Shown: positions 1 through 64,000 of the stretch, in pieces | Numbering within the stretch: position 1 is the stretch's first letter | Layout of the letters: the number at the start of each line of letters is the position of its first letter | NCBI GenBank assembly: GCA_963790795.1 | Contig: CAWBPO010000001.1 | Span: 268,073 to 332,072 of the forward strand | Direction: 5' to 3' | Source of the DNA: an uncultured bacterium | GTDB lineage: Bacteria; Patescibacteriota; Minisyncoccia; Minisyncoccales; RBG-13-42-11 | DNA: 64,000 nt | The notes under the pieces: generated by a model | The model's input: the letters and a program-made list of their open reading frames with translations, nothing else | Told to the model about the DNA's origin: nothing | Database searches by the model: none | Position numbers and translations under genes: made by a program

Positions 1-174
1 TATATATAATTCTGACAATTTTTTTATTTCTAACAAAGAAAAAATTTTATTTCTACGTAGAAAAAAATAAGAATTATCAAAAACATCAAAATACTCATCA
101 TCCAAACGAATCGGGAAGATTTTTTTCATTTTTTCAGTGTCTTCTATTTTTTCAAATTCAACCGTCCATTTCAT
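1..174 (-). CDS. hypothetical protein, N-terminal part only (runs off left edge)
   Basis: Reverse-strand ATG at 174..172 opens a frame that stays open to position 1 (MKWTVEFEKIEDTEKMKKIFPIRLDDEYFDVF...). It is absent from the ORF track because no stop lies in the window. No recognisable motif. Confidence 0.3.
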   Translation of the reverse strand, partial: MKWTVEFEKIEDTEKMKKIFPIRLDDEYFDVFDNSYFFLRRNKIFSLLEIKKLSELYI

Positions 175-320
175 ATCTTTTTTTCGTAATAACTCTATTT
201 TCTATATAAATCAATAGGTTATATCTCACAACATAGATTGTCCGAATAAAAAATCGCTAAAAAGGCGATTCTTTAACTTTGACCTCTTTTTTAATTTCTG
301 ATATATTAAAAAAACGTTCA

Positions 321-893
321 ATGAACAGAGAGTTTTTAATACAATTGACGAACACGCTTTACCGCTTGACTTTGTTTTTTCCGAAAAAAGAGCCTTTGCG
401 GTATAAGATGAGGGAATTGGCTGACAGTTTTTTAATCAAGCCGAATGAGAAAGACTTGGAAGCTTTGGATAGCTTTTTTGATGTAGCTTTGGTTCAGAAC
501 TGGGTAAGTCCTTCTGACATGTTGGCAATTAAGAAAGAATATGCTAATTTGGTTGGAGAGCTGAAAAAGCCAAAACAGGAAAAAAAGAAACCCTCCTTCG
601 CTAAAACTTCGGAGGGCAAGGATAATCCTGTTGTTGTTGAAACTTATCATTCAGACACCGAGCGAATCGAGGTGAAGAAGAGGACGGAGTTCTCTTCGCC
701 CAGGCAGGAAAAGATAATTGAGTTTTTGAAAGAAAACGGCAGAGCCCAGGTTTGGCAGATAAAGCAAATTCTCCCAGATGTCAGTAAAAGAACTTTAAGA
801 CGGGATTTTGAAAATATGCTAGGCAGAGGAAACATTGAAAGAATGGGCGAAAGAAACAATACTTTTTATCAGATTAAGAACATTGAATCCTAG
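321..893 (+). CDS. DNA-binding protein with C-terminal DeoR-type winged HTH
   Basis: ORF 279..893; first ATG at 321 (MNREFLIQ). C-terminus RQEKIIEFLKENGRAQVWQIKQILPDVSKRTLRRDFENML fits the DeoR-family HTH pattern. N-terminal LYRLTLFFPKKEPLRYKMRELA loosely resembles four-helix-bundle (23S-IVS-type) proteins. Confidence 0.55.
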   Translation: MNREFLIQLTNTLYRLTLFFPKKEPLRYKMRELADSFLIKPNEKDLEALDSFFDVALVQNWVSPSDMLAIKKEYANLVGELKKPKQEKKKPSFAKTSEGKDNPVVVETYHSDTERIEVKKRTEFSSPRQEKIIEFLKENGRAQVWQIKQILPDVSKRTLRRDFENMLGRGNIERMGERNNTFYQIKNIES

Positions 894-963
894 ATAGGAC
901 ATACATATATTATAGGTGGTAGGACAGAGTGTCCTACCTTCTGTAAGTTAAAATATATCGGAT

Positions 964-1473
964 ATGGCAAACTATAAAAAAGAATTCGGAAAAATATACG
1001 ACCAGTGCATCAACAAAATATATCGGTTCATATTCTTGAAAGTGAACTCTGAAGACATTGCTCAGGATCTATGTTCAGAAACCTTTTTAAAAGGATGGGA
1101 ATCATACAAAAACAACCCTAAGATTGAAAATCCTTCTGCTTTTTTATATCGGATAGCAAGGAATCTGGTAATTGATCATTATAGGCAAAAGGCTAGGATA
1201 CAGTTTGTTTCCCCTGAAATAGTGCCGATTATTGACCCCAGCCAGGAAATAGAGGCAAAAGCAGCCTTGAATTCCGATATGGACCAAATTAAGATAGTTT
1301 TGGCAGATTTAAAGGAAAGTTACCAGAATATGATTATCTGGCATTATCTGGATCAGTTGTCCATACCGGAAATAGCTAAAATGACAGGAAAAACAGAAGA
1401 TGCCACAAGAGTAATGCTTTGCCGGGCCTTAAAAAATCTTAGAAACGAGATTAACCGCATTCAAACCTCTTAA
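964..1473 (+). CDS. RNA polymerase ECF (sigma-70 family, group 4) sigma factor
   Basis: Region 2 (IYRFIFLKVNSEDIAQDLCSETFLKGW ... FLYRIARNLVIDHYRQ) and region 4 HTH (LSIPEIAKMTGKTEDATRVMLCRALKNLR). Length of 169 aa is typical. Confidence 0.85.
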   Translation: MANYKKEFGKIYDQCINKIYRFIFLKVNSEDIAQDLCSETFLKGWESYKNNPKIENPSAFLYRIARNLVIDHYRQKARIQFVSPEIVPIIDPSQEIEAKAALNSDMDQIKIVLADLKESYQNMIIWHYLDQLSIPEIAKMTGKTEDATRVMLCRALKNLRNEINRIQTS

Positions 1474-1508
1474 GTGTAATAAAACAGGTGATTTTTCGTC
1501 ATAATAGT

Positions 1509-2207
1509 ATGACCGAGAAAGAACTCATTGGCAAAATACAGGAATTGCGCCAAATCAAACCCAGAAAAGACTGGGTTCTTTCTAACAAAGCCATGATTTT
1601 AGGCCCTTCGACAGGACTCAGGGCAAGCGAAAGCACAGGATTATTTTTCTTCCCTTATTTCAAACCAGCCTTAGTAAGCCTGGTTTCTGTTTTTGTCCTT
1701 GTCGGTTTATTCGGTTTTGCTCAAAACTCTTTACCTGGCAATTTCTTATATTCTATAAAAAAGATCACTGAAAAAAGCCAGGCGCTTTTTGTATCGGATA
1801 AAGGAAAAACAGAATTCAGCTTTAATTTAGCTGACAAGAGACTGGAAGAATTAACCAAAATAGCGGAAAACAACCAGGTTAAAAATCTGCCTCAGGCCAT
1901 AAACGAAGTTCAGGCCAGTATTTCTGAAGCAGTCAAGAATTTATCAAACAGTTCAGATACGCAAATGCTTGAAAAGCTGGCTGAATTAGGCAAGAACAAA
2001 CAGAATGCCGAGCAGATTTTAGCCACTCAGATTGATTCTGAAGAATTGGACAATGCTTATAAAAGTTTAACTGAAAACTTAATTAAAGACTTGGAAACAA
2101 GAACATTAACCGAAGAAAAACAGGAGATTTTAAGCCAGATGAAAGAGCTTTTTGAAGCTGGCAATTTTCAGCAGGCTTTGGAGCTTTATCTGGTAAATCA
2201 ACAGTAA
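1509..2207 (+). CDS. membrane-anchored helical protein, candidate anti-sigma factor (DUF5667-like by recall)
   Basis: ORF 1488..2207; first ATG at 1509. One TM segment (LVSLVSVFVLVGLFGF) followed by an extracytoplasmic helical domain. Sits immediately downstream of the ECF sigma gene. Confidence 0.45.
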   Translation: MTEKELIGKIQELRQIKPRKDWVLSNKAMILGPSTGLRASESTGLFFFPYFKPALVSLVSVFVLVGLFGFAQNSLPGNFLYSIKKITEKSQALFVSDKGKTEFSFNLADKRLEELTKIAENNQVKNLPQAINEVQASISEAVKNLSNSSDTQMLEKLAELGKNKQNAEQILATQIDSEELDNAYKSLTENLIKDLETRTLTEEKQEILSQMKELFEAGNFQQALELYLVNQQ

Positions 2208-2305
2208 ATTTGAAAATTCGCGAATCTCGTGACTAATACGTAAGGTCGCGAAGATACAAGGTCGACGCGATTGAGATAAATTATCATTAAATTAAAATTA
2301 TAAAA

Positions 2306-4273
2306 ATGACTAGTTTAACAAAAAAGATTGTAGCAATCGTAACAACAGTTACCTGCGCAGCCTGGATGATCAGTCCTGGAATCGCTTCAGCTTTAACCGC
2401 TGAAGAACTTCAGGCTCAAATCGCTACCTTGACCGCCCAATTAGCTACTCTTCAAAGTGAATTAACAACCTTAACAGGAACAACCGCTGCAGCCGGAACA
2501 CCGGCAGCTTGCGCTGGCATAACCTTTACTGTCAATTTGACAATAGGTTCCACTGGTGCTGATGTTCAATGCCTTCAGGCATTTTTGAACACTAATGCTG
2601 CAACTCAAGTTGCTGCCACCGGGGCAGGTTCTCCTGGAGCAGAAACAATGTACTTTGGTTCTTTAACCCAAGCAGCTGTTTCTAAATTCCAGGCAAACAA
2701 TGCTATTTCACCAACAGCCGGTTTCGTCGGTCCTATAACTCGCGCCAAATTGAACGAGCTGTTGACAACAGCAACTCCGACAGGACTTCCAGCTGGTTGT
2801 ACATCAACCGCTGGCTACAGCCCAACAACGGGTGTGTCTTGTGCCACTGTAACACCGACAACTCCAACAGGAGGCGCAGAGGGTAGCATTTCAGCATTAA
2901 CAGCTGCCACACCGATTACCGGGCAGACTATTTATGCCGGACAGGCTGAAATAGCGATAAATGGCCTTAATATAAAAGCTGTTGGCTCTGACGTATTGGT
3001 CAATCGTATTGACATCAAATTTGTCCAGAGACCATGGCTTTATGTTCCAAAGATTACAATCACTGATGGCACAAACGTCTTAGCCACCTTTGATGTAACT
3101 CAGGCCAGCACCATTGAAGTGACTGTTGGTTCAAATTACGTTGTTCGTATTGAAGGTTTGAACCTCAACATTCCAAAAGACACAACAGTATCTCTTGTTA
3201 TAAAGGCTGATGTTACATTGCCTGTGGGAATATCTGCTAATACAACCATCACTTACCAGGTTCTTGCTAACGCAGTTCGTGGAATTGATGGAGCTGGTTT
3301 GACACAATACGCTCCGCTTGGCAATTTAACCGCAAGAACCTTTATTATAGCGAGAAGTACTGTTGCCCAGCTTGATGTCGCTGCTGCCGCTGACAACCCG
3401 TTAGCCAAAGCAGTTATCATCAGTGAAACAGAAACAACAGAGAATGTTGAAATGTTGAGAGCTAATGTCAAGGCAAAATACAACGATGCTATTATAAGAA
3501 CAGTCGTTGTTGATTTGGTAGACGCTAACAGCAGAATAGGAGCTTTGAAGCTTTATGACGGTTCCACTCTGTTGGCTGCTACAAGCACAGCAGGCTCAGC
3601 CAGTTCTACTTTCACTGACCTTAGCTTGAGAGTTAACAAAGATACTACCAAGACATTGATTGTAAAAGGTGACGTTTTGGCTACCAGCACAGAAGGCTAT
3701 GCAGCTTCAGTTTCCTTACCGGTTACTGTTACTGCAATCGTTGCCGAAGATGCTGGCGATTACACAACAGTTACAACCCTTACTGGTTCAAAGGCTTCAG
3801 GTAATGCAGCTTACTTCTACACTCTAGCTCCGAGCTTGGCTTTGGTTAGCACTGAAATTACAGGAATTCAAGGCACTACAGGAAGCGCTTCACCTCAGCA
3901 AGCACAAGGCAAGATTAAGATCAATGTGACTGCTCAGGGCGGAGACATTTACGTGCCTAAGTACGCTGCCTTAGTAGCTTCTAGCGGTATTTCAGCTAGC
4001 GCTACCGGAAACACAGCAGCATCTCCTACTTGCACTTTCACCAGCAACGCAACCGAGAAAACAAATTCTTGGTTAGTTTCATCCGGTGAAACCAAATGGT
4101 TTGAGGTGTCATGTATGATGACCAGCAGTGGAGCAGCTGCTTTTGCCCGAGCATACTTAACAAACTTCAAGTGGGATATAAGCGACGCAGCAGCAACAAC
4201 GCCTGATCACAACTGGACTTGGGGTCTTGAAACATTCAAGACAAGCGACATCTTCTTGCAGACTAAAGGATAG
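2306..4273 (+). CDS. secreted Thr/Ala/Ser-rich cell-surface protein with N-terminal coiled coil and peptidoglycan-binding (PG_binding_1-like) domain
   Basis: Signal peptide MTSLTKKIVAIVTTVTCAAWMISPGIASA. Coiled coil AEELQAQIATLTAQLATLQSEL. PGB-like GADVQCLQAFLN...YFGSLTQAAVSKFQANNAISPTAGFVGPITRAKLNELL. Followed by a T/P linker and beta-rich repeats. Confidence 0.75.
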   Translation: MTSLTKKIVAIVTTVTCAAWMISPGIASALTAEELQAQIATLTAQLATLQSELTTLTGTTAAAGTPAACAGITFTVNLTIGSTGADVQCLQAFLNTNAATQVAATGAGSPGAETMYFGSLTQAAVSKFQANNAISPTAGFVGPITRAKLNELLTTATPTGLPAGCTSTAGYSPTTGVSCATVTPTTPTGGAEGSISALTAATPITGQTIYAGQAEIAINGLNIKAVGSDVLVNRIDIKFVQRPWLYVPKITITDGTNVLATFDVTQASTIEVTVGSNYVVRIEGLNLNIPKDTTVSLVIKADVTLPVGISANTTITYQVLANAVRGIDGAGLTQYAPLGNLTARTFIIARSTVAQLDVAAAADNPLAKAVIISETETTENVEMLRANVKAKYNDAIIRTVVVDLVDANSRIGALKLYDGSTLLAATSTAGSASSTFTDLSLRVNKDTTKTLIVKGDVLATSTEGYAASVSLPVTVTAIVAEDAGDYTTVTTLTGSKASGNAAYFYTLAPSLALVSTEITGIQGTTGSASPQQAQGKIKINVTAQGGDIYVPKYAALVASSGISASATGNTAASPTCTFTSNATEKTNSWLVSSGETKWFEVSCMMTSSGAAAFARAYLTNFKWDISDAAATTPDHNWTWGLETFKTSDIFLQTKG

Positions 4274-4354
4274 TTTCAGCTTTAACTTTCTTGTAAAGTT
4301 TTCGTTTCTTGCCGAGAATATTCCTTGTGTGTTCTGCGGACAAGACAAAAAGTT

Positions 4355-4380
4355 CCCAGCTTTAAAGCTGGGGCTTTTTG
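4355..4380 (+). terminator. rho-independent terminator after the surface-protein gene
   Basis: CCCAGCTTTAAAGCTGGG perfect hairpin followed by CTTTTTG. Confidence 0.7.
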
Positions 4381-4410
4381 TTTTCTTTGTATTTTGCTAA
4401 AATATTTTTA

Positions 4411-6627
4411 ATGAAATCAATAACCAAGTTTTTGCTGTTTTCCGTATTAATCATCACTCCTTTCTTAAAAGTAGACTCTCTTTACTTTCCCTACGTTTCA
4501 GGGAAAATATATGTTTTCCGGCTTTTGGTAATGCTCGCTTTTTTCTTTTGGGTTTGGCTGATGCTGAAAGAAAGGGAATGCCCCTCGACTTCGCTCGGGG
4601 CAAGCAGCCCAAATTTTAAAAACATTCTGGTAATTGCTTTGGTTTTGTTTTTCTTAGCCCAGGTTTTAGTTTCTTTTTTTAGCGTTGACACTGCATATTC
4701 TTTTTTTTCCAGCATTGAAAGGGGAGAAGGCGTTTTACAGTACGGTTTCTGGCTTTTATATTTTTTAATACTTATTTCCGTTTTAAAAAGAAACCAAGAT
4801 TGGAAAATGCTTTTTTCGATTTTTGTGATTGTCGCTTTTTTGGTTTCTTGCTATTCCTGGCTGAATTTTAGCAGTCAGGGCCAGCTGCAGGGAATTTTCG
4901 GCAATCCCGCTTATTTTGCCTCTTTTTTGCTCTTTGCTATCGGTTTTGCTTTGTTAGTGGTTGAAAGAAAGTTTTTTGAAAGCCGCCTCATAAATAATTT
5001 GTTTATTGCGGCAGCCGGCTTTTTTGTTCTTACTTTAGTTTTTACCCAAATCAGAGGAGCTTATGCCGGACTGGCGGCCGGTGTCTTTCTTTTTTGCCTT
5101 TTATCTGTTTTGTTTTTAAGAAAAGAAAACAAAAAAGCGGCTGTTTTTTGCGGCATTTTACTATTAGTGGGTTTTGGCTCAATCGCTTTGCTTTTTTCCG
5201 CCAGAGAGAGCAATTTCGTTAAAAGCACTCCTCTTTTATCAAGGGTAACTGAGGTAACTAATATCTGGGAAACAGGTTCTACCAGAGAGCGTCTTTTAAC
5301 CTGGGAAATCGCTTTGAAAGCTTTTAAGGAAAAGCCGGTTTTCGGGTACGGTCCTGAGAACTTTGGAGTTGTTTCTAACAAGTATTACGACTACCGGATA
5401 GGCAGGGGAGAAGCCTGGTTTGACAGGGCGCACAACAATGTTTTTGAGATTCTGGCAACAGGCGGCATTATTCTTTTTTCTTTTTATCTTTTCTGGCTGG
5501 CTGCTGCAGCTTTTCTTATCTTTAAAATATATAAAGAGAAAAAACTTCTTTCTTTTCTTTTGGCTTCCCTGTTCTTGGCGTATTTCGTGCAAGGGCTTTT
5601 TCTTTTTGACGTTTTTGCCTCGTATCTCGGCCTTTTTCCGTTTCTGGCGTTTTTGGTTTTTAAATGCAGTTCTTCAAAAGAAGATTTTTCAGAAAGAAGC
5701 AATTTAAAAAGAAATCCTCCTTTGTTTATTTTGATTTTCGTCGGTATTTTTTCTTTTTTCGTCGTTTTTACCTCTTGTTTTTTGCCTTATAAAGCCAATG
5801 CTGCGCTTTTAAACTTTTGTAATTCTACGGAAAACGGCTTTTACAAGGAAGCTGAGCTGTTTTTGGAAGAATCTTTCAAAGTACAGTCGCCATATACTTT
5901 TTGGGAAACAAGAAAAAGGGCTGGCTGGCAATTTTTAAAAATTCTTGATTACGAGGTGGATGAGAATACAACTTCCGGAGACCTTCAGACAGTCAAAGAC
6001 ATTTATGATTTTATTGTTCCTGAACTTGAAGGGCTTGCTCAAAATCGGCCTTCTGAACAGCAGACATATTATCTTTTAGGCAGGATTTACCGTTTGGGTT
6101 CTGAGAAATTAGATAGAAATGATTTGGACAAAGCAGTAGATATTCTTGAAAAAGGATTCGCATATTCTGATTTAAGAGTTGATTATTTCAGTGAATTGGC
6201 CCAGGTTTTGCTTTCTCAGGGAAAATTTGAACAAGGTGAAGCATTGGTCAAGGATTATGTTAACAGGACGCATTTTCAGAATTATTTTCCCTTTTTAACT
6301 TTAGGACATTTTTATTTTGTGGCAGGCAAGTATAATTTAGCATTGGAACAATATGAAAAAGCAAGGGAAGTGGGCTATGATTTTTGTGAGATTGAGGCGG
6401 AATACAGCCGCTATATGACCGTGGCAGAACAAACGCAGGAATACCAAAAAATCGTTGATATGGCTAAAAGGTATTTGGAGGAGAAAGGGCCAGATTCAGA
6501 TACATATTTTAATATTGCTGTCGGCTATTTCAATCTTGAAGAAAAAGAAAAGGCAAAAGAATTCTTTTTGAAAGCTTTGGAACTTGACGCGCAGTACGAG
6601 TCATACCGGCCAATTTTCATTTATTAA
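4411..6627 (+). CDS. O-antigen ligase / O-oligosaccharyltransferase-like (Wzy_C) polytopic membrane protein with C-terminal TPR domain
   Basis: ORF 4378..6627, but 4378-4380 lies in the terminator T-tract, so ATG 4411 (MKSITKF) is preferred. About 12 TM segments. Motifs FTQIRGAYAGLAAGVFLF and WFDRAHNNVFEILATGG are typical of the Wzy_C family. C-terminal TPR-like repeats (ALEQYEKAREV..., AKEFFLKALELDAQ). Confidence 0.8.
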   Translation: MKSITKFLLFSVLIITPFLKVDSLYFPYVSGKIYVFRLLVMLAFFFWVWLMLKERECPSTSLGASSPNFKNILVIALVLFFLAQVLVSFFSVDTAYSFFSSIERGEGVLQYGFWLLYFLILISVLKRNQDWKMLFSIFVIVAFLVSCYSWLNFSSQGQLQGIFGNPAYFASFLLFAIGFALLVVERKFFESRLINNLFIAAAGFFVLTLVFTQIRGAYAGLAAGVFLFCLLSVLFLRKENKKAAVFCGILLLVGFGSIALLFSARESNFVKSTPLLSRVTEVTNIWETGSTRERLLTWEIALKAFKEKPVFGYGPENFGVVSNKYYDYRIGRGEAWFDRAHNNVFEILATGGIILFSFYLFWLAAAAFLIFKIYKEKKLLSFLLASLFLAYFVQGLFLFDVFASYLGLFPFLAFLVFKCSSSKEDFSERSNLKRNPPLFILIFVGIFSFFVVFTSCFLPYKANAALLNFCNSTENGFYKEAELFLEESFKVQSPYTFWETRKRAGWQFLKILDYEVDENTTSGDLQTVKDIYDFIVPELEGLAQNRPSEQQTYYLLGRIYRLGSEKLDRNDLDKAVDILEKGFAYSDLRVDYFSELAQVLLSQGKFEQGEALVKDYVNRTHFQNYFPFLTLGHFYFVAGKYNLALEQYEKAREVGYDFCEIEAEYSRYMTVAEQTQEYQKIVDMAKRYLEEKGPDSDTYFNIAVGYFNLEEKEKAKEFFLKALELDAQYESYRPIFIY

Positions 6628-6689
6628 CGCTTTTTTCTGCTAACCGGGTTTTCAAAATTCTATAATTTGATAATATATATATTGAGCTA

Positions 6690-8387
6690 ATGAAAAGCAT
6701 TTTAAAGGCAAATTTTTTATTTCTCTTTCTTTCTTTTTTAATTTTGGGAAGCGCTTTTGCTGTTGGAGTAAACGCTCAGTCAGAAACAAAGTCTTTCTAC
6801 GTTGAAAGCTCATATGATTTGTACGCCAGAAAAAGTGTTGAAACGGTTTTGGTACGCACTTCCGACAATCTGTATTTCTACGTTGAAAAGCCGTGGTGGG
6901 ATAATCGTTCTTCGGCAGAGCAAAACAATATCAGGGTTGCGCTTTACGATCTGGCAGAGGAATTTAAAAACAAAATCTATCCTGTTTTAACTTCTACTTT
7001 CGGCTCTGAATGGAATCCTGGAATTGACAATGACAGCAGAATCACGGTTTTAATTCATGAAATGGAAAGGGGTGTGGGAGGATATTTCCGCAACCACAAT
7101 GAATACTACAAGCCCCAGGTATACAGCTCAAACGAGGCAGAAATGCTGTATCTTAATTCCCAGTTTATCACCGCTTCCTTTGCTAAGAGCTTTTTGGCGC
7201 ACGAATTCGTTCATTTGATAACTTTCAACCAGAAAGACAGATTGAGGAACATTACAGAGGACGTCTGGCTCAATGAACTAAGAGCAGAGTACGCTCCCAC
7301 TCTTTTGGGATATGATGACATTTACGAAGGATCCAATCTTCAAAAAAGAGTAAATACTTTCTTAAACAATCCCTCTATTTCTCTGATTGAGTGGCAGAAT
7401 GAGGTTGAAAGCTACGGAGTTTTGAACGTTTTCGTCCAGTATTTAGTTGATCATTACGGATTTAAAATTCTGCAGGATTCTCTTTTTTCTTCAAAAGTGG
7501 GCATTGAATCGATAAATTACGCTCTGCAAAGAAACGGCTTTCAGAAGGATTTTTCCCAGATTTTCAGCGATTGGGCAGTAACTGTTTTGGTCAATGACTG
7601 CTCTTTGGGAAGCAGCTATTGTTATAAAAACAGTAATTTGAAGAATTTCAGGATTACTCCAGAAACCAACTTTATTCCGACAACTGCCGAAAGCACCTTG
7701 ATCACTTACAACCAGATTAAGGATTGGTCAGCCAAGTGGCAAAGAATATTCGGTGGTAAAGGAAGCTTAACTTTGAATTTCAGCGGAGGCGTAGGAATCA
7801 ATTTTAAAGTTCCTTATGTTGTTTGCGATTTTGACAACAAATGCTTTGTTAAAATCTTAACTTTGGATAAAGACGGGAAGGGGCAGATATTGATTTCCGA
7901 TTTCAGCTCAAAGTACTTTTCCCTGACTTTGGTGCCCTCTGTCCAGCAAAGGCAGTCAGAGTTTACGGGTAACGGATCTTATTATCCTTTTTCTTTGGAA
8001 ATAAAAACAAGGGAAGTGTCAGGCGATGGCGATGCTTTGATTCAGAGCCTTCTTGACAAGATAGCTTATTTGCAAGCTGAGATTGCCAGAGTACAGGCAG
8101 CCATTAACGCTTTTTTGGCTTCGCAAGGCAAGGAACAAATGAATTTTTCCTCCTGCCAAAGTTTTGGTAATGATCTTTACTACGGAATGAAAAACAGCCA
8201 GGAAGTTTCCTGCTTGCAGCAATTTTTGAAATCCAAGGGTTCCGATATTTATCCTGAAGGATTGGTGACTGGAAACTTTCTTTCTTTGACTTTTACCGCT
8301 GTTCAAAGATACCAGGCAAATAAAGGAATAATCCAGACAGGCTATTTTGGTCCTTTAACAAGAACAGCGGCTAATGCCGAATTATAA
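6690..8387 (+). CDS. secreted gluzincin zinc metallopeptidase with C-terminal coiled coil and peptidoglycan-binding domain
   Basis: Signal peptide. HEFVH zinc motif followed 20 residues later by VWLNELRAEYA, comparable to M1-type HExxH...WLNEGFA. C-terminus LQAEIARVQAAINAF plus SQEVSCLQQFLKSKG...GYFGPLTRTAANA (PGB-like). Confidence 0.7.
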   Translation: MKSILKANFLFLFLSFLILGSAFAVGVNAQSETKSFYVESSYDLYARKSVETVLVRTSDNLYFYVEKPWWDNRSSAEQNNIRVALYDLAEEFKNKIYPVLTSTFGSEWNPGIDNDSRITVLIHEMERGVGGYFRNHNEYYKPQVYSSNEAEMLYLNSQFITASFAKSFLAHEFVHLITFNQKDRLRNITEDVWLNELRAEYAPTLLGYDDIYEGSNLQKRVNTFLNNPSISLIEWQNEVESYGVLNVFVQYLVDHYGFKILQDSLFSSKVGIESINYALQRNGFQKDFSQIFSDWAVTVLVNDCSLGSSYCYKNSNLKNFRITPETNFIPTTAESTLITYNQIKDWSAKWQRIFGGKGSLTLNFSGGVGINFKVPYVVCDFDNKCFVKILTLDKDGKGQILISDFSSKYFSLTLVPSVQQRQSEFTGNGSYYPFSLEIKTREVSGDGDALIQSLLDKIAYLQAEIARVQAAINAFLASQGKEQMNFSSCQSFGNDLYYGMKNSQEVSCLQQFLKSKGSDIYPEGLVTGNFLSLTFTAVQRYQANKGIIQTGYFGPLTRTAANAEL

Positions 8388-8430
8388 CAAGCTCTAGCTT
8401 GGTATATCGAATAACGTTCGTTATGAGTGC

Positions 8431-8455
8431 TTGACAATAATTTTTATGCTACAAT
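8431..8455 (+). promoter_or_regulatory. candidate extended -10 promoter for the Calx-beta protein gene
   Basis: TTGACA at 8431, but only 13 nt before TGcTACAAT (8447..8455). The extended -10 is therefore the credible part. A hairpin TTCCACAG/CTGTGGAA at 8469..8500 follows in the leader. Confidence 0.35.
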
Positions 8456-8547
8456 GAATAAATGAGTTTTCCACAGGTTAAGTTATATTCAACTGTGGAA
8501 TAATCAAAAAATTGTTGAAATACATATAACTATAACCAACTAAAAAT

Positions 8548-10575
8548 ATGATTCAAAATAAAAAAATCTTTATCAAAACAATAGTTTCTTTTGTCGGTAC
8601 AGGGCTAGTCGCATTCGCCCTTCTATTTTTCGCTGGCGTTTCTACTATTAAAGCAGCAAACCCTACTATTCAGTTCACCGCCACCAGTTCCAGTGCGGCA
8701 GAATCAGTTACTCCAGCTATTTTAGAATTAACCCTTTCAGTTGCTACGGGCTCTGATGCCACGGTTGACTACGCTTTAACCGGCACAGCCACTGGCGGAG
8801 GAGTAGATTATACTGCAAATGCTACTGGCACAGCTACCATTTCAGCTGGCAATACTACCACCACTGTCTCGATTGTCATTGTTAATGACACGCTTGATGA
8901 AAACAACGAAACCATTATTGTCACCATCTCTAATCCTGCCAATGCTACTTTAGGCACTAATACTGTTTATACTTATACAATTAATGATAATGATACAGCA
9001 CCTACTATTCAGTTTACCGCCACCAGCTCAAGCGCTGCTGAAAGCGTCACTCCAGTTAGTTTAGAGTTTGTTTCGTCAGCAGTTTCTGGTCTGGATGTTA
9101 GCGTTGACTACGCTTTAACCGGCACAGCCACTGGCGGAGGAGTAGATTATACTGCAAATGCTACTGGCACAGCTACCATTTCAGCTGGCAATACTACCAC
9201 CACTGTCTCGATTGTCATTGTTAATGACACGCTTGATGAAAACAACGAAACCATTATTGTCACCATCTCTAATCCTGCCAATGCTACTTTAGGCACTAAT
9301 ACTGTTTATACTTATACAATTAATGATAATGATACAGCACCTACTATTCAGTTTACCGCCACCAGCTCAAGCGCTGCTGAAAGCGTCACTCCAGTTAGTT
9401 TAGAGTTTGTTTCGTCAGCAGTTTCTGGTCTGGATGTTAGCGTTGACTACGCTTTAACCGGCACAGCCACTGGCGGAGGAGTAGATTATACTGCAAATGC
9501 TACTGGCACAGCTACCATTTCAGCTGGCAATACTACCACCACTGTCTCGATTGTCATTGTTAATGACACGTTTGAGGAAAACAACGAAACCATTATTGTC
9601 ACCATCTCTAATCCTGCCAATGCTACTTTAGGCACTAATACTGTTTATACTTATACAATTAATAATAATGATACGTATTACAGTGGCGGCGGGAGTATAC
9701 CATCAACGCCAATTACTGCCACAGGACAAGTAACTGCTACTCCTTCTGCTGGCGGGAAAACAACGTTGACCACTTCAGCAGGCACAACAGCAACAGTTGA
9801 ATTACCGGCAGGAGCCGTAACATTTAATACCGTTATAACAATTCAAGAAGCAGTCACAGGAACCATTGTCATTGGCGCTCCGATTCCAACTGGACAAACA
9901 ATAATCAGCGGTTTTACCGTTACAACAACTGTTGATGGTACGGCTGTTACCAGTAGTTTTTTAAAGAGCGTCACTATAACCGTTACATACACTGACGCCC
10001 AGGTGGCTGGAATTGACGAATCAAGTTTAAAGCTTTATCGCTGGAATGGTACGCAATGGGTTGCCTTAATTTGTACAATCAATACTACTACCAACACTAT
10101 TACTGCTACAACCACTTCTTTTTCCAAGTTTGCCGTAATGACCAGTACTTCAACGACTTCAGCGGTCAAACCTTTAAGTGAAATGAGTATTGCTGAATTG
10201 CAGACTGAAATAGCTAGAATTACTGCTTTAATTACTCAATTGCAAACCCAGATAGCTCAGCTTCAGGGTGGAGTTTCTATTTCTCTTTGCGTTGGTACAA
10301 CCTTTAGCAGGAACCTATCTCAGGAAATGACAGGCAATGATGTTAAGTGTTTACAGTCAATCTTGAACCAGTCAACCGATACCAGAGTAGCTGCTTTGGG
10401 AGTTGGCTCTTCTGGCTATGAGACGACTTACTTCGGCGCTTTGACAAAAGCTGCCGTAATAAAATTCCAGGAAAAATACAAATCTGAAATTTTAACTCCG
10501 GTCGGCTTGAGCGCTGGAACCGGATTTGTCGGCCTTTCTACTAGAGCTAAATTGAACGCTTTATTAGGGAAATAG
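8548..10575 (+). CDS. secreted surface protein with three tandem Calx-beta-like domains, a beta-rich domain, and a C-terminal coiled coil with peptidoglycan-binding domain
   Basis: N-terminal signal/TM. Three repeats of ([18 protein letters not shown]...[18 protein letters not shown]...[19 protein letters not shown]). C-terminus [25 protein letters not shown] plus [12 protein letters not shown]...[14 protein letters not shown]...[15 protein letters not shown]. Confidence 0.8.
8662..9678 (+). repeat. 3 x 339-bp in-frame tandem repeat (113-aa Calx-beta-like unit)
   Basis: Units start at 8662, 9001 and 9340. Units 2 and 3 differ by only a handful of substitutions (e.g. CTTGATGAA vs TTTGAGGAA) and at the last ~15 nt. 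Unit 1 diverges in its first ~100 nt and is then identical. Confidence 0.95.
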
Positions 10576-10602
10576 AAAAACAGAAATTGTTTGGAATGAG
10601 AA

Positions 10603-10632
10603 AACCGGTGAATTATGCTCGCCGGTTTTTTG
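10603..10632 (+). terminator. rho-independent terminator
   Basis: ACCGGTG-aattatgct-CGCCGGT followed by TTTTTT. A second perfect hairpin TGTTGAAGT-cta-ACTTCAACA follows at ~10632..10652. Confidence 0.7.
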
Positions 10633-10697
10633 TTGAAGTCTAACTTCAACAATCTATGGTTTGATATATCGAACAAAGTTTGATATAATTAACCTAT

Positions 10698-11000
10698 ATG
10701 AAAGAACGATTAGCGTTGAGGCCGACCTTATTTTGGGAGGTAAATCCTAAAAAGCTTGATGAGCAAAAAGATGCCGAATTTATCATCGGACGGGTCTTGG
10801 ATTTTGGCAACTTAAGAGAGTGGAAAGCAATAAAAGATTTTTACGGTTTAGCCAAGATAAAAAAGATCGTCCAGGAGCATATTTTTTCCGACCCGCGCAG
10901 CGCTAATTTCTGGGCAATGATATTCGGCATTCATTTAAAAAATTTACGATGCAAGAAGAAGTTCTCACTAAAAACACCAAAAGCGTTCTCAATGCGTTAG
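10698..11000 (+). CDS. small protein upstream of AbiEii-like gene, candidate antitoxin (DUF6922-like by recall)
   Basis: 100-aa ORF overlapping the next gene by 52 nt. Motif LFWEVNPKKLDEQKDAEFIIGRVLDFGNLREW resembles the small partner proteins found with short AbiEii-family genes. Confidence 0.45.
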   Translation: MKERLALRPTLFWEVNPKKLDEQKDAEFIIGRVLDFGNLREWKAIKDFYGLAKIKKIVQEHIFSDPRSANFWAMIFGIHLKNLRCKKKFSLKTPKAFSMR

Positions 11001-11581
11001 ACGCTTCCGGTATTGCAAAGAATTTTTATTTAGCGGGTGGAACAGCGCTGGCTCTTTATTTCGGGCATCGTTTTTCTGTTGACCTTGATTGGTTTTCCGA
11101 AAAATTTGATTACACCTCCTCTTTCCGCAAACAGCTGGAAAAACTTGGAAAACTGGGCGTAGACAGCGAGTCTGAAAAAACTTTTAACGGCACATTGAAC
11201 AGAGTAAAAATCAGCTTTTTTGAATATCCATATCCCTTGGTAGCACCAAAGCAACGATACAAAGACAATATTTATCTGGCTGGTATTCCTGATATAGCGG
11301 CAATGAAGATGGAAGCTATCGGCAGGAGAGGTTCTCACAAAGATTTTATTGATATATATTTTCTTTTGCAGCATTATTCTTTAGAAGAACTTCTTGGATT
11401 TGTGCACAAAAAATTTGCCAATATTGAATATAACGAAACTCATCTTTTAAAAGCGCTGACTTATTTTGCAGACGCCAAAGGGTCTGTAATGCCGCAACCC
11501 ATAAAACAGGTAAGCTGGCAGAAGATTACAGGCACAATTAGACGCAACGTAGAAGCTTATTTAAAAAACTACGGTAAATAG
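10949..11581 (+). CDS. nucleotidyltransferase AbiEii/AbiGii toxin-family protein
   Basis: FYLAGGTALALYFGHRFSVDLDWF... and KMEAIGRRGSHKDFIDIYFLL match the DUF1814/AbiEii signature. Confidence 0.75.
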   Translation: MQEEVLTKNTKSVLNALDASGIAKNFYLAGGTALALYFGHRFSVDLDWFSEKFDYTSSFRKQLEKLGKLGVDSESEKTFNGTLNRVKISFFEYPYPLVAPKQRYKDNIYLAGIPDIAAMKMEAIGRRGSHKDFIDIYFLLQHYSLEELLGFVHKKFANIEYNETHLLKALTYFADAKGSVMPQPIKQVSWQKITGTIRRNVEAYLKNYGK

Positions 11582-11638
11582 ACGCTATTATAGAATTGAA
11601 TACTGCATTATTAATTTTAAATTTAAAATTTTAATTCT

Positions 11639-11953
11639 ATGTTAACTTTTTTCTTCGCCGGCTTTTTGGGCGGCGCAATAAGGGGACTCCTTGGCATTAT
11701 TAAGCACACTCTTTCTTACAAGGACGTGAAAATGCGTTGGGGGTATTTTAGCTCTCTGGCTTTCATTTCAGGATTTATCGGCTTGATTTCGGTCTGGATA
11801 ATACAGGAACTGGGCATTGCTTTTCTTGAGGTTAAAGTGCTTTCTCCGGCAATTGCTTTGATTGTCGGGTATGCCGGAGGCGATTTTTTGGAAAACATTT
11901 TCAAAGTCATAATCAAAAAGCCCATTCTTTTTGAACAGGAAAAGGAAGAATAG
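11639..11953 (+). CDS. small integral membrane protein (3 predicted TM), unknown function
   Basis: 104-aa ORF with hydrophobic segments FFFAGFLGGAIRGLLGII, LAFISGFIGLISVWII and LSPAIALIVGYAGG. Confidence 0.5.
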   Translation: MLTFFFAGFLGGAIRGLLGIIKHTLSYKDVKMRWGYFSSLAFISGFIGLISVWIIQELGIAFLEVKVLSPAIALIVGYAGGDFLENIFKVIIKKPILFEQEKEE

Positions 11954-11987
11954 ATTTTATTCGTATTTTGATACTTTTTGACACCTA

Positions 11988-12016
11988 TTGACACCCTTGC
12001 TTGGGTGTTTTAATAT
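11988..12016 (+). promoter_or_regulatory. sigma-70-type promoter (TTGACA-17 nt-TAATAT)
   Basis: TTGACA 11988..11993, 17-nt spacer, TAATAT 12011..12016. A second TTGACA lies 10 nt upstream at 11978. Confidence 0.5.
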
Positions 12017-12022
12017 TAAATA

Positions 12023-12175
12023 TATGCCCCGTAATACAACTTCCAGTAGGTGCGTTTCGTAACAAACGCCAGGGCATAACTTAAATGATTGTAAATATGA
12101 AACCATTATCAAATAACCATCAATAGAGCAAAACGCACCTGACGGCGTTTGGCTCTGGAAGTTGATATACGGGGT
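12023..12175 (+). promoter_or_regulatory. ~150-nt structured 5' leader with mutually exclusive pairings, upstream of the HTH gene
   Basis: Long-range arms CCCCGTAATACAACTTCCAG (12027..12046) / CTGGAAGTTGATATACGGGG (12155..12174) and AGGTGCGTTT (12048..12057) / AAACGCACCT (12131..12140). Competing local hairpins GCGTTT-cgtaac-AAACGC (12052..12069) and AAACGC-acctgacg-GCGTTT (12131..12150). The 3' arm ends 1 nt before ATG 12176. Confidence 0.4.
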
Positions 12176-12421
12176 ATGCCGGAAATCAATCCAAAAGAAG
12201 TATATACAACCAAAGAAGCACAGGATTTCTTGAAAGTTAGTTCGAGCACGATTAAACGACTGTTGAAACGGGGAATAATCAAAGCTTATAAGGTTGGCGG
12301 CACTTACCGGATCTGGGGGAGCGAAATTTTAGAATTGGTTTCTCCGAAATTGGAGAAAAAAGTTTACAGAGTTTATAAAAAGGTCAAAGATAAAACAAGA
12401 GAAACCATTGAGAAGTGGTGA
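12176..12421 (+). CDS. excisionase-family / MerR-like helix-turn-helix DNA-binding protein
   Basis: ORF 12149..12421 has a TTG start inside the leader helix; ATG 12176 is preferred. YTTKEAQDFLKVSSSTIKRLLKRGIIKAYKVGGTYRI matches the HTH_17/excisionase DNA-binding pattern. Confidence 0.7.
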   Translation: MPEINPKEVYTTKEAQDFLKVSSSTIKRLLKRGIIKAYKVGGTYRIWGSEILELVSPKLEKKVYRVYKKVKDKTRETIEKW

Positions 12422-12439
12422 TTTTTTATTGCTAATTTT

Positions 12440-13192
12440 ATGAAAAATAATGTTTCAAAAATCGGAATATTGGGCTATGGAGAAGTGGGCCAAGCGATAG
12501 CCGAGTTTTATGGTTCGGCAGGTTCACCACGAGCAAAAATAAAAGATTTAAAGAGAGATGATGGATTGGAAGGAATTGAAATTTTGCATATTTGTATTCC
12601 TTGGAGTAAGAATTTTATCGGGATCGTAAAAAAGGAAATTAAAAAAACAAGACCAAAGCTTATTATAAATCATTCTACCGTGGCTCCGGGAACGACAAAA
12701 AAAATTGCTTTAGGTTTGCCCAAAGGCTGTATGATCGTTCATAGTCCAATCAGGGGCATGCATCCCCGTTTATATAAAGGGATTAAGCTTTTTGTAAAAT
12801 ATATTGGCGCTGATAACAAAAAAGCAGGAGAAATGGCCAAAAAGCATTTAGAAAGGTTGGGAATAAAAACAAAAGTTTTTTACCCTTCCATAACCACTGA
12901 AGTCGGAAAGCTTTTAGATACTTCATACTATGCTTTATGTATTGCTTGGCACGGAGAAATGAAAAGAATTTGCGATAAAGCTAAAATAAAATTTGACGAA
13001 GCTGTGGTTGATTTCAACAGAACATACAATGAAGGATACAATAAATTGGGCAAGCTGAACGTTATTAGACCCGTTCTTTATCCGCCAAAAGGCGGTATCG
13101 GCGGTCATTGCGTTATTTATAATACAAAAATTATTAGCAAATATCTGAAAAGCAAAGCGTTTGATTTGATTCTTAAATACAAGCAAAAATAA
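12440..13192 (+). CDS. NAD(P)-binding dehydrogenase, short UDP-glucose/GDP-mannose dehydrogenase-like
   Basis: N-terminal Rossmann KIGILGYGEVGQAIA. Central helical region. GGIGGHCVIYNTK resembles the catalytic GGxCxxKD segment. At 250 aa it lacks the usual C-terminal NDP-sugar-binding domain. Confidence 0.45.
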   Translation: MKNNVSKIGILGYGEVGQAIAEFYGSAGSPRAKIKDLKRDDGLEGIEILHICIPWSKNFIGIVKKEIKKTRPKLIINHSTVAPGTTKKIALGLPKGCMIVHSPIRGMHPRLYKGIKLFVKYIGADNKKAGEMAKKHLERLGIKTKVFYPSITTEVGKLLDTSYYALCIAWHGEMKRICDKAKIKFDEAVVDFNRTYNEGYNKLGKLNVIRPVLYPPKGGIGGHCVIYNTKIISKYLKSKAFDLILKYKQK

Positions 13193-13194
13193 AG

Positions 13195-14664
13195 ATGAAC
13201 GCTATTTTGCCAGACATAAAATCAATTTTCTTTCATAATAAAACGACCAAACAAACGATATTTAAAAATAGTTTTTGGTTGGCAATAAATGAAGGCATAA
13301 GTAAGCTGGCAAAGCTGGTTTTGCTTATCTATGTGGCAAGAATATTGGGAGCCACCGATTACGGAAAATTTACTTTTGCTTTGGCTTTTGTAAGTTTGTT
13401 TCTTATATTTTTTGATTTTGGTCTGGCGCAAATTACCACTAGAGAATTTTCCCGCGAAAAGGAGAAAGAAAATGAGTTTTCCTCTCTCTTTTCTTTAAAG
13501 CTTATTCTGGGGTTAGGAACCTTGCTTTTGATATTAATCGTTTCTTTCTTTATTACTCCCAGCCTTTTAATTCAAAAGATAATCTGGATTTTAGCTGTTT
13601 GCTTTTTTATTGAAGGTCTTTTTGAAATACTTGTTGCTTTTTTCAGGGCTCGTCAAAAAATGGAGTATGAGGCTTTTGTGAAAACCTCAGAGTCTTTAAT
13701 ACTGGTTGGCGTCGGACTTTTTACCCTGTTTTATTGCCCCTCAATAATAAATTTAAGCTACAGCTATTTGTTCGGTGCCTTTGTTGCCTTAATTTTTGCT
13801 TTAGTTATTTTTCACTTTAAGTTTCAGAGAATCTCTTTCAATTGGAACAAGTCAGTTTGGAAAAAATATTTATATATATCTTGGCCATTGGGATTGGTGG
13901 CAATTTTAAGCACGATTTATAACCAGATTGATTCGGTTATGATGGGTTACTGGGGGATGATTACGGAAACCGGTTGGTATAACGCAGCTTACAGGATTGT
14001 CTGGCCGACTTTAATTCCGATAAGCCTGATTTCCGTTAGCTTTTTTCCGGTTTTAAGCAGGTATTTCAAAGAGTCAAAAGAAAAACTCCAGAAAGCCTGG
14101 GATTATCAGAATGAAATAATGGTTTTATTGGCGCTTCCCTTAATGGTTGGAGGAATAGTTCTGGCTCCGAAAATCATTGATTTTATTTACGATTCAAGTT
14201 TTGCTCCTTCAATCTTGGCTTTTCAAATTTTGATCCTAATGTCGGGGATTATGTTTCTTTATAATGCTTTTTATCAGGTATTAATTGCGGCCAACCAGCA
14301 AAAAAATATTTTCTGGGCTGTTTTGTCTGGAGCGATAATCAACATTATTTTGAATTTTCTTTTAATTCCGAAATTCAGCTTATATGGAGCAGCCGTAGCC
14401 ACGGTAATCACTCAAATTTTAGTGTTCTTTTTGCTGTTTAGATTTACTTTGAAGTTTACTCCGATTAATCCTTTTACCCTAAGGCTTTTTCTGGTTTTTC
14501 TTGGCGTTATTGGCTCCAGTACGGCAATGTATTTTGCGATAATCCAGCCGCAGATTTATAATCTTCATGTTTTGCTTTCTATTTTGGTCGGAATTGCCGT
14601 TTATTTTGCTGCTATTTTCGCCTTTAAATATGTGATAAAATATTTTAGTAGTTTAATTCATTAA
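13195..14664 (+). CDS. oligosaccharide flippase (Wzx / MOP superfamily polysaccharide biosynthesis protein)
   Basis: 489 aa with ~12-14 TM segments. N-terminal KNSFWLAINEGISKLAKLVLLIYVARILG is typical of the Polysacc_synt family. Confidence 0.8.
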   Translation: MNAILPDIKSIFFHNKTTKQTIFKNSFWLAINEGISKLAKLVLLIYVARILGATDYGKFTFALAFVSLFLIFFDFGLAQITTREFSREKEKENEFSSLFSLKLILGLGTLLLILIVSFFITPSLLIQKIIWILAVCFFIEGLFEILVAFFRARQKMEYEAFVKTSESLILVGVGLFTLFYCPSIINLSYSYLFGAFVALIFALVIFHFKFQRISFNWNKSVWKKYLYISWPLGLVAILSTIYNQIDSVMMGYWGMITETGWYNAAYRIVWPTLIPISLISVSFFPVLSRYFKESKEKLQKAWDYQNEIMVLLALPLMVGGIVLAPKIIDFIYDSSFAPSILAFQILILMSGIMFLYNAFYQVLIAANQQKNIFWAVLSGAIINIILNFLLIPKFSLYGAAVATVITQILVFFLLFRFTLKFTPINPFTLRLFLVFLGVIGSSTAMYFAIIQPQIYNLHVLLSILVGIAVYFAAIFAFKYVIKYFSSLIH

Positions 14665-14676
14665 ATAAATAAAAAT

Positions 14677-15696
14677 ATGCAAGAAAACAACTCAATCCAA
14701 ATAAACAAAGTTTTAATAACCGGCATAGGCGGTTTTGTCGGCAGCCACTTAGCAGACTATATTGTCACTAAGTTTCCTAATGTTCAGGTTTTGGGGTTGA
14801 CGCGCTGGTGGGAGCCGAGAGAAAACATCAAGCAAAGCATAGATAAGATTAAATTATGTTACGGCGATTTGGTGGATTTACCTTCCCTTGAAACTCTTTT
14901 GCAGGAGCATAAGCCAGACGTGATTTTCCATCTAGCTGCGCAGTCATACGTAGATTTCAGTTTTTGGGCGCCCATTACCACCTTAGACACCAATGTGATA
15001 GGCACAGCGAATTTATTGGAAGCTGTAAGAAAGTTGAAAGCCAGTTCAGGGTACGATCCGATAATCCAAATAGCCAGTTCTTCAGAATGCTACGGTCAGG
15101 TAAAAGAAAATGAAGTTCCGATAAAAGAAACCAATCCTTTCAGGCCGGCTTCCCCGTATGCTGTAAGCAAGGTGGCAGAAGACATGCTGGCTTTTCAATA
15201 CTGGCTGTCCTGGAAAGTTAAAACCATCAGGACGAGGATGTTTACCCATACCGGGCCCAGAAGAGGAGAAGTTTTCGTTGAATCTAATTTTGCCAAACAA
15301 ATTGCTGCCATTGAAGCAGGATTGCAAGAGCCGGTAGTTAAAGTTGGGAACTTGGACAGCGTGAGAACCTTTTTAGACATTAAAGACGCTATCAGAGCTT
15401 ACTGGCTGTTAGTAAACAAATGTTCTCCTGGCGAAGTTTACAATGTCGGCGGAAAAGAGACTATGACCGTGGGCGAAATGCTGGATAAGCTTTTAAAGCT
15501 TTCAACCGTAAAGGATATAAAAATTGAAGTTGACCCTGCCCGCTTAAGGCCTTCGGATGTTACCTTGCAGATTCCATGCGTTGACAAGTTTAAGCAGGCG
15601 ACCGGCTGGGAACCAGAGATTAAATTCGATCAAACTTTGGAGGATATTCTGAATTATTGGCGGGATTATTATAAAAGAGAAAAGCAAAATGTCTAA
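14677..15696 (+). CDS. GDP-mannose 4,6-dehydratase-family SDR (candidate GDP-heptose 4,6-dehydratase/C4-oxidase)
   Basis: VLITGIGGFVGSHLADYI, catalytic YAVSK, HTGPRRGEVFVESNFAKQI and VGNLDSVRTFLDIKDAIRAYWLL parallel GMD motifs (SPRRGxxFVTRKI; GNLDAKRDW). Confidence 0.7.
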   Translation: MQENNSIQINKVLITGIGGFVGSHLADYIVTKFPNVQVLGLTRWWEPRENIKQSIDKIKLCYGDLVDLPSLETLLQEHKPDVIFHLAAQSYVDFSFWAPITTLDTNVIGTANLLEAVRKLKASSGYDPIIQIASSSECYGQVKENEVPIKETNPFRPASPYAVSKVAEDMLAFQYWLSWKVKTIRTRMFTHTGPRRGEVFVESNFAKQIAAIEAGLQEPVVKVGNLDSVRTFLDIKDAIRAYWLLVNKCSPGEVYNVGGKETMTVGEMLDKLLKLSTVKDIKIEVDPARLRPSDVTLQIPCVDKFKQATGWEPEIKFDQTLEDILNYWRDYYKREKQNV

Positions 15697-16651
15697 GTTG
15701 AATTTAGAACTTTATAAAAAGTTATATTTAATCAGGAAAGCTGAGGCAGAGATTTGCAAGCATTATCCGGAAAATGAAATGAAAACGCCTATGCACATGT
15801 CTATGGGAAGCGAGGCTATTTCTGTCGGGGTTTGCCAGGCTCTTAAAAAGCAGGACCAGGTTTTCGGCACTTACCGTTCGCACGCTCTTTATTTGGCAAA
15901 AGCATCGGAAACTGATAAATTTTTTGCTGAAATGTATGGCAGAGCAACCGGCAGTGCCAAAGGAAAAGCAGGTTCCATGCATTTGTCTTTTTCTGAAACA
16001 GGTTTTATGGGCGCTTCAGCCATTGTGGCCAGTAACATTCCTTTGGCTGTGGGAGCAGCTTTTGCCAATAAATTCAAAAGGAACGGTCGAATTACGGCAG
16101 TATTCTTTGGCGATGGCGCAGCTGACGAAGGCAATTTTTGGGAAAGTTTGAACGTTGCCTGTTTGATGCGGCTGCCGATATTGTTTGTCTGCGAAGATAA
16201 TGATTTAGCCATGCATACATATAAATCAGAGAGGAACGGCTATAAATCTTTGAGCGCCATTGTATCAAAATTCGATTGCCATGTTTTTGGCAGTGAAACT
16301 ACTGATGCAGAAGCAATTTTTAAACTTGCAAAGAAAGCGATAGAGCTGATTAAAAAGACTCAGCGGCCCGCTTTCTTGCATTTGAGATATTACCGTTATC
16401 TGGAGCATGTTGGCATTTATGAGGACTTTGATGGCGGTTACCGCTCAAGGAAAGATTTTGAAGCGTGGTACAAACGCGATCCGATAATTCTGCAAAGGAA
16501 GAAATTATTGAAATCAAGAATTAAGGAAAAATCTATTTTAGCCATTGAGCAGAAAATAGATAAACAAGTAGAAAAAAGCGTAAAGTTAGCCCAAAAAGCG
16601 CCCTTTGCTGGAAAGGACGAGCTCTACGCCAATGTTTTTTATGAAAAATAG
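15689..16651 (+). CDS. thiamine-diphosphate-dependent dehydrogenase E1 component, alpha subunit-like
   Basis: MHMSMGSEAISVGV..., TYRSHALYLAKA and ThDP-binding FFGDGAADEGNFWESLNVACLMRLPILFVCEDNDLA. Confidence 0.85.
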   Translation: MSKLNLELYKKLYLIRKAEAEICKHYPENEMKTPMHMSMGSEAISVGVCQALKKQDQVFGTYRSHALYLAKASETDKFFAEMYGRATGSAKGKAGSMHLSFSETGFMGASAIVASNIPLAVGAAFANKFKRNGRITAVFFGDGAADEGNFWESLNVACLMRLPILFVCEDNDLAMHTYKSERNGYKSLSAIVSKFDCHVFGSETTDAEAIFKLAKKAIELIKKTQRPAFLHLRYYRYLEHVGIYEDFDGGYRSRKDFEAWYKRDPIILQRKKLLKSRIKEKSILAIEQKIDKQVEKSVKLAQKAPFAGKDELYANVFYEK

Positions 16652-17687
16652 GAAGATTACATATTGCGATGCTTTGAACGAAGCAATGATGCAGGAAATG
16701 GGGAGAGACCGGAATGTTTTTGTCTATGGCCTGGGAGTAGCTGATTTTAAAAGGATTTTTAATACAACTAAGGGTATTGTTGAGAAATTCGGGAAAAAGA
16801 GGTGCTTTGAAACGCCTTTGTGCGAGGACACGATGACTGGATTCGGTTTCGGAGCATCCTTAAACGGCCTGAAGCCGATTCATATTCATACAAGGGTAGA
16901 TTTTTTGCTGCTGGCGATGAACCAGCTGGTCAATATGGTTTCCTGTTACAGATACGGCACGGGAAAACGTATTAAACTTCCTTTTGTGATTCGAGCCATT
17001 ATCGGTCGGGGATGGGGTCAAGGTTTCCAGCATAGCAAAACTATGCAGTCGGTTTTTGCCCACATTCCGGGTTTAAAAGTAGTGATGCCGACTACTGCCC
17101 GCGATGCCAAAGGTTTGTTAATAGCTGCTATTAGAGACAACAATCCCGTAGTTTTTCTTGAGCACAGATGGCTTTATTGGCAGAAAGGAAATGTTCCCAA
17201 AAAGTCATTTGCCTTGCCTTTCGGAAAAGCCCAAATATTGCGCAGGGGAAAAGATCTGACCATTGTGGCCACTTCTTGGATGAACGTTGAAGCCTTAAAA
17301 GCAGCTGAGATTTTACAAAAAAGAGGGATAAGCATTGAAATAGTGGATCCGAGAACGATAGTTCCTCTTGATGAAGAAGCAATTTTAAAATCGGTCAGAA
17401 AAACAGGCCGTTGTATTATAGCAGATAACGATTGGCTGTATTGCGGTTTCAGCGCTGAATTAGCCAGTTTGGTTTCTGAAAAATGTTTTGGGAAACTAAA
17501 ATACCCGGTCCAGAGAATAGGATTTGCCCAGACTCCTTGTCCTACGGTCAGGCATCTGGAAAACGAGTTTTATCCCAATGCCGCAAAAATTGTAAGAGCA
17601 ATAGAGAAAATGTTGAAATTGCCTCCTGCCGATTTGTCAAAAGAGAATTTTTACAGCCACGAAAATAAATTTAAGGGTCCATTCTAA
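16641..17687 (+). CDS. thiamine-diphosphate-dependent dehydrogenase E1 component, beta subunit-like
   Basis: ORF 16605..17687; ATG 16641 (MKNRKITYCDALNEAM) overlaps the alpha stop. Transketolase-like pyrimidine-binding and C-terminal domains (RCFETPLCEDTMTGFGFGASLNG, NPVVFLEHRWLY). Confidence 0.85.
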   Translation: MKNRKITYCDALNEAMMQEMGRDRNVFVYGLGVADFKRIFNTTKGIVEKFGKKRCFETPLCEDTMTGFGFGASLNGLKPIHIHTRVDFLLLAMNQLVNMVSCYRYGTGKRIKLPFVIRAIIGRGWGQGFQHSKTMQSVFAHIPGLKVVMPTTARDAKGLLIAAIRDNNPVVFLEHRWLYWQKGNVPKKSFALPFGKAQILRRGKDLTIVATSWMNVEALKAAEILQKRGISIEIVDPRTIVPLDEEAILKSVRKTGRCIIADNDWLYCGFSAELASLVSEKCFGKLKYPVQRIGFAQTPCPTVRHLENEFYPNAAKIVRAIEKMLKLPPADLSKENFYSHENKFKGPF

Positions 17688-18514
17688 TGAATTTTAAAAA
17701 AATTAAAGAAAAATCAAATTGGATAAGGAAACAAGCTTTAGAAATGGCGGTTTCTGCTGGAAAAGGTCATTTAGGAGGAGCTTTTTCTTGCGTAGAAATT
17801 TTAGTAGCACTTTTTTACGGCCGCATTTTAAGGTTCTCTCCTCGAAAAAAGAAGGATCCGAATAGAGATAGATTTATTCTGAGTAAGGGTCATGCTTGTT
17901 TGACATTGTATTCTATTTTGGGCGATTTAGGTTTTTTTAGTAAACAACAACTGAAAAACTATGGTAAAGACGGTTCTCTTTTGGGCGGTCATCCAGACCA
18001 TTATACTCCAGGAGTAGAAGTTTCTACGGGTTCTTTGGGTCACGGTTTGGGAATTGGTTGTGGTTTGGCTTTAAGCGCGAAACTGAACCATAAATCTTTT
18101 ATTACTGTGGTGCTTTTGGGGGACGGTGAATGTTGCGAAGGTTCAGTATGGGAAGCTGCCACTTTTGCTTCTGCCCAAAAATTAAACAATTTAGTTGCAA
18201 TAGTTGATAATAATAAAGTAGGCGCGACTTCTCCGACTAAAAAATATGTAGGGCCCATGTCTTGGACTGGAAAATGGAGAGCTTTCGGTTGGGATGTTAA
18301 AGAAATAGATGGCCATAATTTTAAAGATATTTTTTCTGTTTTAAAAGATATTCACTCAAGAAAATCAAAAAGGCCATTAGTTATTGTGGCTAATACTATT
18401 AAGGGCAAAGGAGTATCTTTTATGGAGAACGATTTTCATTGGCATCATGGTATTCCCAAGGGAGAACTCTTAGAACAAGCAAGAAAAGAATTAAATAAAC
18501 CGCAAAATTTATGA
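17687..18514 (+). CDS. transketolase, N-terminal (ThDP-binding) subunit
   Basis: GHLGGAFSCVEILVALFY, DRFILSKGHACLTLYSIL, GSLGHGLGIGCGLA and LGDGECCEGSVWEAATFA...AIVDNNK. Confidence 0.85.
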   Translation: MNFKKIKEKSNWIRKQALEMAVSAGKGHLGGAFSCVEILVALFYGRILRFSPRKKKDPNRDRFILSKGHACLTLYSILGDLGFFSKQQLKNYGKDGSLLGGHPDHYTPGVEVSTGSLGHGLGIGCGLALSAKLNHKSFITVVLLGDGECCEGSVWEAATFASAQKLNNLVAIVDNNKVGATSPTKKYVGPMSWTGKWRAFGWDVKEIDGHNFKDIFSVLKDIHSRKSKRPLVIVANTIKGKGVSFMENDFHWHHGIPKGELLEQARKELNKPQNL

Positions 18515-19467
18515 GTAATAAACCGAAGACAAAAATTTTATACACTGATATGCGCGATGCAGTTTTTGAAGAATTGTATCTTATTGCAAAGAAAGACCGA
18601 GATGTAATTTTACTAACAGGAGACCAAGGGGCGAAAAGTTTTGAAAAGTTTCAAAAAAACATTCCGTCGCAATTTATTAACATGGGACCGGCTGAACAAA
18701 ACATTATAAGTGTTGCCGCTGGCCTTGCTTTAGGAGGAAAAAAGGTTTTTACCCACGCTATTGCAAGCTTTATTACATCACGCTGTTATGAACAAATTAA
18801 AATTGATATTGGATTGATGAATTTACCTGTAACCATTTTGGGCGTTGGCGGAGGTTATTCTTATGAAAGTGATGGACCCACTCATCATTCAAATCAAGAT
18901 CTAGCTATAATGAGAGCAATTCCCGGATTAACTATTTTAAACGCTTCAGATCCAATAAGTTTGGCGAATTTTCCCGCTTTGGCCTATAACAGTCCCAGTC
19001 CGGTCTATATTCGTTTCGATAAAGGGAACTATCCTTTTATTTACAAAGCTAATCATAATTTTAAAAATGGCTTACACATGATTAAACCTGGTAATGATTT
19101 AATCATTGTTTCTACGGGAATTATGACCCACCGAGCGTTAGAGGTTGCCCAAATTCTTAAAGAACATAACATCAAGGCTGGGGTTATCGATTTATATCGC
19201 ATAAAGCCAATTAATGAAAACCTGCTATTAAAATTTTTGCAAAAAACCAAAAATATTATTACCATAGAAGAGCACTTAATGTACGGAGGAATTGGCACTA
19301 TTATAAGTGATTTTTTATGCGACCACAATCTTCCTTTAAGATTTAAACGTTTTGGTCTCGTCGATAATTACTGTTTTAACTACGGTAGTCGTGGCTACAT
19401 GCATAAAAAAGCATGCCTCGATGTTAACGCTATAGTTAGACAGATCCTTTTATGGTTAAAAAAGTAA
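18511..19467 (+). CDS. transketolase, C-terminal (pyrimidine-binding + C-terminal domain) subunit
   Basis: FINMGPAEQNIISVAAGLALGGKKVF, GPTHHSNQDLAIMRAIPGLTIL. Start overlaps the upstream stop (ATGA). Confidence 0.85.
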   Translation: MSNKPKTKILYTDMRDAVFEELYLIAKKDRDVILLTGDQGAKSFEKFQKNIPSQFINMGPAEQNIISVAAGLALGGKKVFTHAIASFITSRCYEQIKIDIGLMNLPVTILGVGGGYSYESDGPTHHSNQDLAIMRAIPGLTILNASDPISLANFPALAYNSPSPVYIRFDKGNYPFIYKANHNFKNGLHMIKPGNDLIIVSTGIMTHRALEVAQILKEHNIKAGVIDLYRIKPINENLLLKFLQKTKNIITIEEHLMYGGIGTIISDFLCDHNLPLRFKRFGLVDNYCFNYGSRGYMHKKACLDVNAIVRQILLWLKK

Positions 19468-21371
19468 ACATAAAAAATGACAGAATACTCATTATAGTTG
19501 TTGGGTACTTTCCGTTTAAGGAAAGGGCTTATTACGAGTTCCCTTTAGGGTTGGCCTATGTATCTGCATGCTTGAAACAAGCAGGTTATATCGTGGATGT
19601 GCTTAATTTAAATCATTATGATGGCAATCAATTCGATTTAATTAAGGAGAAAATGGTTGAAAATAGCTACGGATATGTTTTGACTGGCGGTCTGTCTGCC
19701 CATTTTCAGCAGATCAAAGCTATTATTGATGATGTTCGTAATTCTGGCTCGACCGCTAAAATAATAATAGGCGGTGGTATAGTAACGGCTACTCCGAAAT
19801 TAATGTATGATTTCCTAGGGCCTGATTATATGGTTTTGGGAGAGGGCGAGATTACTGCTGTTGAATTAATAAAAGAAATTAACAACGGCGGAAAGAATTT
19901 AAAACGCGTTAAGGGAATTGGCTATTCTAACTCTTCTGGAAAATTGGTTGTCACTTTGCCAAGAGAGCCGATTATGGATCTTGACAGCCTTCCCTGGCCC
20001 GATCTGGAAGGTTTTGAATTTGAAAAATATCTTGAATCACAGACGCCAAACGATACTTTATATTTGTACATTAATGATAAGCCTCGATTTTATCCAATAA
20101 TTTCTAGCCGTGGATGTCCTTATAATTGTACTTTTTGTTATCATCCTTTAGGACAGAAATATCGAAGTCGTTCTATTGATAACTTTATGGAAGAAGTAAA
20201 ATATGTTACGGAAAAATATAATGTCAACAACTTAGCGATTTTTGATGAGCTTTTATCTTCTAATCGTAAGCGTTTATTTGAAATTTGTGAACGTTTAAAG
20301 AATCTGCCAGGTAAGTTACATTGGATGTGTCAATTGCGGGTAGATAACATTGATGAACAAATGCTAAGTATAATGAAAGAAGCCGGTTGTTTTCTTATTA
20401 GTTATGGTTTTGAAAGTGTCAGTGATATTGTGCTCAAAAGCATGAAGAAACATATTACAAAAGTACAAATTGAAAAGGCGCTCATTCTAACGCGAAAAGC
20501 TGGAATAGGAATTCAAGGATATTTTATATTTGGTGATACTGCAGAAACAAAAGAAACTGCATACGAAACATTACATTTTTGGAAAAAGTATCGTGATTAT
20601 CATATTACTATGGGATATGTTCGTCCTTATCCCGGCTCAGAACTATGGAATAGGGAAATAGTGGAGGGGAGACTGAATACTGCTGCAGATCAGCTTAGGC
20701 TCCTTGACCAGTGTGTGAATGATCCTCGTAATTTAAGTAGAATGGATAAAAAAGAGTGGTTCGAATTGCAAAAAGATGTCCAGAAGGCAATTATCTTAAA
20801 TAAACATTTTGGCGAATTAATTTCTAGTGAGAAAATTGTTGAGAATAAATATTCTATTACTATTTGTTGTCCTCACTGCCAGCAGGTAATTACTTACAAA
20901 AATTTTCATCAACGCATTTTAGGCATTTTTAAACTTGCTTGCCGCAATTGTAACCAAACAATGAATATGACGCCTCTGGCGTTTGGACATGTAAAGGATG
21001 ATTATGAGCGAAATCTGGCAGTTTATAAAAAAATAAAAGATGATCATGTGCCTGTAACGGTAATTCCATGTATGAGCGAACCTGAATTTTCTGCTATGGC
21101 CGAAATTTCCTTGGAGGGTACTAATATACAAAATTTTATGGATATCCGTGATGATAAAGTAAATAGAATATACATGGGAAAGAAAGTGCTAAAACAAAAC
21201 GTAAAAAATGTAAATTCATGTAAGGAGTACTATTTTTTAATTCCTCTTACGCGCCATGCTAATCGGATTTTTTCGTATCTGCTATCATCGGGAGTAAAGG
21301 AAAACCACATTTGTCGGTTAGACGAAATTATTGTTGGGCCAATTAAAGAAAACGCTTTTTGTCAAGCCTAA
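19452..21371 (+). CDS. B12-binding-domain radical SAM enzyme (class B, candidate C-methyltransferase) with C-terminal Cys4 zinc-ribbon extension
   Basis: N-terminal cobalamin-binding-like domain (ILIIVVGYFPF...GLAYVSACLKQAGYIVDVLNL). Radical SAM CxxxCxxC = SSRGCPYNCTFCYH. C-terminal ~200 aa carry CCPHCQQV...CRNCNQT. Confidence 0.8.
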   Translation: MVKKVNIKNDRILIIVVGYFPFKERAYYEFPLGLAYVSACLKQAGYIVDVLNLNHYDGNQFDLIKEKMVENSYGYVLTGGLSAHFQQIKAIIDDVRNSGSTAKIIIGGGIVTATPKLMYDFLGPDYMVLGEGEITAVELIKEINNGGKNLKRVKGIGYSNSSGKLVVTLPREPIMDLDSLPWPDLEGFEFEKYLESQTPNDTLYLYINDKPRFYPIISSRGCPYNCTFCYHPLGQKYRSRSIDNFMEEVKYVTEKYNVNNLAIFDELLSSNRKRLFEICERLKNLPGKLHWMCQLRVDNIDEQMLSIMKEAGCFLISYGFESVSDIVLKSMKKHITKVQIEKALILTRKAGIGIQGYFIFGDTAETKETAYETLHFWKKYRDYHITMGYVRPYPGSELWNREIVEGRLNTAADQLRLLDQCVNDPRNLSRMDKKEWFELQKDVQKAIILNKHFGELISSEKIVENKYSITICCPHCQQVITYKNFHQRILGIFKLACRNCNQTMNMTPLAFGHVKDDYERNLAVYKKIKDDHVPVTVIPCMSEPEFSAMAEISLEGTNIQNFMDIRDDKVNRIYMGKKVLKQNVKNVNSCKEYYFLIPLTRHANRIFSYLLSSGVKENHICRLDEIIVGPIKENAFCQA

Positions 21372-21377
21372 ACAAAT

Positions 21378-22403
21378 ATGTATCAAGATAAAAAAGTATT
21401 AGTAGCCGGTGGAACAGGAACAATAGGTATTCCTCTGGTAAAAAATTTAAGAAAGTTGGGCGCAGATGTGACAGTTGTTTCTTTAGATAACACTAATTAT
21501 GTTAAAACGGTGCTGGGTAATAAGATTCGTTTCTGGCAAGCGGATCTCACTGACTATAACAACTGTCTGAACGCTACCAAAAATCAAGATTATGTTTTTA
21601 ATCTTATTGGATTAAAGGGTTCTGTCGGAATCGGAGAGACAAAAGTGGCTAGCTATTTTGTTTCAATGTTGCGTTTTCAGACAAATCTGATGGAGGCCGC
21701 ATTCCGTTCAGGAATTAAGCGTTACTTGTTTGTAAGTAGTGTCTGTGTTTATCCTCCTTCAAAACTGCATAAGGAAGATAATGCGTGGAATGGCCTGCCA
21801 AGGCAAAACGATCGCTATCCTGGTATAGCAAAAAGAGTGGGCGAAATTCAGGGCGAGACCTATATGCATGAATATGGATGGGATGCAGTAAGAATAGTTA
21901 GGCCCTCTAATGTTTATGGTCCTTTCGATGATTTCAATCCCACAAGTGCTCAAGTCATTCCTGCATTAATTCGGAGAATGATTAACGGAGAAAATCCTAT
22001 AAAAGTATGGGGAGATGGTTCGGCCGTGAGAGATTTCATATTTTCAGAAGATGTTGTCGATGGAATGCTTTTGGCATTAGAAAAAGCGCTTCCAGGTGTG
22101 CCCATTAATCTTGGTAGTGGGAGGGGATGTACAATAAAAAAACTAGCAGAAACCATTGCTAGGCATGTTCCTACAGCACCCTTGATAGAGTGGGATTTCT
22201 CCAGGCCATCAGGTGATCCTATTAGAGTTTTATGTACAAAGAGGGCCAGAAAACTGCTTGGCTTTAAGCCAAAGACAACACTTGATGAAGGTATCCAGAA
22301 AACAATTGACTGGTTTCTGAATAACCAAGAATTAGCCGACCAAAAAGGGAGAGCCTTCGAGCTTCTTCAAAATCAAAATAAAATAACAAAAAAATATGAA
22401 TAA
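21378..22403 (+). CDS. NAD(P)-dependent epimerase/reductase SDR, GDP-L-fucose-synthase-like (paralogue 1 of 3)
   Basis: KVLVAGGTGTIGIPLV, YPGIAKRVGEIQGETY, RPSNVYGPFDDF, VIPALIRRM and VWGDGSAVRDFIFSEDV. Confidence 0.75.
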   Translation: MYQDKKVLVAGGTGTIGIPLVKNLRKLGADVTVVSLDNTNYVKTVLGNKIRFWQADLTDYNNCLNATKNQDYVFNLIGLKGSVGIGETKVASYFVSMLRFQTNLMEAAFRSGIKRYLFVSSVCVYPPSKLHKEDNAWNGLPRQNDRYPGIAKRVGEIQGETYMHEYGWDAVRIVRPSNVYGPFDDFNPTSAQVIPALIRRMINGENPIKVWGDGSAVRDFIFSEDVVDGMLLALEKALPGVPINLGSGRGCTIKKLAETIARHVPTAPLIEWDFSRPSGDPIRVLCTKRARKLLGFKPKTTLDEGIQKTIDWFLNNQELADQKGRAFELLQNQNKITKKYE

Positions 22404-22821
22404 AAAAAATAACCGTCTATACCTTCCAACACTTGCCGACTTAATAGATCAATTGGCCATTGATCAAATTAAAGAAGTCTTAAGGCCAGCGAATAAAGAT
22501 AGCTATGCCAGAGAAATGAAAAAAATAGGCCATGATATCGACATCCTAATCGAAGAAAAACAATTGAAGCTATCGGCTCGGTTGATTAGAATTATCATTG
22601 CCCTTGCCCAGCTAAATCTTCATATCTGGCACCACAAAGATAAAATGCAACACGACCAAAAACACTATTCGGAGTTGTTAAAGTTTGCTCACCAATTAAA
22701 CGGACTTCGTAATCAAATGAAGAATTTGATCTTGGAAGAGATTGGATGTAAAGAACCGAGCACTAGAAAAACTAATTTTAATACCGACGGTCTTGATGGT
22801 TGGGAAATTAGCATAGAATAA
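22396..22821 (+). CDS. small helical protein of unknown function (possibly DUF4254-like, recall only)
   Basis: 141-aa ORF overlapping the upstream stop. LADLIDQLAIDQIKE...LNLHIWHHKDKM...LRNQMKNLI. No catalytic motif recognised. Confidence 0.4.
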   Translation: MNKKNNRLYLPTLADLIDQLAIDQIKEVLRPANKDSYAREMKKIGHDIDILIEEKQLKLSARLIRIIIALAQLNLHIWHHKDKMQHDQKHYSELLKFAHQLNGLRNQMKNLILEEIGCKEPSTRKTNFNTDGLDGWEISIE

Positions 22822-22833
22822 TAGAGTAAAACT

Positions 22834-23970
22834 ATGAAATATAAAAAACTGGGAGATACCTCGGTTAAAATTTCTGCAATTGGACTAGGTACTACTGGTT
22901 CTGGCAGTTATTTAAATATTGATCATCAAAAGACTAAACAACGTATCGAACTATACCAGCAGGCTATTGATTTAGGGCTGACATATTTTGATACAGCAGA
23001 AATCTATGGCGGTGGTTATGCTGAGGAAGTTCTGGGTAGGGCAATTAAAGGTATTAGAGATAAAGTATTTATTGCCTCGAAATTTAATCCAAACAATAAT
23101 TCCTTTGATATGGTTATGAAATCTGTTGAAGGTAGCTTGAAAAGACTAAACACAGACTATATTGATTTATACCAAGTCCACTGGCCAAATCCGTTGATTC
23201 CGATATCTGAGACAATGGAGGCGCTTGAAAAACTAGTTGAACAAGGGAAAATAAAGCACATTGGTGTTAGCAACTTTTCCCTAGACGAATTTAAAGAGGC
23301 ACAAAATTTTTTACAAAAAGAAAAAGTTATCTCCATTCAAGTTGAGTATAATTTACTTGATCGTACCATTGAAAAAGAAATTCTTCCTTATTGCACGAAA
23401 AATAATGTATCAGTTATTGCTTATAGTCCTCTAAACCAAGGTAAATTAACTTGGCGGAATAAGCAGACTGTTATTCTTGATAATATAGCTAAAAAGTACG
23501 GAAAGACCTCTTGCCAAATTATTTTCAACTGGCTTATCTCACACTCTCCAGTGATTGCTTTAACAAAAATAAACAACTCGGAACATTTAAAAGAAAATAT
23601 TTTGTCAACAGTATTTACCTTGGATAAAAGCGATCTAAAATTAATAAATAATACATTCTGTGAAAAACCTATCAATGTGCCAACACAAAAAATTCGTGTA
23701 AATAAAATAGATGATCGACCAGCCTACAGTTCAGTTCAAGAAGCAATAGAAAATAAATTAGACTTTATTCCCAGTCCTCAAATTTTAGCTGAAAATATTT
23801 TATCACGAAAGATATTTAAACCAATTCGATTAGTATCCACTAAAGACCGTACCGGAAAATATGATTATGATCTAGACACGTATGATTTAATGGGAGAAAT
23901 TAAGAAGTATTGGGCATGGATAATTGCTTATGGCCCTAACGTACCCATCCCAGCCTATTATCTAGAATAA
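22834..23970 (+). CDS. aldo/keto reductase fused to a conserved ~100-aa C-terminal ParB/Srx-like extension (paralogue A)
   Basis: AKR motifs ISAIGLGT, YFDTAEIYGGGYAEEVLG, DYIDLYQVHWPNP and IGVSNFS. C-terminal extension ...DFIPSPQ...KPIRLVSTKD...YDL...YWAWIIAYGPNVPIPAYY is shared with 24940..26076. Confidence 0.8.
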   Translation: MKYKKLGDTSVKISAIGLGTTGSGSYLNIDHQKTKQRIELYQQAIDLGLTYFDTAEIYGGGYAEEVLGRAIKGIRDKVFIASKFNPNNNSFDMVMKSVEGSLKRLNTDYIDLYQVHWPNPLIPISETMEALEKLVEQGKIKHIGVSNFSLDEFKEAQNFLQKEKVISIQVEYNLLDRTIEKEILPYCTKNNVSVIAYSPLNQGKLTWRNKQTVILDNIAKKYGKTSCQIIFNWLISHSPVIALTKINNSEHLKENILSTVFTLDKSDLKLINNTFCEKPINVPTQKIRVNKIDDRPAYSSVQEAIENKLDFIPSPQILAENILSRKIFKPIRLVSTKDRTGKYDYDLDTYDLMGEIKKYWAWIIAYGPNVPIPAYYLE

Positions 23971-23989
23971 CAATTAAGAATAACAATTT

Positions 23990-24934
23990 ATGAAACAAAA
24001 AATTTTCAAATTAACTCTAAAAGATTTTGCCAGATTTATAGGAACAATTGTTAATGATATACCTAAGGATTGTAGAGAGCTAATTGCTAAATTTGACTCT
24101 CGATGCAGGAAATTAAATCAAGCAGAACGGGACAAAATTATTTTGGATATTTTAAAACGAATAGATTCTCCTGACCTTTCTATCTCTGGGGACAAAAATA
24201 AAAAAAACTGGGAAAAGGGCTGGAAAGAAAATCTGCAAAATTTTATTAAAAGCAATTACGATATTAATGAGTTAGTTCCTAAATATGTTAAATCTGATTA
24301 CCCTATTAGGCTTTATAGTGATTACGTGATGCCTTTTGATGCTAAATTTGAACTGCATTGGTGCAATATTTTCCGACAGTGGCTTTTTAAAAAATATTTT
24401 AAAGATGTGGAACATATCTATGACTTTGGCTGCGGCACAGGTTTGAATCTTGTTAAGCTGGCAAAAATTTTTCCTCAAAAAAAATTATATGGTCTGGACT
24501 GGGTAAAACCCTCTATGGACATTCTTAAATTATTGGCCAAAAAGCATGATTATAATATAAAAGGATATTTGTTTGATATGTTTGCCCCTGATGAAACTTT
24601 TGACATTCAAGAAAATAGTGGAATTCTGGCTTGGGGGGCCTTAGAACAAATGGGGCATAATTTTGAGCCCTTCCTCCAATTTATTTTGAAGAAATCACCA
24701 AGGATTTTTGTTCTTGTTAATACAATTGTGGAATTATATGATGAGAGTAATTTGGTTGACTACTTGGCTATTAAATTTAATAAGAGACGGAATTATTTAG
24801 AGGAATTTTTGCCTCGTCTGCGTCAATTGGAAACAGAAGGCAAAATCGAAATCTTAAAAATTCAGAAAGTGCCATTTGGGACCCTGTATCTTGATGGTTT
24901 CTCTTTTATTGTCTGGCGATCTAAAAAAGTATAA
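23990..24934 (+). CDS. class I SAM-dependent methyltransferase
   Basis: Motif I HIYDFGCGTGLNLVKLA, followed by acidic-loop LYGLDW. The N-terminal ~140 aa are an extra domain. Confidence 0.7.
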   Translation: MKQKIFKLTLKDFARFIGTIVNDIPKDCRELIAKFDSRCRKLNQAERDKIILDILKRIDSPDLSISGDKNKKNWEKGWKENLQNFIKSNYDINELVPKYVKSDYPIRLYSDYVMPFDAKFELHWCNIFRQWLFKKYFKDVEHIYDFGCGTGLNLVKLAKIFPQKKLYGLDWVKPSMDILKLLAKKHDYNIKGYLFDMFAPDETFDIQENSGILAWGALEQMGHNFEPFLQFILKKSPRIFVLVNTIVELYDESNLVDYLAIKFNKRRNYLEEFLPRLRQLETEGKIEILKIQKVPFGTLYLDGFSFIVWRSKKV

Positions 24935-24939
24935 TTTTT

Positions 24940-26076
24940 ATGAAATACAAAAAACTCAAAAAGACAACTTCTCGAATACCCGTTATCGGACAAGGCACTA
25001 TGGGAATTGGCGGCTATCTCTCAAAAGACACCACCAGTGATGATAGAGACGTTAGGGCGCTAAGACTTGGTATCAAACTAGGAGTGACTTTTATTGATAC
25101 GGCAGAAGGTTACGGGGCTGGGCATTCTGAAGAGCTGGTTGGTGAAGCGATTAAAGGAATCAGGGAAAAAGTTTTCATCGCGACAAAATTTTCTCCCGAA
25201 AACAGTAGTTATCAAAAAGTATTGCGCTCAGCAGAAGAGAGCATCAGAAGATTAAAGACAAATTACATCGATCTTTATCAGGTCCATTGGCCCAATCCCA
25301 AAATTCCTATTGAAGAAACAATAACAGCTATGGAAGATCTTGTTAAACAAGGTAAGGTGAGATATATCGGAGTTAGTAATTTTTCGTTAGGGCAAATGAA
25401 AGAAGCTCAAAAAGCGCTTCGGCAAAATAAACTTTTTTCAACCGAAATGGAGTATAATCTTTTCGACCGTTTTATTGAAAAAGACATACTCCCTTATTGC
25501 GAAAAAGAAAAAATAATAACTATAGCTTATAGTCCTTTAGATCAGGGAAGAATTGTCTCTGAAGAAGAGAACAAGTTAAAAGTATTACGTTCTATCGCCC
25601 AAAAATACGGAAAGACAGTTTCCCAAATAGTTTTAAATTGGCTGGTTTCACATCCAACCGTTATTGCTATTCCTAAAGCAACCGAAGAAAGCTACATTAA
25701 AGAAAATGCCTTAGCTGCCGATTTTGAGATGAGTAAAGAAGATTTTGATGAAATCGACAGAATTTATACTCGCGAAACAATATATGTGCCAGTACAGGAA
25801 ATTAATGTAAGTATAATTGGCCAGGGTGATAGAAAAGTTTATCAAACCCTGACAGAGGCGCTAGAAAATAAACTGAATTTTGTTCCAAGCCCTGCAGATT
25901 TGGCTCAATATATTAAAAATCATCCTGAGGAAGAGATAAAACCAGTTAGGTTAATTCTCGTTCAAGATAGTAAGTTTAAATATGATTTGATAGAAGGGAG
26001 AGTGCGTTATTGGGCTTGGGTTATTGCTCATAAGGGCGAAAAACCCATTCCAGCATATATTAGAAGAAAACTTTAA
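24940..26076 (+). CDS. aldo/keto reductase fused to a conserved ~100-aa C-terminal ParB/Srx-like extension (paralogue B)
   Basis: Same length (378 aa) and motif set as 22834..23970 (FIDTAEGYGAGHSEELVG, NYIDLYQVHWPNP, IGVSNFS). Extension NFVPSPA...KPVRLILVQDSKFKYDLIEGRVRYWAWVIAHKGEKPIPAYI. Confidence 0.8.
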   Translation: MKYKKLKKTTSRIPVIGQGTMGIGGYLSKDTTSDDRDVRALRLGIKLGVTFIDTAEGYGAGHSEELVGEAIKGIREKVFIATKFSPENSSYQKVLRSAEESIRRLKTNYIDLYQVHWPNPKIPIEETITAMEDLVKQGKVRYIGVSNFSLGQMKEAQKALRQNKLFSTEMEYNLFDRFIEKDILPYCEKEKIITIAYSPLDQGRIVSEEENKLKVLRSIAQKYGKTVSQIVLNWLVSHPTVIAIPKATEESYIKENALAADFEMSKEDFDEIDRIYTRETIYVPVQEINVSIIGQGDRKVYQTLTEALENKLNFVPSPADLAQYIKNHPEEEIKPVRLILVQDSKFKYDLIEGRVRYWAWVIAHKGEKPIPAYIRRKL

Positions 26077-26125
26077 AATAAGTAATTATTAAATAGGTCG
26101 AATTAGAATAATTTTAATTAAAAAT

Positions 26126-26878
26126 ATGGAAAAAAATATTCCTAAAATCTATAACAGTCCTGAAGAAAAAACAATTCGGGAACAATTTGTCGAATATTTT
26201 AGAAAGTGTCCCATTCCGAACGATCAGATTCTTTCTAATCTTGGATTGTTTCTAAATTCCAAGAACCTTTCAAGGATTATTTTTATGGATTATCTTTACA
26301 GGAAAATTATTGATGTTCAAGGAATTGTTGTTGAATTTGGAACGTGGTGGGGACAAAATTTATCTTTATTTTCTGCTCTTAGAGGAATATATGAACCGTT
26401 TAATCGTCACAGAAAAATAGTTGGTTTCGACACTTTTACCGGCTTTCCTTCTATTTCAGAAAAAGATGGCAGTTCCGATCTTGTAAACAAAGGAAATCTT
26501 GCCTTAACCGAGAATTACGTTGACTACTTAAAGAAAATAATGGAATTTCAAGAAAAAGACAATCCTTTGTCCCACATTAAGAAATTCGAGATTGTGCCTG
26601 GAGACGCTACGGTAACAATAAATAAGTTTCTTGAGGACAATCCGGAAACAATTATTGCTCTCGCTTATTTTGATTTTGACATTTACGAGCCCACTAAAAA
26701 ATGCTTGGAAGCAATTAAACCCAGATTAGTGAAAGGGAGTATTTTAGGATTTGACGAGCTTAATGACCATGATTCGCCTGGCGAAACCTTGGCGCTTGAT
26801 GAAGTCTTCGGATTAAACAACATAAAATTAAGGAGATATCCTTATGCTTCAAGGACTTCTTATTTTGTCGTTGAATAA
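26126..26878 (+). CDS. TylF/MycF-like (macrocin-O-methyltransferase family) SAM-dependent sugar O-methyltransferase
   Basis: GIVVEFGTWWGQNLSLFSAL..., RKIVGFDTFTGFP and IALAYFDFDIYEPTKKCLEAIKPRLVKGSILGFDE follow the family architecture. Confidence 0.6.
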   Translation: MEKNIPKIYNSPEEKTIREQFVEYFRKCPIPNDQILSNLGLFLNSKNLSRIIFMDYLYRKIIDVQGIVVEFGTWWGQNLSLFSALRGIYEPFNRHRKIVGFDTFTGFPSISEKDGSSDLVNKGNLALTENYVDYLKKIMEFQEKDNPLSHIKKFEIVPGDATVTINKFLEDNPETIIALAYFDFDIYEPTKKCLEAIKPRLVKGSILGFDELNDHDSPGETLALDEVFGLNNIKLRRYPYASRTSYFVVE

Positions 26879-26904
26879 GGAATAATTAGACAGTCAAAAT
26901 AATT

Positions 26905-27894
26905 ATGATAGAAGACAGTATCCTTAAAAGTTTTGCCAAGAAAAACGTCTTAGTAACCGGAGGAACCGGATTGATCGGTAGGCAGGTAGTAGATATTTTA
27001 TGCAATGCTGGAGCGAATGTCAGAATTGTTTCTCTGGATAAGATAAATGTAGACAAGAGAGTCAAGTATATTTTCGGAGACCTTGCTGATTTTGAGTTCT
27101 GTAAGAAAATTACCAAAGGCATGGATTTTGTCTTTCATCTGGCTGGGATCAAAGGTTCAGTTGAAGTAACAAAAAAGAAACCTGCCAGTTTTTTCGTCCC
27201 GCTTTTACAAATGAATACCAGTGTTTTGGAGGCTTGCAGGATAAACAATGTTAAGAAAGTGGTATATACCAGTTCAATAGGCGCTTATGCTTCAGCTGAA
27301 GTATTCAAAGAAGGGGAGAATTTAGAAGGTCCTCCCATGGACATGTTTCCTGGTTGGGCAAAGAGAATGGCCGAGCTACAGATCCAGGCATACAACATTC
27401 AGTACGGCTTGGACAATTTCGCTATTGTCAGACCGTGCAATGTTTACGGTCCCGGAGACAACTTTGATCCGGAAAACGCCATGGTTATCCCTTCGTTAAT
27501 GTATAGAATTTATCACAAGGAGAATCCGGTAGTTGTCTGGGGAGATGGTACAGCAATTCGCGATTTTGCTTTCAGCCGCGATGTAGCCGAGGGTATAATT
27601 CTGGCTTTGTATTTCGGCACCAAATCAAAATTCGTAAATCTGGGGAGCGGTCAAGGATATTCCATCAAAGAACTGGTTGAAACTTTACGAAGTTTTATTG
27701 ATTTCAACTATGAATTTGATGCCAGCAAATCAGGAGGTTTTCCAAGAAGGGTGATGGACATTTCTTTGGCTAAGGAGTTAATTCACTACAATCCGAGCAC
27801 TTCTTTGCCAGATGGCCTGAAAGAAACCTGGAACTGGTTTATAAACAATCAAGATGAGTATTTGAAAAGAAAAAATTATTTTAAAGAATCATGA
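26905..27894 (+). CDS. NAD(P)-dependent epimerase/reductase SDR, GDP-L-fucose-synthase-like (paralogue 2 of 3)
   Basis: VLVTGGTGLIGRQVV, PGWAKRMAELQIQAY, RPCNVYGPGDNF, VIPSLMYRI and VWGDGTAIRDFAFSRDV. Confidence 0.75.
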   Translation: MIEDSILKSFAKKNVLVTGGTGLIGRQVVDILCNAGANVRIVSLDKINVDKRVKYIFGDLADFEFCKKITKGMDFVFHLAGIKGSVEVTKKKPASFFVPLLQMNTSVLEACRINNVKKVVYTSSIGAYASAEVFKEGENLEGPPMDMFPGWAKRMAELQIQAYNIQYGLDNFAIVRPCNVYGPGDNFDPENAMVIPSLMYRIYHKENPVVVWGDGTAIRDFAFSRDVAEGIILALYFGTKSKFVNLGSGQGYSIKELVETLRSFIDFNYEFDASKSGGFPRRVMDISLAKELIHYNPSTSLPDGLKETWNWFINNQDEYLKRKNYFKES

Positions 27895-28421
27895 TTAAAG
27901 TCTCAAAAACAAAACTAGATAACGTTTTATTGTTTCAGCTGGAACATTTTAAGGACTATCGGGGCACGTATACTTCAATTTACAATAAGGAAGAGTTTGC
28001 TAAAACGATAAAAAGGGAGTTGGGCAAAGAGGTGGAATTTCTTGAAGACGATTACGCTTTTTCCAGGAAAAACGTTATAAGGGGAATTCACGGAGACGAC
28101 AGAACCTGGAAACTGGTAACCTGTCTTTTCGGAGAGTTTTACATTGTCGTTGTCAATTGCGACGAAGAATCAAAAGATTTTGGCAAGTGGGAAAAGTTTG
28201 TTTTAACAAGAGAAAACGGCAAGCAGGTTTTAATCCCGCCAAAACACGGCCATGCCTACGCAGTTTTGAGCGACAAAGCAGTTTTCCATTACAAGCAGTC
28301 TTGTTATTACCGGGGCATGGAAAAGCAGTTTACTTACAAGTATGACGATCCAAGGTTTAATATTCCCTGGCCGATAAAAAATCCTATTCTTTCCAAAAGA
28401 GATGAACAAGGACACATATAA
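27891..28421 (+). CDS. RmlC-type cupin sugar-nucleotide 3,5- (or 3-/5-) epimerase
   Basis: FKDYRGTYTSIY, RGIHGDDRTWKLVTCLFGEFYIVVVN and IPPKHGHAYAVLSDKAVFHYKQSCYY match the dTDP-4-dehydrorhamnose 3,5-epimerase family. Confidence 0.8.
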   Translation: MIKVSKTKLDNVLLFQLEHFKDYRGTYTSIYNKEEFAKTIKRELGKEVEFLEDDYAFSRKNVIRGIHGDDRTWKLVTCLFGEFYIVVVNCDEESKDFGKWEKFVLTRENGKQVLIPPKHGHAYAVLSDKAVFHYKQSCYYRGMEKQFTYKYDDPRFNIPWPIKNPILSKRDEQGHI

Positions 28422-28426
28422 AAATC

Positions 28427-29401
28427 ATGTCTATTAATACAAATTATTTTAAGAATAAAAAAGTTTTGGTAGCTGGCGGAGCCGGCTTTGTCGGCACGAA
28501 TTTAATTAAAAAATTGCTTGAAATAGGGGCAAAAGTAAGGGCTATTGATATAAAAGAATTGCAAATCCAAGACGATCGCGTTGAGTATCTCCAGGGTGAT
28601 CTTACAAAAAAAGAAGATTGTCAAAAAGCAGTTAAGGATATTGAATATGTTTTTATGTTGGCGGCGAATACTTCAGGCGCTGCGGTTATGGAGAAAACTC
28701 CACTAGTTCACGTTACCCCAAATATTATTATGAACAGCTTGATGTTGGAATCGGCGTATGAGGCTGGGGTCAAAAAATTCTTATTCCATAGCAGCAATAC
28801 GGTTTATCCAGTTTTAGATCGTCCTGCAAAGGAGGAGGATATGAAATATGGCGATGTTTTCTCAAAATATTATTTTGTTGCTTGGATGAAGCAGTTTTCT
28901 GAAGTTCTTTGCGAAATGTACACAAAGATAAAGAATCCGATGAAAACAGTAGTTACTAGGCCCGCAAATATTTACGGTCCGTATAGCGGTTTTGATCCAG
29001 AAACATCTCATGTAATACCTGCTTTAATAAGAAGAGTGGTCGAGAGAGAGAATCCATTAATTGTTTGGGGTGACGGCAATGATATAAAAGATTTTATTTA
29101 TATAGATGATCTTATTGAAGGAGATTTGTTGGCAATGGAAAAAATCGATAATTTTGAGCCGATAAATATAGCTTCTGGTCAATCATACACAATTAAAGAT
29201 GTCTTAAGGGCTATTTTGGAAGCAGATAACTATCAGGATGCCGAAATTGTTTTTGATGCCTCTAAACCGACTATGATACCAAAACGATTAATTGATAATT
29301 ATAAGGCTAAGGAGCTTTTAGGTTTTGAGGCTAAAACACCATTATTAAAAGGAATTAAGGAAACCGTAAATTGGTATAAGAATACTATTTCAAAAATATG
29401 A
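28427..29401 (+). CDS. NAD(P)-dependent epimerase/reductase SDR, GDP-L-fucose-synthase-like (paralogue 3 of 3)
   Basis: KVLVAGGAGFVGTNLI, RPANIYGPYSGFDPETSHVIPALIRRV and VWGDGNDIKDFIYIDDL. Confidence 0.75.
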   Translation: MSINTNYFKNKKVLVAGGAGFVGTNLIKKLLEIGAKVRAIDIKELQIQDDRVEYLQGDLTKKEDCQKAVKDIEYVFMLAANTSGAAVMEKTPLVHVTPNIIMNSLMLESAYEAGVKKFLFHSSNTVYPVLDRPAKEEDMKYGDVFSKYYFVAWMKQFSEVLCEMYTKIKNPMKTVVTRPANIYGPYSGFDPETSHVIPALIRRVVERENPLIVWGDGNDIKDFIYIDDLIEGDLLAMEKIDNFEPINIASGQSYTIKDVLRAILEADNYQDAEIVFDASKPTMIPKRLIDNYKAKELLGFEAKTPLLKGIKETVNWYKNTISKI

Positions 29402-30396
29402 TTATTACTAGAACGCCTTTTCGTATTTCGTTTTTCGGGGGAGGGACAGATTACCCGGTTTGGTATGAAGAAAACGGCGGGGCCGTATTAAGCACCACTA
29501 TAAACAAATACTGCTATATAACGACAAGATACCTTCCTCCGTTTTTTGATTACAAGTACAGGATAAGATACACTCTCCGCGAGGAAACCAAAGACATTTC
29601 TGAAATAAAGCATCCTTCTGTTAGAGAATGTTTGAAATACCTTAACATTAATCGCGGCATTGAAATGGTTCATGCAGCTGACTTGCCAGCTCGCTCAGGC
29701 CTTGGTTCCAGTTCCGCTTTTACCGTCGGTTTCCTGCACAGTTTGTACGCTTTGACCGGAAAAATGGTAACCAAAAGGCAGCTGGCTCTTGATGCAATTC
29801 ATGTTGAGCAGGATTTGATTAAGGAAAACGTTGGCTCTCAGGACCAAGCAAACGCTGCTTTTGGCAGTTTTAATAAAATAGAGTTTGGCGGCCAGGAGAA
29901 AATACGCGTCCAACCTATAACCATCAGCGGAGAGAAGTTAAAATTGCTTCAGGACCATTTGATGCTGTTTTTTACCGGTTTTTCCCGAGACGCTTCAGAA
30001 GTTGCCGGAGAACAGATTAAAAAAACCCCTTCCAAGGGGCAGGAATTGAAAACAATGAGGCAAATGGTAGACGAAGCAATTAATATTCTTAATGGCGATG
30101 CTGATAAAATTGAGGATTTTGGCAGACTTCTTCACGAGTCCTGGAAAATAAAAAGAAGCCTAACAGATCAAATATCAAACGGTCAAATTGATAATATTTA
30201 CGAAACAGGTCTTAAAGCAGGAGCCTTAGGAGGAAAATTATGCGGGGCCGGCAGTGGCGGATTTATGTTCTTTTTCGCGCCGCCCGAAGCGCAGGCGCAA
30301 ATAAAAGAAAGATTGAAACATCTTTTGCATGTGCCCTTTCGCTTTGATGATTTAGGCAGCCAAATAATTTTTCACAGCGCTCAAGACTTTTTTTAA
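29398..30396 (+). CDS. hddA: GHMP kinase, D-glycero-alpha-D-manno-heptose-7-phosphate kinase
   Basis: IITRTPFRISFFGGGTDYPVWYEENGGAVLSTTINKYCYIT, GHMP motif LPARSGLGSSSAF and C-terminal GGKLCGAGSGGFMFFF. Confidence 0.8.
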   Translation: MIITRTPFRISFFGGGTDYPVWYEENGGAVLSTTINKYCYITTRYLPPFFDYKYRIRYTLREETKDISEIKHPSVRECLKYLNINRGIEMVHAADLPARSGLGSSSAFTVGFLHSLYALTGKMVTKRQLALDAIHVEQDLIKENVGSQDQANAAFGSFNKIEFGGQEKIRVQPITISGEKLKLLQDHLMLFFTGFSRDASEVAGEQIKKTPSKGQELKTMRQMVDEAINILNGDADKIEDFGRLLHESWKIKRSLTDQISNGQIDNIYETGLKAGALGGKLCGAGSGGFMFFFAPPEAQAQIKERLKHLLHVPFRFDDLGSQIIFHSAQDFF

Positions 30397-30400
30397 AAAT

Positions 30401-31003
30401 ATGGACAAAATATTTTTAATCAACAAAGTAATAAAAGACAGTTGTGAAACAAAAAGAAAAATCTTGGAAAACAGGGAGATCTTGTCAATGATTGAAAAAA
30501 TCACTGAAGAAATGATAAAAGCGTTCAAAAGCGGAAAGAAAGTTCTTTTTTGCGGAAACGGCGGAAGCGCGGCCGACGCCCAACATTTAGCAGCAGAACT
30601 TTCCGGGAAGTTTTACTTAGACAGGGATCCTTTGCCCGCAGAACCCTTAAATATCAACACTTCTTTTTTGACTGCAGTGGCCAATGATATCTCCTATGAA
30701 GAGGTTTTTGCAAGATTAATAAATGCTATAGGTCAACCAGGAGATATTTTGGTTGCCCTTTCAACTTCTGGCAATTCAATGAATATTATAAAAGCCATTG
30801 AAGCTGCTAATAAGAAGGAAATGATTACAGTTGGCTTAACTGGGGAAACCGGCGGCAAAGTGAGACATCTTTGCAATTATTTGATTAAGGTGCCATCAAC
30901 TGACACTCCGAGAGTTCAGGAAGCTCATACTTTGATCGGACATATTATTTGCGAAATAGTGGAAAAGGAAATTTTTGGAGATAAAAACATTAAAGAATCA
31001 TGA
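30401..31003 (+). CDS. gmhA: D-sedoheptulose-7-phosphate isomerase (SIS domain)
   Basis: KVLFCGNGGSAADAQHLAAELSGKF and ALSTSGNSMNIIKAIEAA. Length of 200 aa is typical. Confidence 0.85.
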   Translation: MDKIFLINKVIKDSCETKRKILENREILSMIEKITEEMIKAFKSGKKVLFCGNGGSAADAQHLAAELSGKFYLDRDPLPAEPLNINTSFLTAVANDISYEEVFARLINAIGQPGDILVALSTSGNSMNIIKAIEAANKKEMITVGLTGETGGKVRHLCNYLIKVPSTDTPRVQEAHTLIGHIICEIVEKEIFGDKNIKES

Positions 31004-32292
31004 AAGCAGTAATATTGGCAGGAGGGAAGGGTACGCGCTTATTTCCTTTAACCAGAAGGATTCCAAAGGCATTGGTGGAAATAGGCGGAAAATCGGTTAT
31101 TGAACACCAAATTGTGCTTTTGAGGGATTACGGGATTAGAGAAATCTGGATACTTTCCGGCTATTTGAGCAGCCAAGTGAAAGAATATCTTCAAAACGGC
31201 AGAAAATGGAATGTTAATATCCATTATCTGCAGGAGAAAAAACCTTTGGGAACAGCAGGAGCCCTTAAGACTTTGGAAAAGCTAATACAGAAAGATGATT
31301 TTTTAGTTTTGTCCGGAGACGTAATGTTGGATTTCAACATTAAGAGGTTTATCAACTATCACCGCCAAAAGAAAGCTGCCACAATTATTGTTCATCCCAA
31401 TGACCATCCGGCAGACAGCGATTTGGTTGAAGTTGATAATCAAGGGAAAATTATTTCTTTATTAAAACGGCCTCATCCTAAAGCTAGTGTTTTCCGTAAT
31501 TTAAGCATTGCTTCCGTTTATATTTTTTCGCCAAAGATTTTTAAATATATCCCTCAAAGGAGAAAATGCGATATCGAAAAAGATATATTGCCTTTGGTTT
31601 TGAAATCAAAAGAGAAAATTTATGCCTATAATACTCCAGAATACATAAAGGATATCGGGACCCTAAAAAGGCTGAAAGAAGTAAGGGGAGATTACAGTTC
31701 AGGGAAGATCAGGAGAATTAACCTTAAAAATAAAAGGAAAGCCGTGTTTCTCGACAGAGACGGCGTTATCAATAAGGAGGTAGATCAGCTTTCTAGGATA
31801 AAAGATTTTGAATTATATAGTTTTGCCGCCAAGGCCGTAAAAAAGATTAACGATTCCGATTACCTGACTATTATAGTCACCAATCAGCCGATGATTGCTA
31901 AAGGTTTTATGACAAAAAACGATTTAAGTGAAATACATAAAAAATTGGAAACAGAGCTCGGCTTAAGGAGAGCGAAAATAGATGCCATTTATTATTGCCC
32001 CCATCATCCGGAAAAGGGGTTTGTCGGCGAGGTGCCGGAATTGAAAATTAAATGCAGCTGCCGCAAGCCGTTGCCAGGTCTTTTTCTGAAAGCGCGCAAA
32101 GACTTCAATATTGATTTTAAAAAGTCATATTTGGTTGGCGATCAGGAAAGGGATATTCTGGTTGGCAGGAAAATCGGCTGTAAGACTATTCTGGTCAGAA
32201 CCGGTCTCGGGAAAAATTACAAGAACGCCGTTAAGCCGGATTTTATTGCTAAAAATCTGTTAGAAGCAGTTACTAAAATAATAATCAAATAG
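31000..32292 (+). CDS. bifunctional D-glycero-alpha-D-manno-heptose-1-phosphate guanylyltransferase / D,D-heptose-1,7-bisphosphate phosphatase (HddC::GmhB fusion)
   Basis: N-terminal NTP-transferase domain MKAVILAGGKGTRLFPLTRRIPKALVEIGGK. C-terminal HAD phosphatase AVFLDRDGVINKE...VTNQPMIAKG...YYCPHHP...CSCRKPLPGLF...VGDQERDILVG. Confidence 0.8.
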   Translation: MKAVILAGGKGTRLFPLTRRIPKALVEIGGKSVIEHQIVLLRDYGIREIWILSGYLSSQVKEYLQNGRKWNVNIHYLQEKKPLGTAGALKTLEKLIQKDDFLVLSGDVMLDFNIKRFINYHRQKKAATIIVHPNDHPADSDLVEVDNQGKIISLLKRPHPKASVFRNLSIASVYIFSPKIFKYIPQRRKCDIEKDILPLVLKSKEKIYAYNTPEYIKDIGTLKRLKEVRGDYSSGKIRRINLKNKRKAVFLDRDGVINKEVDQLSRIKDFELYSFAAKAVKKINDSDYLTIIVTNQPMIAKGFMTKNDLSEIHKKLETELGLRRAKIDAIYYCPHHPEKGFVGEVPELKIKCSCRKPLPGLFLKARKDFNIDFKKSYLVGDQERDILVGRKIGCKTILVRTGLGKNYKNAVKPDFIAKNLLEAVTKIIIK

Positions 32293-32298
32293 CTTTAA

Positions 32299-33423
32299 AT
32301 GAAATACGATAAAATCAACTTTTTATATAGAACCCCAATTTCAGCTTTCGCCCCAGGTATACTTTATAAGGATTTAGAAAATAATTTAAGAAAAAATGAA
32401 TTATTACATTATGCCTATGATTTATCTGGGAAAGAACCTCTTAATATAAAAGAGTTTTTTAAATATCCTGTTTTATGCATCAATGGTTCCTGGGAACCCT
32501 TATTTGATATTGTAAAATCAATTTCCGGCCGGCAATTTGTTGCCGAACTAAATTCAGAACTTTTATTCAAAGGCGATCATTATAAGGGATTAAAAAAATT
32601 TATAATTCCAAAATTTTCCAGAATAGGAAAATATTTTAAAATTTTAAAAGAGGAGCCGCGGCGAAGATCTAAAGAGTTTTTTGAAGAGTTTAAGATGCTG
32701 TTTAAAATAAATATATCCAAGGACTATTCCTACCCTTATAAAGTAATGGAAGAGAGATCAAAATATTTCAATCTGTATTTTTCTGCATTTGAAGAAGAAT
32801 TAAATAAATATTTCGGAAAAGCTTGCTATTGGTATTGTCCTTGGGTTGATACCGATTTGTTGGACAATATCGCTTTTCCCTTATCAGATAAGATATTATT
32901 TGTCGGAGCTATTCATAAGGAAAGAATAAATTTTTTTAAACAGGACAAAAATAAAATTATTGAAATCAGAAATACCGCGCCCAAAAAAGATTCCATAGAA
33001 AACATTAAAGAGCTGTGTAAATTGATTAATAATTATAAATATACGATTTGCCCCATCGGCGTGACTGATAAGTACATTCCCGGTAAAATTTATGAATACA
33101 TGGCTTGTAAAAGATTGTGTTTCTGTTATTTACCAGAAGGGAGCGCATTTAGAATACAACGGCTTTTTGAAAACGGGAAAGAAATAGTTTATTTTAAAAC
33201 TTTTCCCGAATTGGAAGAAAAATACCGATATTACTTGAAAAATCCTAAAGAAGCTAATCTAATTGCTCAAGCTGGTTACAAGAAGATTAGGGAATATCAC
33301 AATGCCGACATTAGAGCAAAGCGATTTGCTAAAATAATCTTACACCATGCTAACGGTGGGAGATATGATAAATCTTTTAATAATATTTCTTTATTTGGCG
33401 GAAAATCAATTTTAAAATTATGA
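32299..33423 (+). CDS. CgeB-family / GT1-like glycosyltransferase (DUF3880-type)
   Basis: C-terminal GKIYEYMACKRLCF...EIVYFKTFPELEEKYRYYLKNPKEANLIAQAGYKKIREYHNADIRAKRF matches the Glyco_trans_1_2/CgeB tail. Confidence 0.55.
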   Translation: MKYDKINFLYRTPISAFAPGILYKDLENNLRKNELLHYAYDLSGKEPLNIKEFFKYPVLCINGSWEPLFDIVKSISGRQFVAELNSELLFKGDHYKGLKKFIIPKFSRIGKYFKILKEEPRRRSKEFFEEFKMLFKINISKDYSYPYKVMEERSKYFNLYFSAFEEELNKYFGKACYWYCPWVDTDLLDNIAFPLSDKILFVGAIHKERINFFKQDKNKIIEIRNTAPKKDSIENIKELCKLINNYKYTICPIGVTDKYIPGKIYEYMACKRLCFCYLPEGSAFRIQRLFENGKEIVYFKTFPELEEKYRYYLKNPKEANLIAQAGYKKIREYHNADIRAKRFAKIILHHANGGRYDKSFNNISLFGGKSILKL

Positions 33424-33860
33424 AGAAAAAAAATATTTTTTTAGGCATCGGAGTGGGAATAATTCTTATTGTTGGTGGTTGGCTAATATTTTCTGATGAA
33501 ATTAGTCAGTCAATTTTCCAACAGAAAATTAAAATCCTACCAGAGAATATTAAACAGGAAGTAGTTTTGGTTATTGATGATGGCGAGGAGTCACCGAAGA
33601 CTTTTGAAGTAAAGGTTGAAGAGGAGATGACCACTTTTGATTTGTTAAAAAGTAAAACAGAGGAGTTAAATATAGTCTTAGAAACAAAAACTTATGATTT
33701 TGGAGTATTAATTGAAGCGATCGGTGATAAAAAAAATGGAGAAGATGGGAAATATTGGATGTACTATGTTAATGGAGAAATGCCGGTGGTTGCTGCTGAT
33801 AAAAAAGAGATAAGGCTAGGGGATAAAGTCGAATTTAAATTTGAAAAATCACCTTTTTAA
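33420..33860 (+). CDS. membrane-anchored DUF4430-domain protein (transcobalamin-beta-domain-like, candidate cobalamin-binding protein)
   Basis: N-terminal TM, then TFDLLKSKTEELNIVLETKTYDFGVLIEAIGDKKNGEDGKYWMYYVNGEMPVVAADKKEIRLGDKVEFKFE, which fits the DUF4430 pattern (W.Y.VNG...GDxV.F). Confidence 0.6.
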   Translation: MKKKNIFLGIGVGIILIVGGWLIFSDEISQSIFQQKIKILPENIKQEVVLVIDDGEESPKTFEVKVEEEMTTFDLLKSKTEELNIVLETKTYDFGVLIEAIGDKKNGEDGKYWMYYVNGEMPVVAADKKEIRLGDKVEFKFEKSPF

Positions 33861-33863
33861 TTT

Positions 33864-34436
33864 ATGGAAATTTCTAAAAAAGGAAAAATTTTAGAATTTT
33901 CGGTTGCTGTACTTTTAGTTTTAATAGGAGTTAGTTTACGTTTTCTTCCTCATCCTCCCAATTTTACTCCAATTTTAGCCATTGCTTTGTTTGGAGGATT
34001 TTATTTTTCTAGAAAAATAGCTTTTATTTTACCAATCGCGGCGATGGTCATTACTGATGTTTTTATTGGGTATTATGAACTAAAATTAATGGCTGTAGTC
34101 TACGGAAGTTTTCTTTTATGTGTAGTTTTGGGATTTTGGTTAAAGAAAAACAAAAAATGGTACACAATTTTAGGAGGCTCTCTTTTGGCAGCCATTATAT
34201 TTTTTCTTTTAACAAATTTTTCCGTCTGGGCTTTTACCCCTTGGTATGCTAAAACTTTTTCTGGGATAATCCAATGCTATTTAATGGCTTTGCCGTTTTT
34301 CAAAAATACATTGTTAAGTAATTTATTTTATGTTTCTGTATTTTTCAGTGTTTATGAGGTGGCAAGATATTTTATCAGAAAGAAACGTGAAATAGTTTTA
34401 TTAAGCGGTTTAAAATCTATAAATAGAAAATATTAA
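33864..34436 (+). CDS. polytopic membrane protein, DUF6580-like putative transporter
   Basis: LRFLPHPPNFTPILAIALFGGFYFSRK... (HPxNFxPxxAxALFxG hallmark by recall). Five to six TM segments. Confidence 0.45.
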   Translation: MEISKKGKILEFSVAVLLVLIGVSLRFLPHPPNFTPILAIALFGGFYFSRKIAFILPIAAMVITDVFIGYYELKLMAVVYGSFLLCVVLGFWLKKNKKWYTILGGSLLAAIIFFLLTNFSVWAFTPWYAKTFSGIIQCYLMALPFFKNTLLSNLFYVSVFFSVYEVARYFIRKKREIVLLSGLKSINRKY

Positions 34437-34458
34437 AAATAGTCTTATCTATAAAATT

Positions 34459-35400
34459 ATGATTGAAGTTTCTGTAATAATACCTTGTCGGAATGAAGAA
34501 AAGTATATCGGGAAATGCTTGAGCTCTTTGCTAAATCAAGATTATCCAAAAGAAAAACTGGAAGTTTTGGTGATTGATGGAATGTCCAAAGATAAAACCA
34601 GAGAAATCATAGAAAAATTCAAAATTCAAAACTCAAAAATCAAAATCAGATTGTTGGATAATCCGAAGAAATTTACCCCCTTTGCTTTGAATGTCGGCAT
34701 TAAAAATGCTAAAGGCGATATTATTGTCAGGATGGACGCTCATGCCGGCTATGAAAAAGATTATATTTCAAAATGCGTAAAATACTCCATTGAGTACAAC
34801 GCAGACAATGTTGGCGGATTTATGAAAACTTTGCCAGCCGGAAAGAGTTTAATGGCAAAGGCCATTGCTTATTGTTTGTCTAATGTTTTCGGAGTAGGCG
34901 GTTCATATTTCAGGACCGGATCAAAAGAGCCTCGCTGGGTGGATACGGTTTTTGGCGGATGCTTTAAAAAGAATGTCTTTAACAAGATAGGGCTTTTCAA
35001 CGAAAATCTGTTCCGGAGCCAGGATATGGAATTTAATTTAAGATTGAAAAAGGCCGGAGGTAAAATTCTTTTAGCTCCAGATATTGTAAGCTATTATTAT
35101 CCCAAATCCACTCTTAAAGATTTTTTTGTTCATAATATTAAAGACGGGATTTGGGCGATTTATCCTTTGAAATTTGTTAAATTTCCCCTAAAATTAAGGC
35201 ATTATATCCCTTTGATTTTAGTTTTGACCTTGCCTTTGAGCATTTGGCCATATATTCTGCTTTCTTTGTTTTTTTCCTTTAAAGTCGCAGTTAGAGAAAA
35301 AGATATCAAATTGTTTTTCATAATGCCCTTGGTATTTGCTGCCAGGCATATAGGATACGGCTTAGGTTCAATCTGGGGCTTAGTAAAATTATTATTTTAA
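34459..35400 (+). CDS. family 2 glycosyltransferase with C-terminal TM segments
   Basis: VSVIIPCRNEEKYIGKCLSSLLNQDY, VIDGMSKDKT, RMDAH and SQDMEFNLRL. Confidence 0.85.
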   Translation: MIEVSVIIPCRNEEKYIGKCLSSLLNQDYPKEKLEVLVIDGMSKDKTREIIEKFKIQNSKIKIRLLDNPKKFTPFALNVGIKNAKGDIIVRMDAHAGYEKDYISKCVKYSIEYNADNVGGFMKTLPAGKSLMAKAIAYCLSNVFGVGGSYFRTGSKEPRWVDTVFGGCFKKNVFNKIGLFNENLFRSQDMEFNLRLKKAGGKILLAPDIVSYYYPKSTLKDFFVHNIKDGIWAIYPLKFVKFPLKLRHYIPLILVLTLPLSIWPYILLSLFFSFKVAVREKDIKLFFIMPLVFAARHIGYGLGSIWGLVKLLF

Positions 35401-35404
35401 AGCA

Positions 35405-36208
35405 ATGGAAACAAGGAAACAGAAAGAAATTGAATATTACGATAAGCAGGCGGAAAACTGGCTGAGGGATAATCCCAATAAAATACAAGAAGGGGACTTT
35501 GAAGGTTTTAATCCGTTGGTTTTGTCCAGTTTTCAGTTTTGTTATAAACTTCTTGGCAGGAATTGTCAGAATAAGATAGTTTTGGATTTTGGCTGCGGTA
35601 ATGGCGTTCATTCCATTTTTCCCGTAAAAATGGGAGCAAAAAAACTCGTCGGCATTGATTTGTCCGAGTCTTCTCTCAAGATAGCCATAGAAAGGGCAAA
35701 AAAAGAAGGAGTTTCAGATAAAACAGAATTTTTGGTGATGGATTGCGAGAAAATGGATTTTCCTGATAATTATTTTGATATTATTTTCGACGGAGGCACC
35801 TTTTCTTCTTTGGATTTGAACAAAGCGTATCCCGAACTGTTCCGCGTTTTAAAGCCAGGAGGCATTTTAATCGGAATTGAGACGTTCGGACACAATCCCT
35901 TTACCAATTTGAAGAGAAAAATAAATAAATTAGTCGGTAAAAGAACTGGATGGGCGGCAGAGCACATTTTTCAAACTAAAGATTTAAAAGAAGCGGGAAA
36001 ATACTTTAAAGAGATTGAGGTTCATTATTTTCATTTAAAGTCATGGCTGGCTTTTCCGTTTTTAAGCTTGCCTGGAGGAAAGCTTCTACTGAAGATTCTG
36101 GAAGCAATTGAAAAACCTTTTCTTAAGATACCATTTTTGAATAAGTACGCATTTAAAGTGGTATTTGTTTTTAAAAACCCAAAGGTCAAAGAGATAATCT
36201 CTTTTTAA
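35405..36208 (+). CDS. class I SAM-dependent methyltransferase
   Basis: Motif I VLDFGCGNGVHS, LVGIDLS and LKPGGILIGIE. Confidence 0.75.
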   Translation: METRKQKEIEYYDKQAENWLRDNPNKIQEGDFEGFNPLVLSSFQFCYKLLGRNCQNKIVLDFGCGNGVHSIFPVKMGAKKLVGIDLSESSLKIAIERAKKEGVSDKTEFLVMDCEKMDFPDNYFDIIFDGGTFSSLDLNKAYPELFRVLKPGGILIGIETFGHNPFTNLKRKINKLVGKRTGWAAEHIFQTKDLKEAGKYFKEIEVHYFHLKSWLAFPFLSLPGGKLLLKILEAIEKPFLKIPFLNKYAFKVVFVFKNPKVKEIISF

Positions 36209-36229
36209 CCTCATCTGAGGATTCGGCAA

Positions 36230-36823
36230 ATGATTAAAAGACTATTTGATATCATATTTTCCCTTTTTGGCTTGATATTAACTTCTCCTTTGTTTTTGCT
36301 TTTTTCTTTTCTGATAAAACGGGAATCACCGGGACCTGTTTTTTATCGTGGCAAAAGGGCGGGAAAAGGAGGAAAAGAATTTCTTATCTTCAAGTTCAGA
36401 ACCATGGTCGTTGATGCTGAAAAGATAGGGGGGCCCTCAACTTCCGGAGACGACCCACGTCTTTTAAAAATAGGCAGGATTTTAAGGAGATACCAATTAG
36501 ATGAACTGTCCCAGTTTATAAACATTTTAAAAGGAGAAATGTCGTTTGTCGGGCCAAGGCCGGAAGTGCCTTCGGAAGTGGCAAGATATGACAAGGAAGA
36601 CAGGGAATTAATCCTTTCAATAAAGCCAGGATTGACTGATTTGGCAACCTTGGAAAACGTTCATGAAGAGGAAATTTTAAGGGGAGCAGAAGATCCCCAC
36701 GAAGCTTACAGGAGATTAATCCAGCCGAAAAAAATACAATTAGCCAAAGAATACGTGAAAAGGCGCTCTTTCTGGCTGGATATTAAGATTATTCTTAAAA
36801 CCCTCAAATCTGCGATTTTTTAA
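36230..36823 (+). CDS. small monotopic phosphoglycosyl transferase (PglC/WbaP-C-type bacterial sugar transferase)
   Basis: MIKRLFDIIFSLFGLILTSPLFLL...SPGPVFYRGKRAGKGGKEFLIFKFRTM...DELSQFINILKGEMSFVGPRPE. Confidence 0.85.
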   Translation: MIKRLFDIIFSLFGLILTSPLFLLFSFLIKRESPGPVFYRGKRAGKGGKEFLIFKFRTMVVDAEKIGGPSTSGDDPRLLKIGRILRRYQLDELSQFINILKGEMSFVGPRPEVPSEVARYDKEDRELILSIKPGLTDLATLENVHEEEILRGAEDPHEAYRRLIQPKKIQLAKEYVKRRSFWLDIKIILKTLKSAIF

Positions 36824-36854
36824 ATGTTTTCTTTGAAAAAATAACCCTCCGTAT

Positions 36855-37736
36855 TTAAAATACGAAGGGTTGTTTTGCTTTGGCTTTTTTAAGCTCTCCG
36901 AATTCCAATACAATAGCTGTCGCCTCATCTGGCTTTTCCTCGTTCATTCTCTTTTTGATTAGCATCTCTTCAAGGGTCAATCCGTTATCTTGATAATCGC
37001 GAATTGACCTTTCAGCTAGTCTTAGCAGCCTTTCAGGAGAAGTCTCTTCATAAGGGAAAAAACCGTCAGAACAGAGAATAATGATTTCAAGGTCTTTAAT
37101 GGGAAGCGAAAAGGAATTCCAGTATTTTTCCAGAATCGGCTGGCCGTTCAAAACATAGTAGCTGTCTTTTGATTGGGGATTGTTAATGTCTTGCTGTCGG
37201 AGTTTGGCAAGTATGGGCGCGAATTCTACCCACATTTCTTCCTCGTTGTTGCCGTTTCTTTGAAGAATTTCCTCCCGGATTTCCATGGTTTTCTTTTCAT
37301 GACTGTAAACGGGATTGGGAGTAAAACCAATTTTCCCTGATCGATAGCGCCAGAATATCAGACAGTCGCCAAACTGCAAGAAATTCAGTACATTTTCTTT
37401 AACCTTTGCGATGGCGAAGCAAGCTCCGGGAATACGGCCGGCATTTTCTATGGATAACCCGTGAGCTTTGATGGTTTTTCCGACTACTACATTTATAATA
37501 GAAGTATAGGACTCTAGAGAAATATTAGCTTTTGCTTTTTGGAAAACTTCTACTGCCGTGGCAGCGATCATTTCCCCGCCGGTCCCGCCGTCAAAAAGCA
37601 TCGGCGGTTCCCTGTGTGAATGAGGTGCGCTTAAAGCGTCAATCGCTCCGTAAAAAGGATGTTTTATGATGATAGCATCTTCTTCTCGCTTATGTCTTCC
37701 GTGGTCACAAACTCCAATAGCTCTTCTAAAAGCCAT
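36855..37736 (-). CDS. PP2C-family (PP2C_2-like) protein phosphatase domain protein
   Basis: This is the only full-length minus-strand CDS in the window. HGRHKREEDAIII, FDGGTGGEMIAATAV, ILCSDGFF and DEATAIVLEF correspond to PP2C metal-binding motifs. Confidence 0.5.
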   Translation of the reverse strand: MAFRRAIGVCDHGRHKREEDAIIIKHPFYGAIDALSAPHSHREPPMLFDGGTGGEMIAATAVEVFQKAKANISLESYTSIINVVVGKTIKAHGLSIENAGRIPGACFAIAKVKENVLNFLQFGDCLIFWRYRSGKIGFTPNPVYSHEKKTMEIREEILQRNGNNEEEMWVEFAPILAKLRQQDINNPQSKDSYYVLNGQPILEKYWNSFSLPIKDLEIIILCSDGFFPYEETSPERLLRLAERSIRDYQDNGLTLEEMLIKKRMNEEKPDEATAIVLEFGELKKAKAKQPFVF

Positions 37737-37880
37737 TTCTTTGCTCCTTTACTCTTATTTCGGAAAGATTCTGATGTTAAAGGGCTGTTTTTCCCTCCGA
37801 TTGAAATTATCATAACTAAATTTATATTTTTTGTCAAATATTGATTCTTTGGCTGGAATTGAGTAAAATTAAGATATTGT

Positions 37881-38708
37881 ATGGATAAAACAAAAGAGAA
37901 CAATATTGAAGAGCTGGAGAAGTTATCCAAAGAAATCAGAAAGGAAATTCTGGGAATGATTTATCGCACAAAAAGCCCTCATATCGGCTGTTCTTTTTCA
38001 ATGGTTGAATTATTGGTTTCTTTATATTTCAGAGTTCTTAACATTAATTCTAATAATCCAGCAGATAAGAATCGTGATAGGTTTGTTTTGAGCAAGGGCC
38101 ACGGCTGTCCTGCTTTGTATGCTGTTTTGGCTAAAAAGGGGATTATTGATAAAGAATTTTTAGAAGGATTTGCCAAAGAAAACGGAACTTTGGAACAGCA
38201 TCCTACGCGCAACCCGAATATCGGAATTGAGATTACCAGCGGTTCTTTGGGCCATGGGTTGTCAATTGGCGTTGGTATGGCCTTGTCTGCAAAATATGAC
38301 AATGCTCCTTGGCGAGTTTTTGTTTTTTTGGGAGACGGCGAGCTTAACGAAGGTTCAAACTGGGAAGCGATGATGTTTGCTAAGCAGCATAATTTAGATA
38401 ATTTAGTAGCTATTGTTGACCACAACAAGCTTCAGGCCATGGAAAAAAGCTCAGAAGTCATTAACCTCGAGCCTTTAAAGGCAAAATGGGAAGCATTCGG
38501 CTGGAATATCAAAGAAGTTGACGGACACAATGTTGAAGAAATTGTTTCTGTTTTAAAAAATATTCCTTTTGAAAAAGGAAAGCCCTCTTGTCTTGTTGCT
38601 CATACGATAAAGGGCAAGGGAGTTTCCTTTATGGAAAACGAGCCTCGATGGCACGATAAGTATCCTGACGACGAAGAATATCAAAAAGCTTTAAATGAAT
38701 TAAAATGA
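37881..38708 (+). CDS. transketolase, N-terminal subunit (second copy)
   Basis: PHIGCSFSMVELLVSLYF, DRFVLSKGHGCPALYAVL, GSLGHGLSIGVGMA and LGDGELNEGSNWEAMMFA...AIVDHNK. Paralogue of 17687..18514, also 275 aa. Confidence 0.85.
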   Translation: MDKTKENNIEELEKLSKEIRKEILGMIYRTKSPHIGCSFSMVELLVSLYFRVLNINSNNPADKNRDRFVLSKGHGCPALYAVLAKKGIIDKEFLEGFAKENGTLEQHPTRNPNIGIEITSGSLGHGLSIGVGMALSAKYDNAPWRVFVFLGDGELNEGSNWEAMMFAKQHNLDNLVAIVDHNKLQAMEKSSEVINLEPLKAKWEAFGWNIKEVDGHNVEEIVSVLKNIPFEKGKPSCLVAHTIKGKGVSFMENEPRWHDKYPDDEEYQKALNELK

Positions 38709-39634
38709 GGAAAATTTTCTTTCAAACTTTGGAAGAATACGCAAAAAAAGACAAAAGCATTTTTATACTGGCCGCGGATTTAGGAGTGAAATTTTTCCAA
38801 AACTTCAAAAACATTGATCCTAAAAGATTTTTAAATGTCGGCGTAGCAGAAGCCAATATGATAGATATTGCTGCTGGTCTGGCCATGTCCGGCAAAAATG
38901 TTTATTGCTATTCAATTACTCCTTTCTTGATAGATAAAACTTTAGAACAGATTAAAATTGATTTATGTTATAACAAGCTGAATGTTAAATTATTGGGAGC
39001 GGGATCTGGCTTTATTTACGGAGCTGAAGGCGTAACCCATCACGCTTTAGAAGATTTGGCTGTGATGCGTTCTCTGCCCAACATGACTGTTGTTGCGCCG
39101 GGAGATGCTTTAGAAGCTGAAGCTTTAGCTAAAGCTTCAATTGATTTTCAAGGACCCCTTTTTGTCCGTTTTGGCCGCGATATTGATCCTGTTGTCCACG
39201 AAAAAGATTTTCATTTTGAAATAGGAAAGGGGATCGTTGTTAAAGAAGGAAAAGACATTTGCTTGATTGCCATTGGCACTATGCTTTATCCTAGCAAGCT
39301 GGTTTGCGAAATTTTAGAGAAACAAGGATTCAATCCTACTTTAATCAGTCTGCACACCTTAAAACCGTTGGATGAAAAACTGATTGAAGATTGCGCCAGG
39401 AACTATAAAGCCGTATTTACCATTGAAGAGCACAATATCATCGGCGGATTGGGCTCGGCAGTGGCTGAGGTTCTGGCTGAAACCAATTATTCTGGAGTTT
39501 TTCGTCGTTTGGGCATCCCGGACAAGTTTTCAGCTGATTTTGGAATTGGCGGCCCAAATTATTTGCTGGAAAAGATCGGTTTGACGCCGGAGAAGATAAG
39601 CGAAGTTATTTTAAATTTAATCAAAAAAATATGA
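38705..39634 (+). CDS. transketolase, C-terminal subunit (second copy)
   Basis: FLNVGVAEANMIDIAAGLAMSGKNVY, GVTHHALEDLAVMRSLPNMTVV. Start overlaps the upstream stop. Confidence 0.85.
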   Translation: MRKIFFQTLEEYAKKDKSIFILAADLGVKFFQNFKNIDPKRFLNVGVAEANMIDIAAGLAMSGKNVYCYSITPFLIDKTLEQIKIDLCYNKLNVKLLGAGSGFIYGAEGVTHHALEDLAVMRSLPNMTVVAPGDALEAEALAKASIDFQGPLFVRFGRDIDPVVHEKDFHFEIGKGIVVKEGKDICLIAIGTMLYPSKLVCEILEKQGFNPTLISLHTLKPLDEKLIEDCARNYKAVFTIEEHNIIGGLGSAVAEVLAETNYSGVFRRLGIPDKFSADFGIGGPNYLLEKIGLTPEKISEVILNLIKKI

Positions 39635-40737
39635 AACTTGAGGTTCCTTTCGTAAATTATAAATTGCAATATCAGAATTTGAAGAAAGAAGTAGACAATG
39701 TGATCCAAGGCGTTCTGAGCAGGGGAGATTTGATTTTAAGGCAGGATGTCGAAGAGTTTGAAAAGAACTTAGCTTCGGCTGCCGGCACTAAATACGCAGT
39801 GGGTCTGAATTCTGGTACAGATGCCTTAATTTTGTCTTTAAGGGCAGTTGGCATTGGTCCGGGAGACGAGGTGATAACAGTTTCCCACACTTTTTTGGCT
39901 TCAATCGCCGCTGTTGTTCACGTTGGAGCCAAGCCGGTTTTAATAGAAGTAAAAGAAGATTTTACGATTGACGTTGAGCAGATAGAAAAGGCTTTAACAG
40001 AGAGAACAAAAGCCATAATACCCGTTCATCTGAACGGCAGAGTTTGCCAGATGGATAAATTAATGGACATTGCCAGAAAGAACAATTTAATTGTCATTGA
40101 AGACGCTGCCCAGGCCTTACAAGCTGAATTTAAAGGCAAAAAAGCAGGGTCTTTTGGTAAGACAGGCTGTTTCAGTTTTTATCCGGCAAAGATTCTTGGG
40201 GCTTACGGCGATGCTGGCGGAGTGACCACCGACGACGAGGAGATTGCAGAAAAGATAAGGCTTTTCAGAGATCACGGGCAAAAAACAAAAACTGAAATTG
40301 TTTGTTATGGATGGAATTCAAGACTGGATAATATTCAAGCAGCTGTTCTTAATCTTAAATTCAAATATTTGCCAGAATGGATAAAAAGGCGAAGAGAGGT
40401 TGCTGCAATTTATAGTAATGGTTTGAGCGGCGTTTCCGGAGTGGAACTCCCTCCTGCTCTTGATTCTGACGATAAACATTTTGACGTTTTCCAGAATTAC
40501 GTTTTAAAAACGCAAAAAAGAGACGAACTTTTTAATTTTTTGAAGGGAAAAGGAGTGGAAACTTTGATTAAAGACCCGATTGCCAACCATCTTCATCAGA
40601 ATTTGGGACTTTCTCATTTTAAGCTTCCTTACACGGAAAAACTGGCAAAAGAAGTTATTTCTTTACCTCTTTATCCTGAATTAACCCAGGAGCAAATAGA
40701 ATACGTTATTGAATGCGTCAGAAATTTTTATGAATGA
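39631..40737 (+). CDS. DegT/DnrJ/EryC1/StrS-family PLP-dependent sugar aminotransferase (PglE-like)
   Basis: NSGTDALILSLRAVGIGPGDEVITVSHTF, IIEDAAQAL and the FSFYPAKILGAYGDAGG lysine motif. Confidence 0.85.
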   Translation: MKLEVPFVNYKLQYQNLKKEVDNVIQGVLSRGDLILRQDVEEFEKNLASAAGTKYAVGLNSGTDALILSLRAVGIGPGDEVITVSHTFLASIAAVVHVGAKPVLIEVKEDFTIDVEQIEKALTERTKAIIPVHLNGRVCQMDKLMDIARKNNLIVIEDAAQALQAEFKGKKAGSFGKTGCFSFYPAKILGAYGDAGGVTTDDEEIAEKIRLFRDHGQKTKTEIVCYGWNSRLDNIQAAVLNLKFKYLPEWIKRRREVAAIYSNGLSGVSGVELPPALDSDDKHFDVFQNYVLKTQKRDELFNFLKGKGVETLIKDPIANHLHQNLGLSHFKLPYTEKLAKEVISLPLYPELTQEQIEYVIECVRNFYE

Positions 40738-42601
40738 TTTTTTCAAAAAAATCTTATTTGAGAAAAGGCCGTTTGCCAAGCTGTTTTTCTTTTCTTTTAC
40801 TGACGGACTCTTAATTGTTGTTTCTGTTCTTTTGGCCTTTCTTGTCCGTTTTGAAGGATATATTCCAGCCCGCTATCTTTTGAATATTGAAGGGATAATA
40901 ATTTTAGCTCTATCAATTACCCTTCTCATTTTCTATCTTTTCAAACTTTATTATTTCACCTGGTCGTACGTCAGCGCCGAAGAAATGATTGCTTTGGTCA
41001 AGGCCGTATTTTTAAGCTTTCTTATTTTAACCGCCACCTTTTTCGTTTTAAGAGACCATCCGATTTTCAGCGGTTTTCCCCGTTCCACTCTTTTTATCAC
41101 TTATTTCTTTGTTTTTGTGCTTTGTGGCGGCTTTCGTTTCAGCAAAAGAGTTTTTTTGCAGGTTTTTCCCTCTAAAAAACAAAAAGAGAAAGAAAGAACT
41201 TTGATTGTTGGCGCTGGAGATGCTGGCGAACAGCTCTTAAGAAGCATATCAGTTTTTTCTTCCAGTCCTTACTTGCCTGTTGGTTTTGTTGACGATAGTC
41301 CGGCAAAACTGGGAGTTTTAATTCATGGCTTGAAGGTTTTTGGCGCGATTAAAGACATTCCCAAGATTGTCAGGGAAAACAGAGTTGAAGGCTTAATTAT
41401 TGCCATGCCTTCTGCCGATTCGCAGATCATACAGGAAGCAGTTGAAAAAGGCAGGGAAGCAGGCTTAAGAAAGATAAAAATAGTCCCGCCGATAGAAGAA
41501 TTGATTTCTGGCAGAGTAAGCATCGGCCAGCTTCGCGAAGTGGAAATGAGCGATTTGCTGGATAGGGAACAGGTTTCTTCCGAGCAAAAACCAATTGAGA
41601 ATTTTATCAAAAATAAGACAGTTTTGGTTACAGGTGCTGCCGGCTCCATTGGTTCTGAACTTTGTCGGCAAATAGCCAAATTCAGGCCTTTGTCTTTAAT
41701 TTTATTGGACCAGGATGAAACAGGCATTTTTAATATTTCCGAAGAATTGGAAGATACTTTTCCAAAACTGAAAAAATCCTCTTTAATAGCTGATATTAGA
41801 GACGAAGAAAAGATTGAGCGCATTTTCAAGGAGTTTCGTCCCAATATTGTTTTTCATGCTGCTGCTTACAAGCACGTGCCTTTGATGGAAGAAAATCCAG
41901 ACGAAGCTGTTAAAAACAATGTTTTTGGCACGAAAATCGTTGCTGAAACTTCAATAAGAAACGGCGTAGAAAATTTTATTTTCATTAGTACTGATAAAGC
42001 GGTAAATCCAAGTTCAGTAATGGGAGCGACCAAAAGAATGGGAGAAATGATTTGCCAGGTTTTCAGCCAGAGAAACTCAACCAGGTTTATTTCAGTCAGA
42101 TTTGGCAATGTTTTGGACAGCCGGGGAAGCGTCATTCCGATTTTTAGAGAGAAAATCAAGAAAAGAGAGCCAATAGAAGTTACTCATCCTGACATGACCA
42201 GATTCTTTATGACCACTCCTGAAGCCTGCCTTTTGGTTATGAGGGCAGGAGCAATGGGCCGAGGCGGAGAGGTTTTTATTTTAGATATGGGCGATGCCGT
42301 TAAAATAGTGGATTTGGCGAAAAAAATGATTTCTCTTTCAGGGTTGAAGCCAGATGTAGACATCCCCATTGTTTTTACCAAGCCCAGGCCAGGAGAAAAG
42401 CTGTTTGAGGAGATTCTGACAGCCGAAGAAGGAACGGTTGCCACCCAGAGCCAAAAGATTTTCATGGCAAAATTATCTGTGATTAACAAAGAAAAAATGG
42501 ATGCTAAGTTGTCAGAATTAAAAAAAGCAGCTGAAAGCGGAGACAAGCAAACGACAATAAAGATATTAAAAGAAGTCACTGATTATGGCAGACAAAAATA
42601 G
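40730..42601 (+). CDS. membrane-bound NDP-sugar 4,6-dehydratase (CapD/PglF/WbpM family polysaccharide biosynthesis protein)
   Basis: ORF 40709..42601; ATG 40730 overlaps the upstream stop. Four N-terminal TM segments. VLVTGAAGSIGSELCRQI, FHAAAYKHVPLME, STDKAVNPSSVMGATKR and RFGNVLDSRGSVIP. Confidence 0.85.
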   Translation: MNDFFKKILFEKRPFAKLFFFSFTDGLLIVVSVLLAFLVRFEGYIPARYLLNIEGIIILALSITLLIFYLFKLYYFTWSYVSAEEMIALVKAVFLSFLILTATFFVLRDHPIFSGFPRSTLFITYFFVFVLCGGFRFSKRVFLQVFPSKKQKEKERTLIVGAGDAGEQLLRSISVFSSSPYLPVGFVDDSPAKLGVLIHGLKVFGAIKDIPKIVRENRVEGLIIAMPSADSQIIQEAVEKGREAGLRKIKIVPPIEELISGRVSIGQLREVEMSDLLDREQVSSEQKPIENFIKNKTVLVTGAAGSIGSELCRQIAKFRPLSLILLDQDETGIFNISEELEDTFPKLKKSSLIADIRDEEKIERIFKEFRPNIVFHAAAYKHVPLMEENPDEAVKNNVFGTKIVAETSIRNGVENFIFISTDKAVNPSSVMGATKRMGEMICQVFSQRNSTRFISVRFGNVLDSRGSVIPIFREKIKKREPIEVTHPDMTRFFMTTPEACLLVMRAGAMGRGGEVFILDMGDAVKIVDLAKKMISLSGLKPDVDIPIVFTKPRPGEKLFEEILTAEEGTVATQSQKIFMAKLSVINKEKMDAKLSELKKAAESGDKQTTIKILKEVTDYGRQK

Positions 42602-44765
42602 CTTGGAAAAGATATATTTTAAAATAATTGAATGGGGGACTTATCTTGTTCTTTTTACCCCTTTTATTTTTATAAATGATTATTTTTTTCCTTTTGTCGT
42701 CCCTAAAACAATTTTTTTCAGAATTATTGTTGATGTTATCTTTATTGCTTTTATTCTTTTGGCGACTGCTAATGCTAAGTATAGGCCGAGAATTACTCCT
42801 TTGACTGTGGCTGTTTTTATTTTTTTGGCAGTACTTGTTTTAACTTCCATTACCGGTGTAAATTTTACAAGGAGTTTTTGGAGCGTTTTTGAAAGAATGG
42901 AAGGTTTATTAACCTTTTTTCATCTTTTTGCTTTTTACATCGTTTTAACCAGCGTTTTTAAAGAGAAAAAATATTGGGAAAGAATTTTGTCCGTTTCAAT
43001 CTTAGTCGGCATTTTCATTGCTTTTAACGCCTTGACTTCAACAAACCCGGCCACCCGAGGAGGAGGAACGCTCGGCAATTCTTCTTTTTTTTCAGCTTAC
43101 ATTCTTTTTAATCTTTTTTTTGCCATAATCTTTCTTGTTACTAAGAAAGGAGTTTGGCGGTTTTTTTACGCTGCCGCCTTCATTGTTTTTATCTGTTCTT
43201 TGTTTTTCAATCCCGGCGGCTTTACCAAAGGGGCTGTTGTCGCTTTCATTATGGGATTGCTTGTTTTGTTTTTTGGCTTTTTGCTGTTTGTTTTATTTTC
43301 ATCCGACCAGAAAAAGCTTAAAATCATTGTTCTTTCTTTGATGATTTTATTCGTCTTGGGAGCGTTTGGTTTTTCCCAGCTTGATTTTATTAAGGAAAAA
43401 ATGGACAAATTGTGGCAGTCAAGCAGCGTTCAAGCGAGATTGGTAGTTTGGAATATTGGTTGGCAGGGCTGGCAGGAAAGATTTTGGCTTGGCTGGGGCT
43501 TGGAGAATTTCAATGTTCCTTTTGTCAAGCATTACGACCCTGAACTTCCTCTTTCCGGCGATATTTGGTACGACAGGGTACATAATATTGTTCTGGATAC
43601 GGGAATTAACTCTGGAATTATCGGGTTATTAAGCTATTTGTCTGTTTTTGGCGTTGCTATTTTCGGCTTATTAAGACTTTTGCCGAGAATAAGCGAGAAA
43701 AAGAACATTATTGTTCCTTTGGCTATGGTTGCCTTGTTTTTGGTTTATTTTTTCCAGAATCTTTTTGTCTTTGATATGATTTCCACCCATATGATGTTTT
43801 TCTTAAGTTTGGCTTTTGCCGGCTTTCTGATTTCTTCGGGAAAAGAAGAAGTTAAAGAGAAAGTTTTTCCTTTGCCTTCTTTTGCTGCCGGCTTTTTAAT
43901 AATTCTAACTGTCTTTGTTCTTTTTTTCGGAAACATCCAGGTTGCCAAAGCTTCAAAGTTTTTACTCAAAGGAATAATTTCTCCCTTAGAGCAGTCCATT
44001 TCCTATTTCCAAAAAGCCTTTAAAGCTTCGCCAATGGTGCAGTTTGAAGGTTCTGAGCAGTTTTTTTCAAGAATGAGCACATTGTCTTCCCAGGCCGACC
44101 AGAATAAAGAATTGTTAAACCAGGGATTCATTTTGGCTGAGGAAGAGCTTAAAAAAAGCATTACTCAGAATCCTTTGGATTTTCGCCTTTATTTGTCTTT
44201 AGGAAGGTATTACAATAATTTTTATCAGTTTTCCGCCGATAAGGAAAAACTAACATTGGCTGAAAAAACTTTGAATAAGGCAATTGAATTAAGCCCGGGA
44301 AATCAGCAAGCCTATTTTGTTTTGGCCCAAACTTTCCTTTTTGAGGGTGATTACGAAAAGGCCATTGAAGCTTGTAAGAAAGCGGTTGAACTTGAACCGA
44401 ACCTGGCCCAGTCCCATTGGTATTTAATGAAAGTTTACAGGGCAGCAGGGGAATACGAGCTGGCTTTTTACGAATTAAAGGAAGTGGAGGGCTTGGGATT
44501 CAGCTGGCAGGGCGATGCTTCCACCTTAAAAGAAGGCATAGAGGTTCTCAAGGCAGTTGGCGTGGATATCAAGATTATAATTGCTCTTTATGAAAAAGGG
44601 GCAGAAATTAGTCCTAAAGATTACTATTTTTGGGCAAATTTGGCTGATAGTTATATGGCAGTAGGAGAAAAAGAAAAAGCGAAAAATGCGGTAGAAAATC
44701 TTTTGGAGTTGAAACCAGAACTTTCTCCCCAGGTTGAACAGTTTCTAAAAGAGTTGGGCTATTAA
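42585..44765 (+). CDS. O-antigen ligase / O-oligosaccharyltransferase-like (Wzy_C) membrane protein with C-terminal TPR domain (second copy)
   Basis: Same architecture as 4411..6627: GTLGNSSFFSAYILF, WYDRVHNIVLDTGINSGIIG, and TPR repeats (AEKTLNKAIELSPGN, AIEACKKAVELEPN). Confidence 0.8.
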   Translation: MADKNSLEKIYFKIIEWGTYLVLFTPFIFINDYFFPFVVPKTIFFRIIVDVIFIAFILLATANAKYRPRITPLTVAVFIFLAVLVLTSITGVNFTRSFWSVFERMEGLLTFFHLFAFYIVLTSVFKEKKYWERILSVSILVGIFIAFNALTSTNPATRGGGTLGNSSFFSAYILFNLFFAIIFLVTKKGVWRFFYAAAFIVFICSLFFNPGGFTKGAVVAFIMGLLVLFFGFLLFVLFSSDQKKLKIIVLSLMILFVLGAFGFSQLDFIKEKMDKLWQSSSVQARLVVWNIGWQGWQERFWLGWGLENFNVPFVKHYDPELPLSGDIWYDRVHNIVLDTGINSGIIGLLSYLSVFGVAIFGLLRLLPRISEKKNIIVPLAMVALFLVYFFQNLFVFDMISTHMMFFLSLAFAGFLISSGKEEVKEKVFPLPSFAAGFLIILTVFVLFFGNIQVAKASKFLLKGIISPLEQSISYFQKAFKASPMVQFEGSEQFFSRMSTLSSQADQNKELLNQGFILAEEELKKSITQNPLDFRLYLSLGRYYNNFYQFSADKEKLTLAEKTLNKAIELSPGNQQAYFVLAQTFLFEGDYEKAIEACKKAVELEPNLAQSHWYLMKVYRAAGEYELAFYELKEVEGLGFSWQGDASTLKEGIEVLKAVGVDIKIIIALYEKGAEISPKDYYFWANLADSYMAVGEKEKAKNAVENLLELKPELSPQVEQFLKELGY

Positions 44766-44775
44766 GCTTTAAGCA

Positions 44776-44804
44776 TTGACAATTTTTACGCTATTTGCTA
44801 TCAT
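44776..44804 (+). promoter_or_regulatory. strong sigma-70-type promoter (TTGACA-17 nt-TGcTATCAT)
   Basis: TTGACA 44776..44781, 17-nt spacer ending in TGC (extended -10), TATCAT 44799..44804. Confidence 0.5.
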
Positions 44805-44850
44805 TGAATCAGTGAGTGCGACCCGAAAGGGCTCCATTCAAAAGTCGGCG

Positions 44851-44880
44851 AAAAACCTCACTTAAGCGAGGTTTTTTGCT
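44851..44880 (+). terminator. weak rho-independent terminator ~45-70 nt downstream of the 44776 promoter
   Basis: AAAAACCTC-acttaagc-GAGGTTTTTTGCTTTTT. Confidence 0.45.
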
Positions 44881-45014
44881 TTTTAAAATTCAAAAACCCA
44901 AAGGTTTTTTGGGTTCTTGAGAGGGCCAACGAGTTTACTCCAAAACAAAGTCTTTAGTGAGTGCTGTCCGTTGGCCCAATGTTATTTTAGCAATTTTTCT
45001 GTTAGAATACAAAA

Positions 45015-45934
45015 ATGGATATCAATAAGTTTTTACCATCAGTCAGAAAAGACGTTCTATTGAAGAATTACACTACTTTTAGAATTGGCGGGCCAGCCAG
45101 ATATTTTTTTCAAGCAAAAAGCAAAGATGATTTGCTTTTGGCGTTTAAAACGGCAAAAAGATTTAATTTGCCTTTTTTTATTTTGGGCGGAGGAAGCAAC
45201 TTGCTGGTTTCGGACAAAGGATTTAACGGAATAGTTATTAAAATTGAAAATTGTAAATTGAAAATTGAAAATTGTAAAGTAAGTACTGATACTGGAGTAC
45301 CGTTGAACAAATTAATTAGTCTTTCAGTTGAAAAATCATTAACAGGTATGGAGTGGGCATCGGGAATTCCCGGGACAGTCGGCGGAGCTATTTTTGGAAA
45401 TGCCGGAGCTTTCGGAAAATCGATGAAAAATGTCGTTAGAAAGGTTGAAGTTTTCAATGCGAAAAATTTGAAATTTGAAACATATAATTTAAAAGACTGC
45501 AGATTTGATTATCGAGAAAGCGTTTTTAAGAAAAAAAAGAATTTAATTATAGTATCTGTGTTTCTAAAATTGAAAAAAGGAAAAAAACTGGAAATTAAAA
45601 AGAGAATTAAAGAATATATTGATTATAAAAAAAATACTCAGCCCTTAAATTATCCTTCAGCTGGGTCTGTGTTTAAAAATCCGGATAAAAAATCTGCCGC
45701 TCGGCAGGAAGAGGATCTCTTCTCAAAATTTCGTTGATTGAAGATTGCGGTTTGAAAGGAAAAACAATGGGAAAAGCAAAAATTTCCGGGAAGCACGCCA
45801 ATTTTATTGTTAATTTGGGCGGAGCTCGGGCAGAAAACGTTAAAAATTTGATAAATTTTACAAAAAAGGCGGTAAAAAAACGTTTCGGAGTGTCGCTAAA
45901 AGAGGAAATTCAATATTTGGGTTTTGAAAATTAG
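45015..45934 (+). pseudogene. murB: UDP-N-acetylenolpyruvoylglucosamine reductase gene split by a frameshift (ORFs 45015..45737 and 45734..45934)
   Basis: N-terminal part: NYTTFRIGGPARYF, ILGGGSNLLVSD, GIPGTVGGAIFGNAGAFG, PSAGSVFKNP. C-terminal part in the -1 frame: LIEDCGLKGKTMGKAKISGKHANFIVNLGGA...FGVSLKEEIQYLG. The join falls at 45702..45735. Confidence 0.85.
45240..45281 (+). repeat. 21-bp in-frame tandem duplication inside murB
   Basis: AAAATTGAAAATTGTAAATTG / AAAATTGAAAATTGTAAAGTA, encoding KIENCKL-KIENCKV. Confidence 0.85.
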
Positions 45935-46124
45935 ATTTTTTCCATTTTCCATTTTTATTTTCTATTTTTCGGTTTTCCACACTTGACAAAGTTTTTCAAA
46001 ATGAAAAAATATACTAATGGATGCGAATAGTTAGTCGACTATTCGCTGAGACTCTTTTAAAAATCGTTACCATTCTCATGGCAAAGAAAAAAGCAAAGAA
46101 AAAGAAGAAATAAATTATTTTCTC

Positions 46125-46157
46125 CCCCTCACTTAAAAAGTGAGGGGTTGTTTTTTT
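46125..46157 (+). terminator. rho-independent terminator after the poly-Lys mini-ORF
   Basis: CCCCTCACT-taaaa-AGTGAGGGG followed by TTGTTTTTTT. Confidence 0.75.
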
Positions 46158-46224
46158 ATTACTCTTTACAAAAAAGTTTTTTAATGCTAAAAAGATAAAA
46201 AGAATAATTTTAACAAGATAACCG

Positions 46225-46334
46225 GTTAATCGCTTTTTGTTTCACTCTTTGTTTTTCCGAGCACATAATCAGCAAACTTATATGCTCGGTTAGCTGGGGA
46301 AAGTTTAAAATCTTTCCTGTGGTAAGCGATTGAC
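46225..46334 (+). promoter_or_regulatory. candidate structured leader (three-way junction) directly upstream of speH
   Basis: P1 GTTAATCGCTT (46225..46235) / AAGCGATTGAC (46324..46334), 11 bp including one G.U. P2 CCGAGCACATAA (46257..46268) / TTATATGCTCGG (46278..46289). P3 GGAAAG (46298..46303) / CTTTCC (46312..46317). The P1 3' arm ends 9 nt before ATG 46344. Confidence 0.35.
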
Positions 46335-46343
46335 TACAGTATT

Positions 46344-46772
46344 ATGACTGGTAAAACAAAGAGATCCATTCAATGGGTCAAAAAATCCAAAAAACAGAAA
46401 TATGCCGGCATTCATTTGATTGCTGAATTTTGGAATGGGAAAATTATTGAAAATCCCAAAGAAATCAAGAAAATCCTGATAGCGGCAGTTAAAGAAGCGA
46501 AAAGCACTCCTTTAGAAGTGGCAATTCACAAATTTTCACCCCAGGGACTGACTGGGGTTGTTTTATTGGCAGAGTCCCATGTTGCTATTCATAGTTGGTC
46601 GGAATTTAACTATGTGGCTATTGACATTTTTACTTGCGGGGACTGGGCTAAACCCTACAAAGCTTTGCAATATTTAAAGAAAATATTTAAACCGAAAAAA
46701 GTTGAAATAAAAGAGATAAAAAGAGGGAAGTTAGTCAAAGAGGATAAATCCTCTTTTCCACCTTCATTTTAA
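46344..46772 (+). CDS. speH: S-adenosylmethionine decarboxylase proenzyme (class 1b, pyruvoyl-dependent)
   Basis: GIHLIAEFWNG and GVVLLAESHVAIHSWSEFNYVAIDIFTCG (self-cleavage E-S site, HSWPE-like motif). Confidence 0.85.
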   Translation: MTGKTKRSIQWVKKSKKQKYAGIHLIAEFWNGKIIENPKEIKKILIAAVKEAKSTPLEVAIHKFSPQGLTGVVLLAESHVAIHSWSEFNYVAIDIFTCGDWAKPYKALQYLKKIFKPKKVEIKEIKRGKLVKEDKSSFPPSF

Positions 46773-46790
46773 TAAATTAAAACTCGGTAA

Positions 46791-47672
46791 ATGAAAGATT
46801 ATTTTAAATTTAAAAAAAGCAAGTGGTTTTTTGAAGAAGATGTTCCTTATGACACTTCAGGAATAAAAATCGGTATGGAGATAAAAAGGAAAATTTATTC
46901 TGGCAAATCCAATTATCAAAAAATAGATTTTTTTGATACTTATGCTTATGACAGAATTTTGGTTCTTGACGGAATTCTGCAGACCTCAGAAAAAGATGAA
47001 TTTATATATCATGAAATGCTTTGCCAATTGCCGATGTTTTTGCACAAAAATCCAAAAAGAATTTTAATTATCGGCGGCGGAGACGGAGGATCATTGGAAG
47101 AAATATTGAAACACAAGATAGAAAAGGTTTGGATAGTGGAAATAGACGAGAAAGTGATTGAACTTTCAAAAAAATACATTCCTTCGATTTCAAAGGGTTC
47201 TTTCAATAATAAAAAGGCGGAAATCATTATCGGAGACGGGAAAAAATACATAAAAAGACATAGAAATTTTTTTGATGTTATTATTATTGATATTTCTGAT
47301 CCTCTTGGCCATTCGAAAGAACTGATTTCTTTAAATTTTTATCAAGACGTTAAAAAAGCCCTAAACAAAAACGGCATAGTATCTATTCAATCTGGTTCCT
47401 TGAATGACCAGCCGATTTTGGTGGCTAAGATTTTTGAACGGATAAAGAAGATATTTCCTTTTGCGGATGTTCACTGGGCAGTAGTTCCTTCTTATCAAGC
47501 CGGAGAATATAGTTTTATTATTGGAGCGAAAGAAAATTTAGGAAAATTAACGCAAAAAGACCTTCAGAAAAAATACGGAAAATTAAATCTCAAGCTAAAA
47601 TACTTTAGTCCGGAAATTTATTTTACCTCCAGAGTTTTGCCAAAATATCTGGCAGAAAAAATAGAGAAATAA
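46791..47672 (+). CDS. speE: spermidine synthase (polyamine aminopropyltransferase)
   Basis: YQKIDFFDT, LVLDGILQTSEKDEFIYHEML, ILIIGGGDGGSLEEILKH and IIIDISDP. Confidence 0.85.
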   Translation: MKDYFKFKKSKWFFEEDVPYDTSGIKIGMEIKRKIYSGKSNYQKIDFFDTYAYDRILVLDGILQTSEKDEFIYHEMLCQLPMFLHKNPKRILIIGGGDGGSLEEILKHKIEKVWIVEIDEKVIELSKKYIPSISKGSFNNKKAEIIIGDGKKYIKRHRNFFDVIIIDISDPLGHSKELISLNFYQDVKKALNKNGIVSIQSGSLNDQPILVAKIFERIKKIFPFADVHWAVVPSYQAGEYSFIIGAKENLGKLTQKDLQKKYGKLNLKLKYFSPEIYFTSRVLPKYLAEKIEK

Positions 47673-47693
47673 AAAATAATTTGACTTTTTAGT

Positions 47694-47726
47694 AATCGGC
47701 TGCATTTTAAAGAAGCCGATTTTTAT
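47694..47726 (+). terminator. rho-independent terminator after speE
   Basis: AATCGGCT-gcattttaaaga-AGCCGATT followed by TTTTATTT. Confidence 0.65.
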
Positions 47727-47769
47727 TTACAAAATGAGGATTTTTATGTATAATTTAAAGGATATTATT

Positions 47770-50250
47770 ATGTCAATTGTTGATAAAATTTTCGGCAATG
47801 CCAACGAAAACTATTTAAAAAAGCTTGAATCTGTTGTAAAACAGATAAATTCTTTTGAAAAAGAATTCGAGGGTTTTTCTGACGAAAAATTAAAAGAAAA
47901 AACAAAAGAATTCAAAGACATATTGTGCGGAAGACAGCGCGGAGGAAAGACCTCCGTGGAAAAACAAGGAGGTCTGTCCTTAGATGATATTTTGCCGGAA
48001 GCTTTTGCCCTTGTCAGAGAGGCTGCAAAAAGAACTCTTAACCAAAGGCATTTTGATGTTCAGCTTATTGGTGGCATTGTCTTACATCAGGGGAAAATTG
48101 CTGAAATGAGAACAGGTGAGGGAAAAACTTTGGCTGCCACTCTACCTTTGTACCTTAACGCTTTAGAAGGAAAGGGCTGTCATTTGGTTACTGTTAACGA
48201 TTATTTGGCTCGCAGGGACACTGTTTGGATGGGTCAGATATATTATGCACTTGGTTTGTCAGTGGCCTGCATAGTTCATGATGCTGCTTTTATATACGAC
48301 TCAGCATACGTCGGCGAACAAAAAACAGCCAACAGTGAACAGTTAGATAAAGAGCGGGACGCTGTCGCCGGCTTTAAGGTTATTGAAAGTTATTTGAGGC
48401 CTTGTTCAAGAAAAGAAGCTTATGAAGCTGATATTACCTATGGAACCAACAATGAGTTTGGTTTTGATTATTTGCGGGACAACATGGTTTATGATTTGTC
48501 TCAGCAAACGCAGAGAGGCTTTAATTTCGCCATAGTTGATGAAGTTGATTCAATTTTGATTGATGAGGCGAGAACTCCTTTGATTATTTCAGCTCCTGAT
48601 ACGGAAAGTTCCAAATTCTATCAGGAATTTTCCAGGATTACTCCAAAGCTTGATGTTCAGGAAGATTATGAGATTGACGAGAAAATGAAAGCAGTCACCC
48701 TGACCGAAAAAGGCGTAAACAAAGTTGAAAAAATCTTAGGCCTGGAGAATATTTACGAGGAAAGGGGAATAAAGTATCTCCATTATCTTGAACAGTCATT
48801 AAGGGCTCAAACGCTTTTTAAGAAAGATAAAGATTACGTGGTAAAAGACGGCCAGGTTATTATCGTTGATGAGTTTACCGGCAGACTGATGCCCGGAAGA
48901 AGATGGTCTGGCGGCCTTCACCAGGCAGTTGAGGCGAAAGAAGGAGTTTTCGTCAATCCGGAATCTTTAACTTTAGCTTCAATCACTTTTCAGAACTATT
49001 TCAGGATGTACAAGAAACTGGCTGGTATGACAGGAACAGCAGCCACCTCAGCTGAAGAGTTTGACAAAGTATATAAATTGGAAGTGATAACTGTTCCAAC
49101 GAACAAACCGTTGCAGAGAGTTTATCTGTCAGATAGAATTTACAAAACGGAAAAAGGAAAATTTGAGGCAGTAGTCAAGGAAATAAAAGAAAAACATGAA
49201 GCTGGGCAACCGGTTTTGGTCGGTACCACTTCAATTGAGAAAAACGAGTATCTCGGCAAATTATTGGACAGAGAAGGAGTACCCCACCAGATTTTAAATG
49301 CAAAGCAGCATGAGAAAGAAGGAGAAATTATTGCCCAAGCAGGCAAATTAGGCCAAGTAACAATAGCAACCAATATGGCAGGCAGGGGAGTTGACATAGT
49401 TTTAGGAGGTAACCCGCCAGATTCTGCTCAAGCGGAAAAAGTGAAAGAATCTGGGGGATTGCACGTAATCGGCACGGAAAGGCACGAAGCAAGAAGAATT
49501 GACAATCAGTTGAGAGGTAGAACAGCCAGGCAGGGAGATTTAGGCTCTTCTCAGTTTTTCGTTTCTTTGGAAGACGATTTAATGCGTATTTTCGCTTCAG
49601 ACAAGATAAAGTCTTTAATGAATGTTTTGAAGATTCCCGAGGACCAGCCGATTGAAACAAGGATGGTTTCTGGCGCCATTGAAACAGCCCAGGCAAAGAT
49701 TGAAGGAATGAATTTTGATTTAAGAAAGCATATTTTGGAATATGACGACGTGATGAACAAGCATCGTGAGATTATTTACAAAAAAAGAAAAGAAATATTG
49801 GAAAAAGCTGAGACGGGCAGCCTTAAACCGCAGATTCTGGAAATAATCCAAAAACACGGCTGCAAAGAAGAGGATTACGAGAAAAAAGAGAAAGAAATGG
49901 GTTCGGAAAAAATGAGGCAGGTTGAAAAGATTGTTTATTTGAGGATTTTAGACACGCTCTGGCTGGAACATTTGGAAAATATGGAGCATTTGAGGGATTC
50001 TGTCAGATTAAGGGCTTACGGCCAGCAGGATCCTTTGATTGAGTACAAATCAGAAGGCCACAGGATGTTCCAGGAATTGTTAAAAAGGATTGAAGAGGGT
50101 ATTGCCAATACCATTTTAAAAGTAACTTTGGTAGAACAACCCCAACAGTCGCAGCCAGTTGAGTTTTCAAGAAGCAAAAAAAAGCCTGGCAGAAACGATC
50201 CCTGTCCATGCGGTTCTGGCAAAAAATATAAGAAATGTCACGGTCGCTGA
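47770..50250 (+). CDS. secA: preprotein translocase ATPase SecA
   Basis: ORF 47734..50250; ATG 47770 (MSIVDKIFG) matches the canonical SecA N-terminus. [53 protein letters not shown] and the C-terminal zinc motif [14 protein letters not shown]. Confidence 0.95.
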
Positions 50251-50332
50251 CGCTTCCGTTTCGTTTCTTGATTTCCACGGCGGTGCCGTAAAAATTAAAA
50301 AGTGTTGTATGCCAAAATACGACTAAAATTTT

Positions 50333-50872
50333 ATGAAAATTCTCAAGAAAAAAGTAATTTATAAAGGAAAATATTTAAAATTGATAGCAAAAGAATATTT
50401 GGTTAAAGCCGGTAAGAAAGGGGTTTGGGAATGTCTGGAGAGACCGGGAGGAGTTTTGGTTTTTGCTTTAACAAAAAGTAAAGAAGTAATTTTGGAAAAA
50501 ATTTTTAGAATTCCTATAGAATCTTACAGTATTGAACTTCCAGCCGGCACTCAAGATAAAAAAAATGAAGACCCGAAAAAAACTGCTAGAAGAGAACTTC
50601 TTGAAGAAACAGGATATTTAGCAAAAAAACTGACATTGGTCTTTAAATGTCAATTAAGCCCCTGGATTGCTTCAAGTCCAGGATTATTATTTTTTGCACC
50701 TGACGTTGAATTCGTGGGAAGAGAAGGCGGAGAAGACGCAGAAGAAATAGAGGTTATAAAAATTCCACTTAAAAATTTAGAGAAATTTTTGATAAAACAA
50801 TCAAAAAAGACACCAGTTGAGATTAGCGTCTTTGGCGCATTAGCTATTCTAAAGAAGAAAAAATTAATTTAA
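50333..50872 (+). CDS. NUDIX hydrolase (ADP-ribose pyrophosphatase-like)
   Basis: Nudix box LPAGTQDKKNEDPKKTARRELLEETGY. Confidence 0.8.
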   Translation: MKILKKKVIYKGKYLKLIAKEYLVKAGKKGVWECLERPGGVLVFALTKSKEVILEKIFRIPIESYSIELPAGTQDKKNEDPKKTARRELLEETGYLAKKLTLVFKCQLSPWIASSPGLLFFAPDVEFVGREGGEDAEEIEVIKIPLKNLEKFLIKQSKKTPVEISVFGALAILKKKKLI

Positions 50873-50873
50873 T

Positions 50874-51536
50874 ATGTTTTTCTTTCCTGTCGGTTGTTTA
50901 ATATTTATTCTTTTTATTTTATTTTTGCCTGTTTTGTTTGCTTTGGGATATTTTCACATTATTACCATCGGATTTGAGAAGCTGGGCATTTCTCCGGAAG
51001 CAGTCATATTTTTGCTTTTGGCGATTTTAATCGGTTCTGCCATCAACATTCCTTTAGGCAGAAAAAAATTAAGACATGTTGAAGAATCGAGATTTTTCGG
51101 ATTATGGCGCACTCCGAAAGTTGAAGCCCAAGGCCTTGCCATAAACGTGGGAGGAGCTGTTATTCCTGTTTTAATTTCTTTCTATTTTATATATTCCAGC
51201 TGGAACGCAGGATTTGATATAAAACAGATTTTAATTACTGCTACCTTAATGGTTTTGCTTTGCAAGTTTTTGGCTAAAGTTGTTCCTGGCGTTGGCATTT
51301 CAATGCCTGCTTTGATTCCTCCGGTATTTGCAGTTGTTTTTGCCTTGATTTTTGCCCCTGATTTTGTCGCTCCCTGCGCTTTTATTTCAGGAACTTTTGG
51401 CGTTTTAATCGGAGCTGACCTTTTGAACTTGGGAAGAATCAGAAAATACGGCGGTTTTTTGTCAATTGGCGGGGCAGGAGTGTTTGATGCTATATTTTTA
51501 GTAGGAATTATTTCCGTTCTTCTGGCTGGTTTTTAA
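50874..51536 (+). CDS. integral membrane protein, DUF1614-like (recall)
   Basis: 220 aa with ~6 TM segments. GGAVIPVLISFYF and GGAGVFDAIFLVGI motifs. Confidence 0.45.
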   Translation: MFFFPVGCLIFILFILFLPVLFALGYFHIITIGFEKLGISPEAVIFLLLAILIGSAINIPLGRKKLRHVEESRFFGLWRTPKVEAQGLAINVGGAVIPVLISFYFIYSSWNAGFDIKQILITATLMVLLCKFLAKVVPGVGISMPALIPPVFAVVFALIFAPDFVAPCAFISGTFGVLIGADLLNLGRIRKYGGFLSIGGAGVFDAIFLVGIISVLLAGF

Positions 51537-51583
51537 CGGAGAGGGCAGTTGACATTTACGGTTAAAATAATTACAATAGAAAA

Positions 51584-53053
51584 ATGTCAAAGAAAAAGCT
51601 TTATATCACCATTGTTTTTATTTTTATTCTGACTCTTTTTGCCGGAATCTTCAGTTATCCTGATTATTTCAACCGTGGAATAGATTCTTTCAATAATCTG
51701 AAAGTTTCAGTTTTTGGCTTTCAGATTCAAACGCCTCATTTTCCCAAGGCTCCTTTTGTGCTGGGGCTTGATTTACGGGGCGGAATCCAGCTGATTTATG
51801 AGGCGGATTTATCCAATATTGATGACGCGGACAAAACAGAAACAATGGAAGGATTAAGAGATGTGATTGAAAGGAGGGTGAATCTGTACGGCGTGACCGA
51901 GCCTGTTGTTCAAATACAGGGAGAAAAAAGATTAATTGTTGAACTGGCTGGCGTAAAAGACATTGGAGAGGCAATAAAAATGATAGGAGAGACCCCTTAT
52001 TTAGAATTCAGGGAAATGCTTTCTCCGGAAGAAAAAGAAGAAGCCAAAAACAGCTTTTCCGAGGAGGATATTTCGCAGATAATAAACGCTTACAAGGAGC
52101 AGACTGGCCAGGAAAAAACCAAGGATGAGATTTTGGACATGCTGACTTCTAATTTATTAAAGCCGACAGAACTGACCGGCAAATATTTGAAAAGAGCAGA
52201 CATTGCTTTTGATCCGAATACCAACAAGCCTGAGGTTTCTCTTCAATTCAAAGAAGAAGGAGAAAAATTGTTTGAAGAAATTACCGAAAGAAATGCTGGC
52301 AAGCCATTAGCTATTTTTTTGGATGACCAGTCAATCGTTGACACTGACGGTGACGGTAAAATAACAGAAAATGACCTTTATGCTCCCATTGTCCAGGAGA
52401 AAATTACCGGAGGGAAAGCAGTAATTACCGGCAATATGAACATTAACGAAGCCAAAGAGATTGTCAGAAGATTGAATTCCGGCGCTTTACCCGTTAAAAT
52501 CGGTACTCCCATTTATCAGAAATTAATTGGTCCGACATTGGGCCAGGTTTCTTTGGAAAAATCTTTAAAAGCCGGCATTTTCGGCTTTCTGGCAGTAATT
52601 TTATTCATGATAATTTTCTACCGCTTGCCGGGAATTCTCGCTTCTTTTGCTCTGGTAATTTACGCAGTTTTAGTTTTATTCCTTTTTAAGATAATTCCGG
52701 TTACTTTGACTTTGGCTGGTATTGGTGGCTTTGTCTTGTCTGTTGGTATGGCGGTTGACGCCAATATTTTGATTTTTTCCAGAATGAAGGAAGAACTGAA
52801 GCAAGGTAAAGATTTTGAACAAAGTGTAAAAGAGGGTTTTGACAGGGCCTGGCCGTCCATCAGAGACAGCAATTTCAATTCGCTTATCGTTTGCATCATT
52901 CTGTTCAGTTTCGCAACTAATTTTATAAAAGGATTCGCTTTCACTTTGAGCTTGGGAATTTTGGTTTCAATGTTTTCAGCGATTATTATTACGAGAACTT
53001 TTCTTAAATGCTTTATTAGAACAAGGCTTGAGAAAATTAAATGGCTTTGGTAA
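51584..53053 (+). CDS. secD: protein translocase subunit SecD
   Basis: LGLDLRGGIQLIYEAD, periplasmic domain, and a C-terminal 6-TM RND-like region GIGGFVLSVGMAVDANILIFSRMKEE. Confidence 0.9.
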   Translation: MSKKKLYITIVFIFILTLFAGIFSYPDYFNRGIDSFNNLKVSVFGFQIQTPHFPKAPFVLGLDLRGGIQLIYEADLSNIDDADKTETMEGLRDVIERRVNLYGVTEPVVQIQGEKRLIVELAGVKDIGEAIKMIGETPYLEFREMLSPEEKEEAKNSFSEEDISQIINAYKEQTGQEKTKDEILDMLTSNLLKPTELTGKYLKRADIAFDPNTNKPEVSLQFKEEGEKLFEEITERNAGKPLAIFLDDQSIVDTDGDGKITENDLYAPIVQEKITGGKAVITGNMNINEAKEIVRRLNSGALPVKIGTPIYQKLIGPTLGQVSLEKSLKAGIFGFLAVILFMIIFYRLPGILASFALVIYAVLVLFLFKIIPVTLTLAGIGGFVLSVGMAVDANILIFSRMKEELKQGKDFEQSVKEGFDRAWPSIRDSNFNSLIVCIILFSFATNFIKGFAFTLSLGILVSMFSAIIITRTFLKCFIRTRLEKIKWLW

Positions 53054-53056
53054 TTT

Positions 53057-53962
53057 ATGTCAATTAAATTTTTAAAATATTCAAAACTTTATTTTATTCT
53101 CTCCGGAATTTTGATTTTAGCAAGCATTGTTTCTATCTGTGTTTTCGGCTTGAAATTCGGCATAGAGTTTACCGGCGGCAGCATCATGGAGCTGTCATTT
53201 CAAGATGAGAGGCCTTCATTGGAGAATATACAGCAAAATCTTTCTCAGTTTAATCTGGGCGAAATTATCGTGCAGCCGATGGCTGACAATGAAATGATTC
53301 TGAAAATGAAAGAAATAGACGAAACGACTCACGAGAAAATTATTTTAAAATTACAAGAAGTGTCTAGTTTTGAAGAAAAGAGCTTTGAGGTGATCGGCCC
53401 GACAATCGGCACAGAATTAAAGCAAAAAACAAAAAACGCCGTAATTTTAGTATTGCTTGCCATTACCCTTTATATCACTTTCGCCTTCAGAAAGGTTTCC
53501 TGGTCGGCTATCCGCTCCTGGCAATATGGAATAGCCTCTCTTATTGCTTTGTTCCACGATGTCATAATTCCTCTTGGCGTTCTTGCCGTTTTGGGAGAAT
53601 TATATAATGTTGAGATTACCATTCCGGTTATTGCTGCTTTGTTAACCATTTTGGGCTATTCAGTTCATGACACCATAGTGATTTTTGACAGAATAAGAGA
53701 GAATCTGCTTAAGACAAAATTCAAGTCATTTGAAGAAACAGTTGACGCAAGCTTGAACCAAACTCTTCTTCGGTCAATCAGCACTGTCTTTACTGTTTTG
53801 CTCGTTCTTTTTGCCATTTTCTTTTTCGGCGGCCGGACCCTGCAGTCTTTTTCCCTTATTTTGATTATCGGAATCAGCAGCGGCGCCTATTCTTCCATCT
53901 TTGTGGCAAGCCCCATATTGGTTGCTTGGGCAAAATGGAAGCAAAATAAGGGAAAGGTTTGA
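53057..53962 (+). CDS. secF: protein translocase subunit SecF
   Basis: GIEFTGGSIMEL, LFHDVIIPLGVLAVLG and GYSVHDTIVIFDRIRENL. Confidence 0.9.
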   Translation: MSIKFLKYSKLYFILSGILILASIVSICVFGLKFGIEFTGGSIMELSFQDERPSLENIQQNLSQFNLGEIIVQPMADNEMILKMKEIDETTHEKIILKLQEVSSFEEKSFEVIGPTIGTELKQKTKNAVILVLLAITLYITFAFRKVSWSAIRSWQYGIASLIALFHDVIIPLGVLAVLGELYNVEITIPVIAALLTILGYSVHDTIVIFDRIRENLLKTKFKSFEETVDASLNQTLLRSISTVFTVLLVLFAIFFFGGRTLQSFSLILIIGISSGAYSSIFVASPILVAWAKWKQNKGKV

Positions 53963-53995
53963 CATTAATTATTAAATATTGTATAAACAAATAAC

Positions 53996-54988
53996 GTGCC
54001 TATTTTAAACATTAATTATCAACAAATTTGCGAAAAGCTTTTAAAAGCCCTGCCTCAAAAACAAAAAGAGGTTCTTTTGCGGCGTTTTGGCCTGGAGGCA
54101 AAAGGTTTGAGCAAAGGAGAAACCCTTGAAGCCATCGGCAAGAGTTTTGGCATTACCAGAGAAAGGGTCCGCCAGGTTGAAAACGACGCTTTTTCGAGAT
54201 TAAAGCCGGAAATTAAAAAATATCAAAAAGTCTTCCAGTATTTTAAAAACTTTCTTAAAAAAACAGGAAATTTAAGAAAAGAAGAGGCGCTTTTGGCTGA
54301 GCTGGCCGGCGGGAAATTTCAGAACCAGATTTATTTTTTGCTTACTTTGGCAGAAGATTTTGAAAGATTCAGCGAAACAAAAGATTTCTATTCTTTGTGG
54401 ACAACTGACCGGAAATCCTGGCTCTCAGCCCAAAAAATCATTAATGCTATTTACGAGAAATTGGAGAAAGTCGGCAAACCATTGAAATTAAAAGAAATTA
54501 ACAACCTAAACTCTTTAAAATCAGAAACCCTAAGCTCTTTCTTGGAAATTTCCAAGAAGATTCAGAGAAATAAAGAAGGGTTTTTTGGTTTGAAAGACTG
54601 GCCGGAAATTAATCCAAAAAGGATAAAAGACAAGGCCTACTTGGTTTTTAAAAAAAATCAAAAGCCCTTGCATTTTAGCCAGGTGGCCACTCTTGTCGGT
54701 CAGGCTTTGCCTCAAACCGTTCATAACGAACTGATAAAAGACCCCAGGTTTGTTCTGGTGGGAAGGGGTACTTACGCTTTAAAAGAGTGGGGATATGAAG
54801 AAGGAGTGGTTAAAGACGTTATTTTAAACATTTTAAAAACAGCTGGAAAGCCCCTTAAAAAAGAAGAAGTTTTGGCAAAGACCTTAAAACAAAGAATGGT
54901 CAAAGAAAATACCATTTTGTTGAACTTGAGCAATAAAAAATACTTCTTTAAGACCCCGGAGGGTCGTTACACAATAAGAGAAGCTTAA
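53996..54988 (+). CDS. sigma-70 region-4-like HTH protein with C-terminal HARE-HTH-like domains
   Basis: GTG start. QKEVLLRRFGL...ETLEAIGKSFGITRERVRQVENDAFSRL is region 4.2-like. C-terminal LHFSQVATLVGQ...FVLVGRGTYALKEW and VILNILKTAGKPLKKEEVLAKTL...PEGRYTIRE are RpoE-delta/HARE-HTH-like. Confidence 0.55.
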   Translation: MPILNINYQQICEKLLKALPQKQKEVLLRRFGLEAKGLSKGETLEAIGKSFGITRERVRQVENDAFSRLKPEIKKYQKVFQYFKNFLKKTGNLRKEEALLAELAGGKFQNQIYFLLTLAEDFERFSETKDFYSLWTTDRKSWLSAQKIINAIYEKLEKVGKPLKLKEINNLNSLKSETLSSFLEISKKIQRNKEGFFGLKDWPEINPKRIKDKAYLVFKKNQKPLHFSQVATLVGQALPQTVHNELIKDPRFVLVGRGTYALKEWGYEEGVVKDVILNILKTAGKPLKKEEVLAKTLKQRMVKENTILLNLSNKKYFFKTPEGRYTIREA

Positions 54989-54998
54989 ATTTTAAATT

Positions 54999-56318
54999 AT
55001 GCCAACAGTAGAAGAATCTGTTTTACTTTTAACTACCATCTGGCAGGCGATAAAGAATTGGTGGTGGGTTGTTTTACCTTTAATTTTTTGGAAGCCGTTT
55101 TCCTTCCTTTATTTATGGTGGAGAATGGAACTTTTTTTCGGCAAACAGCGCATGGTTGTTCTTGAGATTAAACTGCCAAAGAAACTGTCAAAACCGATAA
55201 GGGCAATGGAAGTTGTGCTTTCAAGCTTGCATGCGACAATTTATCAGCCGCCTGATTTGTGGGAAAAATGGGTAGACGGTCAGATTCAGCTTTCTTTGGG
55301 GCTTGAAATCGTTTCAATTGACGGAGAGTCGCATTTTTTTGTCAGAACGCCAGTACAATACAGGGATGCGGTAGAATCAAGCTTTTACGCGCAGTATCCT
55401 GAAATTGAAATTATTGAAGCTGACGACTATACAAAGTATATTCCTCAAAGCATTCCCAACAAAGATTGGGATATGTTCGGCTGCGATTACAAATTGGCAA
55501 AAGACGACCATTATCCGATTAAAACATATACTGAATTTGAAACTGAACAAGAGAAAACAGAAGAAAAAAAGATTGATCCGATTGCCGGGCTTTTGGAAGC
55601 AATGGCTAAGATTAAAAAAGGAGAACAGCTTTGGATTCAGCTTTTGATTGAGCCGGTCGGCGATGCAGATTTAGAGTTGTCTTTCAGCAAATGGAAGCAG
55701 AAAGGCGAAGTATTAAGAGATAAATTAGCCAGAAGGGAAGTTCCTAAGGTTTCAAAACCAATGCTTCAAGAAGCAACAGAAATATTAATATCAGGAGTAC
55801 CGGCTGAAGAAAAGAAGGAGGGAAAAGAAATTTTTCCTCCTGAAATGAAATTAACTCCGGGAGAAAGAGAGATTTTAGCGGCAATAGAGAAGAAAATGTC
55901 AAAGCCCATTTTCAACGTTACAGGCAGATTCATTTATCTTGGCAAGAGAGATGTTTGGTTCAAGCCCAATTTCAGATTGGCTTTTTCTTTTTTCAACGAA
56001 TATACGACAAACAATCTTAATGCTTTGTTCCCCGAGGGTAAAACCCTGACCAAGATTAAAAAAGCTTTGATTTTTCAATTTCTCAATCTTAAGTTCATAT
56101 ATAGCAGAAGGCATTATTTGAGATGCCGAAGATTGTTCAGAAATTACATTAGAAGACTTTCTCCTTTTTTTCCTCGTTCAGAAGGGACTTACATGTTAAG
56201 CACGGAAGAGATTGCTTCTCTTTTCCATTTCCCAAGCGAGGAAACAGCTCCTGCTCCTGGAGTAGCCAGAATAGAATCAAGAAAAGGAGTTGTTCCGCCT
56301 TCTTTGCCCACGGAATAA
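54999..56318 (+). CDS. membrane-anchored protein of unknown function, partner of the downstream VirD4/TraD-like ATPase
   Basis: N-terminal TM pair (WWVVLPLIFWKPFSFLYLWW). VVLEIKLPKK...AMEVVLSSLH. C-terminal LSTEEIASLFHFPS. The stop lies 18 nt before the ATPase start. Confidence 0.45.
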   Translation: MPTVEESVLLLTTIWQAIKNWWWVVLPLIFWKPFSFLYLWWRMELFFGKQRMVVLEIKLPKKLSKPIRAMEVVLSSLHATIYQPPDLWEKWVDGQIQLSLGLEIVSIDGESHFFVRTPVQYRDAVESSFYAQYPEIEIIEADDYTKYIPQSIPNKDWDMFGCDYKLAKDDHYPIKTYTEFETEQEKTEEKKIDPIAGLLEAMAKIKKGEQLWIQLLIEPVGDADLELSFSKWKQKGEVLRDKLARREVPKVSKPMLQEATEILISGVPAEEKKEGKEIFPPEMKLTPGEREILAAIEKKMSKPIFNVTGRFIYLGKRDVWFKPNFRLAFSFFNEYTTNNLNALFPEGKTLTKIKKALIFQFLNLKFIYSRRHYLRCRRLFRNYIRRLSPFFPRSEGTYMLSTEEIASLFHFPSEETAPAPGVARIESRKGVVPPSLPTE

Positions 56319-56335
56319 TGTGATAACAATTAAAT

Positions 56336-58009
56336 ATGACCAACGAAGAAATCAATTTTTTTGCTGTAACCACTTTTAGAAACCAAAGGAAAAAATTCGG
56401 GATTAAAACCGATGACAGGCGTCGGCATGTTTATGTTATCGGTAAAACAGGCATGGGTAAAACTTTGATGTTGAGGAATATGGCCCTTCAGGACATCCAG
56501 CAGGGCAAAGGAATCGGTTTCATTGATCCGCACGGCGAGGCAGCTGAAGAATTATTGGACTGTATTCCTTCAAACAGGGTTAACGACGTAATCTATTTTA
56601 ATCCGGCTGACATTGATTATCCGATTGCTTTCAACATTATGGAAAGTGTTGGCGTGGAACACCGGCATTTGGTCGCTTCTGGCTTGATGGGCGTTTTTAA
56701 GAAAATCTGGCCTGATGTTTGGTCAGCTAGAATGGAATACATTTTGAACAATTCAATTTTAGCTCTTTTGGAATATCCAGGAGCCACTCTTTTGGGCGTT
56801 AACAGAATGCTGGCTGATCCTGAATACCGGAAAAAAGTGGTTGAAAAAGTGATGGATCCGGTGGTTAAATCTTTCTGGACCCAGGAATTCGCCAGATACG
56901 CCCAGAGATACGAGGTGGAAGCAACTGCGGCCATACAGAACAAAATTGGCCAGTTCATCTCCAATCCTTTAATCAGGAACATTATCGGCCAGGTAAGGTC
57001 CAGCATTAATATGAGGAATATTATGGATGAAAAGAAGATTTTTATAATGAATATATCAAAAGGAAGAGTGGGAGAAGACAATTCCAGGCTGCTTGGCGCT
57101 CTTTTAATCACCAAGCTTCAGCTGGCAGCCATGTCCAGAGTGGATGTTCCTGAAGAAAAAAGAAATGATTTTTTCCTTTATGTTGACGAATTCCAGAACT
57201 TTGCCACAGAATCATTCACCAATATTTTGTCTGAAGCGAGAAAATACAGGCTGGCTTTGCTTTTGGGGCATCAGTATATTGCCCAGATGGATGAAACGGT
57301 CAGAGACGCGGTTTTCGGCAACGTTGGCACAATTGTCTCTTTCAGAGTCGGAGCGGAAGACGCAGAATATTTGGAAAAAGAATTCGCTCCTGATTTTACT
57401 GCTGAAGACTTGGTCAATTTGCCGAAATACAACGTTTATTTGAAATTGATGATTGATGGGGTTGCCGGTCCTGCTTTTTCGGCAGAAACTTTGTCTCCTT
57501 TACCGGCCCTTGAAAAATCAAACCAGGAAAAAATCATTAAAGTTTCAAGAGAGAGATACAGCACTCCGAGAAAAGTTATTGAAGAAAAAATTGCCAAGTG
57601 GACAGGAATGTTAAATGTTGCGGAAACTCCGATGCAGCCATCTTCCCAGCCCTTGTATGACGCCAAATGCGCTTTGTGCGGCAAATGGACAAAAGTGATT
57701 TTTGAGCCGACTGCTTCCCGTCCCGTTTATTGCAAAACCTGCTTGAAAAAAGTTAAAAAACCTTCTGCTGAAAGGGAAAAACCAGTTTTGCCGGCCAACG
57801 AGCCAGAAAAGAGAAAAGAAGAAAGACCAAGGGTTTCTCTCCAAGAAGCAGTTGGCAAAACGCCTGTTTCTTTTTCTAGCAGAACAACAACTGGAAAAGA
57901 AGAAAAAAGGAAGCCAAGAAAAGAAGTTAATTTGGAAGAATTAAAAAAAACATTAGAAGAATCTTTAAAAGATGTAGAAAAAAAAGATGAAGGGGCTGGG
58001 GGACTTTAA
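56336..58009 (+). CDS. FtsK/HerA/TraD-superfamily P-loop ATPase (type IV coupling-protein-like) with C-terminal CxxC...CxxC zinc ribbon and K/E-rich tail
   Basis: Walker A HVYVIGKTGMGKT, Walker B FFLYVDEFQNFAT, ARKYRLALLLGHQY. Zinc ribbon CALCGKWTKVIFEPTASRPVYCKTC. Confidence 0.7.
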   Translation: MTNEEINFFAVTTFRNQRKKFGIKTDDRRRHVYVIGKTGMGKTLMLRNMALQDIQQGKGIGFIDPHGEAAEELLDCIPSNRVNDVIYFNPADIDYPIAFNIMESVGVEHRHLVASGLMGVFKKIWPDVWSARMEYILNNSILALLEYPGATLLGVNRMLADPEYRKKVVEKVMDPVVKSFWTQEFARYAQRYEVEATAAIQNKIGQFISNPLIRNIIGQVRSSINMRNIMDEKKIFIMNISKGRVGEDNSRLLGALLITKLQLAAMSRVDVPEEKRNDFFLYVDEFQNFATESFTNILSEARKYRLALLLGHQYIAQMDETVRDAVFGNVGTIVSFRVGAEDAEYLEKEFAPDFTAEDLVNLPKYNVYLKLMIDGVAGPAFSAETLSPLPALEKSNQEKIIKVSRERYSTPRKVIEEKIAKWTGMLNVAETPMQPSSQPLYDAKCALCGKWTKVIFEPTASRPVYCKTCLKKVKKPSAEREKPVLPANEPEKRKEERPRVSLQEAVGKTPVSFSSRTTTGKEEKRKPRKEVNLEELKKTLEESLKDVEKKDEGAGGL

Positions 58010-59021
58010 TTTTAAAAATAAAAGAGTTTTGCTCCGATGCGATTTTGACGTTCCTGTGGCAAACGGAGTTATTCTGGACGATTTCAGAATTAAAAAAGCT
58101 TTGCCGACCATACAATATTTGGTTGGAAAGGGAGCTAAACTCATTTTAATGGCTCACTTGGACAGGCCTGAAGGGAAAACAGTTGAAGAACTGAAATTGA
58201 CTCTGGTTCAAAAAAAGTTATCGGAGTATTTGAGTTTATCCGTAATCCAAGCTCAAGACTGCGCAGGTTCTCAGGTTGACAAGCTGGTCAATGAATTGAA
58301 GCCAGGCGAAATATTGCTTTTGGAAAATTTAAGATTCCGCAAAGAAGAAGAGGAAAATGACGATAATTTTTCCAGGAATTTGGCAAAGCTGGGAGATGTA
58401 TATATTAACGACGCTTTTGCCAATTCGCACAGAAACCATGCTTCAATTGTTGGCCTGCCAAAATATCTGCCTTCTGCTGCAGGGATGTTGTTTAAAGAAG
58501 AAGTTGATGCTTTGAGTAGGATAAAAGACAATCCTGAAAGGCCTTTAGTTGCTATTATCGGCGGAGAAAAAGTGGAAACAAAAATGGAATTGGTTGATAA
58601 GATTTCCGAGAATGCTGATTTTGTTCTTATCGGCGGATTGATAAAAGAAGCAATGCAAAAAAACAATATTCAGCTGAAAAATTACCAGAAAATTGTTGAA
58701 CCCGTTAATGATGTCGGCAAAAAAGATATCGGTCCTGAAACCATCAGTCTTTTCAAGGAAAAAATACATTCAGCTAAAACTGTTTTTTGGAACGGTCCTT
58801 TGGGCCAGACCGAAGAAAAAGAATTTACTGTTGGGACCGAAGAAATTGCCAGGGCGATTGTTCAAAGCAAAGCGTTTTCCGTTGTCGGAGGTAGCAATAC
58901 AGTAGAGTTTTTAAGCAAAATCGGCTTGATTGATAAGTTTAGTCATATTTCCACTGGCGGAGGAGCGATGATAGCTTTTTTGAGCGGAGAGAAACTTCCT
59001 GGAATAGAAGCGTTGAGGTAA
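57987..59021 (+). CDS. pgk: phosphoglycerate kinase (compact, 344 aa)
   Basis: KRVLLRCDFDVPV, LILMAHLDRPEG, LLENLRFRKEEE, NDAFANSHRNHAS, FWNGPLGQTEE and HISTGGGAMIAFLSGEKLPGIEAL. Confidence 0.85.
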   Translation: MKGLGDFNFKNKRVLLRCDFDVPVANGVILDDFRIKKALPTIQYLVGKGAKLILMAHLDRPEGKTVEELKLTLVQKKLSEYLSLSVIQAQDCAGSQVDKLVNELKPGEILLLENLRFRKEEEENDDNFSRNLAKLGDVYINDAFANSHRNHASIVGLPKYLPSAAGMLFKEEVDALSRIKDNPERPLVAIIGGEKVETKMELVDKISENADFVLIGGLIKEAMQKNNIQLKNYQKIVEPVNDVGKKDIGPETISLFKEKIHSAKTVFWNGPLGQTEEKEFTVGTEEIARAIVQSKAFSVVGGSNTVEFLSKIGLIDKFSHISTGGGAMIAFLSGEKLPGIEALR

Positions 59022-59165
59022 AAAAAACCGGGGAAACCGAATGAGTCGAAAGAAATAAGCTATGGAGCAAATGAATAACGCATAATAGCCTATCTCACAT
59101 TCGGTTTCCCCGTATGAGGAAAACAGGTACTTCACCCGCTGAACCCCCAAACAGAAAAGTACTAT
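59021..59165 (-). ncRNA. candidate ~145-nt small RNA of unknown class, bounded by its own promoter and intrinsic terminator
   Basis: Minus-strand promoter at 59199..59172. Extended hairpin CGGGGAAACCGAATG (59029..59043) / CATTCGGTTTCCCCG (59098..59112), plus an inner 9-bp stem that needs a G.U pair only on the minus-strand RNA. The minus-strand hairpin is followed by a U9 run (plus-strand A-run 59020..59028). Confidence 0.45.
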
Positions 59166-59171
59166 ATTATA

Positions 59172-59199
59172 ATTATACTCTTTTTAAATAATTTGTCAA
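59172..59199 (-). promoter_or_regulatory. consensus sigma-70 promoter on the minus strand (TTGACA-16 nt-TATAAT)
   Basis: The reverse complement of 59172..59199 reads TTGACAAATTATTTAAAAAGAGTATAAT. Confidence 0.55.
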
Positions 59200-59200
59200 G

Positions 59201-60385
59201 ATGCAAGAAATCAATCCTTCGACTTCGTTCAGGATTAATGGTGAGCGTAGTCGAACCATCAAGAACTTAAAGAAGGCAGCCAGCCGCATTTTAAAAGCAA
59301 TTCAAAAAAAAGAGAGAATTATTCTTTACGGAGATGCTGATTTAGACGGCACAACATCGGTCATTATCTTAAAAGAAACCATCAAGACTTTGGGCGGAAA
59401 TATTTCAGCTTTTTATTTCCCGGATAGAGAAACTGAAGGTTACGGCCTCACTGAAAAAGGCCTTGATTTTTTGAAAAAGGAATCTCCCGCCTTAATAATC
59501 GTTTTGGACTGCGGTATAGGTAACTTGAAGGAAGTGAAATTGGCGAAAAAAATTGGTTTCAAGGTTATTATTGTTGACCATCATGAAACTTTGGACAAAT
59601 TGCCTGAAGCTGAAATAATAGTTGACCCAAAGCAAAAAAGCGACAAATATCCTTTTAAAAAATTAGCTTGTGTCGGGATAGCTTTCAAGCTTTCGGAAGC
59701 CATACTTGGCAAGAAAATGACAGAAAGCCTAAGAAGGAACTTTTTAGAGATGACAGCCATTGCCACTGTCGCTGATATGATGCCGAAAGAATCGGAAAAC
59801 AAGATTTTTATTGAACAGGGACTTTCTTATTTGGAAAGCTCTTGGAGGCCAGGCATCAGAGCTTTTTTGGAATCGTTTAAAGAGTATTCGGACATCAATC
59901 AAAAAGTTTCCAAAATCATTTCAATTTTGAACATTAGGGACGTAAAAGAAAGTCTTCCAGCCAGCTTCAGACTGTTGACATGTTCTTCTCTAGAGAAAGC
60001 AGAGAAAATTATCGGGGAATTGTTGGAAAAATCAGAAGTGAGGAGAGAAAAAATGGAAGAAATGATGGCTGAAGTGGAAAAAAGATTAACGGAAAAAGAA
60101 GAATCGATAATTTTTGAAGGCGATACAATCTTTGAATTGACGCTTATCAGCTCAATTGCTTCGATACTCTGCCGCAAATATCTCAAGCCAGTTTTCCTTT
60201 ATAAAAAGATGGAAAAAGAAAGCCAGGGCACGGTCAGAACGCCAAAAGAAACAAACGGAGTTTCTTTGATGAGGAATTGTTCAGAGCTTTTGCTGACTTT
60301 TGGCGGACATGCTCAGGCAGCCGGTTTCAGGGTAAAAAATGAAAACTTGGAAAAATTTAAAAGTTGTTTAATTAGAAATATATGA
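59201..60385 (+). CDS. DHH/DHHA1 phosphoesterase, RecJ-core-like single-stranded-DNA exonuclease or nanoRNase
   Basis: DHH motifs ILYGDADLDGTTS, VLDCG and IIVDHH. DHHA1 motif FGGHAQAAGF. Shorter (394 aa) than canonical RecJ. Confidence 0.7.
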   Translation: MQEINPSTSFRINGERSRTIKNLKKAASRILKAIQKKERIILYGDADLDGTTSVIILKETIKTLGGNISAFYFPDRETEGYGLTEKGLDFLKKESPALIIVLDCGIGNLKEVKLAKKIGFKVIIVDHHETLDKLPEAEIIVDPKQKSDKYPFKKLACVGIAFKLSEAILGKKMTESLRRNFLEMTAIATVADMMPKESENKIFIEQGLSYLESSWRPGIRAFLESFKEYSDINQKVSKIISILNIRDVKESLPASFRLLTCSSLEKAEKIIGELLEKSEVRREKMEEMMAEVEKRLTEKEESIIFEGDTIFELTLISSIASILCRKYLKPVFLYKKMEKESQGTVRTPKETNGVSLMRNCSELLLTFGGHAQAAGFRVKNENLEKFKSCLIRNI

Positions 60386-60402
60386 ACCTTTGATATTCTT
60401 CT

Positions 60403-60825
60403 ATGAAAAAAATTGTCATTTATACTGACGGCGGTTCAAGAGGGAACCCCGGGCCATCAGCCATAGGAGTTGTTTTTTGCAACGAGAAAGGCCAGTATTT
60501 TAAAAAATATTCAGAGTATCTGGGCGATGATTTGACCAATAACGAAGCTGAATATCAGGCAGTGGTTTTCGCTTTGCAGAAATTCAGGGCTCTTTTCGGC
60601 AAAAAACTGGCAAAAAGCAGCGATGTTGAGATTAAATCTGATTCAGAGTTGATGATTAAACAATTAAAGGGGGAGTACAAGGTTTTAGAGCCGAATATTC
60701 AAACTCTCTTTTTAAAGGTTTGGAATTTAAAAATTGATTTTAAAAAGATAAAATTTTCTCTTATACCCAGAGAAAAAAACAAAGAGGCGGATGCTTTGGC
60801 CAATATGGCTTTGGACCAGAGATGA
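60403..60825 (+). CDS. ribonuclease HI-family protein
   Basis: IVIYTDGGSRGNPGPSAIGVVF, TNNEAEYQAVVFAL, KSDSELMIKQL and NKEADALAN, giving the D-E-D-D catalytic pattern. Confidence 0.8.
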   Translation: MKKIVIYTDGGSRGNPGPSAIGVVFCNEKGQYFKKYSEYLGDDLTNNEAEYQAVVFALQKFRALFGKKLAKSSDVEIKSDSELMIKQLKGEYKVLEPNIQTLFLKVWNLKIDFKKIKFSLIPREKNKEADALANMALDQR

Positions 60826-60829
60826 ATCA

Positions 60830-60855
60830 AAAAATCCGTTAATTAACGGATTTTT
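60830..60855. terminator. bidirectional terminator shared by the RNase HI gene (+) and rnpB (-)
   Basis: Perfect palindrome AAAAATCCGTTAATTAACGGATTTTT with A/T runs on both sides. Confidence 0.65.
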
Positions 60856-60861
60856 AAATAT

Positions 60862-61250
60862 CCCAGCAAGCTCGTAAGCCGAATTCTGTTTTAAGCGATC
60901 ATCTGTCTGGGCCCTTGATTGCTCTCAGGCTCGAGCGAACTACTTTTCACCCCTATAAGATAGTGATTTATCTCATTGGGATTTGTTCTTGCACCCAGTA
61001 AGGATTTAGCCGTTTCACCCCTGCATTGCTGCAGGACTTTCCCGTGGTTTTACGGGCTGCTCAACCTTTCGGTTCAGCTCGTCTCTGTTCGCACCTCTCC
61101 GAGCACATAATCAAATTATGTGCTGCGGGACGGCTGTTAGCCGCTACTTTTTTATCGAGCACATAATTTAATTATGTGCTACGAGAGTGTTCGGACTTTC
61201 CTCTGAACATATAAAGTTTTATAGGTTCAGCGATCACTCGGCTTGCTAGG
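60862..61250 (-). ncRNA. rnpB: RNase P RNA (bacterial type)
   Basis: Minus strand carries CR-I GAGGAAAGUCCGAAC (complement of 61189..61205) and CR-V ACAGAAUUCGGCUUACG (complement of 60873..60890). P1 forms between CCUAGCAAGCCGAG (5') and CGAGCUUGCUGGG (3'). GGGGUGAAA motifs are present. Length ~390 nt. Confidence 0.85.
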
Positions 61251-61315
61251 ATATTATAATTCTAGCAGAATTGAAAACTTTGTCAAATCTGAAAATTGAG
61301 GTAAAATAATTCATA

Positions 61316-62956
61316 ATGTTTAAAAAATTGTTTAAGTCGCAAACTAAAACCTTGACTTTCGCCGCCATTTTATTAGGAGCGTCGGCTTTGGTCAGCCGGC
61401 TTTTGGGATTGATTAGGGACCGCTTGCTGGCTGGAACCTTCGGAGCAGGAGAAGAACTTGATATTTATTTTGCCGCTTTCAGGATTCCTGACTTTGTTTA
61501 CGGAATTCTGATTACTGGCGGTATTGCCGCTGTTTTTCTTCCTGTTTTTTCGGAATACTTTAAGAAAAACGAGGAAGAGGCCTGGCAATTTTCCAGCAAT
61601 CTTTTCAATTGTTTTTTGATTCTGCTTGTTTTTCTTTGCGCCATTTTGGCTGTTTTTACGCCTTGGCTTATTGATTTGATTGCTCCGGGATTTTCTTTTA
61701 CCAGTAAGAACTTGGCTGTTGCTTTGACCAGGATAATGTTTATTTCTCCTGTGTTTTTCGGCTTGGCCAGTATTTTTTCAGGAGTGCTTCATTATTTCAA
61801 CCGGTTTCTGGTTTACTCTCTAGCTCCTGTCATATATAATCTTGGCATAATATTCGGTATTTTGTTTTTGGTGCCCAGATTCGGCCTTTATGGATTGGCT
61901 TATGGAGTTATCTTGGGAGCTTTATTTTATTGGCTGATTCAGGTGCCGGCAGCCAAGGATTCAGGATACAAGTATCTGGCTTTTTTTGATTTTAAAAATT
62001 CAGGATTGATTAAGGTTTTCAAACTGATGGTTCCCAGGACAATCGGAGCGGCTGCCTATCATATCAATTTAATAGTCATTACTGCCATTGCTTCAACGCT
62101 GGCTGCCGGTTCCATCGCCATTTTTAACTTTGCCAACAATCTTCAGTATTTCCCGATCGGCCTTATCGGAATTTCTTTTTCAGTGGCTGCTTTTCCTTTG
62201 TTGTCCAAGAATTGGGCTTTTGATTTGAAAGAAGAGTTTTTTAAAGTTTTTTCTTCAACTTTCCGCCAGATTCTTTTTCTAATAATTCCAATCTCTCTTT
62301 TGGTTTTCATATTCAGGAGCGAAATCGTTCGAATTGTTCTGCAAACAGGTCAATTCGGCGGTTTTGAGACAAGATTGACTTCAGCCTGTCTTGGTATTTT
62401 TTGTTTGAGCATTGCCGCTTTTTCCTTTGTTCCTTTCCTGGCCCGCGTTTTCTATTCTTTCCAGGATACAAAAACTCCGGTGCTCATCGGCTTGGCTTCC
62501 ATGGCTTTTAACATTGCTCTTTGTTATTTTTTCAACTTTATTCTGGGATTTTCAAACTTTTTCCAGCAATTTATGGTAAACATATTGGGACTTCAGCGGA
62601 TTGAAGATGTCAGGGTGATCGGTCTGCCTTTGGCCTTGTCTGTTTCCGGCATTTTCCAGTTTTTTTTCCTTTTGTTTTTTCTTAAAAGAAAGCTCAATGG
62701 TTTGGTTAACGGAGAAATCTTGCAGTCTTTCTGGAAAATTGCAATATCAAGCGTTTTAATGTCTGTTTTTGTCTGCCTGTCTTTTTCTTTTATCGGTGCT
62801 TTTTTTGATTTTCAAACTGATTTCAGCGTTTTGATTCAAACAACAATAGCTGTTATTATCGGCGCTGTCGTCTATATCTTTATTAATATTTTGCTCAAAT
62901 CTCCAGAAGTTAAAACTATTTGGTCTGCGATAGAAGAGCAGTTCAAAAGAAATTAA
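61316..62956 (+). CDS. murJ: lipid II flippase MurJ (MviN)
   Basis: LGASALVSRLLGLIRDRLLAGTFGAGEELDIYFAAFRIPDFVYGIL, and 14 TM segments. Confidence 0.85.
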   Translation: MFKKLFKSQTKTLTFAAILLGASALVSRLLGLIRDRLLAGTFGAGEELDIYFAAFRIPDFVYGILITGGIAAVFLPVFSEYFKKNEEEAWQFSSNLFNCFLILLVFLCAILAVFTPWLIDLIAPGFSFTSKNLAVALTRIMFISPVFFGLASIFSGVLHYFNRFLVYSLAPVIYNLGIIFGILFLVPRFGLYGLAYGVILGALFYWLIQVPAAKDSGYKYLAFFDFKNSGLIKVFKLMVPRTIGAAAYHINLIVITAIASTLAAGSIAIFNFANNLQYFPIGLIGISFSVAAFPLLSKNWAFDLKEEFFKVFSSTFRQILFLIIPISLLVFIFRSEIVRIVLQTGQFGGFETRLTSACLGIFCLSIAAFSFVPFLARVFYSFQDTKTPVLIGLASMAFNIALCYFFNFILGFSNFFQQFMVNILGLQRIEDVRVIGLPLALSVSGIFQFFFLLFFLKRKLNGLVNGEILQSFWKIAISSVLMSVFVCLSFSFIGAFFDFQTDFSVLIQTTIAVIIGAVVYIFINILLKSPEVKTIWSAIEEQFKRN

Positions 62957-64000
62957 TGGAAAATATACGCAACTTCTGCATAATTAGTCATGTTGACCAT
63001 GGTAAATCAACTTTGGCTGACAGGTTTCTTGAATTGACAAACACAGTTCCCAAAGCAAAGATGAGGGAGCAGTTTTTGGATTCAATGGACTTGGAGAGGG
63101 GAAGAGGTATTACCATTAAAATGCATCCTGTCAGAATGGAGTATGTTCTTGATTCAAAGCCATATATCTTGAATTTGATAGACACGCCAGGCCACATTGA
63201 TTTCAATTACGAGGTTTCAAGAAGCTTGGCAGCGGTTGAAGGCGCTATTTTATTGGTTGACGCAACCAAAGGCGTTCAGGCTCAGACAATACACAATCTG
63301 GAATTAGCAAAAAAGCAGGGTTTAATAATCATTCCGGCAGTCAATAAAATTGATTCGCCTCAGGCAAGAATTGAAGAGGCAAAAGTTTCTCTGGCGCAAC
63401 TGCTGGAAATATCGGAAAATGAAGTTTTTCTTATTTCAGCTAAAAAGGGGACAAACGTTAAAGAACTTTTAGAAACTGTAATCAGGAAGCTTTCTTCTCC
63501 TCAGGGAGATGTTGATAATCCTTTTCGGGCTTTGATTTTTGATTCCAAATACGACCCATATAAAGGAATTGTCGCTTATTTGAGAGTTCTTGACGGTAAA
63601 ATATCAGCCAATGAAAAGATATATTTGATTCAAAGCAAGGTTAAAGGCGAAGTTAAGGAACTTGGCTATTTTAAGCCTGAGTTTTCTCCGGTGAAAGAAT
63701 TAAAAAGCGGAGAAATAGGTTATTTGGCTACTGGAATCAAGGAGCCCGGCAAAGTAAGAGTGGGAGACACAATTTCAAACATTTTTAATATTAAGCCTTT
63801 GCCAGGATACAAAGAGCCAAAGCCTGTTGTTTTCGCTTCCTTCTATCCTGAGAATCCTGATGTTTTTGACAATTTGAAAGAAGCTTTGTCCAAATTAAAG
63901 CTTAACGATTCTTCTTTCACTTTTGAGCCGGAAACAAAGGAAGCTTTGGGCAGGGGGTTCAGCTGCGGATTCTTGGGCTCTTTGCACGTTGAAATCGTTT
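62956..64000 (+). CDS. lepA: translation elongation factor 4 (LepA), N-terminal ~348 aa; continues past the right edge
   Basis: ATG 62956 overlaps the murJ stop (TAATG). MENIRNFCIISHVDHGKSTLADRFLE...LDSMDLERGRGITIK...NLIDTPGHIDF...NKIDSP. Absent from the ORF track because no stop lies in the window. Confidence 0.9.
   Translation, partial: MENIRNFCIISHVDHGKSTLADRFLELTNTVPKAKMREQFLDSMDLERGRGITIKMHPVRMEYVLDSKPYILNLIDTPGHIDFNYEVSRSLAAVEGAILLVDATKGVQAQTIHNLELAKKQGLIIIPAVNKIDSPQARIEEAKVSLAQLLEISENEVFLISAKKGTNVKELLETVIRKLSSPQGDVDNPFRALIFDSKYDPYKGIVAYLRVLDGKISANEKIYLIQSKVKGEVKELGYFKPEFSPVKELKSGEIGYLATGIKEPGKVRVGDTISNIFNIKPLPGYKEPKPVVFASFYPENPDVFDNLKEALSKLKLNDSSFTFEPETKEALGRGFSCGFLGSLHVEIV

Follow-up and report, generated by a model that had tools for sequence, protein, structure and literature searches.

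The window, by which we mean the whole 64-kb stretch of DNA analyzed, contains four short hairpin units and a related element at positions 591-620. These are probably miniature, non-coding hairpin repeats inserted at the level of DNA, which are REP- or SDR-like, non-autonomous and mobile, and for which we did not find a mobilizing factor. The hairpin repeat acts as a selfish insertion that would rank among the smallest known; its mode of spread is not shown. As judged from sequence comparison, the family spans many bacterial phyla and occurs in both coding and intergenic DNA. We infer that its members are selfish DNA, gained and precisely lost, and that the host proteins merely tolerate the copies. 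Movement was not directly observed, and the patchy presence of the units could also reflect old insertions combined with repeated precise loss.

Results

Hairpin units in the window

All four units share the loop pattern TCGAC-N4-YTC, closed in each case by a perfect stem of 5-6 bp (Table 1). When a stem of at least 4 bp was required, the four observed units (4 per 64 kb) compared with an expectation of 0.02 and a maximum of 1 in 200 shuffles (first-order Markov, approximately dinucleotide-preserving); TCGAC itself occurs only 25 times on the two strands. An earlier note on this DNA had described three copies, whose positions we confirmed except that the end of copy 2 was off by one base. It had missed the minus-strand unit beside copy 3 and the element at 591-620, and its count of three thus falls short. 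The three copies do lie on the plus strand in a common frame reading P-S-T-(G/S)-(L/F)-(R/G), as it stated, but this is not a rule of the family, whose members elsewhere occur in both orientations and in several frames. Nor does its description of the element as GC-rich extend to copy 3 (~42% GC); since the window holds 110 short GC-rich islands, GC content is no marker of the element.

Unit 1 encodes PSTGLRAS in the DUF5667 protein, and unit 2 encodes CPSTSLGAS in the Wzy_C/TPR protein, where it lies in a loop that separates hydrophobic segments. The doublet formed by units 3 and 4 is an insertion of 48 nt (encoding NPSTSFRINGERSRTI), which in the DHH/RecJ-like protein falls within a disordered N-terminal tail (pLDDT <50) ahead of the first helix. 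The center of this doublet (TTAAT) is not the exact complement of its own flanks (ATCAA). The insert at 591-620 encodes PSFAKTSEGK in an HTH_DeoR-like protein; the shell CCCT...AGGGCAAG is common to it and to units 1 and 2, whereas its loop differs. The inserts of the window all have lengths that are multiples of three and occupy tolerant parts of their proteins.

Table 1. Positions of hairpin units, flanking repeats and genes in the window
Feature	Position	Strand	Description
Unit 1 (singlet)	1603..1628	+	stem GCCCT 1603-1607 / AGGGC 1620-1624; loop TCGACAGGACTC 1608-1619; tail AAGC 1625-1628
Unit 2 (singlet)	4579..4605	+	stem TGCCCC 4579-4584 / GGGGCA 4597-4602; loop TCGACTTCGCTC 4585-4596; tail AGC
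Unit 3 (doublet, first half)	59213..59236	+	stem AATCCT 59213-59218 / AGGATT 59231-59236; loop TCGACTTCGTTC 59219-59230
Unit 4 (doublet, second half)	59237..59260	-	minus strand ATGGT-TCGACTACGCTC-ACCAT; ATGGT 59238-59242, loop 59243-59254, ACCAT 59255-59259
Direct repeat ATCAA, left of doublet	59210..59214	+
Direct repeat ATCAA, right of doublet	59258..59262	+
Related 30-nt hairpin insert, second family	591..620	+	stem CCCTCC / GGAGGG; loop TTCGCTAAAACTTC; tail CAAG
ECF-type sigma factor gene	964-1473		upstream of the DUF5667 gene
Host gene 1, DUF5667 protein	1509..2207	+	insert in linker, before hydrophobic segment
Host gene 2, Wzy_C (O-antigen ligase-like) membrane protein	4411..6627	+	C-terminal TPR repeats
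Host gene 3, DHH/DHHA1 (RecJ-like) phosphoesterase	59201..60385	+	insert = residues 5-20

Comparison with orthologues

The genome is placed by its relatives, which bear the labels Ca. Nealsonbacteria and Ca. Pacebacteria. The closest relatives lack copies at all four sites (the three unit sites and 591-620). In the related locus L009 we found gaps of 24 nt at unit 1, of 24 nt (8 aa) at unit 2 and of 30 nt at the 591-620 insert, and at the doublet L010 and about 115 of 120 DHH/RecJ-like homologues show a gap of 48 nt; at the empty doublet site, relatives have the ATCAA flank only once. Exact gaps of 24 or 48 nt in close orthologues identify the window copies as in-frame insertions, with the reservation that GC microhomology leaves the boundary of the 24-nt insertion of unit 1 ambiguous (1603-1626, 1604-1627 or 1605-1628). 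Together with the many genomes and unrelated genes and the covarying stems described below, these gaps bear out the earlier note in assigning the copies to a dispersed family of palindromic mini-elements, inserted in-frame where loops and linkers can tolerate them. Another locus, L008, carries unit 2 and a copy of unit 1 with a mutated loop, which differs from that of the window by three clustered changes that jointly make a new CCCGGG palindrome; its copy of the 591-620 insert has an extra 39-nt hairpin nested inside the loop. A third, L280, has a copy at the site of unit 1 with a compensatory stem change, and the DUF5667 copy, which is present in a 55%-identical homologue, appears to be old and orthologous. 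Diverged in-frame copies in independent assemblies and isolates exclude an assembly or sequencing artifact. The idea that the stems are halves of a pre-existing palindromic target was dropped, as the empty sites contain no palindrome.

DHH/RecJ-like proteins with the insert are scattered on the tree, and each has closer relatives that are free of it. From these alignments alone, the insert recurs at one site in separate lineages. The left flank, center and right flank of the doublet shift together between lineages at this site (ATTAA/TTAAT/ATTAA versus ATCAA/TTGAT/ATCAA), and third codon positions are identical in 14-15 of 16 cases within the insert, versus 17-19 of 40 in conserved coding sequence next to it. 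Similar peptides are found at the same sites in some distant homologues.

Anatomy and distribution of the family

Scans of public genomes and metagenomes, which put no constraint on stem sequence, yielded hundreds of units. The module is 24 nt long, with a near-invariant 12-nt loop L (TCGAC-N4-CTC) and a stem of free sequence of 4-6 bp, stems of 4-9 bp being seen among the units of the window and the scans; singlets have a CAAG(C) tail 3' of the stem. The doublet consists of two inverted modules in 48 nt, X-A-L-A'-X'-B-L'-B'-X, where X is a flank of 4-5 nt on both sides and X', its complement, lies in the center. The length of X varies with the spacer class (2, 3, or 4-5 nt). Left and right X are identical in 37 of 41 spacer-12 doublets, compared with 5.9 when the right flanks are shuffled, whereas only about 10 of 74 singlets have a flanking repeat, of 6-7 nt, and most have none. 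Tandem arrays of two or three units share a single X between units (triple arrays occur in L173 and L211). Doublets thus bear target-like flanking repeats and form tandem arrays.

In the public genome scan, 87 of 123 matches had a perfect stem of at least 3 bp, with more than 15 stem types, and the matches came from more than 10 phyla (Acidobacteriota, Chloroflexota, Planctomycetota, Cyanobacteria, Patescibacteria, Omnitrophota, Nitrospirota, Bacteroidota, Proteobacteria and others). The metagenome doublet scan gave at least 120 loci, nearly all of those among the matches listed having both loops closed, and the metagenomes contain more than 118 distinct doublets. Slightly more than half of the spacer-12 doublets (24/45) lie inside ORFs of at least 150 aa, and doublets occur in-frame in many unrelated housekeeping genes without a common context; from a reading of the translated ORFs, made without a family search, the host proteins resemble Mfd, PriA, formate-THF ligase, MiaB-like, aminotransferase, PanE, TsaC, PyrK and GT2 proteins. 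Outside the window, units run with or against long ORFs, fall in several reading frames and also lie between genes, and the same DNA yields LRLRSGQA and FDFAQGK in other frames and LSEVEG on the reverse strand. Singlets show a strand preference, with L on the G-rich strand in 29 of 39 loci with |GC skew| >0.03. A cultured Sphingomonas has five units in 3 kb between genes, in a REP-like arrangement. Cultivable organisms with the element include Sphingomonas parapaucimobilis YK209, Anabaena sp. WFMT and Flavobacterium sp. W21.

We saw no sign in viral contigs of phages as the main carriers: the doublet pattern gave only two chance-like matches without closing stems, and the singlet pattern gave 27 loci, of which 10 (about six distinct sequences) have stems of 4-5 bp and the rest are stemless. 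A protein database queried with the triple-repeat peptide returned three weak, uninformative matches. A literature search for the peptides and DNA motifs of the element returned nothing relevant, and searches by topic yielded only background on REP, REPIN and HIP1.

Pairing and folding

As the earlier note had claimed from three copies, the stems co-vary: all stem pairs (9/9 and 8/8) have changes on both sides. Stem cells are paired in 94-95% of cases, versus 15-60% in slid registers; X and X' are likewise complementary in 94-95% of cells, and G-U accounts for 9 of 680 cells. Free stems that are kept Watson-Crick paired, with almost no G-U, indicate pairing or copying at the level of DNA and not a selected RNA. 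This covariation is no proof that the hairpin is needed, since intrastrand template switching can keep stems perfect without selection. When copies 1 and 2 were folded in their local context (stretches of 37-56 nt), z ranged from -0.03 to -1.3; single hairpins are not unusually stable, and the evidence for pairing is therefore comparative, not thermodynamic. The doublet as RNA folds better than shuffled sequence (z = -2.3), and the permuted 48-mer, corresponding to a dumbbell, has two strong alternative folds (z = -4.2).

Against Rfam, the whole window gave RNase P as its sole match at the gathering threshold, and the elements gave nothing credible at E up to 10; a tRNA scan found none. We rejected a tRNA-like or T-arm origin of the TGGT...ACCA half, whose spacing does not fit, and a small self-cleaving ribozyme, for which there are no core motifs and no Rfam match. 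A likeness to Tn3 inverted repeats (a 9-nt match, in one stem class only) was judged coincidental.

Search for a mobilizing factor

No RayT-like ORF was detected by phmmer with a single E. coli RayT query (E up to 10) among 9,736 ORFs in 1.85 Mb of element-bearing loci, which include the window and are not whole genomes. In an all-against-all BLASTP of 3,935 ORFs, the only recurrent neighbor families were histidine kinases/response regulators and ABC ATPases. A small GIY-YIG gene, flanked by units and ending in the unit-encoded ALRLRSG, was found on a Sphingomonas plasmid and in L119. Its nuclease was rejected as the mobilizer: eight other loci with homologues have no unit, and both positives had been chosen for containing one, so that the association was dropped.

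Discussion

From the invariance of L across phyla we infer sequence-specific recognition by some trans-acting factor, and the X/X'/X layout suggests a target recognized through base-pairing with the center of the element. When free, the element would form a single-stranded dumbbell or circle of 48 nt, in which L and L' cap a 12-bp stem A'X'B:B'XA, following a route like the hairpin-dependent single-strand transposition of the IS200/IS605-RAYT type. Insertion would take place 3' of X, and precise excision would restore a single X. As a rather unlikely extension, we offer that the 48-nt doublet is an entire mobile unit, the smallest known in bacteria, which moves in this form and selects its target by pairing through its central 4-5 nt. 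The unidentified factor that drives it would be conserved from CPR to Proteobacteria, as either a housekeeping replication/repair enzyme or a new family of loop-reading nucleases or recombinases. A fixed enzymatic stagger or guide would not usually give an X of varying length, and the X/X' data cannot separate a guide from a filled-in duplication.

It is possible, if improbable, that the elements are replication-slippage parasites without any dedicated enzyme. Hairpins would stall the polymerase, and a nascent strand ending in the microhomology X would switch to another copy of the element, copy it and switch back, which yields tandem arrays, precise deletions and self-correcting stems. Such copying agrees with the lack of an associated enzyme in the 1.85 Mb of element-bearing loci and with the elements thriving in a genome on a contig of ~0.54 Mb, with flanking repeats that are short, variable in length and microhomology-like, with the single X between the units of double and triple arrays, with Watson-Crick-only covariation almost without intermediates, and with the clustered changes that created a palindrome in the L008 loop. 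However, it leaves unexplained why a 12-nt loop is near-invariant across distant phyla while stems are free, and it requires donor and target to share X, so that new classes of X would be hard to originate. Loop invariance would instead favor a DNA site useful to the host, in the manner of gyrase- or Pol I-binding REP sequences or of DNA uptake sequences, in which the loop is bound by a housekeeping protein and the copies are kept by selection or biased uptake, not by selfish spread. The stem kept in the old orthologous DUF5667 copy, the preference of singlet L for the G-rich strand and the REP-like intergenic units of the cultured Sphingomonas point the same way. Yet the copies are dispensable, being missing from the closest relatives at all four sites, they lie inside many unrelated genes without a common context, and their density in the window is low; we give this explanation little credence.

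The earlier note had also considered a functional mRNA hairpin, which would lie within the coding sequence and could be a processing, stability or protein-binding site. Although the conserved loop with its paired stem, the sense orientation of the three window copies and the RNA fold of the doublet could be read in this way, we regard it as very unlikely: elsewhere units lie in either orientation to long ORFs, in various frames and between genes, doublets hold both orientations by construction, G-U pairs are almost absent, Rfam gave no match to the elements, whether at the gathering threshold or with E up to 10, single hairpins are no stabler than shuffles, and close orthologues lack them. A conserved peptide motif of ancient origin in the host proteins (PSTxLR...), for which only the similar peptides at the same sites in some distant homologues speak, is refuted by the comparison of orthologues and retains virtually no plausibility. 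Most DHH/RecJ-like homologues lack the peptide, as do the nearest DUF5667 and Wzy_C relatives, the same DNA is read in other frames and on the reverse strand or is non-coding, and third codon positions are conserved instead of free. The earlier note had named two outcomes that would refute a mini-element family, namely the peptide in all distant orthologues or the lack of further copies. Neither was met: distant orthologues do not all carry the peptide, and the genome and metagenome scans revealed many more copies.

If the units are indeed miniature mobile hairpin repeats, a single DNA element, read in one frame or another, would account for thousands of "hypothetical" peptides and unusual insertions in metagenome proteins (e.g., PSTSLRAS, RLRSGQA, FDFAQGK, LSEVEG and ...GERSRTI), with consequences for annotation, protein alignments and CPR trees. 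An element of 24 or 48 nt, with an invariant loop, free stems and a target-matching center, would set a new lower size limit for mobile DNA. It is present even in a CPR genome. Such an element points to a mobilizing activity that is very widespread and as yet unknown, and which would be reprogrammable in principle if targeting is by base-pairing. The inserts also constitute a natural experiment on the tolerance of proteins to insertions of 8 or 16 residues.

Comparison with known systems

The doublet resembles a MITE in that L and L' form terminal inverted repeats and short direct repeats flank it. MITEs are usually 70-300 bp long (PMC3733652). At 48 nt the doublet is below this size; moreover, its center is complementary to its flanks, one-ended singlets are also dispersed, the flanking repeat differs in length between spacer classes, and we saw no parent insertion sequence that shares its ends. 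IS200/IS605 elements have ends defined by hairpins and a 4-nt target that pairs with an internal guide at the foot of the hairpin; they insert 3' of the target without true duplication, excise precisely and pass through a single-stranded circle intermediate. The likeness to them is a working analogy only: no Y1 transposase was detected in the loci, a guide placed between two hairpins would have to serve both ends, the length of X is not constant, and the whole element is only 48 nt.

Rickettsia palindromic elements are about 100-150 bp long and known only from Rickettsia. They too are palindromic repeats inserted in-frame in protein-coding genes, and the proteins are probably still functional (PMC3733652). 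The present element differs in its size of 24/48 nt, its conserved loop and its occurrence in a CPR genome and many other phyla; the precedent invoked by the earlier note therefore applies only loosely, and REP/REPIN sequences and the cyanobacterial small dispersed repeats (SDRs) are closer.

Repetitive extragenic palindromes (REP sequences) and their REPIN doublets are mobilized by RAYT Y1 transposases. They are widespread, in some cases intragenic, and regarded as non-autonomous mobile DNA (PMC3116915, PMC3733652). Both they and the present family are short (20-40 nt) palindromic repeats found as singlets, adjacent inverted doublets and clusters. The GTAG and CGTC families have mostly short loops and are defined by the sequence of stem and loop (PMC3733652), whereas the present family conserves a large loop of 12 nt and leaves the stem free; the flanks of 74 singlets contain no GTAG or CGTC tag, the conserved parts being the loop and the 3' CAAGC tail. 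The hairpin element is exactly 24/48 nt long and often lies in-frame in coding sequence, the mainly extragenic location of REPs is not met (all window copies are intragenic), the X/X'/X layout of flank, center and flank has not been described for REPINs, and no RAYT-like ORF was detected near the element in the single-sequence search of the loci.

Elhai et al. in 2008 (Genome Res 18:1484) are said to have described SDR1-8 of Nostocaceae, of 21-27 nt, whose hairpin fold is backed by compensatory changes. These are reportedly found nested, within tandem heptamer repeats and in minitransposons, with no known transposase, and were reportedly called perhaps the smallest known mobile elements. SDR5 is cited as inserting precisely and site-specifically into HIP1 (PMC4390886, PMC5861425). 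The 24-nt hairpin module, in which all stem pairs co-vary, is much like an SDR, and our Nostocaceae matches (L014, L023 and L032) could overlap an SDR family, the SDR sequences not having been compared. SDRs are reported to be confined to a cyanobacterial subgroup, in contrast to the present hairpin element, which occurs in more than 10 phyla.

Hairpin units in the window and their insertion status

The three copies of a short hairpin repeat described in the earlier note lie where they had been placed, all on the plus strand and in the frame giving P-S-T-(G/S)-(L/F)-(R/G). Three is nevertheless an undercount: a fourth unit on the minus strand had been overlooked. It directly adjoins copy 3 in inverted orientation, and copy 3 is thus one half of a 48-nt doublet made of two 24-nt modules. 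The window has only 25 occurrences of TCGAC, counting both strands. Four matches to TCGAC-N4-YTC enclosed by a perfect stem of 4 bp or more were counted, compared with 0.02 expected (maximum 1) from 200 first-order Markov shuffles, which approximately preserve dinucleotides. GC-richness, proposed as a mark of the copies, does not distinguish them, as short GC-rich stretches are frequent in the window (38% GC). Folded singly in local context (stretches of 37-56 nt), the hairpins of copies 1 and 2 show no unusual stability (z -0.03 to -1.3). The hallmark of the element is its pattern together with the comparative evidence, rather than composition or folding energy.

Hairpin units and neighbouring features of the window (hosts of copies 1-3 assigned by Pfam)
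Feature	Position	Strand	Sequence layout	Host or context
Second hairpin family	591-620		CCCTCC-TTCGCTAAAACTTC-GGAGGG-CAAG	In-frame, PSFAKTSEGK in HTH_DeoR-like protein
Copy 1	1603-1628	+	GCCCT-TCGACAGGACTC-AGGGC-AAGC	DUF5667 protein, downstream of ECF-type sigma factor gene
Copy 2	4579-4605	+	TGCCCC-TCGACTTCGCTC-GGGGCA-AGC	Wzy_C/TPR membrane protein
Tandem repeat	8764-9674			Within coding region
TrwB/TraG-like ATPase	56336-58009			Type IV coupling protein, C-terminal treble-clef zinc finger
Doublet (copy 3 and unit 4)	59213-59260
Copy 3	59213-59236	+	AATCCT-TCGACTTCGTTC-AGGATT	DHH/DHHA1 (RecJ-like) phosphoesterase
Unit 4	59238-59259	-	ATGGT-TCGACTACGCTC-ACCAT	Directly adjoins copy 3
RNase P RNA	60859-61249	-		Bacterial, class A

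Orthologue alignments show that the copies are insertions, as proposed, with exact gaps in close relatives of 24 nt at two sites and 48 nt at the third. The nearest homologues of the DHH/RecJ-like protein (69-86% identity, 378-383 aa) begin MQEIKNLKK, compared with MQEI-NPSTSFRINGERSRTI-KNLKK in the window protein; the DNA of the closest relative reads GAA ATC AAG AAC, and exactly 48 nt interrupt the same sequence in the window. In the DUF5667 gene, exactly 24 nt are missing in a Nealsonbacteria relative (L009), and the element is present in the sister genome GCA_016782605.1 (L008) with its loop altered at three clustered positions. The 8 aa (24 nt) in the Wzy_C gene are likewise absent from L009 and present in L008. 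AlphaFold2 modelling of the DHH/RecJ-like protein (mean pLDDT 90.3) gives residues 1-16 scores below 50 and places the start of the first helix at residue 23; the insert (residues 5-20) is thus predicted to lie in a disordered tail. By inspection of the sequence, the DUF5667 insert lies in a linker ahead of a hydrophobic segment and the Wzy_C insert in a short hydrophilic loop flanked by hydrophobic segments. As a separate observation, the three loop substitutions in L008 (10095-10116, against 1603-1624 in the window) jointly produce a new CCCGGG palindrome, a pattern typical of one template-switch mutation and not of three independent changes.

The closest relatives of the window carry the labels Candidatus Nealsonbacteria and Ca. 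Pacebacteria, which places it in a CPR/Patescibacteria genome; its contig measures 538,786 bp. Cumulative GC skew climbs over almost all 64 kb (30 of 32 two-kb bins positive), and all long ORFs in 1-7000 and 57500-62000, the only stretches with ORFs listed, are on the plus strand; apparently the window belongs to a single replichore with co-oriented genes. The RNase P RNA only narrowly exceeds the Rfam gathering threshold (101.8 versus 100 bits) and is on the strand opposite to nearly all window genes. Together with the genes for PGK, the DHH/RecJ-like protein and RNase H, the TrwB/TraG-like gene is part of a conserved block whose synteny holds in every relative examined (L001, L002, L004 and L005). 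The tandem repeat (339 bp, 2.7 copies, 99% identity) is probably a recently duplicated surface-protein domain.

A loop-hairpin family across phyla

The same pattern recurs far beyond the window. We scanned one genome per GTDB species for TCGACTTCGCTC-N5-AAGC, leaving the 5' stem unconstrained, and matched at least 120 loci. Among the 123 matches listed, the loop is closed by a perfect stem of 3 bp or more in 87, compared with about 1.6% expected in random sequence, and stem types are diverse (CCCT/AGGG, CCCC/GGGG, CACT/AGTG, TGCT/AGCA, GCCGT/ACGGC, GTTTC/GAAAC, GCATC/GATGC, TTCC/GGAA and others). Carriers among these matches belong to Acidobacteriota, Chloroflexota, Planctomycetota, Cyanobacteria, Patescibacteria, Omnitrophota, Nitrospirota, Verrucomicrobiota, Bacteroidota and Proteobacteria, and include cultured isolates. 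The DNA is read as PSTSLRAS, RLRSGQA or FDFAQGK, and on the other strand as LSEVEG or ERSRR; units occur inside long ORFs in both orientations, and also between genes. The frame common to the window copies is therefore no rule of the family. Among 39 loci with |GC skew| >0.03, 29 have the singlet oriented to the G-rich strand, a modest bias, and flanking direct repeats of 6-7 nt accompany about 10 of 74 singlets. A Sphingomonas plasmid, from a cultured bacterium, carries five units in 3 kb, placed between genes in a REP-like manner.

Structure of the inverted doublets

A stem-agnostic doublet scan of metagenomes also yielded at least 120 loci, and in nearly all the matches listed both loops have perfect closing stems, 5-10 bp long and very diverse in sequence. 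The layout is X-A-L-A'-X'-B-L'-B'-X, where L is the loop TCGACTNCGCTC, L' its complement, A/A' and B/B' the two stems (each about 4 bp), and X a short flank directly repeated on both sides, with its reverse complement X' in the centre. Inter-loop spacers of 10, 11 or 12 nt correspond to X of 2, 3 or 4-5 nt, respectively. Left and right X are identical in 37 of 41 spacer-12 doublets, compared with 5.9 when right flanks are shuffled. Across 40 aligned spacer-12 doublets, pairing holds in 94.2% of cells for hairpin 1 (9 bp) and in 95.0% for hairpin 2 (8 bp), with both-sided changes at every pair, whereas slid registers are only 15-60% paired. G-U occupies only 9 of 680 cells. Wobble intermediates are usual in selected RNA; covariation restricted to Watson-Crick pairs is what a pairing or copying process at the DNA level would give. 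A permuted 48-mer (folding z-score -4.2) has two strong folds of nearly equal energy, an L:L' hairpin (-11.1 kcal/mol) and, at -10.9 kcal/mol, a 12-bp rod A'X'B:B'XA with L and L' as its end loops.

Spacer-12 doublets add exactly 48 nt and come from low-GC genomes (median GC 0.41); spacer-10 and spacer-11 doublets come from high-GC genomes. The spacer-12 doublets lie in-frame within many unrelated housekeeping ORFs. Reading the translated ORFs, without a family search, we noted hosts resembling Mfd, PriA, formate-tetrahydrofolate ligase, two MiaB-like enzymes, an aminotransferase, TsaC and PyrK, as well as PanE and a GT2 glycosyltransferase with three tandem copies each. The common encoded peptide is x-(P/T)-STSL-x-x-(N/D)-GERSRTI. 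Flanks prefer ATYRR, often I-K-N codons, and the E-I-K-N at the DHH/RecJ-like N-terminus is exactly such a site.

The spacer-14 class, a simple palindrome within a longer repeat, does not follow the X rule. These doublets (GGCT-L-AGCC-AACGTT-GGCT-L'-AGCC; L161, L162, L166, L172, L174, L176, L183-L185, L215, L236 and others, many from VFQS01) are perfect palindromes in a repeat of about 66 nt with conserved, mutually inverted flanks. Many copies occur within one low-GC assembly, and the class resembles a REPIN- or MITE-like derivative of the loop-hairpin unit.

Apparent gain, loss and age of the insertions

Five of 120 DHH/RecJ-like homologues carry an insert at one common site. They are scattered on a neighbour-joining tree, each with closer insert-free relatives: the window protein shares 86% identity with a protein that has no insert, and the nearest neighbours of P0114 also lack one. 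X/X'/X is ATTAA/TTAAT/ATTAA in L001, L002 and L004 and ATCAA/TTGAT/ATCAA in L003, the three changing together between lineages; the latter form is also found in L234 and in non-RecJ hosts such as L173 (GT2). The window doublet has flanks ATCAA with centre TTAAT, a mismatch that one later G-to-A change would explain. Compared with L001, L002 and L004, the insert is identical at 43-45 of 48 nt and at 14-15 of 16 third codon positions, whereas the adjacent, strongly conserved coding sequence is identical at only 17-19 of 40 third positions. Judged from these sequences, the insert is therefore conserved at the nucleotide level or recently acquired, and not conserved as a peptide. The DUF5667 site has a homologue of 55% identity with CACT-TCGACAGGGCTC-AGTG-CAAGC at the corresponding place, sharing the unusual AGGR loop centre of the window copy and replacing a C-G pair by A-T; this copy looks old and orthologous, with a compensated stem. 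The element is precisely missing from the nearest DUF5667 clade (about 10 proteins, 223 aa). From the patterns at these two sites, gain and precise loss of units both seem to occur.

Other small inserts were noted as well. The second hairpin insert of the window is missing in L009, and in L008 holds an extra 39-nt hairpin with a TTCG tetraloop nested within its loop; it has a CCCT...AGGGCAAG shell in common with copies 1 and 2. A third type, NPPAGGKQE or NQPAGRKQE, occupies a different site in DHH/RecJ-like homologues (P0069, P0071, P0073, P0079 and P0101), and its DNA in L003 (2560-2585) includes the GC-rich palindrome CAGCCGGCTGG, which suggests that CPR proteins hold several mini-insert families. 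The DUF5667 homologues P0138 and P0156 have yet another insert, LLSVSEGGRRRFIF or KLPSASEGGRRKFTF, a few residues downstream of the copy 1 site, and the linker that precedes the membrane segment looks like a hotspot for small insertions.

Proposed mobility and alternative explanations

These results show a real multi-phylum family of 24-nt hairpin modules that are inserted, in-frame where genic, dispensable and maintained at the DNA level. An ancient peptide motif is unsupported, given the copies in other frames or in non-coding DNA, the gaps in close relatives and the lack of peptide-level conservation. Nor do the data support a functional mRNA hairpin, the other reading initially offered: covariation is Watson-Crick only (the 9 of 680 G-U cells), and copies occur in both orientations and between genes. 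We infer that the modules are selfish, non-autonomous mobile DNA. As the loop is near-invariant across phyla and the stems are free, we think that a sequence-specific trans-acting factor recognises the loop. No mobilising factor was found: an all-against-all ORF comparison of element-bearing loci returned only histidine kinases and ABC ATPases as recurrent, and an E. coli RayT query had no match in 1.85 Mb. At two loci, L281 (Sphingomonas parapaucimobilis plasmid NZ_CP155752.1, 1089-2380) and L119 (1333-3849), 5-7 units cluster within 2.5-3 kb and surround a small GIY-YIG nuclease gene; the C-terminal ALRLRSG of its product is encoded by a unit. We dropped this association as coincidence, because both loci had been preselected for the unit and eight other homologue loci have none. 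Separately, a small GIY-YIG-like gene on a CPR contig (L005 12700-13140, compared with L004) is broken by an in-frame stop (MFFVYILQSE*), beside a tRNA-like sequence cluster and between DivIC-domain and release-factor (PCRF/RF-1) genes.

Because the doublet centre is complementary to the flanks, we prefer a single-strand mechanism that depends on hairpins: the centre would base-pair both with the target and with the 3' end of the element itself. Under this scheme the element would insert 3' of X, be excised precisely and pass through a dumbbell or circular intermediate. The main rival is enzyme-free template switching at microhomologies. It would explain why no enzyme was seen and how tandem arrays, precise loss and self-correcting stems arise, but leaves the invariant loop unexplained. 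The single-strand mechanism, which would work like IS200/IS605-RAYT systems, is a hypothesis that we think somewhat less likely than not to hold.

Comparison with known repeat families

The DNA motif and its peptides were not found in the literature searched, which does not prove that the family is undescribed. IS200/IS605-RAYT systems use hairpin-dependent single-strand transposition. REP and REPIN sequences, MITEs, Rickettsia palindromic elements and small dispersed repeats come closest among known kinds. Unlike REP and REPIN sequences, the present family has no GTAG or CGTC tag, is conserved in the loop rather than the stem and is mostly intragenic here; no RAYT was seen in the 1.85 Mb searched. 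MITEs are usually 70-300 bp long and have a parent insertion sequence. Rickettsia palindromic elements are likewise in-frame, although about five times longer than the present module and not known outside one genus. The small dispersed repeats of Nostocaceae have the same size class and hairpin logic (without a comparison of sequences), but are reported from a single cyanobacterial subgroup only, whereas the present family spans many phyla.

Follow-up and report, generated by a model that had tools for sequence, protein, structure and literature searches.

The window analysed here is a stretch of 64,000 nucleotides from an uncultured, ultrasmall bacterium (CPR/Parcubacteria) of the Minisyncoccales (Patescibacteriota). 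Its + strand, on which all the features described below lie, carries a Wzx-dependent glycan locus bracketed by the genes of two related membrane proteins, A (4411..6627) and B (42585..44765). Both ORFs are present where the initial annotation had placed them. The ATG at 4411 is the likelier start of A, because the alternative TTG at 4378, which we rejected, falls in the T-run of a terminator-like hairpin (4354..4373; 8-bp stem with 5 G-C pairs, then the T-run) located between A and the preceding gene.

Upstream of A, a conserved block opens with a gene for a DeoR-type HTH protein (279..893; Pfam HTH_DeoR), whose position is kept in the related loci L001, L003, L007, L014, L016 and L017. It continues with an ECF-type sigma-70 factor (964..1473; Pfam Sigma70_r2 and r4_2), kept upstream of the SP1-A pair in other Parcubacteria, and with an anti-sigma-like single-pass membrane protein (1488..2207; Pfam DUF5667, one hydrophobic segment, conserved synteny). 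A promoter-like site, which is a match to consensus only (2271..2298; 10/12 matches in a consensus scan), lies just 5′ of the gene for SP1 (2306..4273). SP1 is a secreted peptidoglycan-anchored surface protein (Pfam PG_binding_1; AF2) and a candidate acceptor or partner of A. It is composed of a signal peptide, a coiled coil, a PG_binding_1 domain, a disordered Thr/Pro linker (residues ~155-192) and three Ig-like beta-sandwich domains. Its AF2 model (pLDDT 87) matched integrin legs, the Ig-like domains of PrgB and the C-domains of AgI/II in Foldseek. The SP1 family counts 722 matches, and the linker is of low complexity across 73 orthologues (median 32 aa, 69% S/T/P/A/G); in some orthologues it is acidic, with few Ser and Thr. 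We also considered SP1 as a Wzz-like co-polymerase and rejected it, since the protein carries a signal of the cleavable type and three Ig-like domains but lacks a second TM segment.

Downstream of A, two further secreted proteins are encoded. The 565-aa product of 6690..8387 has a HEFxH...WLNE motif followed by a C-terminal coiled coil and PG_binding_1 domain (Pfam); it is 50-54% identical to its orthologues in L007 and L008, in which the motif is invariant, and we regard it as a putative metallopeptidase. The product of 8548..10575 carries three Calx-beta repeats (Pfam), a Thr/Ser-rich segment and, again, a C-terminal coiled coil with PG_binding_1. The initial annotation had described the neighbours of A as secreted and rich in Ser, Thr, Ala and Pro, and this proved correct. 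Indeed, Ser and Thr make up 24% of 2306..4273 and 30% of 8548..10575 against a window median of 10%, S+T+A+G+P reach ~50% in both against ~27%, both have N-terminal hydrophobic signal-like segments, and the peptides quoted earlier were found.

The glycan locus proper includes a Wzx-type flippase (13195..14664; Pfam Polysacc_synt, NCBIfam MOP flippase) and heptose-activation genes (29398..32292) for an HddA-like kinase, GmhA and a nucleotidyltransferase-GmhB fusion, assigned by Pfam and by best NCBIfam matches that are below curated cut-offs. A block at 32299..36208 follows, with a GT1-like glycosyltransferase (32299..33423), a GT2 glycosyltransferase (34459..35400), a methyltransferase that closes it (35405..36208) and, between these genes, a DUF4430/DUF6580 pair (all Pfam). 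Next comes a small monotopic phosphoglycosyltransferase of 197 aa (36230..36823; Pfam Bac_transf, E 4.8e-59; NCBIfam), predicted from its sequence to be the initiating enzyme of glycan assembly and kept near B and B-like genes in related loci. The conserved module that adjoins B also contains a split transketolase-like ThDP enzyme pair (37881..39634; Pfam, synteny), a DegT/PglE-type sugar aminotransferase (39631..40737; Pfam E 1.9e-106; NCBIfam) and a membrane-anchored PglF-type UDP-HexNAc 4,6-dehydratase (40709..42601; Pfam Polysacc_synt_2, E 2.4e-114), whose 3′ end runs 17 bases into B, an overlap also present in L004-L006. No acetyltransferase was found in this module, in which dehydratase, aminotransferase and small transferase are present. 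Beyond B lies murB (45015..45934; Pfam), split by a frameshift in the window; its C-terminal 62 residues, encoded in a different frame, show 69% identity to the MurB of L004.

In the window, we saw a single initiating transferase and a single flippase. We discarded the idea of an additional Wzy within the locus, as the only polytopic proteins there besides A and B are Wzx, a 5-TM DUF6580 protein and the anchor of the dehydratase; no Wzz, LCP or further polytopic polymerase candidate was found in the window or in any of eight other neighbourhoods. Likewise, no lipid A or core gene was detected among the 47 window ORFs scanned, a set to which a few ORFs beyond 45 kb do not belong, and no lpx or waa gene in these ORFs or in the eight related neighbourhoods. 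CPR bacteria are monoderm, and the monoderm-type setting without LPS that had been proposed earlier agrees with this gene content.

A and B share one architecture. Both match Pfam Wzy_C above its curated cut-off of 31.7 bits (A: E 9.8e-21, 74.5 bits; B: E 3.1e-16, 59.9 bits), and several C-terminal TPR families were matched in both. They align from end to end with 26% identity (BLASTP, E 3e-47), and their cores are related at E 1e-54 in profile comparison. A and B are full-length paralogues, as the architecture reported for them at the outset had implied. The AF2 model of A, the protein that was modelled, has a pLDDT of 92.4 and a pTM of 0.89, and its sole membrane-protein match in the PDB by Foldseek is the O-antigen ligase WaaL (7tpg_B; TM-score 0.65 over 449 columns). 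Profile searches of PDB sequences with core-only alignments of A and B, chosen because full-length queries mainly retrieved TPR proteins of designed or eukaryotic origin, found 7tpg alone (E 1.6e-4 for B). hhalign paired 309 columns of A and 250 of B with E. coli WaaL and placed the Arg, Arg and His motifs in register.

The predicted topology of both proteins consists of 12 helices with a single large loop of 70-76 residues between TM9 and TM10. After TM12, a K/R-rich, poorly conserved linker leads to TM13 and to a TPR domain of ~280 residues (residues ~463-738 in A), which is predicted to be outside the cell. The TPR domain is about as conserved as the core (0.65 vs 0.67-0.73 in A; 0.62 vs 0.69-0.77 in B), and it plausibly binds a conserved partner. 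These observations are consistent with the earlier suggestion that the TPR domain may select the acceptors.

Regarding the motifs, WxDRxHN is found in both proteins (WFDRAHN in A, WYDRVHN in B), whereas RGAYAGL, first attributed to both, is present in A only; B has TKGAVVAF, and this position is not a conserved Arg in the B family. R215, R294 and H341 of A align with WaaL residues. In B, R285 and H333 are conserved and the first Arg position is variable across the family. Across 93 sequences the second Arg and the His do not vary, and conservation of the first Arg is confined to the A family. Their counterparts in E. coli WaaL would be R215, R288 and H338, which we take to be functional residues of that enzyme, the equivalences to A and B resting on alignments. 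In Wzy_C enzymes, the His is essential (PMC9829042).

Both proteins belong to large families of Patescibacteria. We retrieved 170 orthologues of A (43-98% identity) and 420 homologues of B, the orthologues among them being 47-100% identical. The orthologues span named Parcubacteria lineages in which the adjoining glycan genes differ from genome to genome, and those found beside differing sugar-gene sets are still 43-83% identical. SP1 is encoded directly 5′ of A-type genes in all seven informative GTDB loci (7/7) and upstream of none of the B or B-like genes (0/57); it likewise lies upstream of A in L001, L003, L007 and L008. In Minisyncoccales MAGs, orthologues of A and of SP1 occur together on a single contig of 30,129 bp. 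The 565-aa protein is downstream of A in 4/6 loci. On the other side, murB follows B or B-like genes at no more than 3 kb in 17/54 loci. That A and B form two large families conserved in Patescibacteria, with a fixed set of neighbours for each, is new here; our search of the CPR literature found nothing on a Wzy_C+TPR architecture. A conserved surface module emerges, comprising the sigma factor, the anti-sigma-like protein, SP1, ligase A and the putative metallopeptidase. Between the two conserved ligases lies a hypervariable sugar cluster, with B joined to the glycan-initiation genes.

With a Wzy_C match above threshold, the conserved Arg and His and, for the A model, a 12-TM WaaL-like fold, A and B have the characters of the O-antigen ligase superfamily. 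Neither matched a polymerase family in Pfam or NCBIfam. No alignment was obtained by hhalign with the E. coli polymerases WbbH and WzyE (E 0.04-0.39 over 14-46 columns), a weak negative with regard to Wzy_C-type polymerases such as that of P. aeruginosa, given that these two belong to other Pfam families. Moreover, the association typical of a polymerase, a sequence that varies with the repeat unit together with a Wzz partner, was not seen in nine neighbourhoods. The evidence favours A and B being en-bloc ligases over polymerases, because they are conserved beside differing glycan genes and are accompanied by no Wzz, LCP or separate Wzy. They are WaaL/PglL-type enzymes and not recognisable as polymerases, in line with the earlier comparison to PglL/PilO-type O-oligosaccharyltransferases.

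The closest precedent of A and B is WsfB, and enzymes of this kind are thus already known elsewhere. WsfB of Paenibacillus alvei, like WsaB with the TPR protein WsaA of Geobacillus stearothermophilus, resembles them by architecture, as a Wzy_C enzyme with a C-terminal TPR domain in a monoderm host; its gene is tied to a surface-glycan locus, its target is an abundant wall-associated surface protein, and it is predicted to be an S-layer O-oligosaccharyltransferase (PMC2943079). The Parcubacteria proteins share this architecture, the monoderm setting and the linkage to a surface-glycan locus. They differ in that WsfB systems export by an ABC transporter, whereas the A/B locus has Wzx, in that WsfB glycosylates Tyr, and in the existence of two conserved paralogues, with A directly beside its candidate target. 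From WaaL (Cupriavidus metallidurans 7TPG; E. coli), with which they share the 12-TM fold, the TM9-TM10 external loop and the aligned Arg, Arg and His, A and B are set apart by an identity of only ~16%, by the missing lipid A-core context, by the 13th helix and external TPR domain and, for B, by the lack of the first conserved Arg.

PglL/PglS and TfpO/TfpM also have a Wzy_C core with an essential His; their dedicated members are encoded beside the substrate, their acceptors are low-complexity Ser/Thr/Ala/Pro segments, and some species have two O-oligosaccharyltransferases with different targets (PMC12645811, PMC9829042). Unlike PglL and PglS, in which these domains accompany Wzy_C (PMC12645811), A and B contain neither PglL_A nor Wzy_C_2 (none at E <= 0.01 in Pfam). 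Domain content by itself, however, does not suffice to tell O-oligosaccharyltransferases from ligases (PMC12645811). The neighbour of A is an Ig-like peptidoglycan-anchored protein and not the pilin of TfpO/TfpM, with which only the principle of substrate adjacency is common. The hosts of these enzymes are diderm, and none of the enzymes has a large TPR solenoid. TacL of Streptococcus pneumoniae, a monoderm Wzy_C enzyme, uses an Und-PP-linked glycan that is flipped by a Wzx-type protein and starts with an amino-dideoxy-HexNAc (PMC5727136). The initiation module present here is AATGal-like. However, this lipoteichoic-acid ligase is a 397-aa protein with no TPR domain and a glycolipid acceptor. 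In eukaryotes, the TMTC O-mannosyltransferases and OGT join a glycosyltransferase to a TPR solenoid for the engagement of acceptor proteins; their catalytic folds and donors are unrelated to those of A and B, and the parallel is an analogy only.

We tentatively propose that the paralogues A and B transfer glycans en bloc, as ligases of the WaaL/PglL/WsfB type, A being dedicated to SP1 and B having a housekeeping role. Domains, fold, topology logic, conservation and synteny are the observed part of this proposal; we infer the donor, the acceptor and the role of the TPR domain as follows. Assembly of an Und-PP-linked oligosaccharide would begin with the small phosphoglycosyltransferase, the first sugar being of the 4-amino-4,6-dideoxy-HexNAc type and supplied by the PglF-like dehydratase together with the DegT aminotransferase. 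The glycosyltransferases of the locus would extend the chain with heptose-derived and other sugars, and Wzx would flip it outward. The Wzy_C core may then hold the lipid-PP-glycan through the conserved Arg and His of the large external loop and pass the glycan to an acceptor hydroxyl, with TM13 setting the TPR solenoid beside this loop, possibly to hold the acceptor or a partner protein. The finished chain is most likely attached to wall-anchored surface proteins or to another envelope acceptor. A would act on SP1, most plausibly at the disordered Thr/Pro linker, and the other peptidoglycan-anchored proteins next to A are possible further targets. B would be a second, housekeeping ligase on the conserved initiation module, acting perhaps on other proteins, on the wall or on a lipid.

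The best-supported, though tentative, reading is protein O-glycosylation in which A would act on SP1. Genes of dedicated O-oligosaccharyltransferases typically lie beside those of their substrates (PMC12645811), and the genetic lock between A and SP1 follows this pattern. The initial annotation had envisaged a general O-glycosylation system that transfers the glycan onto surface proteins. Such a transfer is plausible for A, locked to a wall-anchored protein with a Thr/Pro linker, and less so for B, tied to initiation genes and murB; the word general does not fit A, whose linkage to SP1 argues for a dedicated system. Several observations weigh against our proposal. The marker domains of PglL and PglS are missing and some SP1 linkers are acidic and Ser/Thr-poor. 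The neighbours of B point to a housekeeping envelope role and not specifically to proteins, and the B family lacks the first conserved Arg. TPR domains also serve as polysaccharide-export scaffolds. For B, a lipid, the wall or a glycan is an equally conceivable acceptor.

One flippase with two Wzy_C-type proteins is also the classic flippase-polymerase-ligase gene set, and a division of labour can be envisaged in which one paralogue is a Wzy-type polymerase and A is the ligase. The polymerase would most likely be B, because it is operon-fused to the initiation module. Exactly one Wzx and one initiating transferase accompany the two proteins with no further polymerase candidate, the Pfam Wzy_C family takes in some polymerases, and the first Arg, kept by WaaL and the A family and missing from the B family, indicates that the donor sites differ. 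We nonetheless hold this to be rather unlikely: both families are highly conserved next to variable sugar genes, the external loop is single and large where two would be expected, no polymerase model or E. coli Wzy or WzyE was matched, no Wzz occurs in any neighbourhood examined, and B keeps the strongly conserved external TPR domain of A. A polymerase could, however, be conserved if a constant backbone carried variable side branches. A two-step protein glycosylation, in which B adds to proteins a conserved core glycan made by its own conserved module and A ligates a variable outer glycan onto this core, or the reverse, would suit a conserved end module, a variable middle and two conserved transferases on the flanks, and it recalls the model of one oligosaccharyltransferase and one ligase in Bacteroidota (PMC12871550). 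That model is itself a proposal, and with a single initiating transferase and a single flippase within the window we judge such a scheme very improbable.

About as unlikely as the division of labour is a non-protein acceptor, the glycan being transferred to a membrane glycolipid, as by TacL, or to peptidoglycan or lipid II, as an LCP protein would do, to yield a lipoglycan or a wall glycopolymer; the TPR domain would then dock wall-synthesis or wall-anchored proteins instead of substrates. TacL is a monoderm Wzy_C ligase whose donor begins with AATGal, a 4-amino-4,6-dideoxy-HexNAc (PMC5727136), and the conserved B module, with its dehydratase, aminotransferase and small transferase and no acetyltransferase, is what this reading expects. 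The murB genes after B or B-like genes, the absence of LCP genes from every neighbourhood and the peptidoglycan-binding domains of all the neighbours of A go in the same direction. Against this, TacL has only ~400 aa and lacks the TPR domain, the proximity of murB may be inherited gene order of streamlined genomes, and the strict pairing of A with SP1 and not of B is the enzyme-substrate pattern of dedicated O-oligosaccharyltransferases (PMC12645811). A broader version, to which we give still less credence, makes these TPR-bearing WaaL-family enzymes the general envelope ligases of Parcubacteria, replacing LCP and WaaL, with B serving a peptidoglycan- or lipid II-linked wall glycopolymer and A the S-layer-like SP1. 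Finally, A and B might not be glycan transferases at all, and act as IctB-like Wzy_C transporters or as purely structural TPR scaffolds. A does have a weak NCBIfam match to the IctB family (E 6e-9), far under the cut-off; the invariant catalytic Arg and His, the WaaL fold of the A model and the position of both genes within glycan loci make this highly implausible.

CPR/Patescibacteria are mostly uncultured episymbionts whose surface is the contact with the host cell, and the assembly of this surface is almost unstudied. Here, we define in them a conserved surface module, a second ligase placed on the initiation genes and, separating the two ligases, a hypervariable cluster of sugar genes. Should A and B carry out ordinary polymer ligation, these results would be a useful annotation and no more. 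If they are general envelope ligases, the complete glycan coat of a whole bacterial radiation would be the work of two paralogues. If A glycosylates SP1, as we tentatively propose, glycoproteomics of the first Minisyncoccales in culture would have SP1, A and B as concrete targets, and the enzymes would bring new acceptor rules to glycoengineering. Oligosaccharyltransferase-dependent protein O-glycosylation has been described as a mainly Gram-negative trait (PMC12871550); it would then also belong to the core traits of a large radiation of monoderms.

The initial annotation had recognised two genes for membrane proteins with a Wzy_C core and a C-terminal TPR domain, a reading confirmed by Pfam and by end-to-end alignment. 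A (4411..6627, + strand; 738 aa counted from the ATG) and B (42585..44765, + strand; 726 aa) both match Wzy_C well over threshold (E 9.8e-21 and 3.1e-16, respectively), carry several TPR families at their C-termini and are 26% identical over their whole length (E 3e-47; E 1e-54 between core profiles). Twelve membrane helices, as judged by hydropathy and by AlphaFold modelling of A (pLDDT 92.4, pTM 0.89), precede a short K/R-rich linker and a 13th helix (about 438-462), which continues directly into an all-helical TPR solenoid of ~280 residues. A single loop of 70-76 residues joins helices 9 and 10 and bears the invariant R294, G312/G314 and W336-D338-H341. Among solved structures, Foldseek matches this model to one membrane protein only, the O-antigen ligase WaaL 7TPG (TM-score 0.65 over 449 columns), whose R191, R265 and H313 align with R215, R294 and H341 of A; profile searches also relate the two cores to 7TPG (E 0.011 and 1.6e-4). 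In profile comparisons, E. coli WaaL aligned with A over 309 columns and with B over 250, the same motifs being in register; no alignment was obtained for the polymerases WbbH and WzyE of E. coli.

Assuming that the core follows the topology of WaaL, whose two ends are inside, helix 13 and the positive-inside linker would carry the TPR domain to the external side, next to the catalytic loop. Within each family this domain matches the catalytic core in conservation, unlike the cytoplasmic linker (about 0.65 versus 0.27-0.34), which points to a conserved job for it. Of the two motifs first attributed to both proteins, WxDRxHN is indeed common to A and B, but RGAYAGL is found in A only. The Arg opening the Wzy_C domain is common to the A family and the WaaL proteins of E. 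coli and C. metallidurans; in the B family this position is variable (K, Q, A or R; residue ~215 of B), and the paralogues thus differ in a putative donor-binding residue.

Judged by their homologues, A and B each belong to a well-conserved orthologous group. Among the candidates scored, 170 are homologues of A (43-98% identity to the query) and 420 of B (47-100%); almost all of those listed have 700-830 aa with Wzy_C and TPR, and the sources named for them include Nealsonbacteria, Wildermuthbacteria, Staskawiczbacteria, Pacebacteria and Minisyncoccales. Searching 1.84 billion cluster representatives with the core alone retrieved 1,069 clusters at E <= 1e-30 (mostly 700-800 aa among the best 150), and a one-genome-per-species scan retrieved 559 relatives, the best 80 being essentially all from Patescibacteria MAGs. 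The window has a G+C content of 37.7% and its nearest relatives are all MAGs of Parcubacteria/Patescibacteria. Tandem copies of the gene exist at some related loci in other genomes (L008, L023, L068, L080): at L008 (6495..12259), two A-type copies enclose a Big_7 protein, and tandem B-like copies are found at the others, which hints at diversified acceptor or donor specificity.

The gene neighbourhoods are fixed, and different for A and B. Upstream of A-type genes lie a DeoR-HTH gene, an ECF sigma factor, a DUF5667 membrane protein and the surface protein SP1 (2306..4273, + strand, in the window), whose orthologues there are of equal length and 43-46% identical; downstream there is often an orthologue of 6690..8387, then a Wzx-containing glycan cluster of variable gene content. 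In the species scan, SP1 is immediately upstream in 7/7 A-type loci with enough sequence and in 0/57 B or B-like loci. B closes a conserved block of GT2, methyltransferase, small phosphoglycosyltransferase, split transketolase, DegT and PglF-like dehydratase genes, the last overlapped by the start of the B-type gene, and is followed by murB. When B and the wider group of B-like genes are counted together, murB lies <=3 kb downstream in 17/54 loci and a phosphoglycosyltransferase within 3.5 kb in 17/57. The murB of the window (45015..45934) is split by a frameshift, by either an assembly error or pseudogenisation: its first 240 codons stop at 45737, and a different frame, which runs to 45934, encodes the final ~62 residues (69% identity to the MurB of a relative). 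One other genome carries A and B on a single contig at a distance of 46 kb, and there, too, glycan genes follow A and precede B; their position at the two ends of the surface and glycan region, as originally described, is thus conserved.

The secreted proteins near A are, as had been noted, unusual in composition: SP1 and 8548..10575 contain 24% and 30% S+T (window median 10%) and 10-12% charged residues versus about 27%, and both have peptidoglycan-binding domains. The SP1 family comprises 722 uncharacterised proteins, encoded on the same contigs as A orthologues. In the model of SP1 (pLDDT 87), a signal peptide and a coiled coil are followed by PG_binding_1, then by a linker of low confidence (residues ~155-192) and finally by three beta-sandwich domains resembling integrin leg domains, PrgB Ig-like domains, AgI/II C-domains and pilins. 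In an alignment of 73 orthologues, low complexity is a general feature of the linker (median 32 aa, 27% S+T, 69% S/T/P/A/G, 5% charged); TTPG[AV] closes about half of them just before an invariant EG, and a minority are acidic. Consensus matches alone place a promoter-like site ahead of SP1 and a strong terminator-like hairpin in the gap between SP1 and A, an arrangement that would fit SP1 being an abundant structural protein and transcription reading through into A. The 565-aa secreted protein at 6690..8387, whose gene is conserved directly downstream of A-type genes, has an invariant HEFxH...WLNE motif, a gluzincin-like metallopeptidase signature, with no match to Pfam peptidase families, and ends in a coiled coil and PG_binding_1. 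This short coiled coil with a Cys-flanked PG_binding_1 (2306..2770, 8030..8387, 10250..10575) is N-terminal in SP1 and C-terminal in the 565-aa and Calx-beta proteins, and may be a standard wall anchor of these bacteria. In 8548..10575, three near-identical Calx-beta repeats (~113 aa each, DNA period 339 bp, with false promoter-like matches recurring at 8942, 9281 and 9620) precede a Thr/Ser-rich stretch and the anchor. An ORF pair (10698..11581; upstream ORF 10698..11000) separates the surface-protein genes from the glycan locus, its second member being an AbiEii-type nucleotidyltransferase toxin (type IV toxin-antitoxin). At 56336..58009, downstream of Sec genes, lies a TrwB/TraG-like coupling-protein ATPase with a treble-clef zinc finger.

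Between A and B, the + strand glycan locus encodes a Wzx flippase, GDP-mannose-dehydratase-like and fucose-synthase-like enzymes, a HddA/GmhA/nucleotidyltransferase-GmhB heptose set, two glycosyltransferases, methyltransferases, a 197-aa phosphoglycosyltransferase, a DegT aminotransferase, a PglF-like dehydratase and a B12-binding radical-SAM enzyme (19452..21371). Three split ThDP enzyme pairs (15689..19467 and 37881..39634), one E1 alpha/beta-like and two transketolase N/C-like, suggest sugars that carry two-carbon branches or unusual acyl groups; the third pair (37881..39634) is kept with the initiation module beside B in other genomes. A DUF4430 protein and a 5-TM DUF6580 protein (33420..34436) may be a cobalamin-binding and uptake pair for the radical-SAM enzyme.

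From their fold, motifs and context, A and B are predicted to act on a flipped, lipid-PP-linked glycan. We favour en-bloc ligases over repeat-unit polymerases, since both are strongly conserved beside variable sugar genes, have only one large external loop and match no polymerase model in Pfam or NCBIfam, and since the locus contains no Wzz and no further polymerase candidate; none of these four observations is decisive. One flippase with two Wzy_C proteins is also the gene set of a flippase-polymerase-ligase pathway in which one of the two would be the polymerase, and a conserved backbone with variable branches could allow a conserved polymerase.

For A as a ligase, the O-glycosylation of proteins proposed in the initial annotation is the leading hypothesis, although it is unproven. 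That annotation is supported in part, namely for ligase-type enzymes with a conserved TPR domain, predicted to be external, and for a coupling of A to the wall-anchored SP1. This strict pairing resembles that of dedicated O-oligosaccharyltransferases, encoded beside their substrates (PMC12645811), and WsfB of Paenibacillus alvei, a predicted S-layer O-oligosaccharyltransferase, has the same Wzy_C+TPR architecture, the TPR part being a separate adjacent protein in Geobacillus (PMC2943079). The analogy to PglL is weakened by the absence of PglL_A and Wzy_C_2 from A and B in the Pfam scan, and domains cannot tell O-oligosaccharyltransferases from WaaL (PMC12645811). For B, protein O-glycosylation is no better than the alternatives. 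Its dehydratase/aminotransferase/small transferase module, with no acetyltransferase, recalls AATGal-initiated pneumococcal teichoic acid, which the Wzy_C ligase TacL places on a glycolipid (PMC5727136), and murB is a recurrent neighbour; a lipid or wall component is therefore a live possibility as acceptor. A two-step scheme of an oligosaccharyltransferase and a ligase, as proposed in Bacteroidota (PMC12871550), is also possible. To the overall model of two ligases, with A acting on a protein, we give slightly less than an even chance.

This kind of enzyme and the Wzy_C+TPR architecture were already known. We found no paper describing the system in CPR; what is new relative to the first reading is the distribution of A and B and their fixed, paralogue-specific context. 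What the A/B system offers is a way into the surface biology of Patescibacteria.

Follow-up and report, generated by a model that had tools for sequence, protein, structure and literature searches.

A predicted pseudoknot spanning the speH start codon as a new family of cis-regulatory RNA in Patescibacteria

The DNA analysed here (the window) is a 64,000-nt stretch of contig CAWBPO010000001.1 (assembly GCA_963790795.1) from an uncultured RBG-13-42-11 bacterium of the Patescibacteriota. On its forward (+) strand, speH occupies positions 46344-46772, with the ATG at 46344-46346, and is the gene that the leader described below would regulate. Its product was confirmed as an S-adenosylmethionine decarboxylase in a protein domain search, matching Pfam AdoMet_dc (E = 5e-36) and TIGR03330. 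The ORF downstream of speH is speE (Spermine_synth, E = 3e-56), and speE is usually the next gene after speH in the loci of relatives as well. Only enzyme domains were found in SpeH and SpeE. An exact-protein lookup returned no recorded identical match for the SpeH of the window. A small and very basic ORF is found in synteny with the leader.

The transcription unit upstream of the leader is ended by a strong terminator at 46125-46147. A promoter-like site read from the sequence lies at 46165-46193 (+) and consists of TTTACA, a 17-nt spacer and TAAAAA, with TG two bases upstream of TAAAAA as an extended -10. The consensus scan missed the site owing to the A that ends its -10 hexamer. It may serve as the leader promoter, and transcription of the leader is predicted to start near 46200. 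Sites resembling TTGACA/TATAAT are found 25-45 nt upstream of the leader's closing helix in the relatives L002, L003, L138, L143 and L148. A terminator scan found no terminator-like site on the + strand from 46195 to 46343; control should therefore be translational. As had been supposed, the genome largely lacks Shine-Dalgarno sites: an SD-like core (GGAG, GAGG or AGGA at -20 to -4) precedes 4 of the 44 ORFs of at least 200 aa, and inspection of the region upstream of speH revealed no such site. Since Shine-Dalgarno sites are almost lacking in this genome, initiation should be controlled by local structure.

The original prediction described the leader as a three-way junction, in which an 11-bp closing helix with one G.U pair encloses two hairpins. 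All these helices are present. The closing helix (P1, stem 1) is formed by GUUAAUCGCUU at 46225-46235 (+) and AAGCGAUUGAC at 46324-46334 (+), and its 3' strand does stop 9 nt before the speH ATG. The P2 hairpin (46257-46289, +) pairs CCGAGCACAUAA with UUAUAUGCUCGG (46257-46268 / 46278-46289) around a 9-nt loop, with one C.A mismatch. The following segment (46290-46323, +) contains the junction strand J2/3 (UUAGCUG), the P3 hairpin (GGGAAAG / CUUUCCU, 46297-46303 / 46312-46318) with its 8-nt loop, and the strand J3/1 (GUGGU). In RNAfold, the minimum-energy and centroid structures were both this three-way junction, at -34.3 kcal/mol. Dinucleotide-shuffled sequences reached -20.8 +/- 3.0 kcal/mol, which places the leader at z = -4.55, and none of the 200 shuffles was equally stable. 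The check for covariation in homologous leaders, proposed together with this structure, was positive. An unbiased run of MAFFT and RNAalifold on the eight closest leaders recovered P1, P2 and P3, all of them covarying, with compensatory changes in 8 of 25 pairs; the structure is therefore genuine within its subfamily.

Relatives were collected with SpeH as the query, which gave 16 loci in species-representative genomes. A recognisable leader was present in 14 of them, all from Patescibacteria/Paceibacteria-type metagenome-assembled genomes; it was missing at L004 and at a locus from Clostridium. A DNA-pattern scan added L074 and L104, and exact-protein look-ups supplied other loci, so that the comparison set comprised 27 independent leaders from two clades of the ultra-small Patescibacteria. 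SpeH identity to the window was 63-88% in the main clade and about 55% in the second. The metagenome U-tract pattern used in the scan, GCTTTTTN{1,14}CTCTTTGTTTT, yielded two true leaders (L074 and L104) among the 120 matches listed. As a leader finder it was too unspecific and was given up; the other 118 of the matches listed were chance occurrences and were reused as negative controls. A scan of viral contigs with the coding motif gave a single match, L137, also due to chance. A further exact copy of CTCTTTGTTTT in the window, on the minus strand at 60776, has neither P1 nor a matching context and was likewise set aside as chance.

Comparison of the 27 leaders changes the picture of the junction. 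The number of inner hairpins varies from none to four per locus, and these hairpins are sometimes outside the closing helix. No inner hairpin exists in L142, L015, L148 or L150; one is present in L005 and several in L008. In L140 and L149, the hairpin is located after the 3' strand of P1 (P1b) and not inside the helix. The insert between the U-tract and P1b accordingly ranges from 2 to 180 nt. The compact leaders (L142, L140, L015, L148, L149, L150) lack the inner hairpins, together with the whole J2/3-P3-J3/1 segment, and retain P1 and the U-rich and A-rich strands described below. The covariation of P2, which is a variable insertion in loop L2, is limited to the three-way-junction subfamily, and so is the conservation of UUAGCU in J2/3 and GGU in J3/1. 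P2 and P3 are best explained as lineage-specific insertions at a helical junction. Thus the prediction of a cis-regulatory RNA at speH-speE stands as far as a conserved, covarying and structured leader is concerned, and falls in placing the functional or ligand-binding core in the three-way junction, whose hairpins are dispensable.

The strand that had been taken as unpaired on the 5' side of the junction is the most conserved part of the leader, and its exact complement lies inside the speH coding sequence. This strand, CUCUUUGUUUUU (46245-46256, +), is preceded by a U-rich loop L1, UUUGUUUCA (46236-46244, +), and forms the 5' side of stem 2 (PK). Its partner is the A-tract AAAACAAAGAG at 46353-46363 (+), which corresponds to speH codons 4-7 (K-T-K-R; nt +10 to +20). 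The AU-rich connecting loop L3 (46335-46352, +) holds the speH ATG and codons 2-3. Because the loop of P1 pairs with the sequence 3' of P1, the two stems would make an H-type pseudoknot with the AUG in its connecting loop, and the conserved core is best read as this pseudoknot around the AUG and not as the three-way junction. The element spans about 155 nt (46225-46379); its right boundary had been drawn too early, and the RNA extends 45 nt further into the speH coding sequence.

Pairing was counted in a curated 27-sequence core alignment (A2). P1 is paired in 93.7% of the cells and shows compensatory changes at 7 of 11 pairs, for example from AAUCGC/GCGAUU to AAUUGC/GCAAUU or AAUCAC/GUGAUU, as well as GUCC/GGAC and GCCC/GGGU. 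L1 is U-rich in 27 of 27 loci, measures 5-12 nt and has at least 5-6 U directly after P1. The 5' strand of PK is without variation at 9 of its 12 positions across the 27 loci. The AUG lies inside L3 and the 3' strand of PK inside the early coding sequence without exception (27/27). The A-tract always begins 3, 6 or 9 nt past the ATG, in frame (ORF +4, +7 or +10). In 24 of 27 loci, 10-19 nt separate the end of P1 from the A-tract, a count that leaves out L002; L140 and L149 carry their extra hairpin there.

PK is paired in 97% of the cells. Four of its positions show U-A replaced by U.G, and L142 has U.G in place of a C-G pair; mismatches are confined to the two terminal pairs (in L007 and L144) and to a single internal U.C (in L015). 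Both strands are near-invariant, and no two-sided compensatory covariation was found in PK across the 27 loci; the pairing is thus inferred from complementarity, from the wobble-compatible changes and from frozen synonymous sites. Over the whole of A2, 95.3% of the cells are paired, compared with 36-53% after a shift of the 3' partners by 1-3 columns, and each covariation measure was reached by at most 1 of 500 shuffles. The alignment was curated with the structure in mind, P1b being chosen by best pairing and the arms of the coding-sequence hairpin P4 by folding, so these counts lean towards the structure. P1 is independently supported because it was also recovered in the unbiased RNAalifold run. 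An nhmmer profile of the 5' strand of P1, L1 and PK gave a single match in the window. The search set comprised the window and the DNA of the collected loci, including the 118 chance U-tract matches, and all matches with E < 0.015 were speH leaders, one per locus. The element is associated exclusively with speH, immediately upstream of the gene and overlapping it.

Separate evidence points to a nucleotide-level constraint on the coding part of the element. In a codon alignment of 25 speH genes, codons 4-7 are AAA, ACA, AAG and AGA in 24/24, 24/24, 25/25 and 21/21 of the sequences having those residues. Among the other conserved degenerate columns, 2 of about 72 are codon-invariant (Fisher p = 1.2e-5 against codons 4-7); typical pairwise codon identity in other columns of speH is around 0.5, and AAG is otherwise the minority Lys codon. 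The second clade has the motif K-x-K-G. All 27 of its protein clusters have T, A, P or S as x, which are the four residues with NCN codons. In the DNA available for this clade, the codons for x are ACA, GCA, GCA and CCA, with A in the third position in all four. The residue x thus varies while the C and A facing G and U of the leader stay fixed. A frameshift or slippery-site reading of these A-rich codons was rejected, since the third codon varies and the genes share no conserved X XXY YYZ heptamer.

Next to the PK helix and abutting it, the coding sequence forms the P4 hairpin (46363-46379, +; GAUCCAU-UCA-AUGGGUC). Compensatory changes are seen at 4 of its 6 pairs in the 27 loci of A2. Its variants include GUUCUAU/GUGGAAC in L012, GAUUUGUCU/AGAUAAAUC in L014 and AGAUCC/GGAUCU in L138, and GGGU/ACCC or AAGGGUU/AAUCCUU in the second clade. 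The A-tract and P4 are encoded within SpeH residues 1-23, outside the AdoMet_dc domain (residues 24-128; TIGR03330, 20-128). About 5 of the best 150 representatives at 50% identity align from residue 1, and the N-terminal extension appears to be a clade-specific addition carrying the RNA structure. The extension is present in at least 130 protein clusters formed at 90% identity, and speH loci of Paceibacteria and related metagenome-assembled genomes run into the hundreds. The KTKRS peptide could in part be under protein-level selection. In L004, the leader has been lost while AAAACAAAGAG and P4 are retained, so the coding part may have a second role, or else the loss is recent. A P2-like hairpin upstream of hpf in L004 is not a leader remnant; it is the terminator of the small basic ORF.

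As isolated duplexes, P1 and PK are worth -13.1 and -11.3 kcal/mol, respectively; PK consists of 8 A-U, 2 C-G and 1 G-C pairs. Pseudoknots are beyond the scoring of nested folding algorithms, and the two nested folds are nearly isoenergetic, with -46.0 kcal/mol for the one built on P1 and -43.0 kcal/mol for the one built on PK. The two helices either coexist as a pseudoknot or compete as alternatives, and we infer that they are formed simultaneously. An H-type topology places L1 alongside the 3' purine strand of stem 2 in parallel orientation, as U.A-U and C+.G-C Hoogsteen triples require. The window's UUUUGUUUC-ACU-CUUUGUUUU forms a perfect mirror repeat about a turn of 3 nt; nine triples on AAAACAAAG would result, and G46363 would remain available to open P4. 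Among the 18 loci that have the G, the mirroring of the purine strand by L1 is seen in only about 10, and both the length of L1 and the position of its G vary among loci. With an L1 of 5-12 nt and partial mirroring, a full-length triplex cannot be general; the general form could be only a short U.A-U triplex adjoining the P1/PK junction. L1 may thus occupy the major groove of PK as U.A-U triples.

The reading that we favour, and hold to be somewhat more probable than its denial, is that the pseudoknot wraps the speH start as an OFF switch stabilised by a polycation or metabolite of the pathway, lowering translation when products of the polyamine pathway abound. The pyrimidine strand of the P1 loop would pair with the A-tract to build stem 2, and the initiation region from about -20 to +36 would be enclosed by P1, PK and the abutting P4. 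In an organism without Shine-Dalgarno pairing, the 30S subunit depends on the start region being open. Initiation would be blocked or trapped by the pseudoknot in its folded state, and its opening would allow speH-speE to be translated. That the folded state represses initiation is strongly suggested by its position over the start and by the lack of Shine-Dalgarno sites. The earlier idea that folding could occlude the ribosome landing zone gains from this, as a structure so placed should hinder initiation in such a genome. It is plausible that the end product of the pathway stabilises the fold: spermidine or a related polyamine would come first, dcSAM or SAM would be the alternatives, and a protein would come after these. 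A polyamine, dcSAM or a protein as the effector had reasonably been named before. The non-specific binding of polyamines to RNA counts against such an effector. The U.A-U triples of L1 in the major groove of PK would have the geometry of SAM-II/SAM-V and would be strongly favoured by polycations. If present, the triplex would explain in physical terms how polycations could be sensed, since its formation requires three strands to come together.

A bolder version of this reading is held tentatively, as a possibility with the balance against it. The element would then be a second riboswitch class of the polyamine pathway, in which a triple-helical pseudoknot senses spermidine (or dcSAM) directly, four codons serve as an aptamer strand, initiation is gated without a Shine-Dalgarno site and the SpeH extension is mainly RNA-coding.

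Several other explanations of the same element were weighed. By its placement, the speH element recalls the pseudoknot operators of Escherichia coli rpsO (S15) and the alpha operon (S4), where a stabilised pseudoknot is likewise expected to block or trap the 30S subunit. In the rpsO operator, a hairpin loop is reported to base-pair with nucleotides near the start of the coding region, leaving the AUG within the linking loop. The ribosomal operators have a Shine-Dalgarno site and are stabilised by the encoded ribosomal protein, whereas speH is a metabolic gene and its leader has no such site. A protein (SpeH, SpeE or another RNA-binding protein) might lock the pseudoknot and trap the 30S subunit as S15 does on rpsO. 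Such an operator would account for the rpsO-type architecture; the invariant, single-stranded-looking U-tract could be a protein site, and the small, very basic ORF syntenic with the leader could be set beside it. However, no RNA-binding domain or activity is known for SpeH or SpeE, and about 20 invariant nucleotides on two complementary strands are more typical of a tertiary or ligand core, so a protein operator is considered unlikely. Rated lower again is a constitutive element without a sensing function that would hold translation at a constant low rate, shield the 5' end or take part in start-codon selection, with KTKRS kept for the protein. No alternative (anti-pseudoknot) structure is conserved, the coding part survives without the leader in L004, and start definition in a genome without Shine-Dalgarno sites needs other cues, all of which would suit it. 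Selection on the protein would nevertheless leave the codon invariance and the NCN-only substitutions unexplained, and the extreme invariance goes beyond the needs of a simple stability element. The element is, moreover, confined to the first gene of a biosynthetic operon that is feedback-controlled elsewhere (PMC10853860, PMC6961545).

A three-way-junction aptamer, binding its ligand in the junction of P1, P2 and P3 while P1 alone occludes the ribosome landing zone, would agree with the minimum-energy fold and with the eight close relatives, where the three helices covary and UUAGCU and GGU are conserved. It is nonetheless improbable, since leaders with every invariant nucleotide intact may have no inner hairpin, just one, several, or one in another place, the J2/3 and J3/1 strands are not conserved beyond one subfamily, and the model accounts neither for P4 nor for the frozen codons 4-7 with their exact match to the junction strand. 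FourU-type thermometers use U-runs, and an RNA thermometer or a general sensor of Mg2+ or ionic strength could make similar use of the U-tract; an AU-rich PK, in which 8 of 11 pairs are A-U and which is worth only -11.3 kcal/mol, would melt with temperature or at low cation. Here there is no Shine-Dalgarno site to mask, and the U-run pairs with the coding sequence instead. The exclusive association with speH also speaks against this explanation, which gives no reason for the sequence invariance, and the host organisms come mostly from groundwater and sediment metagenomes; we judge it highly improbable.

The pseudoknot OFF switch was further compared with known systems. The conserved cores of the SAM, SAH, TPP, purine and guanidine riboswitch classes had not been recognised in the leader, and this is borne out by scans against Rfam 15 at the gathering score and at E <= 10, which gave no relevant family for the leader region of the window (45900-46450); at E <= 10, the compact homologues L142 (1120-1250) and L015 (2900-3030) gave no relevant match either. 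The best nearby matches were terminator look-alikes at the upstream terminator. The SAM-II (RF00521) and SAM-V (RF01826) models had no match at E <= 10 in the window or the compact homologues. A literature search on speH/AdoMetDC leaders, riboswitches of Patescibacteria and dcSAM aptamers found no description of the element.

SAM-II and SAM-V are H-type pseudoknots of methionine and SAM biosynthesis genes with a major-groove triplex, more than 97% conservation of the triplex nucleotides and an optional hairpin after P1, in which an unpaired U in the 3' strand of stem 2 pairs with the adenine of SAM (PMC6061858). By architecture, they are the closest known systems. Both share with the speH element the strand order of P1 5', U-rich third strand, P2 5' and P1 3', in their numbering of the second stem, and, further 3', an optional hairpin, an A-rich loop and a purine-rich 3' strand of the second stem. 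Near-invariance of the putative triplex strands is common to them as well, the predicted pseudoknot topology and a U-rich L1 parallel to an A-rich strand being present in 27 of 27 speH loci; further common traits would be the burial of the initiation region, the translational OFF control and a ligand chemically related to SAM. The differences are also clear. Stem 2 is 9-12 bp in the speH element and about 7 bp in SAM-II/SAM-V. The purine strand of the speH element has no U, unlike the strand with the bulged U in SAM-II/SAM-V, and lies in the coding sequence and not at a Shine-Dalgarno site. Finally, the genes controlled by SAM-II/SAM-V make SAM, whereas speH, the only gene associated with the element here, consumes it.

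Judged by the associated genes, the nearest known system is the spermidine riboswitch. This rare SAM-I variant of Firmicutes is the one natural polyamine-sensing riboswitch class validated, with more expected by its discoverers; it acts as an OFF switch on polyamine genes (Salvail et al. 2023; PMC10853860). It has a four-stem SAM-I fold with an intrinsic-terminator platform and is found on speE, speB and ldcC (PMC10853860). The speH element resembles it in being a leader on polyamine-biosynthesis genes, in the expected end-product OFF logic and in a narrow phylogenetic range. Unlike the spermidine riboswitch, it has no SAM-I (RF00162-type) match and no terminator, and it combines a pseudoknot fold with proposed translational control in Patescibacteria.

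The comparisons set this pseudoknot spanning the speH start codon apart as what is, on the sequence evidence, a new family of cis-regulatory RNA. To our knowledge, gene control in Patescibacteria is almost unexplored, and the element would rank among the few regulatory RNAs defined in this group. It would show a way of gating initiation in the absence of a Shine-Dalgarno site. It is also a case of dual coding, in which the RNA structure dictates the N-terminal peptide of an enzyme through frozen codons and NCN-restricted substitutions, which bears on annotation and on models of protein evolution. At about 60-155 nt, the speH pseudoknot is a compact and easily synthesised candidate for a polyamine sensor.

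Eukaryotic AdoMetDC is also under uORF control. In Schizosaccharomyces pombe, the 5' UTR of spe2 (AdoMetDC) binds spermidine (PMC6961545). What these systems would share with speH, where it is proposed, is translation controlled by polyamines through the enzyme's own mRNA leader; the eukaryotic leaders differ in being unrelated in sequence and structure and in acting by a scanning-dependent mechanism.

At many of the related loci, speH is adjoined by a second, shorter AdoMet_dc paralogue, or by a fused Spermine_synth+AdoMet_dc gene lying upstream. The paralogue encodes 112-126 aa and scores weakly against the SpeH family model TIGR03330. Such paralogue or fusion genes were located at 1101-1439 in L140, 1610-1981 in L146, 745-1104 in L147, 1587-1958 in L150, 3500-3880 in L015, from 2429 onwards in L148 and at 1-1074 in L142/L143. 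The window contains neither the short paralogue nor the fused gene. The nhmmer leader profile (P1a+L1+PK), searched in the DNA of the related loci, found no leader copy for the AdoMet_dc paralogues. At L015, speH and the paralogue are separated by a spacer that carries a long near-perfect inverted repeat (3398-3500) with arms of about 25 nt.

The segment 46165-46224 of the window, which carries the predicted promoter of the speH leader, was compared by eye with the upstream regions of L009, L010, L140 and L147. It is similar to the 3'-terminal part of the AdoMet_dc paralogue ORF in relatives, which reads ...DFTKKFF.AKKIK*. Either the predicted leader promoter would be embedded in the end of the paralogue gene, or this stretch of the window would be the remnant of a deleted paralogue.

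At locus L004, from a Nealsonbacteria MAG (2975-3060), hpf is followed after 25 nt by speH, and no leader with the U-rich strand (U-tract) is present. The speH coding sequence there retains AAAACAAAGAG at +10 as well as the P4 hairpin. This arrangement could reflect recent loss of the leader or a second role of the coding-sequence part. The Shine-Dalgarno signal is nearly absent in the window (4 of the 44 ORFs of at least 200 aa), and its long ORFs have A/U-rich start regions instead. GGGAGG is present at L015, a member of the second clade, within the 3' strand of stem 1 (P1b) of the leader.

Directly upstream of the speH leader lies a separate small transcription unit (46023-46155, + strand), also found at L001, L003, L004, L005, L138, L148, L149 and L015. 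It contains a conserved hairpin (46023-46046, +), with GGAGGUCGA as the loop sequence in second-clade loci. The unit also includes a very short, highly basic ORF (46078-46113, +; MAKKKAKKKKK*) and, after it, a strong terminator (46125-46147, +) with a U-run. The ORF is K/R-rich at every locus; its length differs between loci, from 10-11 up to about 66 aa, and it has no match in Pfam or NCBIfam. It is curious that a gene for a polycationic peptide is syntenic with polyamine genes.

Elsewhere in the window, murB is split into two ORFs (45015-45737 and 45734-45934, +) by a frameshift near 45700-45737; both match MurB, and murB of L138 is one undivided ORF. The split may stem from an assembly error or from recoding, or the gene may be a pseudogene. 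A bacterial RNase P RNA of class A was identified at 60859-61249 (-) with 101.8 bits, slightly over the gathering score of 100.
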